The translations under genes were made by a program, and so were the position numbers. Under the pieces are notes generated by a model. The model made no database searches and was not told the origin of the DNA. It worked only from the letters and a program-made list of their open reading frames with translations. From contig NW_015163647.1 in NCBI RefSeq assembly GCF_001447785.1, positions 198,692-262,691 of the forward strand: 64,000 bases of DNA, written 5' to 3'. Position 1 is the first letter of the stretch. Each line of letters starts with the position of its first letter. Source of the stretch: Gekko japonicus. Lineage: Eukaryota. Of this stretch, positions 1-64,000 are shown in pieces.

Positions 1-546
1 CCGGGCCAGCCTCCGCGGGCGGAGCTCCGGGCGGAAGGCGGCGCCAGGCGGGGCTGAGCTGAGCGCCAGGCGGCGGTGGCGGCGGCGGCGGAGGGGGCCG
101 GCGGCGCCTCCTTCTCCTCCCCCGGGCCAGCCTCCGCGGGCGGAGCTCCGGGCGGAAGGCGGCGCCAGGCGGGGCTGAGCTGAGCGCCAGGCGGCGGTGG
201 CGGCGGCGGCGGAGGGGACCCGTCCACCGAGCTCGGCCATGGCAGCCTCCTGCAAGCGGATCGCCATCTTCGGGGCCACCGGCATGACCGGCTCGGCCAC
301 CCTGGCGCAGGCCCTCGAGGCCGGTAAGGCGACCGCGGGGCGGGGGCGAGACACCAGACGGCGCCTTCCGGCCTGGGGGTTCGGGGCCCCGCTGGGACCC
401 GGAGCCGTCGGGGGTGGGGGGCTGGGCGCCCGGGAGGGGAAATCCCCCCGCTCGCCCCACCCCCCGAGTTATGACTGCGGGCGAAGGGGTGGCCCGCGCG
501 GGTAGCCTCGGCAGACGCTTTAAACCGGATTAAACTCAGGCTCAGG

Positions 547-577
<31 letters not shown>

Positions 578-720
578 GCGCCCTGCCCGGGAGCCCCCCC
601 CCCCGGCGCTGCCAGGCGCCCCCCGGGCTGCGTAAGGGCGGGAGGGCTGCCCGGGGAGCCCGGAGCCCTGCCGGGCGCTGATAAAGAGGAGGAGCGGCCT
701 TATCTGGGCCGGGCGCCTAC
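1..720. promoter_or_regulatory. CpG island / BLVRB promoter and 5'UTR
   Basis: Very high GC and CpG density, GGGCGG boxes around exon 1; (GCT)n microsatellite at ~549-576. Confidence 0.75.
239..323 (+). CDS. BLVRB: Flavin reductase / biliverdin-IXbeta reductase, coding exon 1
   Basis: gccATGG start; MAASCKRIAIFGATGMTGSATLAQALEA with Rossmann GxxGxxG motif; phase-1 donor G|gtaagg at 324; lies in a CpG island. Confidence 0.93.
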
Positions 721-3042
721 CTCTGCTGCAGCCCGATTGGGCACCGCGAGGCACACCCGAGAAGGGCTCTCAGCCCCTGCCGCACAGGCACACCCACACC
801 CACACACCCCCTGCCTTCCTTCCGCACCACCCCCTGGCCACTTAACTGCGTTGCCCCAACTCCCCAGGTGACGGTGGTGCCTGCAGGGCCCAGCCCCGGG
901 GTCAGGCCCTGCCCTCTGCCTCTTGCCAGGCCCCCAAGAGGGAGTGGGAGGCTGCCCCCAGAACACCAGGCACCCTTCCAGCTTGGCTCTTGGCGTGCGG
1001 GGGGGGGGATACTTCCTGGGCTGAGCCGCTGGCCCAGCACACGGGGGGGGGCTGGAGGAGCCCCCCAAGGGGCAGGGGGAGTCAGTGCCCCCGGGCACGT
1101 CTTTTACGCCAAAAGGCAAAACACCACTCAGGTGAGCAGGTCATAGTGACAGGAAAGGTGTCCCGCAGGGAGGCCAAATCCCTTCAAGGCAGGCCCGTAG
1201 CTGCAGCGGGGCGTCTCAGGGCCTGCCCCCTCCCCTCTGACTTCCATCCAGCCCCCAGGTCCCTCAGCTCTCTGGGCTGCCTGGAGGGGCTCCCCCCCCC
1301 TCCCCAAGCACGGCTGGCTTCCCTGCATAGGCAGGCAGAATGCGGACACGGCAAAAGTGAGTTTTTAAAATGCTTATCTTATTTTGTGGTGTCAGTGCCC
1401 CCTGTCTTATTTAACCCCCCCCCCCTCATGCACATGACCACGGAAACGTCTTCGGACAGCGCTGGCTCTTTGAAACGGAGATGAGCACTGCAACCCTAGA
1501 GTTGGATTCGACTGGCTTTCGAGGGAGGGAGCCTTGACCTTTACCCCCAAATTACAACCTCCTGGCTACAGGCCTGCTTCAAGGCCTTTTGAAGCAGCAG
1601 CCAAACAAAAGAAACCGACCCAAAGGCACACCCCAGCTCCAAAGAGAGGAGGTGCCTCAGCGGGAAAGCACCTGCTTTGCCCACACAAAGACCCGGGTTC
1701 GGTTTCTGGTCTCTCCGGTAAGTGGATCCCCGCAAGCCAAGGCGGAGAAAGATCCTTCCCTGCTTGGGACCTGAAGAGCCAGTTATAAGTGACAAACAAA
1801 GCGAGTTGGGCCCGGGTGTCCCTCACGGCAGGCGGGGGCCCCAAGGAGGCAGCCCACCCCCCCCCCCCTCCCCCCCCCCCCCTGCAGGTTTAGTTCCAGG
1901 CCTGCCTGCCGGATTATTCCATGAGAGAAACAACACTTCTTGTGCCCTCTCAGGGTGAGCCTCGGCAAAGCCACGTGTTGCTTTCCACTGCAGCCGACCG
2001 CTCTTTTCGGAAGGCGCCCCTGAACCAGTCTCACCCCCCCAGCCCAAGAGAGAAGCCCGCGGCCTCGGCTCCATCATTCTGCGTTAACACCCCCCTACCC
2101 CCCCCCCCCGCGTGAGTGTCCCTTCTGCTGTGAATCCTCCTCCCCAGGTTTTAACATTTGTATTTTGGCCATCAGGTCGCCGCTGACCTACAGTGACCTC
2201 ACAGGGTCTTCAAGGCAAGCGACGAACAGAGGGTGGTTTGCCATGGCCTGCCTCTGCGTAGCCACCCTGGACTTCCTTGGCGGTCTCCCACCCAAGGACT
2301 GACCAGGGCACTGACCCTGCTTAGCTTCCGAGACTAGACCAGAAGAGAAGAGACTGGATTTATACCCCCTGCCCTTCACTCGGGAGTCTCAGGGCGGCGC
2401 ACAAACTCCTTCCCTCCCCCACAACAGACACCCTGGGAGGCGGGTGGGGCTGAGAGAGCTCTTAACAGGAACTGCCCTTGAGAGAACAGCTCTGACAGAA
2501 CTATGGCTTGCCCAAGGTCATCCAGCAGCTGCGAGTGGAGGTGCAACTAACTCAGCTTAGAGGGAACACTGATGGTGGGGCTCTTTCTTGGTGGGGCTGC
2601 AAGTGGAGGAGGAGTGGGGAATCGAACCCAGTTCTCCCAGACGAGAGTCCGCAACACTTAACCACCACACCACACTGGCTCTCTGATCGGCCTAGCCTAG
2701 ACCACCAGGTCAGGCTGGGGACTCAGAGGGTGGTTTGCCTTTGCCTGCCTCTGCGTAGCAACCCTGGACTTCCTGGGTGGTCTCCCGTGGAAGGACTGAC
2801 CAGGACTGACCCTGCTTGTCTTCCAAGATCTGAGGAGATCAGGCTAGCCTGAGCCATGCAGGTGAGGGCAGAGAGAGAGAGAGAGAGAGGTGGTTTGCCA
2901 TGGCCTTCCTCTGCGTCCCTACCCTGATACTCCTGATATATGCAGACAGACTGACACGGCTGCCCATCTTGACCCTATTTATTTATTTATTCAGTTCACT
3001 CATACCCCACCTTGCTCCCCAGTGGGGACCTAAAGCAAAAAG

Positions 3043-3561
3043 CCCCCCCACTGTTGCCCCCCCCAAAAAACACCAAGAATACAGAGCATCACTTAACCCC
3101 AGAGTTCCTGTCTATACCTTGTGGCTAACAGCCACCGATGGACCTCTGCTCCATATGCTTATCCAGTTCCCTCTGGAAGCTGTCCACGCTTGTAGCCACC
3201 GCCACCTCCTGTGGCAGTGAATTCCATGTGTTCATCACTCTTTGGGTGAAGAAGAACTTCCTTTGATCCGTTCTAACCCAACCTCTCAGCAATTTCATGG
3301 AGTGCCCACAAGGAGTTCTTGTATTGTGAGAAAGGGAGAAAAGTACCTCTTTCTCTACCTGCTCTTTCCCAGGCATAATCTTATAAACCTCGATCATGTC
3401 ACCCCTCAGCTGTCGTTTCTCCAAGCGAAAGAAGCCCCAAGCGCTTTAACCCTTTCTTCATAGGGAAAGTGTTCCAACCCCTTGATCATTCTAGCTGCCC
3501 TTTTCTGCACTTTTCCCAATGCTGTAATATCCTTTCTGAGGTGTGGGGACCATAATTGCAC
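3043..3561 (-). mobile_element. CR1 LINE 3' fragment
   Basis: ORF 3125-3424: KRQLRGDMIEVYKIM...GHSMKL...FFTQRVMNTWNSLP. Confidence 0.88.
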
Positions 3562-3710
3562 TCCATTCTGTCTTCACAACAACGACCCTATGAGGTAGGG
3601 CTGGGTGGCAGGTGTGTGACCAGCCCACGATCACGCAGCCAGCTTCCACGTCGGAGTGGGGATGTTGAACCCAGGTCTCTCATCCCCTGGTCCCCGCCCT
3701 CTCTTTCCAG

Positions 3711-3872
3711 GCTACCAGGTGACGGTGCTGGTGCGGGACCCCGTCCGCCTCCCCCCGGAGCTCCAGCCGGCACACGTCATCGTGGGGGACGTGCTGAACC
3801 CGGAGGACGTCGACCGGGCTGTGAAGGGCCAAGACGCCGTGATCGTCATTCTGGGCACCCGCAACGACCTGA
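3711..3872 (+). CDS. BLVRB: BLVRB coding exon 2
   Basis: Acceptor ctctttccag|; [14 protein letters not shown]...GDVL...[18 protein letters not shown]; donor A|gtacga; phase 1-1. Confidence 0.95.
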
Positions 3873-3980
3873 GTACGAGAGGCGCAGTCTCCCCCCACCC
3901 CCCGGCACCCCCAGCCCCAGTCCCCCACCCCACCCCCCCAGGCTTTCCTGACTGTCTCCCTTCCGTCCGTTGCTCCTCAG

Positions 3981-4070
3981 GCCCCACCAACATGATGTCT
4001 GAGGGCACCCGGAACATCGTGGAAGCCATGAAGGCCCACGGGATCCGCAAGGTGGTGGTCTGTCTCTCAG
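3981..4070 (+). CDS. BLVRB: BLVRB coding exon 3
   Basis: Acceptor tgctcctcag|; [30 protein letters not shown]; donor G|gtgagc. Confidence 0.95.
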
Positions 4071-4500
4071 GTGAGCCCCCCTCCGAGAAGTCCTCGGGGC
4101 CCGGCCAGCCGCATTTCCTTGGGGCCGGGCGGCCCCTTCCAGTGCGCCCGCGGCACTCCAGTCCTGGGTGGAGCCAAAGCAAGCGGGGCTTAGAAACACT
4201 CTAAACTCTGAACGGGGCTGAACATGTCGATGAGATTCCTGTTCTGCAGATGACGGGACAGTCACTTCCAGGCGGCGGGATTTGCATTCAGTTCCCTAAG
4301 GTCCTAGTGCTGTCTTTCGCCTCGCGTGCCCTGCCCCTGTCACGCTTCACTGTGGTCATGCTTAGGTTTCTCTTAATGTGTCTCACGTGGGGGGGTGTCA
4401 CCCAAGTCACAGCACCGGTGCGGGGGGCGGGCTGTCCCACGGCAGGGTGCCCTGGGGGAGGGGAGAGCCAATAACCAGGCTTTTCGTGCTTCTGACCCAG

Positions 4501-4632
4501 CGTTCCTGATGTGGGATCTGGAGAAGGTCCCTGCCAAGTTGCGGCCGCTGACCGAGGACCACATACGAATGCAGCAGATCCTGAAGGAGTCGGGGCTGGA
4601 CTGCGTCTACGTGATGCCCCCCCACATTGCAG
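4501..4632 (+). CDS. BLVRB: BLVRB coding exon 4
   Basis: Acceptor tctgacccag|; AFLMWDLEKVPAKLRPLTEDHIRMQQILKESGLDCVYVMPPHIA; donor G|gtgtgg. Confidence 0.93.
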
Positions 4633-4871
4633 GTGTGGCTTGGGGGGGGGGGCTGCACTGGGTCGTCTGGAGATCAGTTGCAATAACACGTCTCCAGGTG
4701 CCACCTATAGGTTGGCAACCGAACTTGTGTAGGTTATGAAACTACATGAGAAGACACTGATTCACACGTACGCGAATGCTTACAATCATTTGCCTGTACT
4801 GATTAGTTTCAGTTTCCACAAAGTTGGGGCTGGATTCCCATTCATGGCCAGATGCAGGATTTAACTTTGTG

Positions 4872-5506
4872 TAGAGATGCAGAGGCCCGGAAAAAAAACT
4901 AGGAAAATTCGGGGGGGGAAACCCCCCCCCCCGCTTTTTTCCTGAAGCCTTTTTTGTTTTTTTCCGAAAAATTGGAAAAAGAAAAGAAAAGAAATTGATT
5001 ATGGAACGTTTTATTTTAACATGATGAATAAAATATTTTAAGACAAGGTGTTCAGATATTTTCCAAATCATTTCTAAAAAATATGTATAGTATCAGATTG
5101 ATCTAATTTCTGTGCACTGAGGACAAGCAAGTCCTAGGCTACCAACTGAACTCTCCAATGCAAGAACAAGATTCATTTCTTCCTTTAGGAGGTGCTATTG
5201 CCACAAGAAAAAGGTTTCAGGTTGGGTTTTTTTGCATGCGGGTGGGTATTCTGTTTGTAATAATTGTTTGGATACACTATATTTTAATATGCTAGTTGTG
5301 ATAATTTCATGCCAAGTAAAAATGTCCATAGTCATATTTTATGTTCCTAAAGTAACAGAATGACTTTCAATCTAGAAAAGACAAAAGAAATGCTAATGTA
5401 GCATTTTTTTCAATTTTTCTGAAAATTTCCGTTTTTCCCCGAAAAAAAACGGGAAAAAATGGGTTTTTTTTCAAGCTTCAAAATTTCCGGAAATTTTACA
5501 TCTCTA
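4872..5506. mobile_element. Non-autonomous hAT-type DNA transposon (635 bp)
   Basis: TIRs TAGAGATG...CATCTCTA; perfect 8-bp TSD ACTTTGTG (4864-4871, 5507-5514). Confidence 0.85.
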
Positions 5507-6291
5507 ACTTTGTGAACTTCCTCTCCTGGCCGGCAGTCCCCTTTCTAGTGGTGAATCGAGGGCAAATCTAGTTAAAACTTGGTTCTGCTCAGTTTGGATT
5601 TTTGTGTCCCATGTTTTTAGGAAGGGTGAATTTTTACCAGATGAGATGATGGGCAACACTACTCCCTCTAAGCTGTGGAGTCCTGTGAGGAAAAATTCTA
5701 CTTTGTGAGCTGCTGGCATTAAAGTTGTGAGCCAGCTATTTGGCTGCTGCATAAATTAGTTTGCTCTGGAGCCATCCTTCCTGAGCTAAGACAAAAAATG
5801 TGGGAGCTGAAGGCTAAAAAACTGTGAGCTAGCTCACATGAAAAGAGAAGAGATTGGATTTATACCCTGACCCTTTACTACCCAAAGGAGTCTCAGAGTG
5901 GCTCACAAACTCCTTTCCCTTCCCCTCCCCACAACAGACACCCTGTGAGGTAGGCGGGGCTGAGAGAGCTCTGACAGAAACTGCTCTTTTTCAAGAATAG
6001 CTCTGACAGAACTATGGCTTGCCCAAGGTCATCCAGCAGCTGCGAGTGGAGGTGCAACCAACTCAGCTTAGAGGGAACACTGATGGTGGGACTCTTTCTT
6101 GGAGGCCTCATACAGCAGTCTCAGATACCTCGGGGTATTGAGAAGACAAAACAGAGGAAAAGGGCAATAAACGCCAAAAGTGGCAATGAAATGGAATTTG
6201 CCAGTTGAAGAGCCGACACTCATGGTGCATGGAGTCCATGCCGGGTGCCTGTGGTTTCCCCGCGTCCAACTGGTCTTCTCTCCTTTTCCAG

Positions 6292-6455
6292 GGGACCAGC
6301 CGCTCACAGGGGACTACACGGTGACCGTGGACTCGTCGGGGGGCTCCCGAGTCATCTCCAAGCACGACCTTGGGCACTTCTTCCTCAAGTGCCTGACCAC
6401 CGCCGAGTATGATGGGAAAAACGTCTACCTGTCGAGGCATTACCCCAAGGAGTAG
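6292..6455 (+). CDS. BLVRB: BLVRB coding exon 5 (terminal); spliced CDS 633 nt = 210 aa
   Basis: Acceptor tccttttccag|; [12 protein letters not shown]...[30 protein letters not shown]...TAG. Confidence 0.95.
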
Positions 6456-6855
6456 TGCCACAGCCGCCCCCGCCTTCCTCTAACCGGGATGGAGACTGGA
6501 GAGCGGTCTCCTTAGCAGAGGGGGGAACTCTTAACTTTCTGCTGTGGCCTGTCCAGCCGTCCGCTTCCCCCCCAGCCCTTGGCCTTTCCACCTTGGGAGT
6601 GTCTTGTGGCTGCAAAACCTCACTGCGTGGTGCTGTGGCCCAGCAGTGGCTCCCGTCCGGCCTCACGCAGAGCGCCTTCCCTGCTTGCCTTGGGGAGCTG
6701 GCTGCCTGCAGCTCTCATCTACCCCCCCTCCCTTTCTGTCCCTGTCCCCCCTTCCCCNNNNNNNNNNNNNNNNNNNNNNNNNNNNNNNNNNNNNNNNNNN
6801 NNNNNNCCGCCCTCCCAGGCTTACATACTTGGCTTGTGTACCAGGCAGTGGGAGT

Positions 6856-6861
6856 ATTAAA
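6856..6861 (+). terminator. Candidate BLVRB polyadenylation signal (ATTAAA)
   Basis: ATTAAA about 400 nt after the stop codon, followed by GT/T-rich sequence. Confidence 0.55.
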
Positions 6862-8025
6862 GATCGCCTGTTTTCTGTGGCTCAAGCATTGCTGTGTCGA
6901 CTTCTTCACCTTAACCCTCGCCTGGTCCCCTGGGGACTCCCTCCTCCCGGCGTATCTCCCTCCTCCTGCAGTCCAAAGCGGGCTCGATCTGGGCCTGGGT
7001 CTCTGAGCTTTGCCTCCAGCCTGAGTCCTGATGGGAGAGGGGACACACAGCAAGATTTGGGGGCTGCAAAATGGAATCCAGGGCTGTCACTGTTGTTAAC
7101 AGAACGCCCGGCAAGAAGGGACAATCAGGCCTGTAGCTGCTGTGGGGCTTTTGGAGGGCTCCACCCCCTTTCTTAAAAGGCACAACCCCACAAGAATTTC
7201 TCCTGTAAATGCTTTTTTCCAAACGTTTTTTAAAGGCCTGTGCTCCTTTAAGCAGAGTGGGGTGCTGCAGTTGACTAATTCCTGCATTGAGTTAGGGGGT
7301 TGGAGTAGGTGACCTCCAGGGACCCTTCTAACTGTGTCAAGAAACTGGTCTCCTTTCAGAGAGTTTTTCTGCCTCCTAGTTGTGAGCTTTCTTGACCGCA
7401 GAAGTCCTCACCCCCTCCTGCCGGCTTGCTATCAGAATTGTTGCTTAGGCTGGCAGAAGGGATTAACTTGCAGCCGCTGAGAACAGCCATCTAAAGCAGC
7501 TGACAGCTTGTCATTTAGAGATCTCTCCTGGTAGAGAGCTTTCTGTTGGCTACGTGGCTCTTATTTCTGCACTGAGGACTTCAGCCCCACCAGGAGGGGA
7601 AAACTGCCACAAAAGCCTGGCTAGGGGTGTGGGCGTGAGGGAGAAGTTTGAGGGACGCTCCCCCATGCGCCAGGCACTGGTCGCAACCCAAGGGAGGAAA
7701 GAAGCCGGTCAGGTCAGAACGTCACTCTGGGCTGGGCTATTGGCTTGGGGGCAGAGGAGCTGGGGGTGCCAGGCAGGTCTGTCTTTGGGCTTCAGTCTCT
7801 CTGACTGCTCCCTTCCCCCACCTTCTGCTGGCCTGAGGAGGAGCCCACCCCTGTGTGTGTCTTGGCCATGGCCCTCTACCCCCTGGTGCCAAAGGATTCT
7901 ATGCCGACCACCACCACCCCGTTACCCCCCCCCCCCGGCAGGCGTGGCTGGCTGACAGCTTGATGCTCAGGAGCTCTGTGTCGGGCCTGTCCCCACCTGA
8001 GGGCGCCCTTCTCTGTTGCCAGGAC

Positions 8026-8433
8026 TAGAGATGTAAAATTTCTGGAAATTTTGAAGGTCGGAAAAAAACCCGGTTATTTCCCTGGAAAAAAACGGAAATT
8101 TTCAGAAAAATCGAAAAAAACCGCTACATTAGCACTTCTTTTTTCTTTTCCAGATTGAAAGTCATTCTGTTACTTTAGGAACATAAAATATGACCATGGA
8201 CATTTTTACTTGGCATGAAATTATCACAAGGAGCATATTAAAAATATAGTGTATCCAAACAATTATTACAAACCGAATACCCACCCGCATGAAAAAACAA
8301 AACTTGAAACCTTTTTTCCTTTTCTTGTGACACTAGCACCTCCTAAAAGAAGAAATGCATCTTGTTCTTGCATTGGAGAGTTCAGTTGGTAGCCTAGGAC
8401 TTGCCAATTTTTCCCCAGGCCTTCACATCTCTA
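8026..8433. mobile_element. Internally deleted, inverted copy of the same hAT element
   Basis: Same TIRs; perfect 8-bp TSD GCCAGGAC (8018-8025, 8434-8441); reverse complement of ~5125-5506. Confidence 0.85.
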
Positions 8434-9199
8434 GCCAGGACCCCGAGGGGGCATCCTTGCCCCGTTGCCCCCTCCCGTTTGCCAGGCCACTCACCCCTGG
8501 GGTGGCGCCCTCCCTCGGCTGCTGCAGCACTGCTGCGCCGGAGGTGCCCTGGCTTCGCTCGGTGGCCGGCTGGCCTCTCTCCTGCAATGCCCCTTCCCCG
8601 GCCGGGGCCCAAGGCCGCGCGCACCGCAGAGCGCCAGCAGGGGAGGGGAGGGGAGGGGGGGTGCCAGAAGCGGGGCGCGCGGCCTTGGCCCCCGCAAAAG
8701 GCTGCTCCTCCTGCACACCCCCCCCCCCCTCCGGTCACGAGCCCTCCTGACGCCGCCTCGGCCAGGAAGGAGCCGCGCCTCCAGGGCCAGAGCCGAGGGC
8801 AGCCGTCCCCTCTGCCTTGCACGCCAACGGACCGGCCGGGGTGGTGGTTTCCCGGGGTGCCGGGGTTTTGTTAAAAAGGGGCTTAAAAAGAAAGAGCCGG
8901 GTTGGAGTCCCCGCTCCTCCTCCTCCTCCACGTGCAGCTGCTGCTGGTGTGTCCTTGGGTCAGTGACAAGTTCTCTCGGAGCGGTTCTCTCCGGCGCAGT
9001 CCTCGAGAGAGCTCTCTCGGCCCCGCCTACCTCACAGGGGGTATCTGTGGTGGGGAGGGGAAGGAGATCGCGAGCCGCTCTGGGACTAGTCCTTCGGGTA
9101 GTGAAGGGCCTTGGGGTAGGCAAGGCAAGGCAAGGCGGCCGGGGTTGGGGCGGCAGCGGCGTGTTGGGCCAAAGAGCAAGAGCGCCCCTAGGCGCGTGC

Positions 9200-9433
9200 A
9201 GAAAGCCCCTCCGCGCAGCTCGGGCGCAGGTTGGGGACGGCGCGCCTCAGCCAATCGGGGCCGGGCAGGGGCGTGGCCTCCGGGGAGCGCCGGCCTCCTC
9301 CTCCTCCCCCCCCGCAGTGACGTCGACGGGCTCGCTCCTCCCCTCCGATGCAGATGAGGGCGCCCGGGCGAGCCCCGCGATTGGCTGCCTCCGCCCACGC
9401 CTGGCGAATGTAGCCGGGCTCCGGCGGCCGAGA
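9200..9433 (+). promoter_or_regulatory. SERTAD1 CpG-island promoter (non-coding first exon probably in gap 9434-9754)
   Basis: CCAAT 9251-9255 and ATTGG 9380-9384, GGGGCGTGGC 9268-9277, CRE-like TGACGTCG 9318-9325, EGR site CCGCCCACGC 9391-9400. Confidence 0.65.
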
Positions 9434-10557
9434 NNNNNNNNNNNNNNNNNNNNNNNNNNNNNNNNNNNNNNNNNNNNNNNNNNNNNNNNNNNNNNNNNNN
9501 NNNNNNNNNNNNNNNNNNNNNNNNNNNNNNNNNNNNNNNNNNNNNNNNNNNNNNNNNNNNNNNNNNNNNNNNNNNNNNNNNNNNNNNNNNNNNNNNNNNN
9601 NNNNNNNNNNNNNNNNNNNNNNNNNNNNNNNNNNNNNNNNNNNNNNNNNNNNNNNNNNNNNNNNNNNNNNNNNNNNNNNNNNNNNNNNNNNNNNNNNNNN
9701 NNNNNNNNNNNNNNNNNNNNNNNNNNNNNNNNNNNNNNNNNNNNNNNNNNNNNNCCAGGGCCGGGGGGGCGGAGGGGGCGGGGGGGGGGGCCGCCGTGCA
9801 AGGCTGTCGTGCGCACGAGAGACCTCCCTCGGAGGCGAGGGGGGCGAACATCATCTCTCTCCGCCATGCATTGGGGTGGGGGTGGGACCTGGGCTCGGCT
9901 GCGCGCCTCCTTGCCCCGCTCCAGCGGAGGGGGGGAGGCGGCGGGAGGACGGGCCTCCCGGGGCCCCTTGGCGCACCGCTCCGGCTGAACGTCATTGGCC
10001 GCAAAAAGCTGGACAGCTGGTGACTCGGCAGCTTGCAAGCCACCTTTTCCTTGCTTTTAAATGACCGGTGGGGGGGGGAGGAGGAGGAGAGTGACCCTCC
10101 CCGCCTCTAAAAAGAGCCGCCCTCTGCAACACAGGGGGATGCAACCCTCGCCCAGGTGAAAGGTGTGTTCCTGGGAGCCCGTGCTCCCTCTAAGCTGTGG
10201 GGTCTGGTGAGCAAAAAATCCACCTTGCGAGCTACTGCTGGCATCGAAGCTCCATCAATTAGTCTGCTCTGGAGCCCCGTCCTTCCTGAGCTGAGGCAAA
10301 AATGTGTGAGCCGGAGGCTTAAGAACTGTGAGCTGGCTCACACTCACTCAGCTTAGAGGGAACGGCTGAGAACTCTGCAGAGTCCTTGTGTGTGTGTGTG
10401 GGGGGGTGATGGCTGCCCCTCTGAGTGAGGTCACCTGATGTGATGTGGGGGGGGGAGTTTTCCTTCTCAGGGGCAGGGATCAGAGCCCCCCCCCCTCTCT
10501 AGCAGTTGCTCACCTGCCTGGCCATTCTGACCCCTCCCTCCCCCCCCCTCCAGGACG

Positions 10558-11401
10558 ATGCTGGGCAAAAGCCGGAAGCGCAAGCGGAGCGAGGAGGAGG
10601 AGGGGGAGGAGGCGGGGCCTGCCTCGGCCACGCCCTCCAGCGCCCTCTTCAGCATCTCCGTCTCCAAGCTGCACCAGAGCCTGCAGCGGGGGGAGCCAGA
10701 CCTCCGCCACCTTGCTGGGCAAAAGCCGGAAGCGCAAGCGGAGCGAGGAGGAGGAGGGGGAGGAGGCGGGGCCTGCCTCGGCCACGCCCTCCAGCGCCCT
10801 CTTCAGCATCTCCGTCTCCAAGCTGCACCAGAGCCTGCAGCGGGGGGAGCCAGACCTCCGCCACCTGGTCCTGGTGGCCAACACCCTCCGGCGCCTCCGG
10901 GACGCGACGGAGCCCTCCGCCCCCGGGCCACAGCCGCCTCCGGGCAGGGGGTCCTGGCTGGACGACAGCGACCGGGGTCCTGGCGGGAGACCTCCCCCCT
11001 TGCTGCCGCCCCCCCTCGCCCCTGTGGACCAGCTCCTGCTGTCGGACATGGACGCCTCCGTCTTCTCCTCGATTCTGGAGGATTTGACCAGCACGGACGG
11101 CTTCAGCAACCCCCTGCGCCCGCCGGAGGCCCAGCCCGAAGACCGGCTGCTGTGCGGGCTGAGCCCGGAGCCCGGAAGGACAGCGCAGCCGGGCCTCGGC
11201 CCCCTGGAGCTCCTGGACCCCGGGGGGGCCCTGCTGGAGGAGGGCCTGGACAGCGTTTTCGAGGACATCGACACCTCCATGTACGACTGCGACCCCTGGG
11301 CCCCCGGCAAGGAGGCCTGCCCCGGCACCCAAGCGGCCAGGCAGGAGCTGGCGGACTTGGACTACCTCCTGGACGTCCTCGTGGGAGCCGAGGCGTTGTG
11401 A
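10558..11401 (+). CDS. SERTAD1: SERTA domain-containing protein 1 (TRIP-Br1); 229 aa after removing one copy of a 154-bp duplication that frameshifts the assembled sequence
   Basis: Acceptor ccctccag|gacgATG; MLGKSRKRKR...SALFSISVSKLHQSLQRGEPDLRHLVLVANTLRRL (SERTA domain); LDSVFEDIDTSMYD and LDYLLDVLVG motifs; syntenic position. Confidence 0.88.
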
Positions 11402-14310
11402 GGACTCAAGCCGGGGCGCACCGCACGGAGGGGAGTCCCCGTCTCTGCTGGCCTCTGGACTCAACGGTCTCTTGTCCTTGGCACCCCGTGTGTGTGTGTG
11501 TGTGGGGTGTCCGGTTAGAATGCGGGTTGGTGAGGCTGGGCCTCTGGGCATGGACCAGTGGGGTGTGGGTGTCTGGCCCACTGTGGTCGAACCTGTTTGC
11601 CGGAGACAGACAGGCGAGCTTTGCGCAAAGGCGGGCAACCGTTTGTGGAGGTTCAGCCTGGGGGAAGGTGGGGGAGTAGCACAGGGGTGTCCTGGCCGAT
11701 GTTCCCTCTGTATTAAATGAGCCCCCGCTCCCCCGCATGGCTTAAAGGGACCACTGGTCCTGATGCTCCCTCTGAGCTGCGGGGTCTTGTGAGCCAAAAC
11801 TTCTACTTTGTGAGCTACGGGCATTGAAGTTGTGAGCAAGCGATTCGGCTGCTGCATAAATTAGTTGGCTGTGGAGCCCATCCTTCCTGAGCCAAGACAA
11901 AAAGTGTGTGAGCCAGAGGCTGAATAACTGTGGGCTAGCTCACACTAACTCAGCTTAGAGGGAACACCGGGCTCCCTCCTGGCCCTTCCGACCAGCATCC
12001 CCTGCACATGCTCACTCGCCCGCCGGCTCCCTCTGCTGCACCCAGCAAGGCAGGGCTTAGAATCCTCCTGTTCTTGTCCCATTCACGTTCAGTCCTAAAA
12101 GGTAGGCCTCCTTGGCTGGTTAGCACAAAAGCCTCTGCCTTTGGGGATAGGAGGCCTGGGGCTCAGTGCCCCACCTGGCCACGGACTGATGACTGGGGGA
12201 AGAAGAAGAAGAAGAAGAGATTGGCTGTATACCCCACCCTTCACTACCCAAGGGAGTCTCAGAGCGGCTCACAAACTCCTTCCCCTCCCCACCACAGGCA
12301 CCCTGTGAGGCAGGTGGGGCTGAGAGAGCTCTTGACAGAAACTGCCCTTTTTCAAGGACAGCTCTGACAGAACTACGGCTTGCCCAAGGCCATCCAGCCA
12401 TGTGCAAGTGGAGGAGGAGAGGGGAATCAAACCCAGTTCTCCTAGATTAGAGTCCGCGCGCTCCTAACCACGACACCAAACTGGCTGTCTGACCCTTCCG
12501 TGGCTGTCTGATGCCACAGGCGACATGCAAAGGCAGTGACCTCTGGCCCTATCCCAGCATGCTGTGCCTCCAGGGTGAGCTCCCGTGTGGGACTGGCTCT
12601 TTACCTTCTGATTCCCGCTCTAAAAGTGTTCTCCCTTAGTGTCTGGTGTCCCCGTGCTGGAGAATGAAGGCGCAGAATGGTTTGCCCTGTTGCTGGCGGG
12701 GGGTTTGCCCACTGGCTGTGCTTTTCACCTAAAGAACTCCCTGCCAACAGACTCATGGGGAGGGGGGGGGGTCCCATCAGCTGGAAGACCTGCAAGCCGC
12801 TCTTCTTCCCTTCCCCCCTCCACTGGGCACCTGCCTGGTAGTTTTTGTCCGGGCAGGAAGCTGCAGGAGGAAGTGTGAGCCTCTCCCACGGGATGACTCG
12901 TGCCCGGGGCATCCCGCCTGGCTGGTCCAGATTCCTGGCTTAGGACGTCCTTGCCACCCACACACCCACAGCAAGAATCTGGCTGCGCTGGCCTTTGCCA
13001 GCTCTTCTCAGTGTGCGGAGAATGTGATGGGTCGCAGTGCTCCCTCTAAGCTGTGGGGTCCTGTGAGCCGAAATTCCACTTTGTGAGCCACGGGCATTAA
13101 AGTCGTGAGTGAGCAATTTGGCTCCTGCATATACTAGTCTGCTCTGGAGCCCCACCCTTCCTGAGCGAAGGCAAAAATGTGTGAGCCGGAGGCTAAAAAA
13201 CTGTGAGCTGGCTCACACGAACTCAGCCGAGAGGGAACACCGGCCAGGCGGGAGAAAGGTGGGGTGGGTGGCCTCGGGGGCAAAGGGTCCCAGGGGATTA
13301 AATTGAGGGGGGGGCAGAGAGGCAGCTTGGGTGGTCAGGCGCAGAGGAGAAGACTGCTCCTCTGCCTCCAAGCAGTAGTTAGAAGGGGCCACGCTAGGCT
13401 CCGGTGTCCCAATGCAAAGGCCTGCAGCCTGGACCTGCCGACGGGCGGGCTGTGAAGGTACAAGAGCCCTCTAGGCCTCGTGATTGCCCCAGGAGGGCAT
13501 GTGGGGATTCTTCTGCCCACTCCCTGGCTAGGGGCTGTCTGCTGTGTTCCCCTTCCAGCCCGTCCCCTGCCTTGAGAGTTTGCAGAGATCTTTTCCCGCC
13601 TCTTCCAGGGAAGGATCAAAAAACCAAACAGGGAAATAACACAGTACAGAATAACCAAAACCCAAAATCAACTGTGTACAGAGATATCAGAAGTATTTGC
13701 AAAATACTTTATATATACAGTGTCAGACCAGTAATTACAACGATATTATGACAATTACAACTTCGAATAATATAAAACAATCAGGTCATGAAAACAGTCC
13801 AAAGTAATCCAAAATAAACAGAAGCGCTTCAGATAAAGACCGTTAGAAGAAGAAGAGATTGGATTTATATCCTGCCCTACACTGCCCTTCACAAAGGTGT
13901 CTCAGAGGGGCTTACAAATTCCTTTTCCCTTCCCCTCCCCACAACAGGCACCCTGTGAGGCGGGCGGGGCTGAGAGAGCTCTTGACACAAACTGCTCTTT
14001 TTCAAGGACAGCTCTTGTCAGAGCTACGGCTTGCCCAAGGTCATCCAGCCAGGTGCAAGTGGAGGAGGAGTGGGGGAATCAAACCTGGTTCTCCCGGATT
14101 AGAGTCTTAACCACGACACCATTAGAATGTAGACACTTTATCAGCCTGATGTCTTCAGGGATCAGTTCTCATCACACCTGTGTCATTAGATGTCGGTTCA
14201 AGGCTTGCTCACGCGTTGCCGGCTTTCTACTCGCGTTTTGCACAAAGCTTTTTCAAAAGCCAAGCCAACAGTCTCCCAGTTTTCTTTAGAATAACGCTTT
14301 CAGCGGGGGA

Positions 14311-17300
14311 CCTCCATCTCCCATGTCAACAATAAAGATAGAGAATATCTTAGACCAAATATTTTGCACCAGAGTTCTGCCCCTGTTGCAGGGCAGGGGT
14401 TAATCCCGCCTCAGCACAACCTATGCTGCTGCTAGTGAGGCCGCGCCTGCCCTGGCCACTGGGTGGCAGCACAAAACTTCCATAAAGGGCGTTCGTAAGA
14501 AAGAGGGAAGTGAAACCGCCTTCCCAGCTGCAGGGCTATAGGGGAGAAAGAGCGTCCCGTCTTCACGGAGAGCTGGCATTGGGAAGGAGGACTTCTTGGA
14601 GTGGCAAGGGCACCCGGTGGGTTAAGAAGCTGGCATGAGATGACGGGGGGGGCGGTCTGCTGCTGTCCTGGCGCTGCACCTGTTCTCTGCGGGGTGTCCG
14701 AAATACGAAACACGCATGCCCCCCCCCGTACGTGTTTGACTAGCACGGCTTTGGTCTGTTGGCCTTCCCGCTTGCACATCTTGGCTAGTGTTTTTTGACC
14801 TTTGTTGCCGGGAATATTCATGGGGACGGGGCGGGGGGGGTATCCGAGAGGCTGTAAGGCCCTGCATGTGGATGTGCATCGTCTTGTTGGTGGCAGAGGA
14901 ACTTCATGAGGTTTTGAATCTGAGTCCTTGCGGTAGAAACTTTTGTGAGCCAGCGTCCTCAGTCAGGACATGCTTCTGCATGGCTGCCAGTTGGCAAGAG
15001 TGATTTTTATATCCAGAGCTAAAAACAGGAGGAGGAGCAGGATATTCGACGAGTCTTGAAATTCCAGGGGAAAGTGCACATACAGCTGTGAGGCCGTCTA
15101 ATGCTAACCGGTTTCCATTTTTGATGCCTGTGGAGCAATGCTCTCTACCCAGGAATTCACCCTGGTATTTCAGTCGTTATGACTACATTCTGCATGTGCT
15201 CAGAAACCCAGCTGCAGTCTTGCTTATGCTAATGACTCTGGCCGAAACAAGACAGTGCCTTACCACCCCACACCCTGCAGGAAGGTGACACCCAGGGACA
15301 GAGAGGGAAATCGCCAAAGAGTTTGAATGTATTCTCTTCCCTTGTGGGATGAGAAGATCTGAGGCCTCTCCTAAGGTAGAATACAAATACTCAGGAGGAC
15401 ACAGAGGAGCACCTGTCTTCCATTTCCTCTTCAGTCCGGAGCGGCTCCTTGGATGGGCAGAGGCCATGTGGCAAGGGAGAAGGGGAGAAGTCCCAACAAT
15501 GAGAACTAAGGTAATGCTGAACTTTATTGCAGCTTCAAGCAAGACTACCCCGTCCTATGTAGACATCATTAGGATAAGTACCGAGTGTACGGAAAGGGGA
15601 CGGTTTGTTCTCACCTTTTCTTTGTATCCTTGCTCAGCCTAAATAAGTTGTATTCTTTTCATTAATTTATTAAACTTTCTTATATTTTGAATGCCGTAAG
15701 CCTGATCTTTGGAAACACTCCTGTGCCTGTTTGTTCTTGCTGTCTGAAGTGCAGTTAATGGGAGGGGCAGCAGGTGCGCTCACCACCACCCATGGAGCAC
15801 AACACCTCAAAACTGTGAAGCTGCAATGGGTTATCCCCACACTTGTTTGTCGGAGCAAAGCAGGAAGTGGGGTAACTGGACGGGATCTCTAGGATGCACC
15901 TCAGGTAGCAGGAGATACTCTTGGAAGAAGAGGAGGAGATTGGATTTATACCCCATGACCCTTCACTACCGAAGGGAGTCTCAGAGCAGCTTACAAACTC
16001 CTTTCCCTTCCCCACAACAGACACCCTGTCGGGTAGGTGGGGCTGAGAGAGCTCTTTCAGTGGGTGTTCCCGAGTTTGTTTTGGGCACCCCCGAGGAGCA
16101 TGGGAGAGTGGTGGCCCGGATGAGTGGAGACTCGGGATAGTAGTGCAGGGTTTTGACCTCCCCGGACTAACCCGAAGGAACATGGAGGGCTTGTGAGTTG
16201 TTTCCTTCACAATGTCCTCCATCTCCCATGTCAACAATAAAGATAGGGAATATTTTTGACCAAATATTTTGCACCAAAGTTCTGCCCCTGTTGCAGGGCA
16301 GGGGTTAATCCCGCCTCTGCACAACCTGTGCTGCTGCTAATGAGGCCGCGCCTGCCCTGACCACTGGGTGGCGGCACAAAACTTCCATAAAGGGCGTTCG
16401 TAAGAAAGAGGGAAGTGAAACCGCCTTCCCAGCTGCAGGGCTATAGGGGAGAAAGAGCGTCCCGTCTTCACGGAGAGCTGGCATTGGGAAGGAGGACTTC
16501 TTGGAGTGGCAAGGGCACCCGGTGGGTTAAGAAGCTGGCATGAGATGACGGGGGGGGCGGTCTGCTGCTGTCCTGGCGCTGCACCTGTTCTCTGCGGGGT
16601 GTCCGAAATACGAAACACGCATGCCCCCCCCCGTACGTGTTTGACTAGCACGGCTTTGGTCTGTTGGCCTTCCCGCTTGCACATCTTGGCTAGTGTTTTT
16701 TGACCTTTGTTGCCGGGAATATTCATGGGGACGGGGCGGGGGGGGTATCCGAGAGGCTGTAAGGCCCTGCATGTGGATGTGCATCGTCTTGTTGGTGGCA
16801 GAGGAACTTCATGAGGTTTTGAATCTGAGTCCTTGCGGTAGAAACTTTTGTGAGCCAGCGTCCTCAGTCAGGACATGCTTCTGCATGGCTGCCAGTTGGC
16901 AAGAGTGATTTTTATATCCAGAGCTAAAAACAGGAGGAGGAGCAGGATATTCGACGAGTCTTGAAATTCCAGGGGAAAGTGCACATACAGCTAATGCTAA
17001 CCTGTTTCCATTTTTTATGCCTGTGGAGCAATGCTCTCTACCCAGGAATTCACCCTGGTATTTCAGTCGTTATGACTACATTCTGCATGTGCTCAGAAAC
17101 CCAGCTGCAGTCTTGCTTATGCTAATGACTCTGGCCGAAACAAGACAGTGCCTTACCACCCCACACCCTGCAGGTAGGTGACACCCAGGGACAGAGAGGG
17201 AAATCGCCAAAGAGTTTGAATGTATTCTCTTCCCTTGTGGGATGAGAAGATCTGAGGCCTCTCCTAAGGTAGGATACAAATACTCAGGAGGACACAGAGA

Positions 17301-18142
17301 AGCACCTGTCTTCCATTTCCTCTTCAGTCCGGAGCGGCTCCTTGGATGGGCAGAGGCCATGTGGCAAGGGAGAAGGGGAGAAGTCCCAACAATGAGAACT
17401 AAGGGGTAATGCTGAACTTTATTGCAGCTTCAAGCAAGACTACCCCGTCCTATGTAGACATCATTAGGATAAGTACCGAGTGTACGGAAAGGGGACGGTT
17501 TGTTCTCACCTTTTCTTTGTATCCTTGCTCAGCCTAAATAAGTTGTATTCTTTTCATTAATTTATTAAACTTTCTTATATTTTGAATGCCGTAAGCCTGA
17601 TCTTTGGAAACACTCCTGTGCCTGTTTGTTCTTGCTGTCTGAAGTGCAGTTAATGGGAGGGGCAGCAGGTGCGCTCACCACCACCCATGGAGCACAACAC
17701 CTCAAAACTGTGAAGCTGCAATGGGTTATCCCCACACTTGTTTGTCGGAGCAAAGCAGGAAGTGGGGTAACTGGACGGGATCTCTAGGATGCACCTCAGG
17801 TAGCAGGAGATACTCTTGGAAGAAGAGGAGGAGATTGGATTTATACCCCATGACCCTTCACTACCGAAGGGAGTCTCAGAGCAGCTTACAAACTCCTTTC
17901 CCTTCCCCACTTACAGACTCCTTTCCCTTCCCCTCCCCACAACAGATAGCCTGTCGGGTAGGTGGGGCTGAGAGAGCTCTTTCAGTGGGTGTTCCCGAGT
18001 TTGTTTTGGGCACCCCCGAGGAGCATGGGAGAGTGGTGGCCCGGATGAGTGGAGACTCGGGATAGTAGTGCAGGGTTTTGACCTCCCCGGACTAACCCGA
18101 AGGAACATGGAGGGCTTGTGAGTTGTTTCCTTCACAATGTCC
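14311..18142. repeat. Tandem duplication, 1905-bp offset (14311-16215 and 16216-18142), slightly diverged
   Basis: Near-identical ORF pairs 14432/16337 and 14601/16506; copies differ by SNPs and small indels. Confidence 0.92.
14803..15804 (+). mobile_element. Candidate solo LTR (~1 kb); second copy 16708-17699
   Basis: TGTTG...CAACA termini, near-TSD CCTT/CCTC, TATA-like TTTTATAT at ~15005, ATTAAA at ~15669. Confidence 0.55.
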
Positions 18143-20159
18143 AGTTTGTGTCCATTTCTTTTCTGGACAGTCCATGCAAACACAATGGCAGAAGGGGACA
18201 GGATGGCGGGGGGGGGGAATGACGCCCTGGACAGCACAGGGTGGCTGATGCTGTTACGCCCTGTGGTGGCTTTCGGGGTGTGTGTGTGTGTGTTCCGGAT
18301 GGGCTGGCAAGTGGGTCTTTGGCAGGAGCTGCATTTGTATTTCTTGGGTGGCCTGTGGTTGCATAAAAGCACTTGTTTCAGGTTGGGGTGTGTGTGTTGT
18401 TTGTAAGTAAAGACTGGCAGACCCCTACCTCCAAGAGGGAAGGCTCATCTTCCAGGAGAGGTTGTAACTCACACAAGAGGTTTGAGCTGTGAGGTGTCAG
18501 TGACCGCTAGGGGCATTCCGATGCTCTCTTTGCAGGGCTTGTCCTGGGGGGGGGGAGGCTCCTGGGCACCGGTCTAGCCCAGTCAACCTGTGCCGTATTC
18601 GCGTCTCTCTGGGTGAATCTGGAGCTGCTGCAAGGCCGGCCTGTTCCCCAGGGCTTTGGGAAGCAGGCACCTTTCAAGAAGGGTGGGGGAGGGACTCGGG
18701 GCTTGTTTTTGGTTTTAGTTGGGGATGGTTTTAACTATTTTTGTAAGCCTCCTCCTCCAGTTTGGTGTCATGCTTAAGTGCGCGGACTCTAATCTGGGAG
18801 AACCGGGTTTGGTTCCCCACTCCTCCACGTGTACCTGGCTGGATGACCTTGGGCAAGCCATAGTTCTGACAAGAGCTGTTCTTGAAAAAGAGCGAAAAAA
18901 GCTCTCTCAGCCCCACCGACCTCACAGGGTGTCTGTTGTGGGGAAGGGAAGGGGAATGTAAGCCGCTCTGAGACTCCTTTGGGTAGTGGTGGGGTATAAA
19001 TCCAATCTCCTCTTCTTCTTCCTTGAACCAAGAGGAAAAGTTAAAGAATTATTTATTTATTTATTTTTCGCATTTATATCCTTCCCCTCCCATAAACAGG
19101 CTCAAGGCGGGTTACAACATTTCAGTAAATATAGCAAAATTTAAAAGACATAAACCTATAAAATCGATAATCTATAAAATCAATAACCACAGCTTGCCGT
19201 AGGGAGAAAACCGGCCCATTGATGTAGATAAGTATGGCCGGTTATGGGAGACGGCAGATATGAGAGGTATCCCTCCTCTCCCGTGCCCCTCCGTCCAGCA
19301 TCCGTCCCATTGCAAGGGGGCAGTTGGGTTAAGGGCAGGGGGGCAGCCCATCTTGAGAGCCTGCATAAGGGTGGTGGTGGGGAGACACAATCTGGAACAA
19401 GCCTGCAGGGCTCTGGCTGAGGTAGGGTTGGGAAGGGGGGGGGTAACACGCGTGATTGTGAGGACCTGACTTGAGCTGAGCTTTCTAGATGGGCAAATTT
19501 TCTCCACGGCTGGATGTGCGCTTTTTGGTGGGAGCCTGCGACTCAAGGGGTGAGCTAGTTCGGTGTCGTGGTGAAGTGCGCGGACTCTAATCTGGGAGAA
19601 CCGGGCTCGATTCCCCACTCCTCCTCCACTCGCACCTGGCTGGATGACCTTGAGCAAGCCATCGTTCTGTCAAGAGCTGTCCTTGAAAAAGAGCAGTTTC
19701 TGTCAAGAGCTCTCTCAGCCCCACTGACCTCACAGGGTGTCTGTCTGTTGTGGGGAGGGGGAGGGAAAGGAGATTGGAAGCCGCTCTGGGACTCCCTTGG
19801 GCAGTGAAGGGCGGNNNNNNNNNNNNNGGGGTAATAAATCCAATCTCCTCCTCTTCTGCCTGCCTGCCACAAGAGGGCGCAGCTGGGCCTACACTGGATC
19901 TTCCATCAAGTCAGGCAATAAGCAGAGGAGGGATTCCCCCCCCCCCAAAGCAGAGCGGGAAATCCAGCCAGGGCTTGTGAGAGGGGGGGTCCTTAAGGGA
20001 TCGTGATTCGTGCTGGTTGTGGGGGGCAGAGCTGGAGCAGGGCTGGTGGGTGTCAGTTCCCCCCCCGCCCCCAGAGCTTTTTGTGGGGAAAAGGCTCTCT
20101 GCATTTGGAAGGAGACAGAACCCATTTGGAGAATAAGAACTCGCCACCTTTAGGACTCT

Positions 20160-20903
20160 GAAGAAACACCACCAAAAGAAGAAATCATTTACAAATTATT
20201 AGAAACGGCTGAGATGGACAAATTAACTTTGTTATTACAAGGCAAAAGAGAAGATACTTTCGAGAAAACATGGTCAAGACTTTATAAATGGATTGAGAGC
20301 TATCTTAAGTGACTCATACTATAATAACCACTAGAAAACACAATATAAACTGTAGTTATTATAAAAGGTAAAGGCTTCCCTTGCTCAAAAGCCAGTCGAG
20401 TCCGACTCTAGGGTTGCGGTGCTCCTCTCCGTTTCAAAGCCGAAGAGCCAGCGCTGTCCGAAGACGTTTCCGTGGTCATGTGGCCAGCATGACTAAACAC
20501 CAAGGCGCACAGAACGCTGTTACCTTCCCACCAAAGTGGTACCTATTTGTCTACTTGCAATTTCTTGCTTTCAAACTGCTAGGTTGGCAGGAGCTGGAAC
20601 CAGAGACGAGAGCTCACTCCACCATGCCGCAACTCGGGTCTCGAACTGCTGAACTACTGACATTCCACAGCCTGCAGTTCAGCGTCTTAACCACGTGAGC
20701 CACCGCAGCTCCTTATAGTTATTATATGTGCATGCATAAAGTGATAGAGTAGGTGGAAAAAGAAATGATTGCTGTATAAAGAGAAAAGTTTAAACACAAC
20801 CAATGGAAAGTGCTCCAGATTAATGTTCGGTTCGTTTTTTGGGGGTGTTTTTGTTATGTTTGTGTTATGTGTTGAAAAATAATAATAATTACTTTAAAAA
20901 AAA
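20160..20903 (+). mobile_element. L1-type LINE 3' end
   Basis: AEMDKLTLLLQGKREDTFEKTWSRLYKWIE resembles an L1 ORF2 C-terminus; AT-rich 3'UTR and A-rich tail. Confidence 0.6.
20364..20712 (-). mobile_element. Sauria SINE inserted in an L1 3' fragment
   Basis: Characteristic AAAGGTAAAGG...GGTCATGTGGCCAGCATGACTA...TTACCTTCCCACC; TSD TAGTTATTATA; second fragment at ~1425-1545 (+). Confidence 0.8.
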
Positions 20904-23900
20904 GTAATGGGGAGAAAAGGGAGCGGGGGGGGGAATCATTATGTTAACTTAGAACCACGACATTCTTTGAAACAAAAAGATCCAAGCACCACCACCCCCT
21001 TCCCAACTCTGACCATTCAAGGCTCTCCCTCCCGCACACATCAACATCACCCTGACTCAGGGGAGGGTATCTGGACACCCCACTCCCCAACCATGTCTGT
21101 GGGCAGGTCTTGGCTTCAAGCGGGACTTAGGGAGGGAACGGGAGTTTTAAAAAAAACCCACACATTTGAATTTCTAAGTGTCTGTTGCAGGCATTTGATG
21201 CCAGTTCGTGGTGACTATAGACACCCCTGGGCTTGGCGAGGGGACTCTGGGAGAGGGCCACTGGTGAAGAATCCCTAATTCCTCCCCCCCCCTCATTTCC
21301 TTGAAGCCCCACCTGACTCTGTGGCTGTTCCATCTCACAAGAAGAGAGAAGAGATTGGATTTATACCCCACCCTTCACTCAGTCTCAGAGGGGCTTACAA
21401 ACTCCTTTCCCTTCCCCTCCCCACAACAGACACCCTGTGAGGGAGGCGGGGCTGAGAGAGCTCTTTTGGGAACTGGTCCTTTTCAAGGACAGCTCTGAGG
21501 GAAATGTGGCTTGCCCAAGGTCATCCAGCAGCTGCAAGTGGAGGAGGAGTGGGGAATCAGACCAGTTCACCCAGATTAGAGTCCGCGCACTTCACCACCA
21601 CACCAAACTGGCTCTTTTGTCCACGCACTTAACCCACCCCCCGACAAGGGGGGTGGGCTGCAGCCCTGTGGCTAAAGGAACGTGTCTTGTCCCTCCAGAG
21701 TCTTCACCGAGGCAGCATTCATGATGCAGTGATGGAGGAACCGGCTCTTGGCAAAGCTTTCCTTGGTGTGGTCTCTGCCGGCGCCGGTGCAAGAGATCAG
21801 GGAGCTGGGCTGGCAACACACACACCCCGGTCATCCTGGCTCTGACCTGCCCGCTTCTTGTCCTGGGTGCTCTTTGACCGGCGTGGAAATGGAGTGGGCC
21901 TGCCCCTTCTGACCAAGGCTCCCGCTAAGCTGTGGAGAGTCCTGTGAGCAAAACTTCTATCTTGTGAGTTACTGGCATTAAAGTTGTGAGCGGGCGATTG
22001 GGCCGCTGCATGAATTTAGTTTGCTCTTCCTGAGCGGAGACATAAATGTGTGAGCCGGGGGCTAAAAAACTGTGAGCTGGCTCACACCAACTCAGCTTAG
22101 AGGGAACACTGCGTCCTGACTCCAGCCCCCCTCCACAGCCAGTGATGGCAAAGGGGGGGGGGTTTGCCCTGACAGTGGCCCGTGGTGCACTCGGCCGCAG
22201 AAGCCTCGGTGGGGGGGGGGGCGCCTGCTGGCTGGTGGGCGTGGCTCCGGCTCCATCCACTCCTCACAGCAAGGAAGCCAGCGCTCTGGTGCGGATATCC
22301 GGCCCTGTTTATCCTGCTGCAGCGGCAGCCTCCTGGTGGCTGACCTCTTGCCATGGAAAGGGGGAGGGAGGGGGGACACGGGAGGGTTCTCCCACAGATC
22401 CAGGGAGCTTTGATTCCCAGGTCTATCTCTGGAACCAGCTTCCTTGCCGCCCTGGCACAAGAGCCCCACGGCCCCCGGCTCTCTTCTTTGCTGTTGACCA
22501 GAACGATTCCCCCACTGCTGACTCTTGGAATGGGTGTAAGTGTATGTGTGTGCGCGCGTGCGTGCATGCACAGCCTCCATCGGTGCAGCTGAAGCGTGTG
22601 ATGGCCGGCATCCAGGGAAATACCGTTCGTTCGTCTCCGAGAGAGATGCATCACCACCACCACACCCTGCAAGTCTTCCTGGGAAAGAGGGAGATAACGG
22701 TCCTCCTATCTCCATCCTTCCCTTTGCGTGCCAGTTCCAGGAGAGGAATCCCCAGTTTCTGCTCCCAGTGACTGGCAATTTGTGTGAACTTGATCAGAGA
22801 GAAGCCAGGGCAGCCAGTGTTCCCTCTCAGCTGAGTGAGTGTGAGCCAGCTCACAGTTCTTTAGCCTCCGGCTCACACATTTTGTGTGTTAGCTCAGGAA
22901 GGGATGGCTCCAGAGCAAACTAATGCATGCAGCAGCTAAATCGCTCGCTCACACCTTCAATGCCAGTGGCTCACAGAGTAGAATTTTCGCTCACGGGACT
23001 CCGCAGCTCAGAGGGAGCCTTGGCACCCTGGCTTTTCATGTCACGAGGCACTTCCCCCCACCCTTTTAAATGGGTTGTAATCCTTGGGTTTGGGTTCCTT
23101 TGATTGTCCCGGATGCAGGAGGGTTTTGTTGTTGTTCAGCCGCACAGTCGAGTCCGACTCTTTGCGACCCCACAGACCACATCACGCCAGGCCCTCCTGT
23201 CTTCCGTCATGCTCCAGAGTTTGCTTAGTTTCATGTTCGAAACATAAGGAGGGTTTTACATGAGATGATAAACGCCCCGCTGGATCTGACCCGTGGTCCG
23301 TCTAGCCCAGCATCCTCTTTCACACCGTGGCCGGCCCGTGGTCCTGGAGCAAGGGGCGCCCCAACCTTTTTGAGCCTGTGAGCACTTTTGGGATCCGGAC
23401 CCAGGTCGGTGGCCACAGCCGCAAAAGGGCTGCCAGAAAACGACAGCTGCAGGAGGCAGAACCAGCCACAGCTCACCTAAGCTTACTGCAGGAGAGGATG
23501 ACAACTCAGTGCAGAATTCTGAAACTCTGGAAATCTGCTCAGGGAGTCAAGTGGCCGGCAAAATCTCAGCAGCTGGTGCTCTCTGAAGGTGAAAACCCTC
23601 TAGGGCTGTAGGAGAACCAGAAACGAATACATTTTAAATTAAATGACAGTGTGTGCCACTAGTCCTCATGGAAACGGTGTACCTGTTGGGCTTGTCCAGT
23701 GCTGTACTTGGCAACTCCCTATCCCTCAGACTTCACCTTGTGGGTTCCACATTTTCAGGGTGCTGAGGAGCGTCCCCCGAGCAAGGGGCTGCTCTGATGG
23801 AGTGCGGCTCCAGGGCGCCTGCACTGCCCCTACCAGCATTTGGCTAAGCCACACAGCACAAGGAAGAAGAAGAAGAGAAGAGATTGGATTTATACCCCAT

Positions 23901-24359
23901 GGCCCTTCACTACCCAAAGGTGTCTCAGAGTGGCTTACAAACTCCTTTCTCTTCCCCTCCCCACAACAGACACCCCGTGAGGGAGGTGGGGCTGAGAAAG
24001 CTCTTGACAGAAACTGCTCTTTTTCGAGGACAGCTCTTATCAGAAGTACGGCTTGCCCGAGGTCATCCAGCCAGGTGCAAGTGGAGGAGGAGTGGGGAAT
24101 CACACCCGGCTCTCCCAGATTAGAGTCCGCGCACTCAACCACTACACTAAACTGGCTACATCCCTGTGGCTAGTGGCCTCCTGGCAGCTCCATCTCTTTG
24201 GTGTCAAAACATCCCCTGAAAGGCTGGAGAGCTCCCCTCTCTGAGGAACACACACGTCTCTGGTTGGGGGCCATGAGGCCAAGGCCCCAGGGGGTGGGGT
24301 GGAGGTTTGGACATACTCAGAGCTTTGGGTATCTTTTGTTGAACTTGGTCTTAGCGCCA

Positions 24360-24747
24360 AAGAATAGATGCATTTGAACTGTGGTGCCGGAGAAGACTCT
24401 TGAGAGTCCCTTGGATTGTAAGGAGATCAAATCAGTCCATCCTAAAGGAAATCAACCCTGACTGTTCCCTGGAAGGCCAGAGACTGAAGCTGAAGCTCAA
24501 ATACTTTGGTCACCACCCTATGAGAAGGGAGCACTCACTGGAGAAGAAGACCCTGATGCTGGGAAAGACTGAAGGTCAAAGAAGACGGGGACGGCAAAGG
24601 ATGAGATGGTCAGACAGTGTCACCAATGCAACAAACATGAAATTGAGCAAACTCTGGAGGATGGCGGAAGACAGGAGGGCCTGGCGTGATGCGGTCCACG
24701 GGGTCGCAAAGAGTTGGACTCGACTGTGTGACTGAACAACAACAAAA
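24360..24747 (+). mobile_element. RTE-BovB LINE 3' fragment
   Basis: RRSNQSILKEINPDCSLEGQRLKLKLKYFGH...LMLGKTEGQRRRGRQRMRW; (CAA)n tail; shorter minus-strand piece at ~23125-23240. Confidence 0.88.
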
Positions 24748-25277
24748 ATCAAATTTACTTCTGTCCCTCCACTTCCCCCAAAAGAAGCCCAAAGATGATA
24801 AACCCGTCCCATACAAAAAGAAGCCCAAAGACGATAAACCCATCCCATACGAACAGCCACAAGAGATCAGCCATCAGATTTCAGCAGCGCAACTGAGAAT
24901 AAAAAGCAACAGCTCTGTCCGTCAGGGTGTGGCACCACCACGAGCCCCAGCCACGCTGGCCCAGGAGCCGTGGAGCCACCCAGCGTCTCTGGCTGCCCTT
25001 GTGGTCAGGCCACTATGGAGAGGAGGTGCCACTCACCCCGTCTCTCTTGGGGAGGGCACCCTGCACAGACATCGGAGGACACGCGGGACTCTGTGGGAAG
25101 AGGGCCGGCAGGGGGGGCCGGGGGGGGCGGGGGGGGGAGGCCGTGTGAGCAGCCTGAGCCAGGGCTCTGAGTGGAGTGGCTGTCCCCCCGTTCCCCCCTC
25201 CCCCCAAGTCTGATTCCTCAGTGAGGAATTCTGCTTCTCTCTGCAGGATGAGCCGCTGCCATGTCCAGACAAACAAC

Positions 25278-25818
25278 CTGGAGTCCTGTGTCCAGTTTGG
25301 GGCACCACATTTTAGGAAGGACGTTGACAAGCTCGAGCGTGTCCAGAAGAGGGCAACCAGGATGGCGAGAGGGTTGGAGTCCGAGTCTTATGAGGAGAGG
25401 CTGAAAGAGTCGGGTCTGTTTAGCCTGGGAAAGAGAAGGCTTAGAGGGGACATGATTGCAGTCTTCAAGTATCTGAAGGGCTGTCATGTAGAAGATGGAG
25501 CAGATCTATCCTCTCTTGCTCCGGATTGCAAGACTAGGTCTAATGGGTGGAAATTACAAGGGAGTCGATATACTGGCTAAATCTCGGGAGAAACTTCCTG
25601 ACTGTAAGAGTGGTTGAGCAGTGGAACAGGCTGCCTTGGGAGGTGGTGGAGGCTCCTTTGCTGGACGTTTCCAAGCGGAGGCTGGACGACCATCTCTCGG
25701 GGATGTTGTAGGGCCATCTTTCGGCTCTCCTCCTGCAGAGTGCAGGGGGTTGGACTAGATGACCTGCAAGGTCCCTTCCAACTCTGACATTCTACGATTC
25801 TGATTCTGTGATTCTATA
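25278..25818 (+). mobile_element. CR1 LINE 3' fragment with (ATTCTRTG)-like tail
   Basis: LESCVQFGAPHFRKDVDKLERVQKRATRM...KRRLRGDMIAVFKYLKG; ends GGTCCCTTCCAACTC...GATTCTGTGATTC. Confidence 0.9.
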
Positions 25819-26736
25819 ACCACCACCACCCTGGGATTGCAATCCCTACACCACCAAGCAATGTTGCCTCTCAGCTGTGGAGTCCTGTGAGCAAAAATTC
25901 TACTTTGTGAGCTCCTGGCATTGAAGTTGTGAGTGACCGATTTGGCTGCTGCATCAATCAGTTTGCTCTGGAGCCCCATCCCTTCCTGAGCTAAGACAGA
26001 AATGTGTGAGCCGGAGGCTAAAACACTGTGAGCTGGCTCACGCTAACTCCGCTCAGAGGGAACACTGCAGGGAGACCCCGGCTGTTACCCATCTGTGGAG
26101 GGGGAGCTGGAGGAGCAAGGCCTTCCTGGGAGGGCCTGGGAGAGGTGAGGCTTGAGCCTGGACCTCCCCCCCCTCCCCGGCCAGCCCCGGAGCCACTGGG
26201 CACGATGACTGCCTCTTCGGCAGGGCGAGGGGGGGGGAGCAGAAAGCCCCAGCGGGCAGCCAAGGAGGCTCTTTGGCCACAGGTGCCACCGGAGGGCCTC
26301 CCGGGCCGGCTTCTCTCGGGATGTCCTCCTAGGTGTGCCCAGGCAGGTGGGGGCGGCCAGGCCCCCTGACCATTGGGGGGGGCACCCCCTTTTCCTGAGG
26401 GCTCCACCTCCACCCCCCAGGTCTGAGCAGACGGCCCCCGGCCTGGCCTGGCCTGCCTTTGGCCGGCTGCCCTCCCGCCAGTGCAGAGTGTGGCGGGGGG
26501 GGGGGCGCCGGCTGGCCTTTGTCTCTCGCAGCCGCCGGGGCCGTCCTGCCCTCCAGCCCAACAATGCCAGGGGGCTTTCAGAGGCGGCCCAAACTGCTGA
26601 TGGAGGGTTTGCTCTAATCCCGCCGGCTGCCGCCCTTTTCACTCCCGGGCGGGCGCACCCTGGGCAGGGTCTCTGGCCCCGCAGAGCGGCTCTCCCACCC
26701 GGCCAGGAAGCAGAAGCCCCCAGCGCCAGAGAGAGG

Positions 26737-26794
26737 ATGTGCGACTGCTTCGCCAGGCTGTTTGGGGTCTCCTGGTCCCCAGCCGCCCACGCTG
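26737..26794 (+). CDS. PRX: Predicted alternative first coding exon of periaxin (MCDCFARLFGVSWSPAAHA)
   Basis: ATG with A at -3, strong phase-1 donor G|gtaagg; peptide resembles the AHNAK2 N-terminus MCDCFHMVLPTW; phase-compatible with downstream exons. Confidence 0.7.
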
Positions 26795-29700
26795 GTAAGG
26801 GGGGACCGGGGAGGAGGGAGGGAGGGGGCCCCCCAGGACTCGGCTCGGCAGTAGGCCTGGGGGGGGGCTGCAGTTGACCCCTGAAAAGACACAGACGGCT
26901 GCAGGGTATGCCCACCGGCTGTGGGCCCAAGAGGGGGACCTGCCCCTAGGTGGGCCTTGTGGCTTCCTTGGCAGGTGCCCGAGGGCAAGGGGTGTGGGCA
27001 GGAGGCTGCAGCTGCTCTACAAGTGACTGCCCGGGGCAGGGGGGATGGATCCTGAGGGAGGGGCCAGGGCTGTGCTATGGGGAGCCAGCGTGGTCTCCTG
27101 GTCAAGGGCAGAGGCCTCTAATCACGGAACCATAGAGTTGGTGGGAGCCCTCCAGGGTCATCTAGTCCAGCCTCCTGCACAAGGCAGGGCATTCACAAAT
27201 ACCCCCCCTCCCCAAGCCCCCAGTGATCCCTGTTCCACGCCCAGAAGGTGCCAAAAACCCTCCAGGATCCCTGGCAAAAACTGTCTTGGAGAACTGACCC
27301 CAAAGCGGGGATCAGCATTTCCCTGGGAGCTTAAGAAAGGGCCACGAGGAGAACTAAGCAGCCCCGAGACAACCCCTTCCTGCCCTCCCTCTCACGGTCT
27401 GCCCAAGTTCACCGGATCAGCAGAAACCGGGAGAACCGGGTTCGACTCAAAAACTCCTCCACCTGAAGCCTGCCCGGTGGCCTTGGGCCCGTCACGGTCC
27501 TCTTTCCCCGCCTGCCTGACAAGGGGCCTGCTGTGGGGAGAGGCAGGGAAGGCCGCCTTGAGGTAGAGATCAGCGGGGCATAACCCACCCCCCCATCTCT
27601 CCTCCGCCTGCTCTGGGGGTGGGGAATCCAGCCTTACCCAGACGCTCAGGCAGAAGCCCCGCCTCGGGTGGGCGGGTGGTTGGACTGGCTGCGCCCCCCC
27701 ACCCCACTTCCTCTAAGTCCTCGCCGCCAGCCCCTCCCCCCGCGCCTGGCTCGCTCAGCCCCTTTGGGCGGGGGGNNNNNNNNNNNNNNNNNNNNNNNNN
27801 NNNNNNNNNNNNNNNNNNNNNNNNNNNNNNNNNNNNNNNNNNNNNNNNNNNNNNNNNNNNNNNNNNNNNNNNNNNNNNNNNNNNNNNNNNNNNNNNNNNN
27901 NNNNNNNNNNNNNNNNNNNNNNNNNNNNNNNNNNNNNNNNNNNNNNNNNNNNNNNNNNNNNNNNNNNNNNNNNNNNNNNNNNNNNNNNNNNNNNNNNNNN
28001 NNNNNNNNNNNNNNNNNNNNNNNNNNNNNNNNNNNNNNNNNNNNNNNNNNNNNNNNNNNNNNNNNNNNNNNNNNNNNNNNNNNNNNNNNNNNNNNNNNNN
28101 NNNNNNGGGGGGGCAGGCAGTGCGCCTCCCATCGCGTCCCCCCGGGGCGAGTTGTTCGGGCCGCAGGAAAGGCGGAGGGGGGGGGGAGAGAGGGAGACCC
28201 TGCCGTCCGTCCGTCTCCAGCCACCCACTTTCCTTCCCCGCCCCTGGGGTAACACCTGCGGGCCGGGGGAGCCACCCCCACAACTGGCCGCCTTTCGCTG
28301 GGGTGGCCACTGGCACTGTTCCCTCTCAGCGGAGAGCGTGTGAGCCAACTCACAGCTCTTGAGCCTCCGGCTCACACAGGTCCTGTCTGTCTCCGCTCAG
28401 GGAGGAGGGGGCTCCACCAGGGCAAACCAATTGGTGCCGGAGCCAACGCGCTCGCTCGCTCGCGACTCCCATGCCGGCAGCTCACACGGTAGAAGTTTTG
28501 CTCACGGGACTCCTCCACTGCCTAGAGGGAGCCTGGGTGGCCAGCCGGGGGGGGGGGGGGGGGGGGGGGGGGCGTGCGTGAGTGTCCGAGGAGGACGCGA
28601 GCCACCCGTGCGGCGGTAGGGGTGGGAGTGGGGGCATCAGAAGGGCGAGGCTGGGCATCCCGGATGGCTGAGGGGGGGCATCATCCCAGCATATGCTGCC
28701 CCGTGAGGGAGCAGACCTGGGGGGGGGGGGCGCTGCCAGCCCTTCACCTTTCTCGACCGGTGGGTGAGAAACTCCCGGAGGCCTCCCTCTGGTGCCAAGC
28801 CGGGGTCCGGCAGTTACTTTGCCAGGGGTCACAGCCCGGGCGGATCCTGCACCACCCTCTCCCCGTGGGGGGCAGAACCCGGCGGCTTCCGGAGCTGTGC
28901 ATTCCAGGGTGCAAGGCTGGCTCTCTTGGGGGCGCTGGGAGCCCTCTCGCTCGGCCTGGGGTGCGGGTGCCTGTTCTGGGCGGCGTCCTCATTCGCAGGC
29001 TTCGCAGGTGCCAAAGTTTCCATCAAAGCTCTGAGACATCCCTCGAAGATCCTATTGTGTTGTGCCTTTCAATTCCACCTGGTGGAGCATGAAAACAAGA
29101 CAGAGATAGAAGGTATAAAAGAATACCTCCAGGGAGGGAAGGTGTGGTATCCAAGGCTCCCTCTAAGCTGTGGAGTCCTGTGAGCAATAATTCTGCTTTG
29201 TGAGCCACTCTGGCATGAAAGCTGTGAGCCAGCGATTGGGCTGCTGCATCAATTAGTTTGCTCTGGAGCCCTCCTTCCTGAGCTAAGGTGTGAGACAGAG
29301 GCTAAGAAACTGTGAGCTAGCTCACACTCACTCAGCTTAGAGGGAGCACTGGTGGTATTCCACCCTGGGGGGGGGGAGGCTGGCAGTGCATTCTGGAGTG
29401 TTGCCAGCTCACCGAGGTGAGGGTCTTGGCAGAAGGGCCCAACAGGAGGGGACGGGTTGGGGTGCAGGGAATCCGTGTGCCCCCACCGCCGACCCTTCCC
29501 GCAGAGCGGGGATGCCATGTCACATGGTTGAACTGGATAATGCCCAGCAAGGCTCCCCTTAAGCTGTGGGGTCCTGTGAGCAAAAAATCTACTTTGTGAG
29601 CTACTACTGGCATTCAAGTTGTGAGTGAGCGACTGGGCTGCTGCATAAATTGGTTTGCTCTGGAGCCCTCCTTCCTGAGCTAGGACAAAAAGGTGTGAGC

Positions 29701-30678
29701 CGGAGGCTAAAAACGGTGAGCCAGCTCACATTGACTCAGCTTAGAGGGAGCCGTGAATGGGAGCCCCCACCGGGGGGGGGGCTTATGTGTTCCTTTTATT
29801 TAATTGAAACCTTCCTGTGCTGCCTTCCCACCCAGTTCAAGGTCCCCGCGGTGGCACATGTTTCAGCGCATCTCAGATACGTACACATATTTCAAACGGT
29901 TCAATCAAACATTATGAACAGGGAGGGGGGCTAGAAAGAGTTAGGGAGGGAGCGCCGGCCGAAACAAAAAAGGAGTCTTCGCCCGCTGGCGGAAGAATGG
30001 TCTCCCTGGGGAGGGAGTGCCAGAATTTTGGCACCTCGACCGGTGTTCCCTCTAAACTGAGTCAGTGCGAGCCAGCTCACAGATTTTTAGCCTCTGGCTC
30101 ACACATTTTTTTTGTCCTAGCTCAGGAAGTACGGCTCTGAGGCAAACTGATTTATGCAGGAGCGCAATCGCTCGCTCCCAACTTTAATGCCAGTAGCTCA
30201 CAAATTAGAATTCTTGCTCACCAGACTCCGCAGCTTAGTGGGAGCCTTGACCCCGACCCGACGGAGAAAGGCTTTTCTCGAGTTGCCACCCATCTAGCCT
30301 CAGATTGGGGGGGGGGCCAGCACCTGAAGCAGATGACTAGAGAGGTGGCGGACAGACTCATCCGTGACTCGGTGGCCCTTCGGTTGGCTGGATAGGCCCC
30401 TGGGGAAGTTCCAGGCAAGGCCCGAAGGAGGGAGCGCTTGGATTCTGCTGCCTACGCCTGTTGGGTGGGGTGGCTCTTTAGAGGGGGGGCTCCTGTGCTG
30501 TGCTCCGTCAGCCCCGCTTCTGCTGCGGGTGGGTGGGTGCACGGCTTCTTCCCCAAGGGACCCCAAGCTACAGAGCCATATTTCCAAATTAAACCGTCGA
30601 GTCGAACACCAGAGACAAAGAAGGTCCTGCTGCACACGCCCAAGGAGGGCCCCGCACCGCCGGGCTGGTGGTCCCAGG

Positions 30679-30887
30679 TAGTGTTCCCTCCAAGCTGAGT
30701 CAGTGTGAGCCAGCTCACAGCTTTTTAGCCTCCGGCTCACGCATTTTTGTGTTGGCTCAGGGAGGGTGGCTCCAGAGCAAACTGATTTATGAAGGAGCCA
30801 AATTGCTCGTTCACAACTTTACTGCCAGGAGCAGCTCACGGACTAGAATTTTTGCTCACGAGACTCCACAGTTTAGAGGGAGCCCTG
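30679..30887 (+). mobile_element. ~205-bp hAT-type MITE (representative of about 26 loci in the window)
   Basis: TIRs (C/T)AGTGTTCCCTCTAAGCTG...CAGCTTAGAGGGA(A/G)CA(C/T)TG; perfect 8-bp TSD GTCCCAGG. Other copies near 5655, 10182, 11762, 13035, 21917, 22815, 25859, 28314, 29152, 29548, 30040, 31224, 33636, 38826, 39489, 39601, 40265, 41533, 48752, 49145, 49956, 50166, 59382, 61746, 62654. Confidence 0.85.
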
Positions 30888-31977
30888 GTCCCAGGCCCCT
30901 GCCCAAGAGCCCCGTGGCTCACACCTCTGGCCCCCGCGGCCAAGGGTTCTAGAGCTCCCGGCTGCTGGTGAACAGGGCAGGCGCAGAGCCTCCACCGGCC
31001 GAGCACGGGGCCTCCTCAGCATGCTCTCTTGGTGAGCTTCAAAAGGGCGAAGGCAATCTGGGCCAGATTTCCTGGGGCAGGAACTGCTGTCCTCTTTCCC
31101 GCTCCCATTCCCAAATTGCCTCTTGCAGAAATTGGCAGGGAGATGGGAAGGAGCTGCCCCGTCTCTCTGCAGAACTCTTGTGAAGCCCCTTCAGCCTGGG
31201 AATTCTGCTGCCCTCCACGGTCACAAGGCTCCCTCTCAGCTGTGGAGTCTTGTGAGCAAAAATTCTGCTTTGTGAGCTCCTGGCATTGAAGTTGTGAGTG
31301 AGCTATTTGGCTGCTGCATTAATTAGTTTGCTCTGGAGCCATCCCTTCCTGAGCGAAGACAAAAAATGTGTGAGCCAGAGCCTAAAAAACTGTGCGCTAC
31401 CTCACACTAACTCAGCTTAGAGGGAACACTGCCTGGAACAAAGTTCGCGTCCGGTGGCACCTTAAAGACCAAGAAAGCAGCCCCCAGGGCACGGCTTGAA
31501 CCTCCGTGTGGCGCCAGGAGTCCCTTGTGGGTGTGCGGGCTTTTGGAGAAGGGCTTTGCAAAAGGCACAGGAGGGCCTTGTGGCCGGTGGGCGGGGCCTG
31601 CTGGGATTGAGCAGCCTCAGTTTCTACTGCACAGCTTCTGGGCCAAGAGGGGGCTGGATCGTGCTCGCTGGCTGGGCCGAGTCCCCTGTGCTCTTGTGCC
31701 GTCTGCTCCCCGGCAGTGCCCTGCTGCGTCCTGGGTGGAAGGAATCCCGGCTCATTCCCTCTGCCAGAAGAAAGGTGGCCTGAACTCCTAATGCCCCCAC
31801 TCCTCAGAGAAGCCTTGGAGCCCCCCCAGTCCCTTCCCTCACCACAACCCCCTGTGCCGTCTTCTGCCTCTGGCACTCTCCCCCACTGCTGCCGCCGCCA
31901 CCACCACCAGTGGGTCAGAAATCAGCCTCCAAGTGCTGAGGAGCGGGTTGGGCAGCCTGGAGCCACCCTGGGAGGGA

Positions 31978-32260
31978 GTTCCAGTTTGGTGTAGTGGTTA
32001 AGTGCGCGGACTCTGATCTGGGAGAACCGGGTTTGATTCCCCACTCCTCCACTTGCACCTGCTGATGTGACCTTGGGTCAGTCACAAGCTCCGGCACAGC
32101 TGTCCTTGAAAAAGAGCAGTCCTCAGTCAGAGTTCTCTCAGCCCCACCCACCTCACAGGGTGTCTGTTGTGGGAAGGGGGAGGGAAAGGAGTTTGTCAGC
32201 CGCTCTGAGACACCTTTTGGTAGTGAAGGGCGGGGGGTATAAATCCAATCTCTTCTTCTT
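31978..32260 (+). mobile_element. tRNA-derived CORE-type SINE with (TCT)n tail (representative of about 18 copies)
   Basis: Head TTTGGTGTAGTGGTTAAG...GGTTTGATTCCC, MIR-like core CCTCACAGGGTGTCTGTTGTG. Other copies near 2341, 5842, 8903, 12200, 13845, 15924, 17820, 18760, 19555, 21340, 23863, 32580, 34758, 40615, 45835, 46295, 46620. Confidence 0.8.
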
Positions 32261-35200
32261 ACTGTTTATTTAGGTATTTATTTAATTCATTCAATCCTAC
32301 CGCACCTTTCTCCCCAGCGGGCACCCAAAGCAGCTGGCATTGTCCTCCTCCATTTTTATCCTCACAACAACCCTGAGAGGTAGGTTGGGCTGAGAGAGTG
32401 TGTGTGACTGGATCCGGGTCACTCAGTGACCTTCCGTGGCATTAGTCAGGACTCGAACCTGGTTCTCCCAGATACGAATATCAAGTCCAGAGAATCCAGC
32501 ATTAACCACAACACCACCCTGGCTTTCTGAGCTGGGAGGGGGAGTCTGTACAAGCTCCTTACATGGCCTTGCAAGCGTAGAAGAAGAAGAGGAAGAAGAA
32601 GAGACTGGATTCATAGCCCGCCCTTCACTGAGAGTCTCAGAGCAGCTTACAAACTCCTTCCCCTCCCCACAACAGGCACCCTGTAAGGGAGGCAAGGCTG
32701 AGAGAGCTCTTAACAGATATTGCTCTTGAGAGAACAGCTGTGCCAGAACTGTGGCTTGCCCAAGGTCACCCAGCAGCTGCAAGTGGAGGAGGAGTGGGGA
32801 ATCAAACCCGGTTCTCCCAGATTAGAGTCCACGCACTTAGCCACTACCCCAGACTGTAGTGTAGAGTAAGGTGGAGGTCTCCTGCTCTCTGCCCCTCCCT
32901 GGTTCGCGTTCTCCAGGCCGGGCCTTGGACCGGGCTCTGGGGCTGCCGTTCCAGCCAGTGTGTCCTTCAGCCCCAGAGGGGCAGCCTCCCAGGCGGTGAC
33001 AAAATGGCCAACGTCTTGCTGTGGAGCTTCCGTGCTGGGAACTCCCTTTGCATTCAAGAGGATGTTCAGTTTCTCTCTCCCTCCCCCCCCCACCGCCCCC
33101 GTCCTAGCAGGAAAGAAGCGGATGGCTGTTTTCCTTTTCCGCATTGTTGGCTGCAGCCCATCCTCCTAGCCAGGCTGAGCCGCAAGGATGGGGGTGGGGG
33201 AGGGGCCGGGAAAGTCCTCTTGCAGGCAGGGCCCTTCTGCACCGAGCCAAGGCTGGGCCGTCCCCCTCCCCCCCCCCGTGCGGGATGCGGCCTGGCGGTC
33301 GGAGCAAGCAGGCCGGGGCACCTTCAGTCACTCCAGGGCTGATCCCAGTCTGGGTGGAGGAAACCTCTCTTTTCTGGCCCAAACTGGCTTAGGCGCCGCC
33401 GTGGCAGGCCCTCTGGGCCGAATCTCCCACTGGATCCCAAGAATGGGGAGGGGGGCTTTTCCACTCTGGTGCCAGGGGTGGGTGGGCCTGCTTTGGATCC
33501 TCAGGGGCGCTGCTGGGTGCAGAGCCAGGCCACAGGAGTCTCTCCCCGTCTGTGGCTCCAGCGGAGCGCCTACAAGGGCCGCCCAGCAATGCACACAAAC
33601 ACTGGGAGGGGGGCCAAAGCGGGTGGGGGTGGCATCTAGTGTTCCCTCTAAGCTGAGTGAGTGCGAGCCAGCTCACTGTTTTTTAGCCTCCGGCTCACAC
33701 GTTTTTGCCTTAGCTCAGGGAGGACGGCTCCAGAGCAGACTACTTTATGCGGTAGCCAAATCACTGGCTCACAACTTTACTGCCAGGAGCTCACAAAGAG
33801 AGAATTTTTTGCTCACAGGACTCCACAGCGTAGAGGGAGCTTTGGTGGCGTCCCTTGTTATGAATCTTTCAGTTTAGCTGGGATTACACTTCCCCGTGGA
33901 GCCAAGCTGAGGATTGGAAAGAGGAATATAGGGGACAGTGCAGGAGGGAGAGGGGTCAGCACAGACCGAAAGCTGGAGAGAGAGGGGGGGGGGGCTCAAT
34001 TTTAACTGCNNNNNNNNNNNGTGTGCTTCTATAGAGGTTCGGACAGTGGGGGGACTTTGAGATGAGCTATGGATCGTGTCCACAGATTTATTTATTTATT
34101 TATATTTATTTATTAGTTACATTTGTGTCAAAAGCAAGCATGCAATTAAAGTGCTCGCAGTAACAGTCATTCCTTCATTACGTTAAGGTGGCGTGCTTTA
34201 GATGTAACACCAGAGTTCCCGACTCAGCGATCTTCCTGTTTCCCACGACAATGTGGCTCAATCTCCAAACTGGGCCGGCCCTTTACCACAGATGTTAATA
34301 ACAGTGGTAGTTGGTGGTAGTAGTGGGCGGCTCCTGGTTGAAGGTCTGGCGGAAGAGCTCCGTCTTGCAGGCCCTGTGGAACTGTAAAAGGTCCTGCAGG
34401 GCCCTGATCTCCTCCGGGAGCTCATTCCACCAGTGAGGAGCCACCACTGAGAAGGCCCTGGCCCTAGTCACGGCGAGCCTGGCATCCTTAGGGCCTGATT
34501 AGTCGATGTTGTGACCCTGACCGTAGTGCTCTCTGGGGTATGTGTGGGGAAAGGTGGTCCCTCAGGTATGTCGGACCCTGGCCACATAGGGCTTTTAAGG
34601 TAAGTACCAGCACCTTGAAGCAAATTCGGAAGGGAGAGAAGACTCTGCCGGAGAATGGCGTGGCTGGGCCGTGGCTTCTTTAGGCCCCTTCCCACACGGG
34701 CCTGCCAAGCAGGTAACCTGAGAAGCTGCATATTGGACCTTGTGTCCAAAGATGTGCTGAGAGCCAGTTTGGTGTCGTGGTTAGGAGCGCACGGACTCTA
34801 ATCTGGGAGAACCAGGTTTGATTCCCCACTACTCCTCCACTTGCACCTGGCTGGATGACCTTGGGCAAGCTGTAGTTCTGATATGCGCTGTCCTTAAAAA
34901 AGAGCCATTTCTGTCAAGACCTCTCTCAGCGCTGCCTACCTCACAGGGGGTGTCTGCTGTGGGGAGGGGGAGGGAAAGGAGTTTGTAAGCGGCTCTGAGA
35001 CACCTTTGGGTAGTGAAGGCCAGGGTATGAATCCAATCTCCTCCTCCCCCTCCCCCTCCTCCTCCACCTTTGGGTAGTGAAGGGTGGAGTATAAATCCAA
35101 TCTCCTCCTCCTCTTCTTCCTCCTCCTCTTCTCCTCCTCCTCCTCCTCTTCTCCTCCTCTCCTCCTCCTCCTCCTCCTCCTCCTTCTTCTTCTCAGGGCA

Positions 35201-38200
35201 GCCCTGCACTTCAGTCCTGAACAGCCACAGTTGCCCCCACAAGGTCTTAGATGCGGCACATTTACGCGGGTGCTGGGCAGAGCAACTGCTAGCCCCCAGG
35301 CGGCGGGGGAGGGGGGCTGGCTGTTTTGAGGAGGGGGGGCTCTGTTAAAATGGCCCCAAGATGTATTTGCTGGTTAGCGGCCCTAAACCCGTCTTCCTTC
35401 CTGGCCCCGCCCGCCCGCCATGAGGAACAGCCCCGAACGCCAGAGGTGCGTTGGGCCCAGGGTCCAGGGGCACAGCTTTGATACGGCCAGCATTTCATGG
35501 GCTCAGCCCCCCCCCCGCTACAATGCCTGGGATTTTCCAGGGTCTGACGGTGCCAAAAACCTTGAGAACGGCAGTGAGGCTCGGCAAATCTTTGCCACTG
35601 CTGTTTTTGAAAGGTTTTGCCAAGATGGCTGCAAGGGGCATCTGGTCACACCCAGGAAGGATGTGTCTGGACTGGCGACAGAGAGGCGGCCCAGGCTCCA
35701 ACGCCGGGTCAGAGACAGGATGCTGGGGGGGGGAGCTGAAGGCAAGCGGCCCCCTGCCAAGTACAGGAAGGTACAGATGGCCCCAGAACAAGTCACCATT
35801 CCAGGGCAGATGGGAAGACGACCTGGTCCCAAGTTGAACTCCTTCCCCAGAGAGAGTCATCTGTCTCTCCTGTTTATTTATGTTACTTATTAGTGTTTTC
35901 CGCCTGAAGACTTTTTGGTTTCATTACGGCATACCCTCAATAATTATTATTGGCCCTCCTCCCTGGTTCTGGTGGTGGTTTGTGTGTTTTTGTTTTATCA
36001 TCTTCTAATAGCAAAGTCGGCTCATCTTTGGATACTCAAGTCCGGTGACTGGAGTTGTAAAGGGGCAAGACAGATCTTCCCCCAAATCTGAAAAGGGCCC
36101 TACGTTTGGGGGGGGGGGGGGCGGGGGCGGAGTGAAATCCAAAAAAACACATTGGTTTAAAAAACACAGAAATGATAAAAGGAGCGCCTGTCGCTTTAAG
36201 CAACAGACTCCCTCAGTGGGTGTTGCTAGGCAACCACAGCATTCCAGGCTTCAGTTTCTGTGAGTAAAAAGGCCGGAGGAGGGGGCGGGGCCCTTCCCAG
36301 GCCTATTTTGGCCTCTGAGGGAAGACTCAGTGGGGCCAGGCCAGAGGGGGGTTGCCAGCTCCAGGTTGGGAAATTCCTGGAGATTTTGTGGTGGAGTCTG
36401 AGGAGGGCAGGGCTTGGGGAGGGGAGAGGCCTCACCCTCCAGAGCAGTCATTTTCTCCAGGGGGGACAGATGTCTGTCATCTGGAGTTCGGTGGTCATTC
36501 TGAAGCCCTGCGCCTGGCAGCAACCTTTGACTGGCTTGATACCAGCCGACTTGCATGACTGGACTAGGCCTGGCTGCTTACTACTCTTCCAACAGCAGCC
36601 ACCCTATGGAAGCCCGGATGGTCCAGTGGTTAGAGCTCCAGAGTAGGGTCTGGAAGACCCAGGTTCGAATCCCCAGCTCACTAGGTGATTTGGGGCCAGT
36701 CGCATACTTTCAACCTAGCCTACCTCACAGGGTTGTTCTGAGGAGAGGAAACTGCGTAGGGGGAGGGATGCAGAGGAAAGTAAGGTGCCCCCCCCCACAA
36801 GTCTTTGAGGGTTGGTTCTGGCCAAGTGGCTAGTACTGCACAACTGAGCCACCGTTTTCCTAGGCAGAGGCTGCTGGGGGGAGAGGGGCAGATAAATATA
36901 GGCTGGCTGTTGGGTGGGAAGGGGAGAAGGAATCAGAAAATGGGGAGAGGCTGTGGGGGCTCTCAGGAAAGGGAGCAAGGAACCAGTGGGGGAGGGCGAG
37001 ATGAGGTGCCCCCCCCCGCAACTCCTCGCAGGTCCCCACTTGTCAGTTCATAATTTCAAATGTTTTTAGTTGTTCAAATGTTTCTTCTGTGCACTGCCTT
37101 GGGGGGGCCTGATTGGTTGGAAAGGCCGCACGAAAGCATTTTTAAATGAGTGATAAAGGGGCCGTTTCCTCCCTTCCTGGCCCCACCCACTGGCAGAACT
37201 GGGGCCCCCTCTGTTGGGTGGCTTTGAGATGTGCTGTGGAACAGGCAAGAGTGCCCCTGGGCACGTGCAGAGCGTGCCTTCACCCTCCTTGGGTGAATGA
37301 ACTCGCAGATTCAGTGCCCTGAATGGTCACAGGTCACACCATCAATCAGTCAAGGTGCACCCCACACACACAACTTGCAAAGGATTTCATAATCCCATCG
37401 CAGGGACACAACAAAGGCAGGCAAGAAATGGCAGGGAGTGAAGGACAAACAATACCGGGGTGTGTGGGAGGGGGGGCTATCCAATCTTTGAGCCCCCTCC
37501 CCACTCGCCCCTGTGTGTGCCCTGTCTGGTCTGTTGAGGGCTGCTCCTTGGCCAACTCTAGCGGGCCTCTCTCCCGGCCCCCGCCAATTCTTGCACTGCT
37601 TCAATTGCTTTTTACCCCCCCCCTCCCCGTTTCTTCCTGAAATGTGTGGAACAACAGTGGAAGGAAATGAGCCTGAAAAGGTTCCCTCTGTTCTAGGTAT
37701 TGGGGGTGGGGGGAGGCTGGGCCATTTCCTTCCCTTCCCCGTATATGTGTAGGGTGGGTGCCTCATCCTTGGGTGGGGCCCGCGTCTTGGTCTTTCCTTT
37801 GGCTTCCAGCCGACTGGCGTTTGGACTGCCCCCCCCCCGCCCCACATCCTGGGACTTGCCTGCCAGCTCCCAGCTCGGTTTTTCAGTGGCTGGGCTTGGT
37901 CTGGCCTCGTGAAAGGGTGGTGCCAATGAAGGCAGCGTCAGGCGGGGGAAGTGCCTGTTCTCCGCAGCCGGGGTCCGCACTGCCGGCTTGGCTGGTTCAT
38001 GCGACAAAAATGCTCAGTGCGTGGAGCCCGTGTGTGGAGGATGCACCACTCGCTGCAGGCAGGACGTCCTTTCCCCACTCTCTGTGGAAGGCCTGTCCCT
38101 CTCTGGCACGTATGTGGTCGCCCAGAGATCAATCGATTCCTCGGGTACGTTTTTTTAAAAACCCTGCCGTCCTTTTGAGGCGCTCGGAGCCACCTGCGTT

Positions 38201-40026
38201 CCCTGCTGTACCCTCACAACATCCTTGTGATAGAACAAAGTAAAGAGTCCAGTGGGGGCACCTGTAAGACCAAGAAAGTTTTATTCAAGGCGTGATGCGC
38301 GTGCACGCTTCATCAGACGATGAAGACAGATGAGGTAGATTTGGCAGAGACAGTGACTAGCACAAGGGAATCTTCACTGGCAACTGTGGAATTTGAACAC
38401 GAAGAGTCGGACTGGACTGTGCGACTGAACAACAACAACTCTGACCACTGCACTGCACTGCACTGCCGGCGTGATCACGGCTGCAATCCTATGCCTGCAC
38501 CCCTGGATGTCAGGCCCTCTGAGCCAAGCAGGGCTGGCCCCCGGGGTGCACGTGGGTGGGATTGGGCCTTTACGTGCATGAGTGAGAGGAGGGGGAAGAA
38601 GGGAGTGGATGCCGGACTGCCGAGATTCGCACAGGATCTGAGCCAGTGAGCTTTGGGATAAGTGTCCTTCGTCTGTGAGGTGTCCCTGGAGTTCTGTTTT
38701 GTTTGGCAACAGTAGATGGACACAGCCGCCCCTCTGGGACGCATGAGATCCCCGCTGACCCTTTGCCTGACCGGCCGTGTCCTTCTGCCAGGCAGTTCCA
38801 CGCGAGAACGGAAGAGGGTCCCACCCAGTGTTCCCTCTCAGCTGAGCGAGTGCGAGCTAGCTCACAGTTTTTTAGCCTCTGGCTTGCTCATTTTTGTCTT
38901 AACTCAGGAAGGAGGGCTCCAGAGCGCACACTGATTTTATGCAGTAGCCAAATGGCTCACTCGCTTTAAAGCTAGCAGCTCACAAAGCAGAATTTTTGCT
39001 CACAAGAAGACTCCGCAGCTGAGAGGGAGCATTCAACCAGTCCAACATCCTCTCTTGCGCCCAGAGGCTGGGGTGTCCCCCAAGGCTGCCTCCTGGCGGT
39101 GGCACCCAACGGCCGACTGCTTCTGGGTGGGGAGGTCCCCCTGAGTCCCCTGGCCAGGAGCCCGTGATGCCCAGCTCCCTCCGTCGCTCCTCAGGCCCGG
39201 CCACCTTGCGGAGGGGCAGCTCCGGGCCTCCCGCGTGCTGAGCCAACAGAATGCCTGGCATGCTCCCCGCGCAGTTGCCAGGCCAGGGGGAGGCGGCTGG
39301 AGGGGAACAAGCCGCTGTTTGTCTGCCGGAGAGTGGGAAGCCACCGTTCCACTGCATTCGCTGGGGGGGGGGGGCGGGGGGGGAGGGGCGGGGCGGGGGG
39401 GGGGGGGTTTGTTGCTGGTGCCTGCTTTTGCACCCACCCGCCTGGCACACCTGAGGGCGGGGAGCAGGGAGCGCTGAGGGGCTGAGATCAAGGCTCCCTC
39501 TAAGCTGTGGAGTCTCATGAGCAAAAATTCTACTTTGTGAGCTACGGGCCTTAAAGCTGTGAGTGAGCCATTTGGCTCCTGCATAGTTTGCTCAGGACTA
39601 CAAGTCTCCCTCTAAGCTGTGGAGTCTCGTGAGCAAAAATTCCACTCTGTGAGCTGCTGGCATGAAAGTCGTGAGCGAGCGATTTGGCTCCTGCGTAAAC
39701 TAGTTTCCTCTGGAGCCCCTGAGCTGGGGCAAAAAAATGTGTGAACCAGAGGCTAAAAAACTGTGAGCCGGCTCACACTGACCCAGCTCAGAGGGAACAC
39801 TGTGTGAGGTCTCTGAGCACATCCGGAGCCCTGTGCGCAGGAGCCTGCTGGATCCGGCCCAGGGCAGCTGGCTGCTTCCAGGGGGTGCTATGAGGAATGC
39901 TGGGAGAGCAGGCCTCTGCTGACGGGTGCCCTTGGCCCTTCCGACTGGCCTCCGGCGGCCAGAGAGGCTTTGTCCTTCTCCTGCAGAGGCCGGGGACTGG
40001 GCACAGGGGGGACTTTCTGCCCGCAG

Positions 40027-40076
40027 AGGCCGGGGCTCTGGCACTCAACCTCCGTGGCCTGCAGCCTCTGTCACCG
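40027..40076 (+). CDS. PRX: Candidate small PRX exon (EAGALALNLRGLQPLSP), phase 1-0
   Basis: Acceptor ctttctgcccgcag|, weak donor CCG|gtagct; supplies the required phase change; a competing acceptor exists at 39987. Confidence 0.45.
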
Positions 40077-42689
40077 GTAGCTGAGCCCGTCCCTGTGGCT
40101 CACGGCCCTCGACTGATCACGGCTGGCCAGAGAGCGGCAGCTCCAGAGGAGAAGGACGGCTTGTGGAGAAGCACCTTCTTTCCTTTGTCCTGAAGCCGCT
40201 GGGTGATCCCGTGGTCCTCCTTTTCGGCAGGGCTCCTCCGTCCGCCCAGCTGGAACTGCCCCCCCACTGTTCCCTCTAAGCTGAGTTAGTGTGAGCCAGC
40301 TCACAGTTTTTTAGCCTCCAGCTCACACACTTTTGTCTTAGCTCAGGAAGGAGGGCTCCAGAGCAAACTCATTCATGCAGTAGTCACTCACAACTTTGAA
40401 TGCCTGGAGCTCACAAAGTGGAATCTTTGCTCACAGGACTCTGCAGCTTAGAGGGAGCGTTGCCCCCCACCCGCTGCCGCTCTCCCATTCGTGGGAGTGT
40501 GAAGGAGGCAAACCCCATCTTCCCTGACGAGGGAGCCAGGACTCGCGGCAGCTCAGACTCTGAGAACCTTCTTGGTCTCTCAGGGGCTCCCAGACGCGTG
40601 TCTACCCCCCACTCTGTTTGGTGTAGTGGTCAAGTGCGCGGACTCTAATCTGGGAGAACCGGGTTTGATGCCCCACTCCTCCTCCACTTGCACCTGCTGG
40701 ATGACTTTGGGCAAGCCGTAGTTCTGGTCAGAGCTGTCCTTGAGAAAGAGCCGTTTCTGTCAGAGCTCTCTCAGCCCCACCTGCCTCCCAGGGTGTCTGT
40801 GTGTGGGGAGAGGGAGGGAAAAGGAGTGTGAAAGCCGCTCTGAGGCTCCCTTGGGTAGTGAAGGGCCATGGGGTGTAAATCCAATCTCTTCTTTTTGGTG
40901 AGGGATGGGGGGACCCCTGTCAGCTCAGCTCTGGGGTGGTTCCGGCCTGGAGCCGTGTGTGTGTGTGGGGGGGGTGCCAGTCTGCGCTCTGAGGAGGTGT
41001 CTCGGAACGGGGCCCAGAATGCCAGCTATGTCCCCGCGGGCTTTGCCGAGACGCAGCGTCCTTTTGTCTGCCGGGGCCTGGGAATGCGCAGCGCAGAGCC
41101 CTGACCTTTCGGGGAATGGCACGGGGCAGTGTGGGTCTTTGGCACCCAAGTGAGCGTGGGAATGAAATGCTGCCCATCCTCAGGGCCTGAGACGCTGCTG
41201 GCGCTTGCCGTGCTGCTTGCTGAACAGGGTTGCCGGCAGAGCAAGGACGGAAGGCAGTGGATTGGGGGGGGGGCGATATCAGGATTTGAGGACCGGTCAG
41301 GAGGGCTGCTGGTGCCCCCTTAGTCAGAGGCAGTCTACCTGTGAGGAGCTGCTGCCGCCGACACCAGGGAGGATGGCTAGAGCCAGTGTGCCTATTTAGT
41401 GCGTCTTTGTAGAGCACGCGTTGGAAAGCAGAGGCCCCACCCAGCAGGGCTGTTCTCTTGCCAAGACTTTGGGGCGGAGGGCTGCCATTCTGCGACAAGG
41501 GTCAGCTGGTTCAGGGGGGCACCCCCCCCAACCAATGCTCCCTCTAAGCTGCGGAGTCCTCTTGTGAGCAAATATTCTACTCTGTGAGCTCTGGCATTAA
41601 AGTTGTGAGTGAGCGATTTGGCTCCTGCATAAATCAGTTTGCTCTGGAGCCCCGTCCTTCCTGAGCGAAGGCAAAAATGTGTGAGCCGGAGGCTAAAAAA
41701 CTGAGCTGGCTCACACTAGCTCAGCTCAGAGGGAACACTGCTCCCGACTGCACGAGGAGCGCTACGATTGCACTAGGAAGTTGTCTTTTCTTTGCACTGC
41801 AGAGCTAAAGGGGACCCTTCACTTCTGTGGGAGGACAGTGTCCGTAGGCCTGCTGCATAGCCCCATCACATCTTGAGTGGCCGGGGGGGGGCTCTCTCCT
41901 CCCCTCCCCTGACCCAGTCCTGCCGTGACGCCTGCCCCGCTCCTTCCTGGGGCCAGGGGATTTTTTTATTATTATTATTTTTAATTTACTTGGGCTTTTA
42001 CCCCACCCTCCCGCCGAAGCGGCTCAGGGCGGCTTACAACAATTTAAAACAACATACGGTATAAAACCAGCAAATACAGATATAAAATACAATAAATACA
42101 GGGATGGATACCCTAGGGCGTGGAAGGAAACTGCACAGTCACCGCACAGCCAGAAGCCCAGGTAATTAACCGCCTGGTTCCTTTCCACAGCTGCAGAGGG
42201 CCACGTACCAGAAAGCCACGTGAGCAGGACCAGACGACAAGCACCTGTGAGTAGCCATGCGCCCGCCCCCCCCGCCACACTTAGGAATGGATGCTGCAGA
42301 ATACCAGCCTGGGGGGGGGGGAGTAGACCGAAGGCCGTGGTAGGCAGCTTGTCCACACGGCCACCGGTTGCGATTCGGAGGGTGGGGTGGGGGACACATG
42401 TCCCAGTCCGAACGGACCCACGCTGCGCTTTGTAGCATTTATTGTTTATTTATCATAGTTATTAATTGCCTGATCCCCACCGTAGTGGGGGCCTCTGGGT
42501 GATTTGCAGGCTTAAAACCGTACAAACGTAACAACCACATCCAGCAAATTATCCAGTAGATGAGGAAAGCGGCTGAAGTTTCTGGTTTTTCTCTCCCACG
42601 TCTGTTCAGTGGATGCTACGCAAGGGTAGAGGAGAAAGTAAGCTCCTAAGGAGCGAAGGATCCAGGCAGGGTGCCGGCCGTGAGGTAAA

Positions 42690-43490
42690 CCGTCGCTGCC
42701 CTCAGCCAAAGGCCTGGCCGGGCATCTCTGCCTGACAGGCCCCGTGGAGTTGCAAAAGATCCTGCAGGGCCCTGATGTTATTCAGCAGAGAGTCCCACAG
42801 GGTCGGGGCCAGGTCCTGGTGGGGGACACCCAGATCTCTCTCGGGCCGGGAACCACCAGCACGTTAATCTGTGAAGAAGAGCGCAGTGCTCTTCCAGGGG
42901 TGTAGCAGGGGAGGTGGTCCTGTAGATGTGTCGGTCCCAGGCCACACCAGGCCTTAAAGGTCAGAACCAAAACCTCGAACTTGACTCAGTGCTCCACTGG
43001 AAGCCAGTGCCGCTGGGGTAGTGCAGGTTGAATAGGTGCACTTCGCAATGTTCCCGTCGGGACACGCGCCGCCGCATTCTGTACCAGTTGGCGCTTCCGG
43101 GTCAGTCTCAAGGGCAGGACAGCGTAGAGCCAGTTGCAGTCGTCTAGCCTGGAGGTGACCACAGCGTGGATTACTGTGGCCAGGTTGGAGCGCGACAGGA
43201 AAGGGGCCAGCTGCCGGGCTTGGCATAGATGGGAAAATGCCACCCTGGCTGTATGTGTAACCTGGGCCTCCATACTGAGGGAGGAGGAATCCAGGGTCAC
43301 ACCCAAGCTCCTGACGGACTGCGCCGATGACAACGGCGCCCTGTCAAGGGCTGGTGGGCTGAACCCAAGTCCTGAAAGCCCCTCCCCCCAGCCACAGCAC
43401 CTGCGTCTTTTTCGGATCCAGTTTCGGCCGGCTCTTCTTCAGCCATCCTGCCACAGCCTCCAAACCCATGGCCAGATTGTCTGGGGCGAC
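42690..43490 (-). mobile_element. L2 LINE fragment (RT C-terminal region)
   Basis: VRSLGVTLDSSSLSMEAQV...ATVIHAVVTSRLDDCNWLYAVLPLRLTRKRQLVQNAAARV. Confidence 0.85.
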
Positions 43491-43997
43491 ATCTAGGTGG
43501 CCGCTCAAAAGCTGCTGCTGCTGCTGCGTCCCCCCAGGAGTCCACTCGGAGTCCAGGCCCTCCAGTGGCAGAGCGCGGCTCCCCCTCTGTCCGTGTGTGA
43601 CCCCTTCCCAGGCCAGAGCTGCCTCCATGGGGCTCTCTTTCCCCACTCATCCCTGGTGCTCCATGGCTTGCCAGTTGGCCTGGCCAGCGGGGCGTGTGGG
43701 GAGCCGCACAGGTCCCAAGCGGGTCAGCAAAATGCCCTTTTGTGCTTCAGCAGTTACGGTGGTCAGACTCTGGTAGCCTCGGCCCGCCTCTGTGCAGGAA
43801 AAGCTGAAGGCCACTGTGGGCTCCAGGGAAGAGCCCCTGCTTGGCCTGGCGTGCAGAAGGGCCCCGGTTCAATCCTCGGCACAGTTTAAAAGGAAAAGGC
43901 TGCAGTGGCTGATGGGAGAGACCACTACCGGAAATCCTGCAGAGTGGACAAGACCGACCTTGATTAGAAGGCAGCTCCATGGGTTTTCATGATTTAA

Positions 43998-45340
43998 GGG
44001 GTGAGGTCGTGGCTCAGTGGCAGAGCCTCCACTTGGCATGCAGAAGGTCCCAGGTTCGATCCCCGGCATCTCCAGTTAAAAAGGACCAGGCAGGAGGTGA
44101 TGGGAAAGGCCTCCGCCTGAGTCCCTGGAGAACTGTAAAGAGGGGGTGTGGCTCAGTGGAAGAACCTCTGCTTGGCATGTGGAAGGTCCTAGGTTCGATC
44201 CCCAGCATCTCCAGTTAGAAAGGCCCAGGGGCAGGAGGTGATGGGAAAGACCTCCGCCTGAGACCCTGGAGAGCTGTAAAGAGGGGCCGTGGCTCAGTGG
44301 AAGAACCTCTGCTTGGCATGCAGAAGGTCCCAGGTTCAATCCCCAGCAGCATCTCCAGTTAAAAAGGACCAGGCAGGAGGTGATGGGAAAGGCCTCCGCC
44401 TGAGTCCCTGGAGAACTGTAAAGAGGGGGTGTGGCTCAGTGGAAGAACCTCTGCTTGGCATGTGGAAGGTCCCAGGTTCGATCCCCAGCATCTCCAGTTA
44501 GAAAGGCCCAGGGGCAGGAGATGATGGGAAAGACCTCCACCTGAGACCCTGGAGAGCTGTAAAGAGGGGCCGTGGCTCAGTGGAAGAACCTCTGCTTGGC
44601 ATGTGGAAGGTCCTAGGTTCGATCCCCAGCATCTCCAGTTAGAAAGGCCCAGGGGCAGGAGGTGATGGGAAAGACCTCCGCCTGAGACCCTGGAGAGCTG
44701 TAAAGAGGGGCCGTGGCTCAGTGGAAGAACCTCTGCTTGGCATGTGGAAGGTCCCAGGTTCGATCCCCAGCATCTCCAGTTAGAAAGGCCCAGGGGCAGG
44801 AGGTGATGGGAAAGACCTCCGCCTGAGACCCTGGAGAGCTGTAAAGAGGGGCTGTGGCTCAGTGGAAGAGCCTCTGCTTGGCATGTGGAAGGTCCCAGAT
44901 TCAATCCCCGGCATCTCCAGTTAAAAAGGACCAGGCAGGAGGGGATGGGAAAGACCTCCGCCTGAGACCCTGGAGAGCTGTAAAGAGGGGCCGTGGCTCA
45001 GTGGAAGAGCCTCTGCTTGGCATGCAGAAGGTCCCAGGTTCAATCCCCGGCCTCTCCAGTTGAAAAGGGCCAGGCAGGAGGTGATGGGAAAGACCTCTGC
45101 CTAAGACCCTGGAGAGCTGTAAGGAGGGGGCCGTGGCTCAGTGGAAGAGCCTCTGCTTGGCACGCAGAAGGCCCCAGGTTCAGTCCCCTGCAGCATCTCC
45201 AGTTAAAAAAGACCAGGCAGGAGGTGACGTGAAAGCCCTCCGCATGAGACCCTGGGGAGCGGCTGCCAGCCTGAGTAGAGAAGACTGACCTTGATGGATT
45301 GAGGGGGAGGGGGGGGTCTGACTCAGTATGGAGCCGCTCC
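43998..45340 (+). repeat. Tandem array of nine tRNA-derived SINE (Squam3-like) 5' units, ~141-bp period
   Basis: Units carry A box TGGCTCAGTGG and B box GGTTC(G/A)ATCC or a close variant; only the last keeps the 3' tail; degenerate extra copy at ~43806-43990. Confidence 0.85.
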
Positions 45341-45472
45341 GTGTGTGGGCCCGGGACGGCTGAGTGAATCGGTGCTGAGGCTGCTGGGTGTGAGGGGTCC
45401 TGGTGGTGGTACCCAGGATGGGTGGGGTCTCGCAGTGACTTTCTCCTCTCCCCTCCTCCCGCCGTCTTGCAG

Positions 45473-45574
45473 GCAGCCGAGTCCCAAAGGAATGACCAGC
45501 CCGCTCATGTCCAGCCCTCCACTGGCCCGCACTTGCCCCTGTCCCCGGAGGAGGCCGCGGACCCAGACAGAGCT
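45473..45574 (+). CDS. PRX: PRX upstream exon (AAESQRNDQPAHVQPSTGPHLPLSPEEAADPDRA), phase 0-0
   Basis: Long polypyrimidine tract + gcag| acceptor, donor |gtaagt, 102 nt with no stop. Confidence 0.7.
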
Positions 45575-47215
45575 GTAAGTTTCTGGCCGGGACGGGGGGG
45601 GGGATTTCTCTTCCAGGGGCTCTGGGGAGAGGTAAAGTTGCCAGCCTCCAGGTCAGGTCTGGAGGTCTCCCAGAATTACAGCTCATCTCGGAAGACAAAT
45701 ATCAGTCCCCTTGGAGAAAATGGCTGCTTTGGAGGGCGGACTGAATGGCACCATGCCCTGCTGATTCCCTGCCCCTTGGCAAACCCCACCCTCCCCAAAT
45801 ATCCAGGAATTTTCCAACCCAGAGCTGGTAACCCTAGAGAGCCAGTTTGGTGTAGTGGTTAAGAGCACGGACTGTGATCTGGGACAACCGGGTTTGATTC
45901 CCTGCTCCTCCACATGCAGCTGACGGTGTGACCTTGGGTCAATCACAAGTTCTCTTTGAGCTGTTATCTCAAGGGCAGTTCTTGAGAGAGCTCTCTCAGC
46001 CCCACCTACCTCACAAGGGTGTCTGTTGTGGGAGGGCTTCTAGTGTCCTGGCCCCACTGCGGGACCTCCTGACCGCACCTGGTGTCTTTGGCCACTGTGT
46101 GACAGTGTGTTGGATCAGGCCAATGGCCCATCCAGTCCAACACTCTGTCACACAGTGGCCAAAAACACCAGGTGCCATCAGGAGGTCCAGCAGTGCGGCC
46201 AGGACAATAGGCCTCCCACTGTTGCCCCCCCCCCAGCACCAAGTGCATCACTTGTCCCAAACCGAGAGTTCCTATCTATACCTTGTGGCTAATAAGAAGA
46301 GGAGGAGGAGATTGGATTTATACTCTGCCCTTCGCTACCCAAAGGAGTCTCAGAGCAGTTTACAAACTCCTTTCCCGTCCCCTCCCCACAACAGACACCC
46401 TATGGGGGTAGGTGGGGCTGAGAACTCTTGACAGAAACTGCTCTTTTTTTCAAGAACTGCTGTGCCAGAACTATGGCTTCCCCAAGGTCACATCAGCAGG
46501 TGCAAGTGGAGGAGGAGTGGGGAATCAAACCCGGTTCTCCCAGATTAGAGTCCGCGCACTTAACCACGACACCAGACTGGCTCAATAGCCACTGGTGGAC
46601 CTCTGCCCCATATGTTCTTATTGTGGGGAGGGGAAGGAAAGAGATTGTAAGCTGCTCTCTGAGGCTCCTTTGGGTAGTGAAGGGTGGAGTATAAATCCAA
46701 TCTCCTCCTCCTCCTCCTCCTCCTCTTCTTCTTCTTTGGAGGGGAGTGACTGGAAGCACTGTCTGGCATGCCGAGTACACAGTTTCCCTTGTGGTGTCAC
46801 TTTCATTCAGGAAGGGGGGGGTCCAGTCGGTCATTCATGCACTCCTCTTTGAGCGGAGGTGGGCCTCTGTCCAAAGCGGGATTCCAGGGAGGGGGGAAGG
46901 ACGTCTGCCACGGCCGAGCGACCCAGAGGGGGAGACGCTGGCTCTGGGTCTAGCAGAGCTGGCCCGAGGGGAGCCGTCTTCTGTTTCGTGCCGAAGCCGG
47001 TCTGAAACCGGTTCCCCTCGCTCAGCCCTGCAGATCATCATAGTTCCGTGCGGGGGGGGGGGGAGGCTGGAGACTGCAGCAGAGACTCCCCAAATACCTT
47101 GAAATGACAGGCGGTTCCGAGAGGGAAGTGGGGGCCGCTGAGCTGACAGTCAGGCTGGCTGAGAGAGGCCAGTGTGGAGGCGGCCTCTGAGCTCTGACCG
47201 TGGGGGCCCTTGCAG

Positions 47216-47368
47216 GCTCAGAAGGAGAGGCTCCATGCGGAGCTGAAGCGGGTCCTGCAGCGGAAGGGGGCCAGCCGGGCCAGCTCCGAAGAGGCGGTGG
47301 AAGAGAAGGTGGAAGAGGAGGAGACCCAGGCTCCAGGGGGGATGGAGGCCCAGCTCCGCAAGATGGAG
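47216..47368 (+). CDS. PRX: PRX exon containing the canonical start (ATG 47342, MEAQLRKME) plus 42 open upstream codons
   Basis: ttgcag| acceptor; AQKERLHAELKRVLQRKG...GGMEAQLRKME; donor GAG|gtgagc; the last 9 codons parallel mammalian MEARSRSAE. Confidence 0.85.
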
Positions 47369-47513
47369 GTGAGCCCGGAGCCCGGCAGGGGCTGGGGTGG
47401 GATCCACGTGGCCGGAGAGGCCACATTCCGCTCCGACACGCAGGAGGGGCCAGGGGGGGCTCTGAGGTGGGGCAGACCGACTGGACCTTTCTCGTCCCCC
47501 CCTCCCCCTCCAG

Positions 47514-47673
47514 AAGACCATCGAGACGTCGGAGCTCTTGGAGATCATCGTGGAGACGGAGGCCGAGGCCGGGGTCAGCGGCATGAGCGTGGCCGGAGGA
47601 GGGAAGCAAGGCCTCTTCGTCAAGGACGTGCTGAAGGGCTCCCCGGCCGCTCGGGCCCTGAGCCTCAAGGAAG
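47514..47673 (+). CDS. PRX: PRX PDZ-like domain exon A
   Basis: (K)[52 protein letters not shown]; CAGAAG tandem acceptor (47514 or 47517); donor G|gtgagg. Confidence 0.93.
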
Positions 47674-48192
47674 GTGAGGGCGCTGGGGGGGTGNNNNNNN
47701 NNNNNNNNNNNNNNNNGCGGGAGGAAGTGGGATGCCAGAAACAACGTCCACGACAAAAATGACGAGGAGTCAATAAAGATAAATTGCAAAAACGTTTACT
47801 TTGGCAATTCTGTAACCCCACATAATTACTCTAGTAAATGTTTTTGCGGCTTATCTTTACTGACTCCTCGTCGTTTTTGCTCCAGCCTCCAGGTGGGGCC
47901 CGGAGCCTCTCCCAATGCTCCAGTTGCTCTCCAGGAGACACGGAGGCCAGCTCCCCTGGACAAGATGGCTGCCTTGGAGGCTGGACTCCGCAGCACGGGG
48001 CCCTGCCCGCCCCAGGCACCAACCCCCAAACCTCCCAGAGCAGACAGCCACGGCCCCTGGGGGTATCTTTGCCCCGTGTCTTTGTTGCCTCCCTGCGCTG
48101 AGCAGACCCAGAGGGCTCCTAGGGGCCAGTAGTCTCCGGGGGCCTCCCCACAGCTCTCCCCAACGCCTCTCCCCCCTCCCTCCCTCCCGCAG

Positions 48193-48386
48193 GCGACCAG
48201 CTCCTGAGCGCCAGGGTCTATTTCGACAACATGAAGTACGAAGACGCCCTGCAGATCCTCAAGAGCGCCGAGCCGTACAAGGTCTCCTTCTGCCTGAAGC
48301 GGACCGTCCCCAGCACCGACGTGACTCGCAGCCCCGGAGCCCCCACCTTCGAAGTGAGGGGGCCGAGAGCCAAAATGGCCAAGCTG
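48193..48386 (+). CDS. PRX: PRX PDZ-like domain exon B
   Basis: [40 protein letters not shown]...GPRAKMAKL; donor |gtgagt. Confidence 0.95.
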
Positions 48387-49144
48387 GTGAGTGGCACGGG
48401 AACCCTCGGGGGCAGCTGCCCCCTCACCCCCACCCAAAGGTGTCCAAGGCGCACACACATGCTCCACGTCCTGAGGCCGTCTTGTCCCAAGCCGGCTCCC
48501 CCCCCGCTCCCTGGCTCCCCCGAGGGGTCTGCTGACCACTACTGGAGACAGCGCCCTGGGCTTGAGGAGCAGTGGCGTCCGAGCTGTTCCCCTGCTGGGT
48601 TTTTAGCAAGCCCTTCATCCAAAGGAGCTCAGGACGGCAGAGGTAGCTCCCACCTTTCCTCCTCCTCCTCTGACATCCCGGGGAGGTAGGTCAGACGAAA
48701 GAGACCACGGGTGGGCCCAAGGTCATCAGGGGACTCTACGGCTGATAGGGGCAATGCTCCCTCTAAGCTGCTGAGTCTCGCGAGCAAAGATTCTACTTTG
48801 CGAGCTACGGGCATTGAAGTTGTGAGCTAGCGATCTGGCTGCTGTGTAAATGGGTTTGCTCTGGAGCCACATCCTTCCTGAGCGAAGGCGAAAAGTGTGT
48901 GAGCCGGAGGCTAAAAAACTGTGAGCTGGCTAAAAAACTGTGAGCTGGCTCACACTCACTCAGCTTAGAGGGAACACTGGTTGCAGGGGTCTTTGAACCT
49001 CGGTCTCGTTGCATCCAAAGCCATCCCTGCTCTGGCCCAGGCGTGCTTCCCTCCAGGGAGGCCAAATTGCGACACGCGGTGCCACAGCCACGCAGAGATG
49101 CGGCCTGTCCTCCACTCCAGAGAGCCACGCTGAAGCCTGGTCTC

Positions 49145-49638
49145 CAGTCTTCCCTCTAAGCTGAGTTAGTGTGAGCCAGCTCACAGTATTGCAGCTTTCA
49201 GCTCACACGTTTCTGCCTTCGCTCAGGAAGGAGGGCTCCAGAGCAGTGTTCCCTCTAAGCTTAGTGTGAGCTAGCTCACAGATTTTTTGCCTCTGGCTCA
49301 TACCTTATTGTCTTGGCTCAGGAAGGAGGGCTCCAGAGCAGTGTTCCCTCTAAGCTTAGTGTGAGCTAGCTCACAGATTTTTTGCCTCTGGCTCATACCT
49401 TATTGTCTTGGCTCAGGAAGGAGGGCTCCAGAGCAGTGTTCCCTCTAAGCTTAGTGTGAGCTAGCTCACAGATTTTTTGCCTCCGGCTCACACCTTTTTG
49501 CCTTGGCTCAGGAAGGAGGGCTCCAGAGCAAACTCATTTACACAGTAGCCGAATCGCTTGCTCAGAACTTTGATACCAGTAGTAGCTCACAAAGTAGAAC
49601 TTTTGCTCACAAGACTCTGCAGCTTAGAGGGAGCATTG
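49145..49638 (+). repeat. MITE array: four left halves then one right half
   Basis: Left termini at 49145, 49244, 49339, 49434; the last three are each preceded by CTCCAGAG. Confidence 0.85.
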
Positions 49639-50408
49639 AGTGCCACCCTTCCTGCGCTGGGCAGAAGGGGCAGGCTGGGTGGTAGCCAACAATCCTGACC
49701 TGGGCAGGAGAGGCAGGCTGGTTCTGTGCAGGTCCCAGAGGCCGGCAGGACGCCCGGCGGCTTAGATGCCCTCTTTTATTGGAGCTGCTCAAGGCTGAGG
49801 GCATTCCCGTATCAGAGGTCGTTCCTTCCCTGCGAGAAGAGGTCTGCCCCTTCCTGTGCCCACCCAAAGAGCCTCTTCTCCCCCCCCCCGGCACTGAGCA
49901 CCCATCTGGTGCCCTTCTCTCCCTTGGGTGGGCGGGCTGGCTAAGGGACGGAGACCAGTGTTCCCTCTAAGCTGAGTTAGTGTGAGCTAGCTCACAGTTT
50001 TTTAGCCTCCAGCTCACAGATTTTTGTCTTCGCTCAGGAAGGATGGCTTCAGAGCAAACTAATTCATGCAGCAGCCAAATCGCTGGCTCACAACTTTAAT
50101 GCGAGTTGCTCTCAAAGTAGGATCTTTGCTCACAGGACTCCACAAGTTAGAGGGAGCATTGCAGCAAGTGCTCCCTCTAAGCTGAGTCAGTGTGAGCTAG
50201 CTCACAGTTTTTTAGCCTCTAGCTCTCACATTTTTGTCTCAGCTCAGGAAGGGTGGCACACAAGAGCAAACTAATGTATGCAGCAGCCGAATCGCTCGCT
50301 CACAACTTTAATGCCAGTCGCTCACAAAGTAGAATTGTTGCTCACAAGACTCCACAACTTAGAGGGAGCATTGACAGAGACTCACCCAGCCCCTCTTTTT
50401 CCCTCCAG

Positions 50409-53400
50409 AACATCCAGAGCTTGAAGAAGAAGAAGGCCAAGAAGGCCGGGAAGGGCTTGGCCAAGGACCTGCGGGAGGGGGAGGCCCCCGGCGGCAAGCT
50501 GGAGGTGGCGCCGGTGGACGTGGAGTTCTCCCTGCCCAAGTTCTCCAAGCTGCGCAAGGCCCGGAGCGCCGGGGAGGTGGCGGCGGCGGCCCGGCCCAGC
50601 CCGGATCTCTCTCCCCTCCTCTCCTCCCTGGACACCAAGCGCCGCAAGCTGAGGCTCCCCAGGCTGAAGGTCAAAGAAGCCCTGGCTGCAAGGGCAGCGG
50701 CGGCAGGGAGACTGGAGGGGGCCCCGCCCAAACCTGCTCCAGAAGGGGCCGCTGGGGCGAAAGGCTCCCGATTCACCATCCCCTTCGCCAAAGGCAAGAA
50801 GCCCAAAGAGGAGGCGACGGCGGCAGTGGGACTCCGCCCCCCGCAGGTGGAACTCGACCTCCCCATGCCCAAAGTCGGCCCCGGCAGAGAGTCTCCCAGG
50901 GCCGGTCACAAAGGCGCGGTGGTCCAAGTCCCGCCGCTTGGGCTGCCCGAGGTGGAGGTGGTCCTGCCCAGAGGAGGCCCCAAAGGAGCGCCGGAAGAGG
51001 GCTCCCTGGCGGGGCTGAGCCTCCCGACAGCGGAAGTGGCGGCCCCCGAGGTGGACGTGGCCCTGAGCCTCCCCAGTCTAGAGGGGAGGCCCCCCCCAGA
51101 GGTTGCCCTCCTCAGAGGGGAAGGCCTCCAGATCAAAGTCCCCAAGGTGGGGGTCTCTGCCGAAGGGGCCGAGAGAAAGCCGCCCCTCCTCGACGTCATC
51201 TTAGGGAAAGGGAGGGGCCGGGCGGAGGGGCCGGAGGAGCAGGCGACGCTGCCACTGGTGTCCCTGGGGGTGGGGCTCCCTTCTGTAGGCGTAGAGATCC
51301 CTTTGCCCGGGGGGAAGGCCGAAGCCGAGGCGCCCAAGCCCACCATTGAGATCCCAGAGGTCTCGATAAAGGTGCCCAGCCTCAGCCTACCCAAGCTGGG
51401 CGCCCGGGAGGGGGAAGGGGAGAGCCGGGTGCCCCAAGTGGAGCTCTCCGTGGGACAGCGGGAGAGCCCCAAGGCCAAGGGCCAGACCCCGGGCTTTGGG
51501 ATCTCCTTGACGGAGCGCAAGCCAGAGGCCCGAGAGGAGAGCAAGGCGAAGTCCCTGGGCTTCAAGATGCCCTCCCTCGACATCGCTGCCCCCAAGGTCT
51601 CCGACATGCAGCTCCCGAAGGCCTTGGGGGGGCCGGAGGAAGCCGTGGAAGGGCCCCGGTTCAAGCTCCAGGTGCCCCAGGTGTCGCTCCCCAAGTGCAG
51701 CCTCCCCACCCAGGCGGTGCCCCCCCCACCCCCCCCAGGGCCAAAGAAGCCCGAAGGCGAAGCTGGTGGGAAGGGGGGGGTCCCCGCCCTGGCTCTGTCC
51801 CTGCCGGCAGTGAAGCCCCCGGAAGTGCAGCTCCCCAAAGGCCACGTGCCGAAGCCAGAGCTGGAGCTCTGCGTGGACAGGCCGCGGGTGGAGGTGGCCC
51901 TTCCTGCCGCCCAGCGGCTGAGTTTTCCTGTGGCCACCGTGCCAGCCCTTGAGCTTGACCTGCCCAGAGCTGGGATTGAACTTGGTTTGCCCAAGGGGCC
52001 CGATCACCCACCCAGGGACCACGGGGATAAGCTGAAGATGCCCGCCCTCGAGGCCCTGAGCAAAGACCTGGCCGTAGAGGTCAGCGTCCCCAAATGCAGA
52101 GAAGAGCCGCTGGGTCCAGAGGCCCCCGAGGGGCTGGGCGTGGGGGCCATCGTGGCCAAAATCCCCCAGGTGGATCTCGCTTTCGGCAAAGAGGAAGCGG
52201 CAGAGGCGAAGCTGCCTTCCGTGGAGGTCTCGGCTGTCAAGCTCCCGCGGGTGACCATAGAGAGGGGCAGATCCCCCGAGGCGGAAGCCAAGCTGAAGTC
52301 GCCCAAATTTGCCCTCCCCAAGTTCAGCCTTTCCGGTCCCAAGGCCTGGAAGGTGAGCACAGAGCTGTTTGGGGCGGCACAGGGGGGAGGCCCCGACGAG
52401 GCAGACAAAGGGTCCAAGTTGAAGCTGCCGAAGTTCGGGATCTCCTTCCCCAAATCCAAGGGGGGTGCAGACGCAGAGGGCCCCCAGCCAGGCCCAGGGG
52501 AGAGGAGGAGCCGTCCCGGCGAGGAGGGGGAGCCCGCGGAGAGCCGGATGAAGCTGCCCTCTGTGGGGCTGCCCAAGGTGGACGTCGGGGTGCCCCAGCT
52601 GGGCCTTGGCCTACCCACTGGCAAAGCGGAGTCCTCTGACGAAGAAGGTGCCGGCGCCGTGCCCGAGCTCGGCCTAGAGCTCCCCGACATCAAGCGGAAG
52701 ATGCCCAAGTTCTCCTTGCCCAAATTCGGGGGCAAAGACAAGGAGGGCGACGTGGAGCTCGAGACGGGGGAGGCCCTGGCAGGCGAGCGGAAGGGCAAGG
52801 CCTCCAAGTTCAAAGTGGCGCTGTTTGGCATGGCCGGCCGGGACCTGGAGGGGGCAGGCCCGGGCGGGGAGGGCAAGGCCCGGGCAGGGGCCGAGAGCCC
52901 CAAGGAGAAGCCGAGGGGCCCCCTGGTCAAGATGCCGAAGCTGAAGTTGCCCTCCCCCAAGGCGGAGCTGGGCCAGGGGCACGTCCCCCAGGTGGAGCTG
53001 CCCAAGATCAGCCTCCCGGGGGCCTCGGCAGAGGAGGCCCTGCTCGTGGGGTCAGAGAGCCTCAAGGCCAAAGTGCCCTCGTTGGAGGTCGCCATGCCTG
53101 GCGCGACAACCAAAGGGGAGCCAGCCCCAGGGAGGCCCCGGGCCAGAGCCTCAGGGGCAGACCACAGAAGACACGAGGCAGGACCGAAGATCACCCAAGC
53201 ACCTTCTCTGGGCGTTTCCGCCCCCAAAGTGGAGCTGGACCTGAGCCTGCCCACCGTCGGGGCAGAGGCCCCCGTGCCACGCGGAGCCCCCGGGGCAGAG
53301 GCCAAGACCCAGCTGCCACAGGTGGAGCTGCCGACGTTTGGCAGGGGAGGAGAGCAGGGCGCCGCGGAGGCCTCCAAGATCCGGGTGCCCCAAGTGGACC

Positions 53401-55172
53401 TCTCCTTGCCCACGGCGCCGTCCTGGACTGAAGGAGAAGGGGTCGCTGCCGGGCCCGATGGAGGGCTCCATATGCCTTCCGTGGAGCTACCCAAGTTCTC
53501 CACCCCTAAAGCGAGAGCCCCAGAGTGCGAGGGCGGCCTGGAAGGAGGGGGCAAGATGCTGCCCGCGGTCGAGCTGAGCGGCCCGGCCCTCCACCTACCC
53601 AAATTCAGAGGCCCCGGCTCGGAAGCGGAAGGGGAGGGAGACGACGACGTGGGCCTGCCCCAACTCGAGCTGAAGGTTCCCAAACTCGGAGGGAGCGCCG
53701 AGCGCCTGGGCGTGGAAGCGGGGGCCAAGGAGGGCCGGGCCACGGTGCCCTGTCCGCCGAGCAGCTTCGGCCTGTGCCGGGCAGAAGAGGAGGAGGAGGA
53801 GGCCGCCTTCGGCCCCGACAGCAAGTTCAAGCTGAAGATGCCCTCGCTGAGCCTCTCCCGGGCGGGCGCGGAACCACGGGCGGACACCCAGCCCCTCTGC
53901 CCTTCCCGGAAGGAGGAGGAAGACGCCTCCTCCTCCTCCTCCTTCAGAATGCCCCAGGTCACTCTGCCGGGGGTGGGGTTCTCTGTGGCCGAGTCAGGCG
54001 GGCAGAGGAAGGCCAAAGTCGAAGCGGGGAAACTGGCAAGTGCGGAAGGTCCGGAAGCGGAGGGGTCTGAGGCCAGGCTGAAGGTGCCCAAAATCGAGAT
54101 CCCGGCGCTGGGGGTGTCGGCCGCCCCCCAAGACCCGGAGGGGAGGAAAGGCGCCTTCCGGGTGCCCGGCCTGGAGCTGGCCACGCCGACCCTCAAAGGT
54201 CACCATGCGGAGTACGAGGTGGAGGGGGCCCAGCTCCGGCACGGGGGCTCCCAGGAGCCGGGAGGGGCCGGCGGGAAGAGCCCGGGGGGGGGAGGGGAGG
54301 CCTCCGAGGCGGAGGCGGGCAGGAAGTACAAGGTGAGGATCCCCAAGTTCGGCCTCTCCTTGCCCAAAGCAGGGGAAGGCGCTCCGGGGGGGCAGGAAGG
54401 CGAGGCCAAGGCCAAGAGACCCGCTTTTGCGCTGGGGAGGCCCAAAGGGAGGGGGGCGGAGGGCTCTCCGGGGCTGCTGGAGGGCGAGGAGGAGGAGGAG
54501 GAGGAGGGCAAGGGGGTGATGGGCAGGCTGAGGCTGGGGCTCTCCCGGCTGACGGGGGGCTCCGAGGCCGAGCTGGAGGAGGAGGAGGGTTCCCCCTCCG
54601 GGAGACGGCTGCCCAAGCTGGGCTTCTCCGACGGGGAGGGCCCCCCTGGGGCCGCGCTGCAGAACGGCACTCCGGACGGCCAGGGGAAGCTGGGGAAGGT
54701 CCGGCTGCCCCAGGTGGAGCTCTCCTCTCCCTCGGCGGCGGCGGCGGCAGGAGCCGAGGGCGACCCGGAGCTCAGCCTCAAGCTGGTGAGGGCCGAGGGG
54801 GAGGGAGAGGCGGCCAAGGAGGGGGGCCCCGGCGCCTTCGCGGCCCTCCGGTTCAAGCCCCCCAAGATCACCTTCTCGGGCTTCAGGAAGAGGAACGGGG
54901 AGCCCGCCCCTGGGGCCGTGGTCGCCTCGGGGGCCCGGATGGAGATGGCCTCCCTGGAGAGGGGGGAGGCGGCCGCCAGGCCCCCCAAGTTCAAGTTCCC
55001 CAAGGTGGCCCTCAGCCCCAAGTCCCACGGCCTGCTGGAAATCGCCTCCAGCCCGAAGGAGGGGGGGAGGCGGGGCTCCCACGAGGGCCTGAAGGTCCAG
55101 CTGCCCAGGGTGGGTTTCTCGGAGGAGGCGGGGGCCCCCGAAGGCCCGGGGAAAGCCACCGCCGCTGTGTGA
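50409..55172 (+). CDS. PRX: PRX large terminal exon (L-periaxin), 1587 aa
   Basis: ccctccag|NIQSLKKKKAKK; basic NLS-like clusters, PVDVEFSLPKFSKLR, many PKF/PQVEL motifs, acidic tail, KFKFPKVALSPK, ends ATAAV*. Confidence 0.95.
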   Translation, partial: NIQSLKKKKAKKAGKGLAKDLREGEAPGGKLEVAPVDVEFSLPKFSKLRKARSAGEVAAAARPSPDLSPLLSSLDTKRRKLRLPRLKVKEALAARAAAAGRLEGAPPKPAPEGAAGAKGSRFTIPFAKGKKPKEEATAAVGLRPPQVELDLPMPKVGPGRESPRAGHKGAVVQVPPLGLPEVEVVLPRGGPKGAPEEGSLAGLSLPTAEVAAPEVDVALSLPSLEGRPPPEVALLRGEGLQIKVPKVGVSAEGAERKPPLLDVILGKGRGRAEGPEEQATLPLVSLGVGLPSVGVEIPLPGGKAEAEAPKPTIEIPEVSIKVPSLSLPKLGAREGEGESRVPQVELSVGQRESPKAKGQTPGFGISLTERKPEAREESKAKSLGFKMPSLDIAAPKVSDMQLPKALGGPEEAVEGPRFKLQVPQVSLPKCSLPTQAVPPPPPPGPKKPEGEAGGKGGVPALALSLPAVKPPEVQLPKGHVPKPELELCVDRPRVEVALPAAQRLSFPVATVPALELDLPRAGIELGLPKGPDHPPRDHGDKLKMPALEALSKDLAVEVSVPKCREEPLGPEAPEGLGVGAIVAKIPQVDLAFGKEEAAEAKLPSVEVSAVKLPRVTIERGRSPEAEAKLKSPKFALPKFSLSGPKAWKVSTELFGAAQGGGPDEADKGSKLKLPKFGISFPKSKGGADAEGPQPGPGERRSRPGEEGEPAESRMKLPSVGLPKVDVGVPQLGLGLPTGKAESSDEEGAGAVPELGLELPDIKRKMPKFSLPKFGGKDKEGDVELETGEALAGERKGKASKFKVALFGMAGRDLEGAGPGGEGKARAGAESPKEKPRGPLVKMPKLKLPSPKAELGQGHVPQVELPKISLPGASAEEALLVGSESLKAKVPSLEVAMPGATTKGEPAPGRPRARASGADHRRHEAGPKITQAPSLGVSAPKVELDLSLPTVGAEAPVPRGAPGAEAKTQLPQVELPTFGRGGEQGAAEASKIRVPQVDLSLPTAPSWTEGEGVAAGPDGGLHMPSVELPKFSTPKARAPECEGGLEGGGKMLPAVELSGPALHLPKFRGPGSEAEGEGDDDVGLPQLELKVPKLGGSAERLGVEAGAKEGRATVPCPPSSFGLCRAEEEEEEAAFGPDSKFKLKMPSLSLSRAGAEPRADTQPLCPSRKEEEDASSSSSFRMPQVTLPGVGFSVAESGGQRKAKVEAGKLASAEGPEAEGSEARLKVPKIEIPALGVSAAPQDPEGRKGAFRVPGLELATPTLKGHHAEYEVEGAQLRHGGSQEPGGAGGKSPGGGGEASEAEAGRKYKVRIPKFGLSLPKAGEGAPGGQEGEAKAKRPAFALGRPKGRGAEGSPGLLEGEEEEEEEGKGVMGRLRLGLSRLTGGSEAELEEEEGSPSGRRLPKLGFSDGEGPPGAALQNGTPDGQGKLGKVRLPQVELSSPSAAAAAGAEGDPELSLKLVRAEGEGEAAKEGGPGAFAALRFKPPKITFSGFRKRNGEPAPGAVVASGARMEMASLERGEAAARPPKFKFPKVALSPKSHGLLEIASSPKEGGRRGSHEGLKVQLPRVGFSEEAGAPEGPGKATAAV

Positions 55173-56723
55173 GGCTGGGGGACCACCGCCCCGCTGCCCG
55201 CCAGATATTTAGCACTAACCACAAGCAGTGGGGTGGGGGGAGGCAGGCAGGCAGGATGGGCGCCCCCACCCACCCACTTCTGCTGAGCTCCACCTCTGGG
55301 AGGGGGGGGTCTGTCTGTCTTCTCTGTGGACCAGGCAGGGGCCCCTCTCCGACTGCGCTCCTTTCACCCCTGCAAGCCGCCGCCCGGGACAGATCCGCTT
55401 CTCTGCAGAACGCCGGGGCTGGCGTGGAACGTTCCTCTCGCTCTCCCTAATGTCCGGCAGCGTGTTGTCCGCTAATAACAGCTACTGAAGGGCGATTGGA
55501 AGGACCAGGCAAAGGCCTCCTCCGCCCGCCCCCCCTTCCCTTAACAGCCTTTTAACTTGAGAACAGGGCCTCTTTGGCTGAGCACCCACTGCGCCCAGGG
55601 AAGAGGAGGGGGTGCTCTAGGCTGGGGTCATTTCATAGGAAAAGAGGTGCAGGAGCTCATTAGCATAACTCATTTGCATACACCACATCCCCTGACAAAG
55701 GCGACACCCACCGCTCAGGCTCCACTGGACTGTTTTGGATGGCTAGCNNNNNNNNNNNNNNNNNNNNNNNNNNNNNNNNNNNNNNNNNNNNNNNNNNNNN
55801 NNNNNNNNNNNNNNNNNNNNNNNNNNNNNNNNNNNNNNNNNNNNNNNNNNNNNNNNNNNNNNNNNNNNNNNNNNNNNNNNNNNNNNNNNNNNNNNNNNNN
55901 NNNNNNNNNNNNNNNNNNNNNNNNNNNNNNNNNNNNNNNNNNNNNNNNNNNNNNNNNNNNNNNNNNNNNNNNNNNNNNNNNNNNNNNNNNNNNNNNNNNN
56001 NNNNNNNNNNNNNNNNNNNNNAAGAGTGGGGGTGGCAACGGGGGTCTTCTCTCCCAAGGGAAGTATGCAGGCTGAGTTAAAGTGAGGAAGGACTCAGCGG
56101 TCCTTTGTGTGGGCAGCCGGGCAGCCAGGCTCCCCCTGACCTGTGCAACCCCAGGACTGGTGGGAGGTGGGGCCCTTCCCAACTTGCTTAAGGTGAGGTT
56201 TGGGGGGCTGTCGGAAGGCAAAGCTCTCCCCTTTCCCAGCCCCCTCCTTCTTAGCAGGGTCTCCTCCTTCCCTTCACAGTGGGAGTTCAGAAAAACCCAT
56301 TTTGACTTGAATGAGAAGCACACACACACACACACACACACACCCCCCCCCGCAAAAGGACTAACGGCTTAATTTTAAACGAGCATTTAAGTAGCTCCAA
56401 TCCTGCAACTGTGAAATATCTCGGGCGAGGTTCTCGGAAGGAAAGAGTTGGGGGAGGGGGGGGGGGGGGGGAGTCCTGTCCCCAGGGACTGAAGAAAGGG
56501 GTGGGGTGGGGGGATGCAGAACGGATGTCCTGTTAATTCTGAGATGTACAGAAGTCTTTCAAGCCTAATTTGTTAACGACAACTGGCCCGGTGTGAGGGG
56601 CTTCCAGTACTTGCCACTAAAACTCTCTCTGCCGGATGGTGTTTTGTGAATCACTTTTTAAAAAACAAGGATGTTTGGTGGATCTTTCGAGGCCGTCTCC
56701 TCCCACCTCGCAGTCTGGGTTTG

Positions 56724-56729
56724 AATAAA
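56724..56729 (+). terminator. Candidate PRX polyadenylation signal AATAAA
   Basis: First AATAAA seen after the PRX stop in sequenced bases (a gap lies at 55748-56021). Confidence 0.55.
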
Positions 56730-56891
56730 ATTAATCTGTGGACTAACTTGGCTGCCTTTTGCATCCTCTTTGCCGGTCATGAACAGGGGAGTGGCCGGGG
56801 GGGGGCAGACACCCTCGAGGGGTTTGTGAGTACATCCGTGCGCATGAGAGAGGCCTCAGTCGCCATTTTCTTAACACTCAAATACGCAACT

Positions 56892-57856
56892 TAAGAACAT
56901 AAGAGAAGCCCATGTTGGATCAGACCAATGGCCCCTCCAGTCCAACACTCTGTGTCACACAGTGGCCAGAAATACGAGGGGCCCTCAGGAGGTCCAGCAG
57001 TGGGGCCAGGACACCAGAAGCCCTCCCACTGCTGCCCCCCTAAAGCACCAAGAATACAGAGCATCCCTTGACCCAGACTGAGAATTCCCATCTATACCTG
57101 GTGGCTAATAGCCACCGATGAACCTCTGCTCCAGATGTTTACCCAATTCATAAGAACACAAGAGAGAAGCCAATGTTGGATCAGGCCAATGGCCCATCCA
57201 GTCCAACACTCTTGTCACACGGTGGCCAGAAATACCAGGAGCCATCAGGAGGTCCAGCAGTGGGACCGGAACTCCAAAAGCCCTCCCACTGTTGCCCCTC
57301 CCCAAGCACCAAGAAGACAGAGCATCACTTAACCCCAGACTGAGAGTTCCTGTCTATACCTTGTGGCTTATAGCCACTGATGGACCTCTGCTCCAGATGT
57401 TTACCTAATTCCCTCTTGAAGCCATCTATGCCTGTAGCAGCTGCTCCCTCCCGTGGCCGTGAATTCCAGGTGTTAATCACTCTTTGGGTGAAGTAGTGCT
57501 TCCTTTTATCTGTTCTAACCCGACCGCTCAGCAATTTCATGGAGTGCCCACGAGTTCTTGTGTTGTGAGAAAGGGAGAAAAGTACCTCTTTCTCTACCTG
57601 CTCTATCCCAGGCATAATCTTGTAAACCTCGATCGTGTCACCCCCTCAGCCGTCGTTTCTCCAAGCTAAAGAGCCCCCAGCGCTTTAACCTTTCCTCATA
57701 GGGAAAGTGTTCCAACCCTTTTATCATTCTAGTTGCCCTTTTTCTGCACTTTTCCCAATGCTATAATATCCTTTTTGAGGTGTGGTGACCAGAACTGTAC
57801 ACAGTCCTCCAAATGAGGCTGCAGCATCGATTTATACAAGGGCGTTATTATGATAC
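56892..57856 (-). mobile_element. CR1 LINE 3' fragment with tandemly duplicated 3'UTR
   Basis: TRTRGHSMKLLSGRVRTDKRKHYFTQRVINTWNS; two 3'UTR copies at ~56892 and ~57150. Confidence 0.88.
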
Positions 57857-58739
57857 TGCGCTCGGCTCATGCAAAGCAGGGGCAGAGAGGCTTTCCAGAA
57901 GTCCCCGTGGGGCACAGCCAGAAGAAGTGTCGTGTGGCGAGACGGGCCCAGAATTGAGGCCCCCCCGGGGCAGTCCTGCACCCTCCGTCTCGACCCTCAC
58001 AAAGCGCAGCCAGGTGGGGCTAACGGGGGGCTTCGCCCATCTGCAGTATTTTATTTATTTCATTACATTTATGAATCGCCTCATCCCCACAAATGCGGGG
58101 CTCTAGGCAATGGACAAATTTAAAATAAAACCATGAAACTATCCCAACCTATTATACACAGGTAAAACAAACCAGCAAATTTATATTTTGTAGTGCCGTC
58201 CCAATCCTGGCTTTTGAGTGTTTCGTGGGCACGGGGAGGAAATTCGGAAATGGGATCCCCTTGTCCGCAGGAGTCCCTCCCCCCCCCCCGGTAGGGGAGG
58301 GGGGCACGGCGCTTCCTAGGCCTTCCAGGGGATCTGCTGAGTAGTGGGCCTATCGACCACAAGGGGTCTTCTGTTTAACACTCCATACCTGGCTTCTCTC
58401 CTCTGTCCGCTGCTTAAATCAAATCATTAGCAATTTATTCCAGCATTTATCCTGTCTGAATAATCTTTTAAAGAGACAGAAAAGCACTCCTAGGGCATGA
58501 ATTCCACTGTGCCCTCCGTTAAGTAGCTGGATAACGAAACCACAAGGCCAAAAGCGAAAAGACACAGAACAGGGGAGCAGCGCAACAGTTCAAATACTGT
58601 CTTTTCCCAAGCAACAGCGGAAAATGCAGGTTCTTGAGAGGCAAAGCTTGTAAGATGTGTGCCGGAGAGATATGCCCAGCTGGTTTACAAGAGATAAAAG
58701 GAGTAAAAGCTTTGAAACCTTTCCAGAAACGGGGAGCTC

Positions 58740-58940
58740 ACTTGCAGCGCGTCTTTCGGTGAGCCGGCCGAAACCGGAAGTCGGGTCTTGGGTCAAAGCA
58801 GTGGGGAGGAAGCGCATCGCGTAGGGCCGGCCATCTTCCAGCCCAGCCTCTACAGAGGCCGGTGCCGCCTTTGAAGACCTGCCCCAGACAAAGAAGGTCG
58901 GCCGCACAAAGTGCTAGGAATAACTCACACGTGTCCCTTT
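58740..58940. promoter_or_regulatory. CpG-enriched promoter-like segment upstream of HIPK4
   Basis: ETS site CCGGAAGT 58774-58781, YY1-type GGCCATCTT 58829-58837, CACGTG at ~58929. Confidence 0.4.
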
Positions 58941-60006
58941 TTGGTCGCCTCTTTCCCGGCCCGGCTTCGCTTCCAGAGGAGGGCCCAGCTCCCCCTCCGT
59001 GGTGGTCCTCATGTGCCGCTACTCCTCTCCCTCCAAAAGCCTGCAAAATGCACAGTAACGAAATGCGGCCTGCTTTGTGCCATGCGCCTCTCCTCAGCCT
59101 GCCCCGCCATGGTAGGACGTGGGGTGAGCTGGGGGGGGGGCGCTTCTGCCGCAGTCCCTTCGTACAAGTACCCGGATGTCCCTGGGCTAGGAGCTCTCAA
59201 ACTCTGCAGAAGCAGCTCCCGCGGGGAACCGTCTCCCATCACACCCCCACCGTTCCCTGGCCTTCAGCCTCAAAGTCAAGAAAGGGGTCAGACTACGGGC
59301 CGAGGCCGTGCTGGAGCACCGGGGGCCTTTGCTCAGTCAAGCCACCCCAGAAAGGGGGGGAAGGGAATAAAGGAGGCCCTTCAATGTTCCCTCTAAGCTG
59401 AGTTAGTGTGAGCTAGCTCAGTTTTTTAGCCTCCGGCTCTCACATGTTTGTCTCCGCTCAGGCAGGAGGGCTCCGGAGCAGACTACTTTATGCAGCGGTC
59501 GAACCACTTGCTAACAACTTTAATGCCAGTAGCTCACGAAGTAGAATTTTTGCTCACAAGACTCCACAGCTTGGAGGGAGCCTTGGTCCCCTTCCTTTGG
59601 GGAACCAAAAACCTCTGGGCAAGAGCACACCGCCTGCATCTGGAGACATTATATGTTCCCCAGGGAACGGGCAGTCTCTGAGCTCCTGCCTGTTCCAAAT
59701 GCGGCACGTGGGAAGGTGGTTCTGGTCCTCGTCTAAGGAGTGAGTCTTTGAGAGAAGCGGCTGCAGGGAAGGGGGGCTGAGGTCCAGGACGCACCAGCAG
59801 GAAAGGGAGTCCCGTCAGCCGCTCCGAAGAGGGGGTGGCCACCGACCGACCCCCACAACAGAACCTTCTTAGCGCGGCAACTTTGGAACCGAGCCGACTG
59901 TTACATCACCTGCTGTTCCGGAGAAGGGCCGGGGTTCTCTCTGCTCCAGGAAAGCTGAACCTCTGTTTGCAAGAAGCCACTTTGCACCGGTGTTTCTGGG
60001 GGAACG

Positions 60007-61671
60007 ATGGTCACAATCGAGATGACGTCCGACTACGACGTGTTCGAGATCCTGGGGAAGGGGACCTTCGGGGAAGTGGTGAAGAGCTGGAAGCGGAGCA
60101 GCGGGGAGATGGTGGCCATCAAGGTCCTGAAGAACGACTCCTACCGGAGCCGGATCATCAAGAACGAGCTGAAGCTGCTGCAGACGATGGCCGAGGTGGA
60201 CATGGAGGAGTCGCACATCGTCCAGTTCCACGAGTTCTTCCACGACGAGCTCAAGTTCTACCTGGTCTTCGAGCTCCTGGAGCAGAACCTCTTCGACTTC
60301 CAGAAAGAACACAACTTCTCCCCGCTGCCGATCCGGCACATCCGCACGGTGACCACGCAGGTGCTCAGAGCCCTGGCCAAGCTGAAGGAGCTCTCCATCA
60401 TCCACGCCGACCTGAAGCCCGAGAACATCATGCTGGTCGACCAGGTGAGATACCCTTTCTACGTCAAGGTGATCGACTTCGGCTCGGCCAGCATCTTCAA
60501 CGAGGTGCGCTACGTCAAAGAGCCATATATCCAGTCCCGGTTCTACCGAGCCCCGGAGATACTCCTGGGCCTGCCCTTCTGCGAGAAAGTGGACGTGTGG
60601 TCCCTGGGGTGCGTCATGGCGGAGCTCCACCTCGGCTGGCCCCTGTACCCCGGGAACAACGAGTACGACCAGATCCGGTACATCTGTGAGACCCAAGGGA
60701 TGCCGAGGCACACCATCCTCAACGCGGCCAGGAAGGTCCACCTCTTCTTCAAAAGGGGGCAGCACCAGGAGGCCGCCAACACCTGGCAGCTGAAGACCCC
60801 GGCCGAGTACCTGGCGGACACCAAGGTGAAGCCGGTGGAGAGGAGGAAGTACATCCTGAAGTCCCTGGACCAGCTGGAGACGCTGAACGTCCACAAGATG
60901 ATCTACCCGGACTCCGAGGCCCTGGCCGAGTACCTGGACCTCCGCAGCATGGTGGAGCTCATCAAGCGGATGCTGACCTGGGACTCCCATGAGCGCATCA
61001 CCCCCAGCGCGGCTCTGAAGCACCCCTACGTCTCCACGCAGCCCCTCAAGCAGAACTACGGCCACACCCAGTACTACCAGTGGTGCCTGCGGAGCCTGCT
61101 GGAGTCCATGCCCGGCGGCAGCAGTGGCGGCAGCAGCAAGGCCGGGGGGGAGGCGGCGGAGGCGGAGGGCCTGCAGCCCTACGGCGCCCTGGAAGAGGAG
61201 CGGTTCTACGCCACCCAGGAGTCCTTCCCGGAGGAGAACGCCGCTCACAGCGTCCAGCGGACCACCAGCCAAATGGACGGCCTCAGCCTGGCCGAGGCAG
61301 GCCGGGACCCGCCCCCGGTGGTGTGGGACGAAGGAGACAGCAGGGGGCTGTACGAGCCCCTCTCCGGCCCCGCCGAGGCGGCCTCTGGCCGGCGCAAGAC
61401 CCTCCAGCAGACCTTCCTCCTGCGCCACGAGCAGGAGCCCATCCTGGCCTTCTACCGGAACCGGCACAGCAGCCCCAAACACCGCAAGGCCTCCCGCCGC
61501 GCGCCGCCCGATCTGGCCTTCGACAACCTGATCCTGCTGGGCCAGGGCTCACCCGAGGACGTGGCGGACTGGGAGAAGGGGAGCAACCACAGCGCCACGT
61601 CCCTGGCGGAGCCCGGCGCCAGGGAAGGCCCCGGCCTCACTCAGGGCCGGATGCTTTCACCCGCGATGCAG
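60007..61671 (+). CDS. HIPK4: Homeodomain-interacting protein kinase 4, main coding exon (555 codons)
   Basis: aacgATGG Kozak; GKGTFG, VAIK, HADLKPEN, DFG, EPYIQSRFYRAPE activation segment typical of HIPK4; donor CAG|gtagac at 61672; synteny with PRX. Confidence 0.92.
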
Positions 61672-62006
61672 GTAGACGGGAAGCGCTCGGCCCATCTGGC
61701 CACAGGGACACCACTCCCCTTGCTGATGGGTGGGTGCGGGTCGGCACGGTTCCCTCCAAGCTGAGTTAGTGTGAGGTTTTTTTAGCCTCCAGCCCACAGA
61801 CGTTTTGTCTCCGCTCAGGAAGGGATGGGGGCTCCAGAGCAAACTAATTCGTGCAGGGGCCAGATCGCTGGCTCCCGACTTTAATGCCAGTAGGCGCTCA
61901 CAAAGTAGAATTCCTGCTCACAAGACTCTACAGCTTAGAGGGAGCACTGGTGGGGGGTGGAGTGGAGTAGAGTCCCGGACAATATATTTTTTTTGTGGGG
62001 CCCCAG

Positions 62007-62057
62007 GCACCGCACATAGTCCAGCCTATCTCGAGCACGGGTTCGAAGCGCGGTTAA
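62007..62057 (+). CDS. HIPK4: Candidate HIPK4 terminal coding exon (APHIVQPISSTGSKRG*)
   Basis: Poly-T tract + ccccag| acceptor in phase 0; no homology support seen. Confidence 0.3.
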   Translation, partial: APHIVQPISSTGSKRG

Positions 62058-62653
62058 CACCCACTGGGCCCAGCAGGCCAAGCTCTCGCTCCACCTCAGA
62101 GGGAAAGAACTGACACCCCCCCCCGCCAAGTCACCCTGCCGAATGGGCCCAGGTGCAGGGAGAGCCAGGGAGCAGGACAGAGGAGCCCCCTCGCCAGGCG
62201 GGGCAAGGAGAGGCTCCCTGGAAGAGCTGGGAAGGCCACAGGTCCTGGGGCTCCGGCCGGCCACTTCCGACCCTCCTTGGGAGGCCACGAAAGGAGCCGG
62301 TCGCTTCAGAGGGAACCCTCTGGCAGCAGAGACAGAGTGTGCAGGACGGCCAAAGGGCCTGACTCGCTCAGGCCTGGGGTCCGGCTCGCCCCGCAGCCCC
62401 CATCTGCCCCAGTGCCCGCCCCTGGGCCTCAGCGAGCAGTCCAGCAGCAGGCGGTGCAGGCAGGGACCCTCCTCCCCGCACAGGAGGCCCAGAGCGGCCC
62501 TCCTGGTGAGCACAGAGGCTTCCTTCTGCCACTGACAGGCAGACCCCGCACCCAGGACTTTGCTCCGCCGTCTCTTAAAGGAGGCCGAGCCCTGGCTCCC
62601 ATCGCCTGACAATCTGCGTGTCTTCCCCTCTTCCCCCTCCAGGAAGCCTGCAG

Positions 62654-63429
62654 CAGTGTTCCCTCTGAGTGAGTGTGAGCTAGCTCACAGTTTTTTAGCC
62701 TCCGGCTCAAACATTTTTGTCTTGGCTCAGGAAGGAGGGCTCCAGAGCCAACTGATTGATGCAGCAGCCCAATCGCTCGCTCACAACTTTAATGCCCGTA
62801 GCTCACCAAGTGGAATTTTTGCTCACACGACTCCACAGCTCAGAGGGAGCACTGCTCCAGAGCCAACTGATTTATGCAGTAGCTAAATCGCTGGCTCACA
62901 ACTTTAATGCCCGTAGCTCACAAAGTGGAATTTTTGCTCACACGACTCCACAGCTCAGAGGGAGCACTGCTCCAGAGCCAAATGATTTATGCAGTAGCTA
63001 AATCGCTGGCTCACAACTTTAATGCCCGTAGCTCACAAAGTGGAATTTTTGCTCACATGACTCCACAGCTCAGAGGAAACATTGCTCCAGAGCAAACCAA
63101 TTTCTGCAGCGGCCAAATCGCTCACTCACAACTTTAATGCCAGCAGCTCACCAAGTAGAATTTTTGCTCACGGGACTCCACAGCTCAGAGGGAGCATTGC
63201 TCCAGAGCAAACTGATTTATGCAGTAGCTAAATCGCTGGCTCACAACTTTAATGCCCGTAGCTCACAAAGTGGAATTTTTGCTCACACGACTCCACAGCT
63301 CAGAGGGAGCACTGCTCCAGAGCCAACTGATTTATGCAGTAGCTAAATCGCTGGCTCACAACTTTAATGCCCGTAGCTCACAAAGTGGATTTTTTGCTCA
63401 CACGACTCCACAGCTCAGAGGGAGCATTG
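62654..63429 (+). repeat. MITE array: one left half then six right halves (115-bp period)
   Basis: Repeated ...GAGCACTG|CTCCAGAG junctions; outer TSD GCCTGCAG/GCGTGCAG. Confidence 0.85.
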
Positions 63430-63804
63430 GCGTGCAGCCTCCGTGCTGGTCGGAGACACGTTTGTGCCTGGAGCCAAAGGTCAAAGGAGCCTCACCCCAG
63501 GGCCCAGACCCCCCTCCCTCGCCTGCTGGCTTTTAAAAACGGTGCTCGGAGGGCAGGGGAAGGCTGCCTGCGCCAGAAGCAGGGTGTGTGCGCGGGTGTG
63601 TGTGTGCGCACGTGACCGCTCTGGGTCCTTCAGGGAGAGGCTGCTGAGCTAAAGAAGCCAGGTTTGTTGGGATGCGGGAGGCTTCAAAGCATGACAAACG
63701 GAACAGGGCGGCGAGAAAAAGAAGTTAATCGGACGTCACAGCAGAAAACGGCAGCACAAGCAAAGCCACGAAGAACCACTGCTGATCTGCAGGCGGAACA
63801 GCCA

Positions 63805-63982
63805 GATATTCGTCCCGAAGCACCTTAGAGGCAGCAACAAGATTTCTTTTTTGGTGGTGGTGGTGTTTGAGTCTTCAAGAGTCAAAGCTGTCAAGGTCTC
63901 TGACAAGGGAACACGGACTTCCGAAAGCTCCCCACCCACAAAATCTTGTTCGTCTCGAAGGTGCTCTGGGACTTCGATCTAG
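63805..63982. mobile_element. Penelope-like terminal-repeat remnants in inverted arrangement with a decayed hammerhead core
   Basis: GCACCTTAGAG..CAACAAGATTT vs AAATCTTGTT..TCGAAGGTGC; CTGACAA-GGGAA..TTCC-GAAA at 63900-63926. Confidence 0.5.
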
Positions 63983-64000
63983 TTGTTACGTCGAAAGGAA

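Follow-up and report, generated by a model that had tools for sequence, protein, structure and literature searches.

Periaxin, the L-/S-periaxin of mammals and the product of PRX, the CMT4F gene, is described in the literature searched as starting at its PDZ-like domain (PMC7072810). Mammalian PRX has seven exons, of which exons 5 and 6 carry the PDZ-like domain, exon 7 is giant and exons 1-3 are described as non-coding, and the human coding sequence starts with the last 27 nt of exon 4 (PMC10352492). AHNAK2 is a known paralogue of PRX, and both proteins contain this unusual PDZ-like domain (PMC7072810). Human AHNAK2, entry Q8IVF2, begins with MCDCFHMVLPTWPG, that is, with MCDCF (supplement of PMC11199558), as an earlier note on this DNA had said, and MCDC is found only in AHNAK2 among the reviewed human MC-initiating proteins listed in PMC11199558. 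The same note had suspected that longer periaxin isoforms were already annotated, and such forms do exist in RefSeq for many species, named periaxin isoform X1 or X2; in Paroedura, Anolis, Pogona, Podarcis, Ascaphus, and Pleurodeles they are annotated next to short isoforms. The long forms include XP_077174784.1 and XP_077174785.1 (Paroedura picta X1/X2), XP_062818194.1 (Anolis carolinensis X1), XP_072835603.2 (Pogona), XP_028597631.2 (Podarcis), XP_075771679.1 (Pelodiscus), XP_075463075.1 (Ascaphus), and XP_015196476.1 (Lepisosteus). Unlike these species, Gekko japonicus has no annotated long form, and its sole database periaxin, XP_015263137.1, is a protein of 1714 aa with the N-terminus MEAQLRKME.

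In this study, we analysed the PRX locus of Gekko japonicus in a window of 64,000 nt, by which we mean the whole stretch of DNA examined. The gene has PDZ-like exons, a giant last exon that is 100% identical to XP_015263137.1 (50409-55172), and conserved neighbours, namely an ORF with a SERTA motif (SERTAD1-like) upstream and the HIPK4 kinase downstream. SERTAD1 and HIPK4 are the neighbours of mammalian PRX as well. The exons and the two assembly gaps are as follows.

26737..26794, plus strand: PRX exon 1, coding part, consisting of the ATG, 19 codons and 1 base (MCDCFARLFGVSWSPAAHA); GTAAGG donor, phase 1
27776..28106, no strand: assembly gap, N run inside intron 1 (26795-42190)
34010-34020, no strand: second assembly gap, N run inside intron 1
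42191..42246, plus strand: PRX exon 2, the orthologous one, 56 nt, A|AEGHVPESHVSRTRRQAP; phase 1 to 0, acceptor ttcctttccacag, donor GTGAGT
45473..45574, plus strand: PRX exon 3, 102 nt, with the LSPEEAADPDRA block; phase 0 to 0, matches orthologues
47216..47368, plus strand: PRX exon 4, 153 nt; 47216-47341 encodes the last 42 extension residues, including the AQKERLHAELKRVLQRK block
47514..47673, plus strand: PRX exon 5, first half of the PDZ-like domain; phase 0 to 1, Pfam PDZ E 8e-5
48193..48386, plus strand: PRX exon 6, second half of the PDZ-like domain; phase 1 to 0
50409..55172, plus strand: PRX exon 7, the large exon, 1587 codons and stop; identical to XP_015263137.1

Exons 1, 3, and 4 are free of stops with phases 1, 0, and 0, exons 3 and 4 have AG acceptors with GTAAGT or GTGAGC donors, and exons 1-4 read in frame into exons 5, 6, and 7. 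The annotated start codon of the short form (MEAQLRKME, 47342) lies inside exon 4, in frame with the upstream sequence. Judging from its sequence, Gekko japonicus PRX can encode a 114-residue N-terminal extension that starts with MCDCF, and the predicted long isoform would have a total of 1828 aa. The human and gecko genes are identical in architecture, since both have seven exons and the same start position in exon 4, but exons 1-3 are described as non-coding in mammals (PMC10352492) and belong to a predicted coding chain in the gecko.

When the N-termini of orthologues were used as tblastn queries against the whole window, the exon translations matched the annotated long periaxins at equivalent relative places, with E values from 1e-4 to 4e-14. 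For exon 1, these were 2e-8 with Paroedura and Pogona, 5e-6 with Ascaphus, and 1e-4 with gar; the expectation that the MCxC exon and its frame are kept in other squamates was thus borne out. Exon 1 has 15 of its 19 residues in common with each of three lizards, and identities to Paroedura are 15/19, 15/18, 23/34, and 28/42 for exons 1-4, as compared with 65% for the large exon. Gekko kuhli is closer still, with 31/34 residues in exon 3 (E 1e-16) and 53/53 in exon 5. The long forms in RefSeq have the same four-exon N-terminal chain with identical exon borders and share four blocks with the gecko: MC[DE]CF..[IV]F.V[ST]W[ST]P, ESH[VA], LSPEE..D.R, and [AV]QKE[KR]LH[AE]ELK.VL, the last of which is a predicted helix. 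Gecko exon 1 fits the first block and ends in phase 1, exon 3 contains LSPEE..D.R, and exon 4 contains QKE[KR]LH.ELK.VL and shares its frame with the short-form start. Outside these blocks the extension is poorly conserved, and the linkers diverge freely. A start of the form MC[DE]C[FL] was found in 13 retrieved periaxins, to which a salamander sequence (P0121) was later added, and the QKEKLHxELK block in 25. Across 29 sequences from fish to gecko, exon 4 has 11 invariant positions within its first 17 residues (Q2, K3, E4, L6, H7, E9, L10, K11, V13, L14, and K17), and in most of the non-mammalian vertebrate groups sampled the helix block is about as well conserved as the PDZ domain. Furthermore, amphibian transcript-like contigs from Logan (P0066, P0082, and P0087) contain exons 2-4 and the PDZ exons in one ORF. 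In other lizards exon 3 behaves as a cassette exon, being skipped in Paroedura X3/X4 and Lacerta X2, and these exon-skipping forms confirm the exon borders.

The exon chain, the frame, the orthology, and the amino-acid conservation are thus direct observations. Considering them together, it is very likely that Gekko japonicus PRX is a seven-exon gene in which exons 1-4 are coding and place 114 residues before the annotated start, and equally likely that this form, overlooked by the gecko's own annotation, is orthologous to the long periaxin isoforms listed in RefSeq for other squamates, turtles, amphibians, and ray-finned fishes. Conservation of the extension reaches from gar and carp to squamates, which makes it, on these alignments, ancestral at least to bony vertebrates. 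The novelty is modest, the extension being already listed for fish, frog, turtle, and other lizard periaxins.

Cys2 and Cys4 are invariant in the 13 aligned MC-starting periaxins, position 3 is invariably acidic (Asp or Glu), position 5 is Phe or Leu, and the following [IV]F and Trp are conserved. This arrangement resembles that of PSD-95, also a PDZ scaffold, where a Cys-x-Cys, an acidic residue, and a hydrophobic run stand at the extreme N-terminus and dual palmitoylation on MDCLCIV targets the protein to membrane domains (PMC2063950); the likeness is a mechanistic analogy only and implies no homology. As a tentative proposal, the most likely mechanism by analogy is that the first methionine of the long isoform would be removed, the Cys-acidic-Cys N-terminus would escape the cysteine N-degron pathway, and both cysteines would be S-acylated, so that the scaffold would be tethered to the membrane as with MDCLCIV in PSD-95. 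The papers searched contain no report of acylation of periaxin or AHNAK2 at N-terminal cysteines. Alternatively, Cys2 may act as an oxygen-sensing Cys/Arg N-degron that sets the stability of the long isoform without any lipid anchor, an idea in line with the invariance of Cys2 and with the many ADO/ATE1 substrates among MC-initiating proteins (PMC12377780). However, an acidic position 3, constant in periaxin, is depleted among ATE1 substrates, gives low ADO activity, and favours NatA acetylation, MCD and MCE N-termini being poor ADO/ATE1 substrates preferred by NatA (PMC12377780), and a degron would leave the second invariant cysteine and the hydrophobic run unexplained; we therefore regard it as unlikely. 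The dual S-acylation proposal offers a simple idea of how the protein may attach to the membrane.

A quite improbable reading is that the upstream exons are only 5'UTR in the gecko, as in mammals, with an open frame that is a relic or due to chance and the 1714-aa protein as the only product. The single database model starts at 47342 in a strong Kozak context (GGGATGG), and exons 1-3 of mammalian PRX are non-coding (PMC10352492). Against this, the frame of 114 codons is intact, its residues are conserved at least as well as the body of the protein, out to fishes, and the extension is kept in the closest relatives, G. kuhli and Paroedura. In addition, the ATG at 26737, with A at position -3, is the first in frame, no other in-frame ATG occurring within the 134 open codons upstream. 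The orthologue alignments thus uphold the earlier proposal that these exons are coding in the PRX lineage, as a conserved N-terminal extension beyond mere 5'UTR. On the coding interpretation, transcripts containing exon 1 would be translated from 26737, and the annotated 1714-aa form would come from transcripts with a start further downstream. Should the transcript extend further in the 5' direction, the out-of-frame ATGs at 26564 and 26600 could act as upstream ORFs.

The chain proposed in the earlier note consisted of 26737-26794, 40027-40076, 45473-45574, and 47216-47368. Its first, third, and fourth members are supported by splice signals, phases, and matches to annotated long isoforms of other vertebrates at tblastn E values from 2e-8 to 4e-14, whereas 40027-40076 was rejected as a chance open segment with a weak donor and a translation that lacks an orthologue. 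In its favour, this segment is bounded by a GT donor and by an AG acceptor whose pyrimidine tract is moderate, and it can be spliced in frame without introducing a stop. However, the interval from exon 1 to exon 3 contains 1720 open segments that are bounded by AG..GT and run from phase 1 to 0, and this is one of them; its donor (GTAGCT) does not pass the stricter GTRAG-donor filter, whereas 23 segments do, and in local alignments its translation shares only 3-7 of 16 residues with orthologues, amounting to no match. In contrast, 42191-42246 has a pyrimidine-rich acceptor, matches Gekko kuhli at 17/18 residues and Paroedura at 15/18 (E 3e-7), and carries the E..ESH[VA] block in phase 1 to 0, which is absent from 40027-40076. 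In the Paroedura RefSeq isoforms that skip exon 3, exon 2 ends at RRQAP. It is therefore highly improbable that 40027-40076 is used, whether as a constitutive exon or in mutual exclusion with 42191-42246: inclusion of both would lead to a stop, and all annotated long isoforms have the ESHV exon in its place. With exon 2 at 42191-42246, the sizes of 112 aa and ~1826 aa given previously become 114 aa and 1828 aa.

Although two gaps of estimated size lie between exons 1 and 2, a wrong scaffold join across 27776-28106 or 34010-34020 that misplaced exon 1 is just as improbable, since exon 1 is orthologous to periaxin exon 1 of other species and lies on the same gap side as the SERTAD1-like ORF, in the correct order and orientation between that ORF and the rest of PRX; the nearest exon edge is at least ~980 nt away from either gap, and neither gap touches an exon or reading frame.

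The beginning of human AHNAK2, with MCDCF, hydrophobic residues, and then TW, fits the PRX consensus MC[DE]CF..[IV]F.V[ST]W, although this similarity, judged only by eye, spans ~14 residues and requires one gap. Because AHNAK2 starts with MCDCF, shared ancestry is credible, and the exon 1 motif may be homologous to the N-terminus of this paralogue. In the 60 residues compared, AHNAK2 has no clear counterpart of the ESHV, LSPEE, and helix blocks, and no AHNAK2 was among the matches in searches with the extension region or in an exon-4 phmmer search against 1.8e9 representatives, within the length windows and E-value limits that bounded these searches. Two short echoes once taken as signs of common descent did not hold up: RGLQP (compared with RQLQP) is unsupported because it comes from the chance segment 40027-40076 that was misplaced as exon 2, and EAAD is conserved in squamates only, frogs having EEIKDADR and gar EEPETPER.

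None of the bird or mammal periaxins retrieved carries the extension, and the comparison suggests that exons 1-3 of the mammalian neuropathy gene, now non-coding, once encoded protein. It is possible, but rather doubtful as a whole, that MC[DE]CF is an ancient module from the PRX/AHNAK2 ancestor, an N-degron-resistant and dually S-acylated anchor that was kept in AHNAK2 and lost from mammal and bird periaxin as exons 1-3 became 5'UTR. Such a module would tie periaxin to AHNAK2 at the very N-terminus, and membrane targeting of AHNAK2 and of non-mammalian periaxin would then depend on its two cysteines. No description of this N-terminal module and no instance of the string MCDCF was found in the literature searched, and most non-mammalian vertebrate groups sampled have this conserved module, contrary to the description of periaxin as starting at the PDZ-like domain. 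The gecko result leaves knowledge of human periaxin unchanged; for Gekko japonicus, the annotation should be corrected to include a 1828-aa isoform beside the 1714-aa one.

The exon 4 block had also been described as an amphipathic helix. Its hydrophobic moment is ordinary, no higher than that of shuffled sequences, so the amphipathic part of the claim is not supported, whereas the helical part agrees with AlphaFold2, which predicts a helix from the exon 4 alignment with a pLDDT of 81-84 over residues 1-20.

Judged by their conservation, the exons upstream of the annotated start of Gekko japonicus periaxin (PRX) are coding, and the N-terminal extension proposed in the earlier note holds up once one of its exons is replaced. 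The gene is anchored by an open frame at 50253-55172 (1639 aa), which contains the last and largest periaxin exon (exon 7, the big exon) behind an acceptor at 50409. Translation from 50409 is 100% identical to XP_015263137.1 ('PREDICTED: periaxin [Gekko japonicus]', 1714 aa), and the N-terminus of this short form, MEAQLRKME, is encoded by the final 27 nt of exon 47216-47368. The first 52 codons of the open frame are not exon but a copy of an interspersed repeat family that recurs in the PRX introns. PRX lies between a SERTA-motif ORF and HIPK4, in agreement with the mammalian gene order.

Features of the PRX locus and its neighbours
10558-11676, plus strand, ORF with a weak SERTA motif (E 0.0065, short of the Pfam cut-off), upstream of PRX
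42191-42246, plus strand, PRX exon 2 as placed by orthologues, 56 nt, phase 1 to 0, acceptor ttcctttccacag, donor GTGAGT
47514-47673, plus strand, PRX exon 5, PDZ-like
48193-48386, plus strand, PRX exon 6, PDZ-like
60007-61761, plus strand, HIPK4 kinase in a single ORF (kinase domain E 5e-52), downstream of PRX

Two runs of N fall inside intron 1 (27776-28106 and 34010-34020), both far from exons and crossed by no frame. None of the others (6758-6806, 9434-9754, 19815-19827, 47694-47716, and 55748-56021) touches a PRX exon, the run at 47694-47716 lying in the intron that follows exon 5, ~20 nt beyond its donor.

A search with the big exon retrieved periaxins from about 100 vertebrates, 13 of which start with MC[DE]C[FL] and 25 of which carry a QKE[KR]LHxELK block upstream of the PDZ domain. 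The extension is borne by geckos, iguanians, lacertids, turtles, frogs, gar, carp, trout, and a galaxiid, to which a later search added a salamander. The MCxC exon and its reading frame, on whose conservation in other squamates or amniotes the earlier note had staked its claim, are kept in geckos, iguanians, lacertids, and turtles. Alignment of the extensions gave four conserved blocks with variable linkers between them, and the blocks were positioned in the window by tblastn with orthologue N-termini as queries. The extension belongs to no Pfam family.

Conserved blocks of the extension
26737, block 1, MC[DE]CF..[IV]F[GR]V[ST]W[ST]P, best E 2e-8 (lizards), 5e-6 (frog), and 1e-4 (gar)
about 42187-42246, block 2, E..ESH[VA], best E 1.5e-7 (Gekko kuhli) and 3e-7 (Paroedura)
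45476-45574, block 3, LSPEE..[AP][DE]R, best E 1e-16 (G. kuhli)
47216, block 4, [AV]QKE[KR]LH[AE]ELK.VL, E down to 4e-14

Three of the four exons originally joined, 26737-26794, 45473-45574, and 47216-47368, stand with their splice signals, phases (1, 0, and 0), and lack of stops, and the remaining one, 40027-40076, does not. This segment is present in the sequence and frame-compatible, with the donor GTAGCT; however, the interval between exons 1 and 3 holds 1720 open AG..GT segments of the required phase, so that frame compatibility is uninformative. Only 23 of the 1720 combine a GTRAG donor with a pyrimidine-rich acceptor, and 40027-40076 is not among them. Furthermore, orthologue N-termini gave no match to it on the plus strand in the tblastn of the whole window, and its translation agrees with orthologues at 3-7 of 16 residues, which is background level. 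It was therefore rejected as exon 2 for want of an orthologue match and for failing the stricter splice filter. The corrected chain, with the frame checked exon by exon, has exons of 58, 56, 102, 153, 160, 194, and 4764 nt and gives an extension of 114 residues and a total of 1828 codons plus stop, in place of the 112 aa and ~1826 aa first proposed. A second AG at 42197, 6 nt into exon 2, would form an in-frame tandem acceptor (CAG/CTGCAG), use of which would drop two alanines.

Identity of the window to Paroedura picta across exons 1-4 is 15/19, 15/18, 23/34, and 28/42, with 65% in the big exon; to G. kuhli, whose models have no exon 1, it is 17/18, 31/34, and 35/42 across exons 2-4, with 81% in the big exon. 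Among 29 sequences from fish to gecko, exon 4 keeps 11 invariant positions within its opening 17 residues (Q2, K3, E4, L6, H7, E9, L10, K11, V13, L14, and K17), as high a level as in the PDZ core. Residues and frame would not have been preserved for so long in an untranslated leader. Long and short isoforms are both found among the RefSeq models of Paroedura, Anolis, Pogona, Podarcis, Ascaphus, and Pleurodeles, and exon-3-skipping isoforms of Paroedura (X3 and X4 of P. picta) and Lacerta confirm the inferred borders, RRQAP|...|AQKE. In P. picta, exon 4 reads ...APLLRKME and has no counterpart of the methionine that begins the Gekko short form, so its short isoform X5 starts seven residues later. 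In addition, amphibian transcript-like Logan contigs of 7-11 kb (working handles P0066, P0082, and P0087) carry exons 2-4, the PDZ exons, and the big exon in a single ORF. The suspicion that longer PRX isoforms were already annotated elsewhere proved right, RefSeq having them in many species; the long isoform is thus already known from public annotation and is new only to that of G. japonicus.

Searches restricted to the extension (residues 1-100 of the frog Ascaphus and 1-105 of the turtle Pelodiscus) gave no match other than periaxins, all from amphibians, turtles, or squamates. Exon 4 phmmer against 1.8e9 representatives gave three matches, all periaxin, and the ESM Atlas gave no usable match. 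Single exons or database proteins served as queries throughout. Ratite and mammalian periaxins from the big-exon retrieval begin at the short-form methionine, and shark entries begin at the PDZ region. Within these searches, the groups with a documented extension are bony fishes, amphibians, turtles, and squamates; it is documented in neither birds nor mammals. In humans, PRX comprises seven exons, L-periaxin being made from exons 4-7, and the mutation c.25_27+9del lies at the exon 4 donor (PMC10352492), so that human exon 4 has only 27 coding bases. The gecko gene shares this architecture, except that exons 1-3 and the greater part of exon 4 would be translated.

AHNAK2 is the sole recognised sequence relative of periaxin (PMC7072810). 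No AHNAK2 protein was returned by the extension searches (within length windows, E <= 10) or by exon 4 phmmer, which we ascribe to the length window, the E-value limit, and the shortness of the motif. In a list of human MC-initiating proteins, AHNAK2 (Q8IVF2) begins MCDCFHMVLPTWPG, in agreement with the N-terminus given in the earlier note, and apart from AHNAK2 a single unreviewed fragment is the one entry there with 'MCDC' (PMC11199558, supplement file 3). Compared by eye only, human AHNAK2 and gecko PRX open with an identical pentapeptide, after which both have hydrophobic residues and then [ST]W. Considering that a chance match of an N-terminal pentapeptide with its context is very unlikely, PRX exon 1 is probably homologous to the AHNAK2 N-terminus. 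Two further proposed echoes of AHNAK2 are lost: RGLQP derives from the wrong exon (40027-40076), and the AAD of EEAAD is squamate-specific in the alignment. The earlier interpretation is, on the whole, partly supported.

As for function, the invariant Cys-x-Cys beside a hydrophobic run may be a site of dual S-acylation. The precedent is PSD-95, like periaxin a PDZ scaffold with an N-terminal Cys-x-Cys, which is dually S-acylated at MDCLCIV (PMC2063950); on this analogy, acylation of the MC[DE]CF terminus of long periaxin is a tentative proposal. A role of the N-terminal cysteine as a cysteine N-degron is disfavoured, because position 3 of periaxin is invariably acidic and MCD/MCE N-termini are depleted in ATE1 substrates, poorly oxidised by ADO, and preferred by NatA (PMC12377780). 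A lens palmitoyl-proteome paper makes no mention of periaxin or AHNAK. Since our literature search found mention of neither the N-terminal motif nor a long non-mammalian periaxin, the reading of the module as an ancestral one, shared with AHNAK2, that mammals and birds have lost appears undescribed, as does S-acylation of this terminus; both ideas are of modest reach. AlphaFold2 on the exon 4 alignment predicted a helix with pLDDT 81-84 at residues 1-20 and low confidence beyond, and the invariant L6, L10, V13, and L14 all lie on one face of this predicted helix. The description of it as amphipathic is not endorsed by its Kyte-Doolittle helical moment (0.79 versus 0.74 +/- 0.36 in shuffles).

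At 26737 the ATG carries an A in position -3, and the 134 open codons that precede it contain no other ATG in frame; two out-of-frame ATGs, at 26564 and 26600, may belong to the leader. Mammalian S-periaxin is a product of intron retention, and in the window 100 further codons can be read beyond the exon 6 donor without a stop (48387-48689); a similar product would be possible. The intron immediately upstream of exon 3 contains a tandem array of nine ~141-nt units (44005-45260), the 5' part of the unit resembling a tRNA-derived SINE head (GGCCGTGGCTCAGTGG...GGTTCGATCCCC). PRX introns 1, 2, and 6 (28302-50383) contain 11 or more copies of an interspersed repeat family whose core is GTTCCCTCTAAGCTGAGT...GCTCACAG, for example at 30667, 33625, 38814, 40253, 49133, 49944, and 50154.
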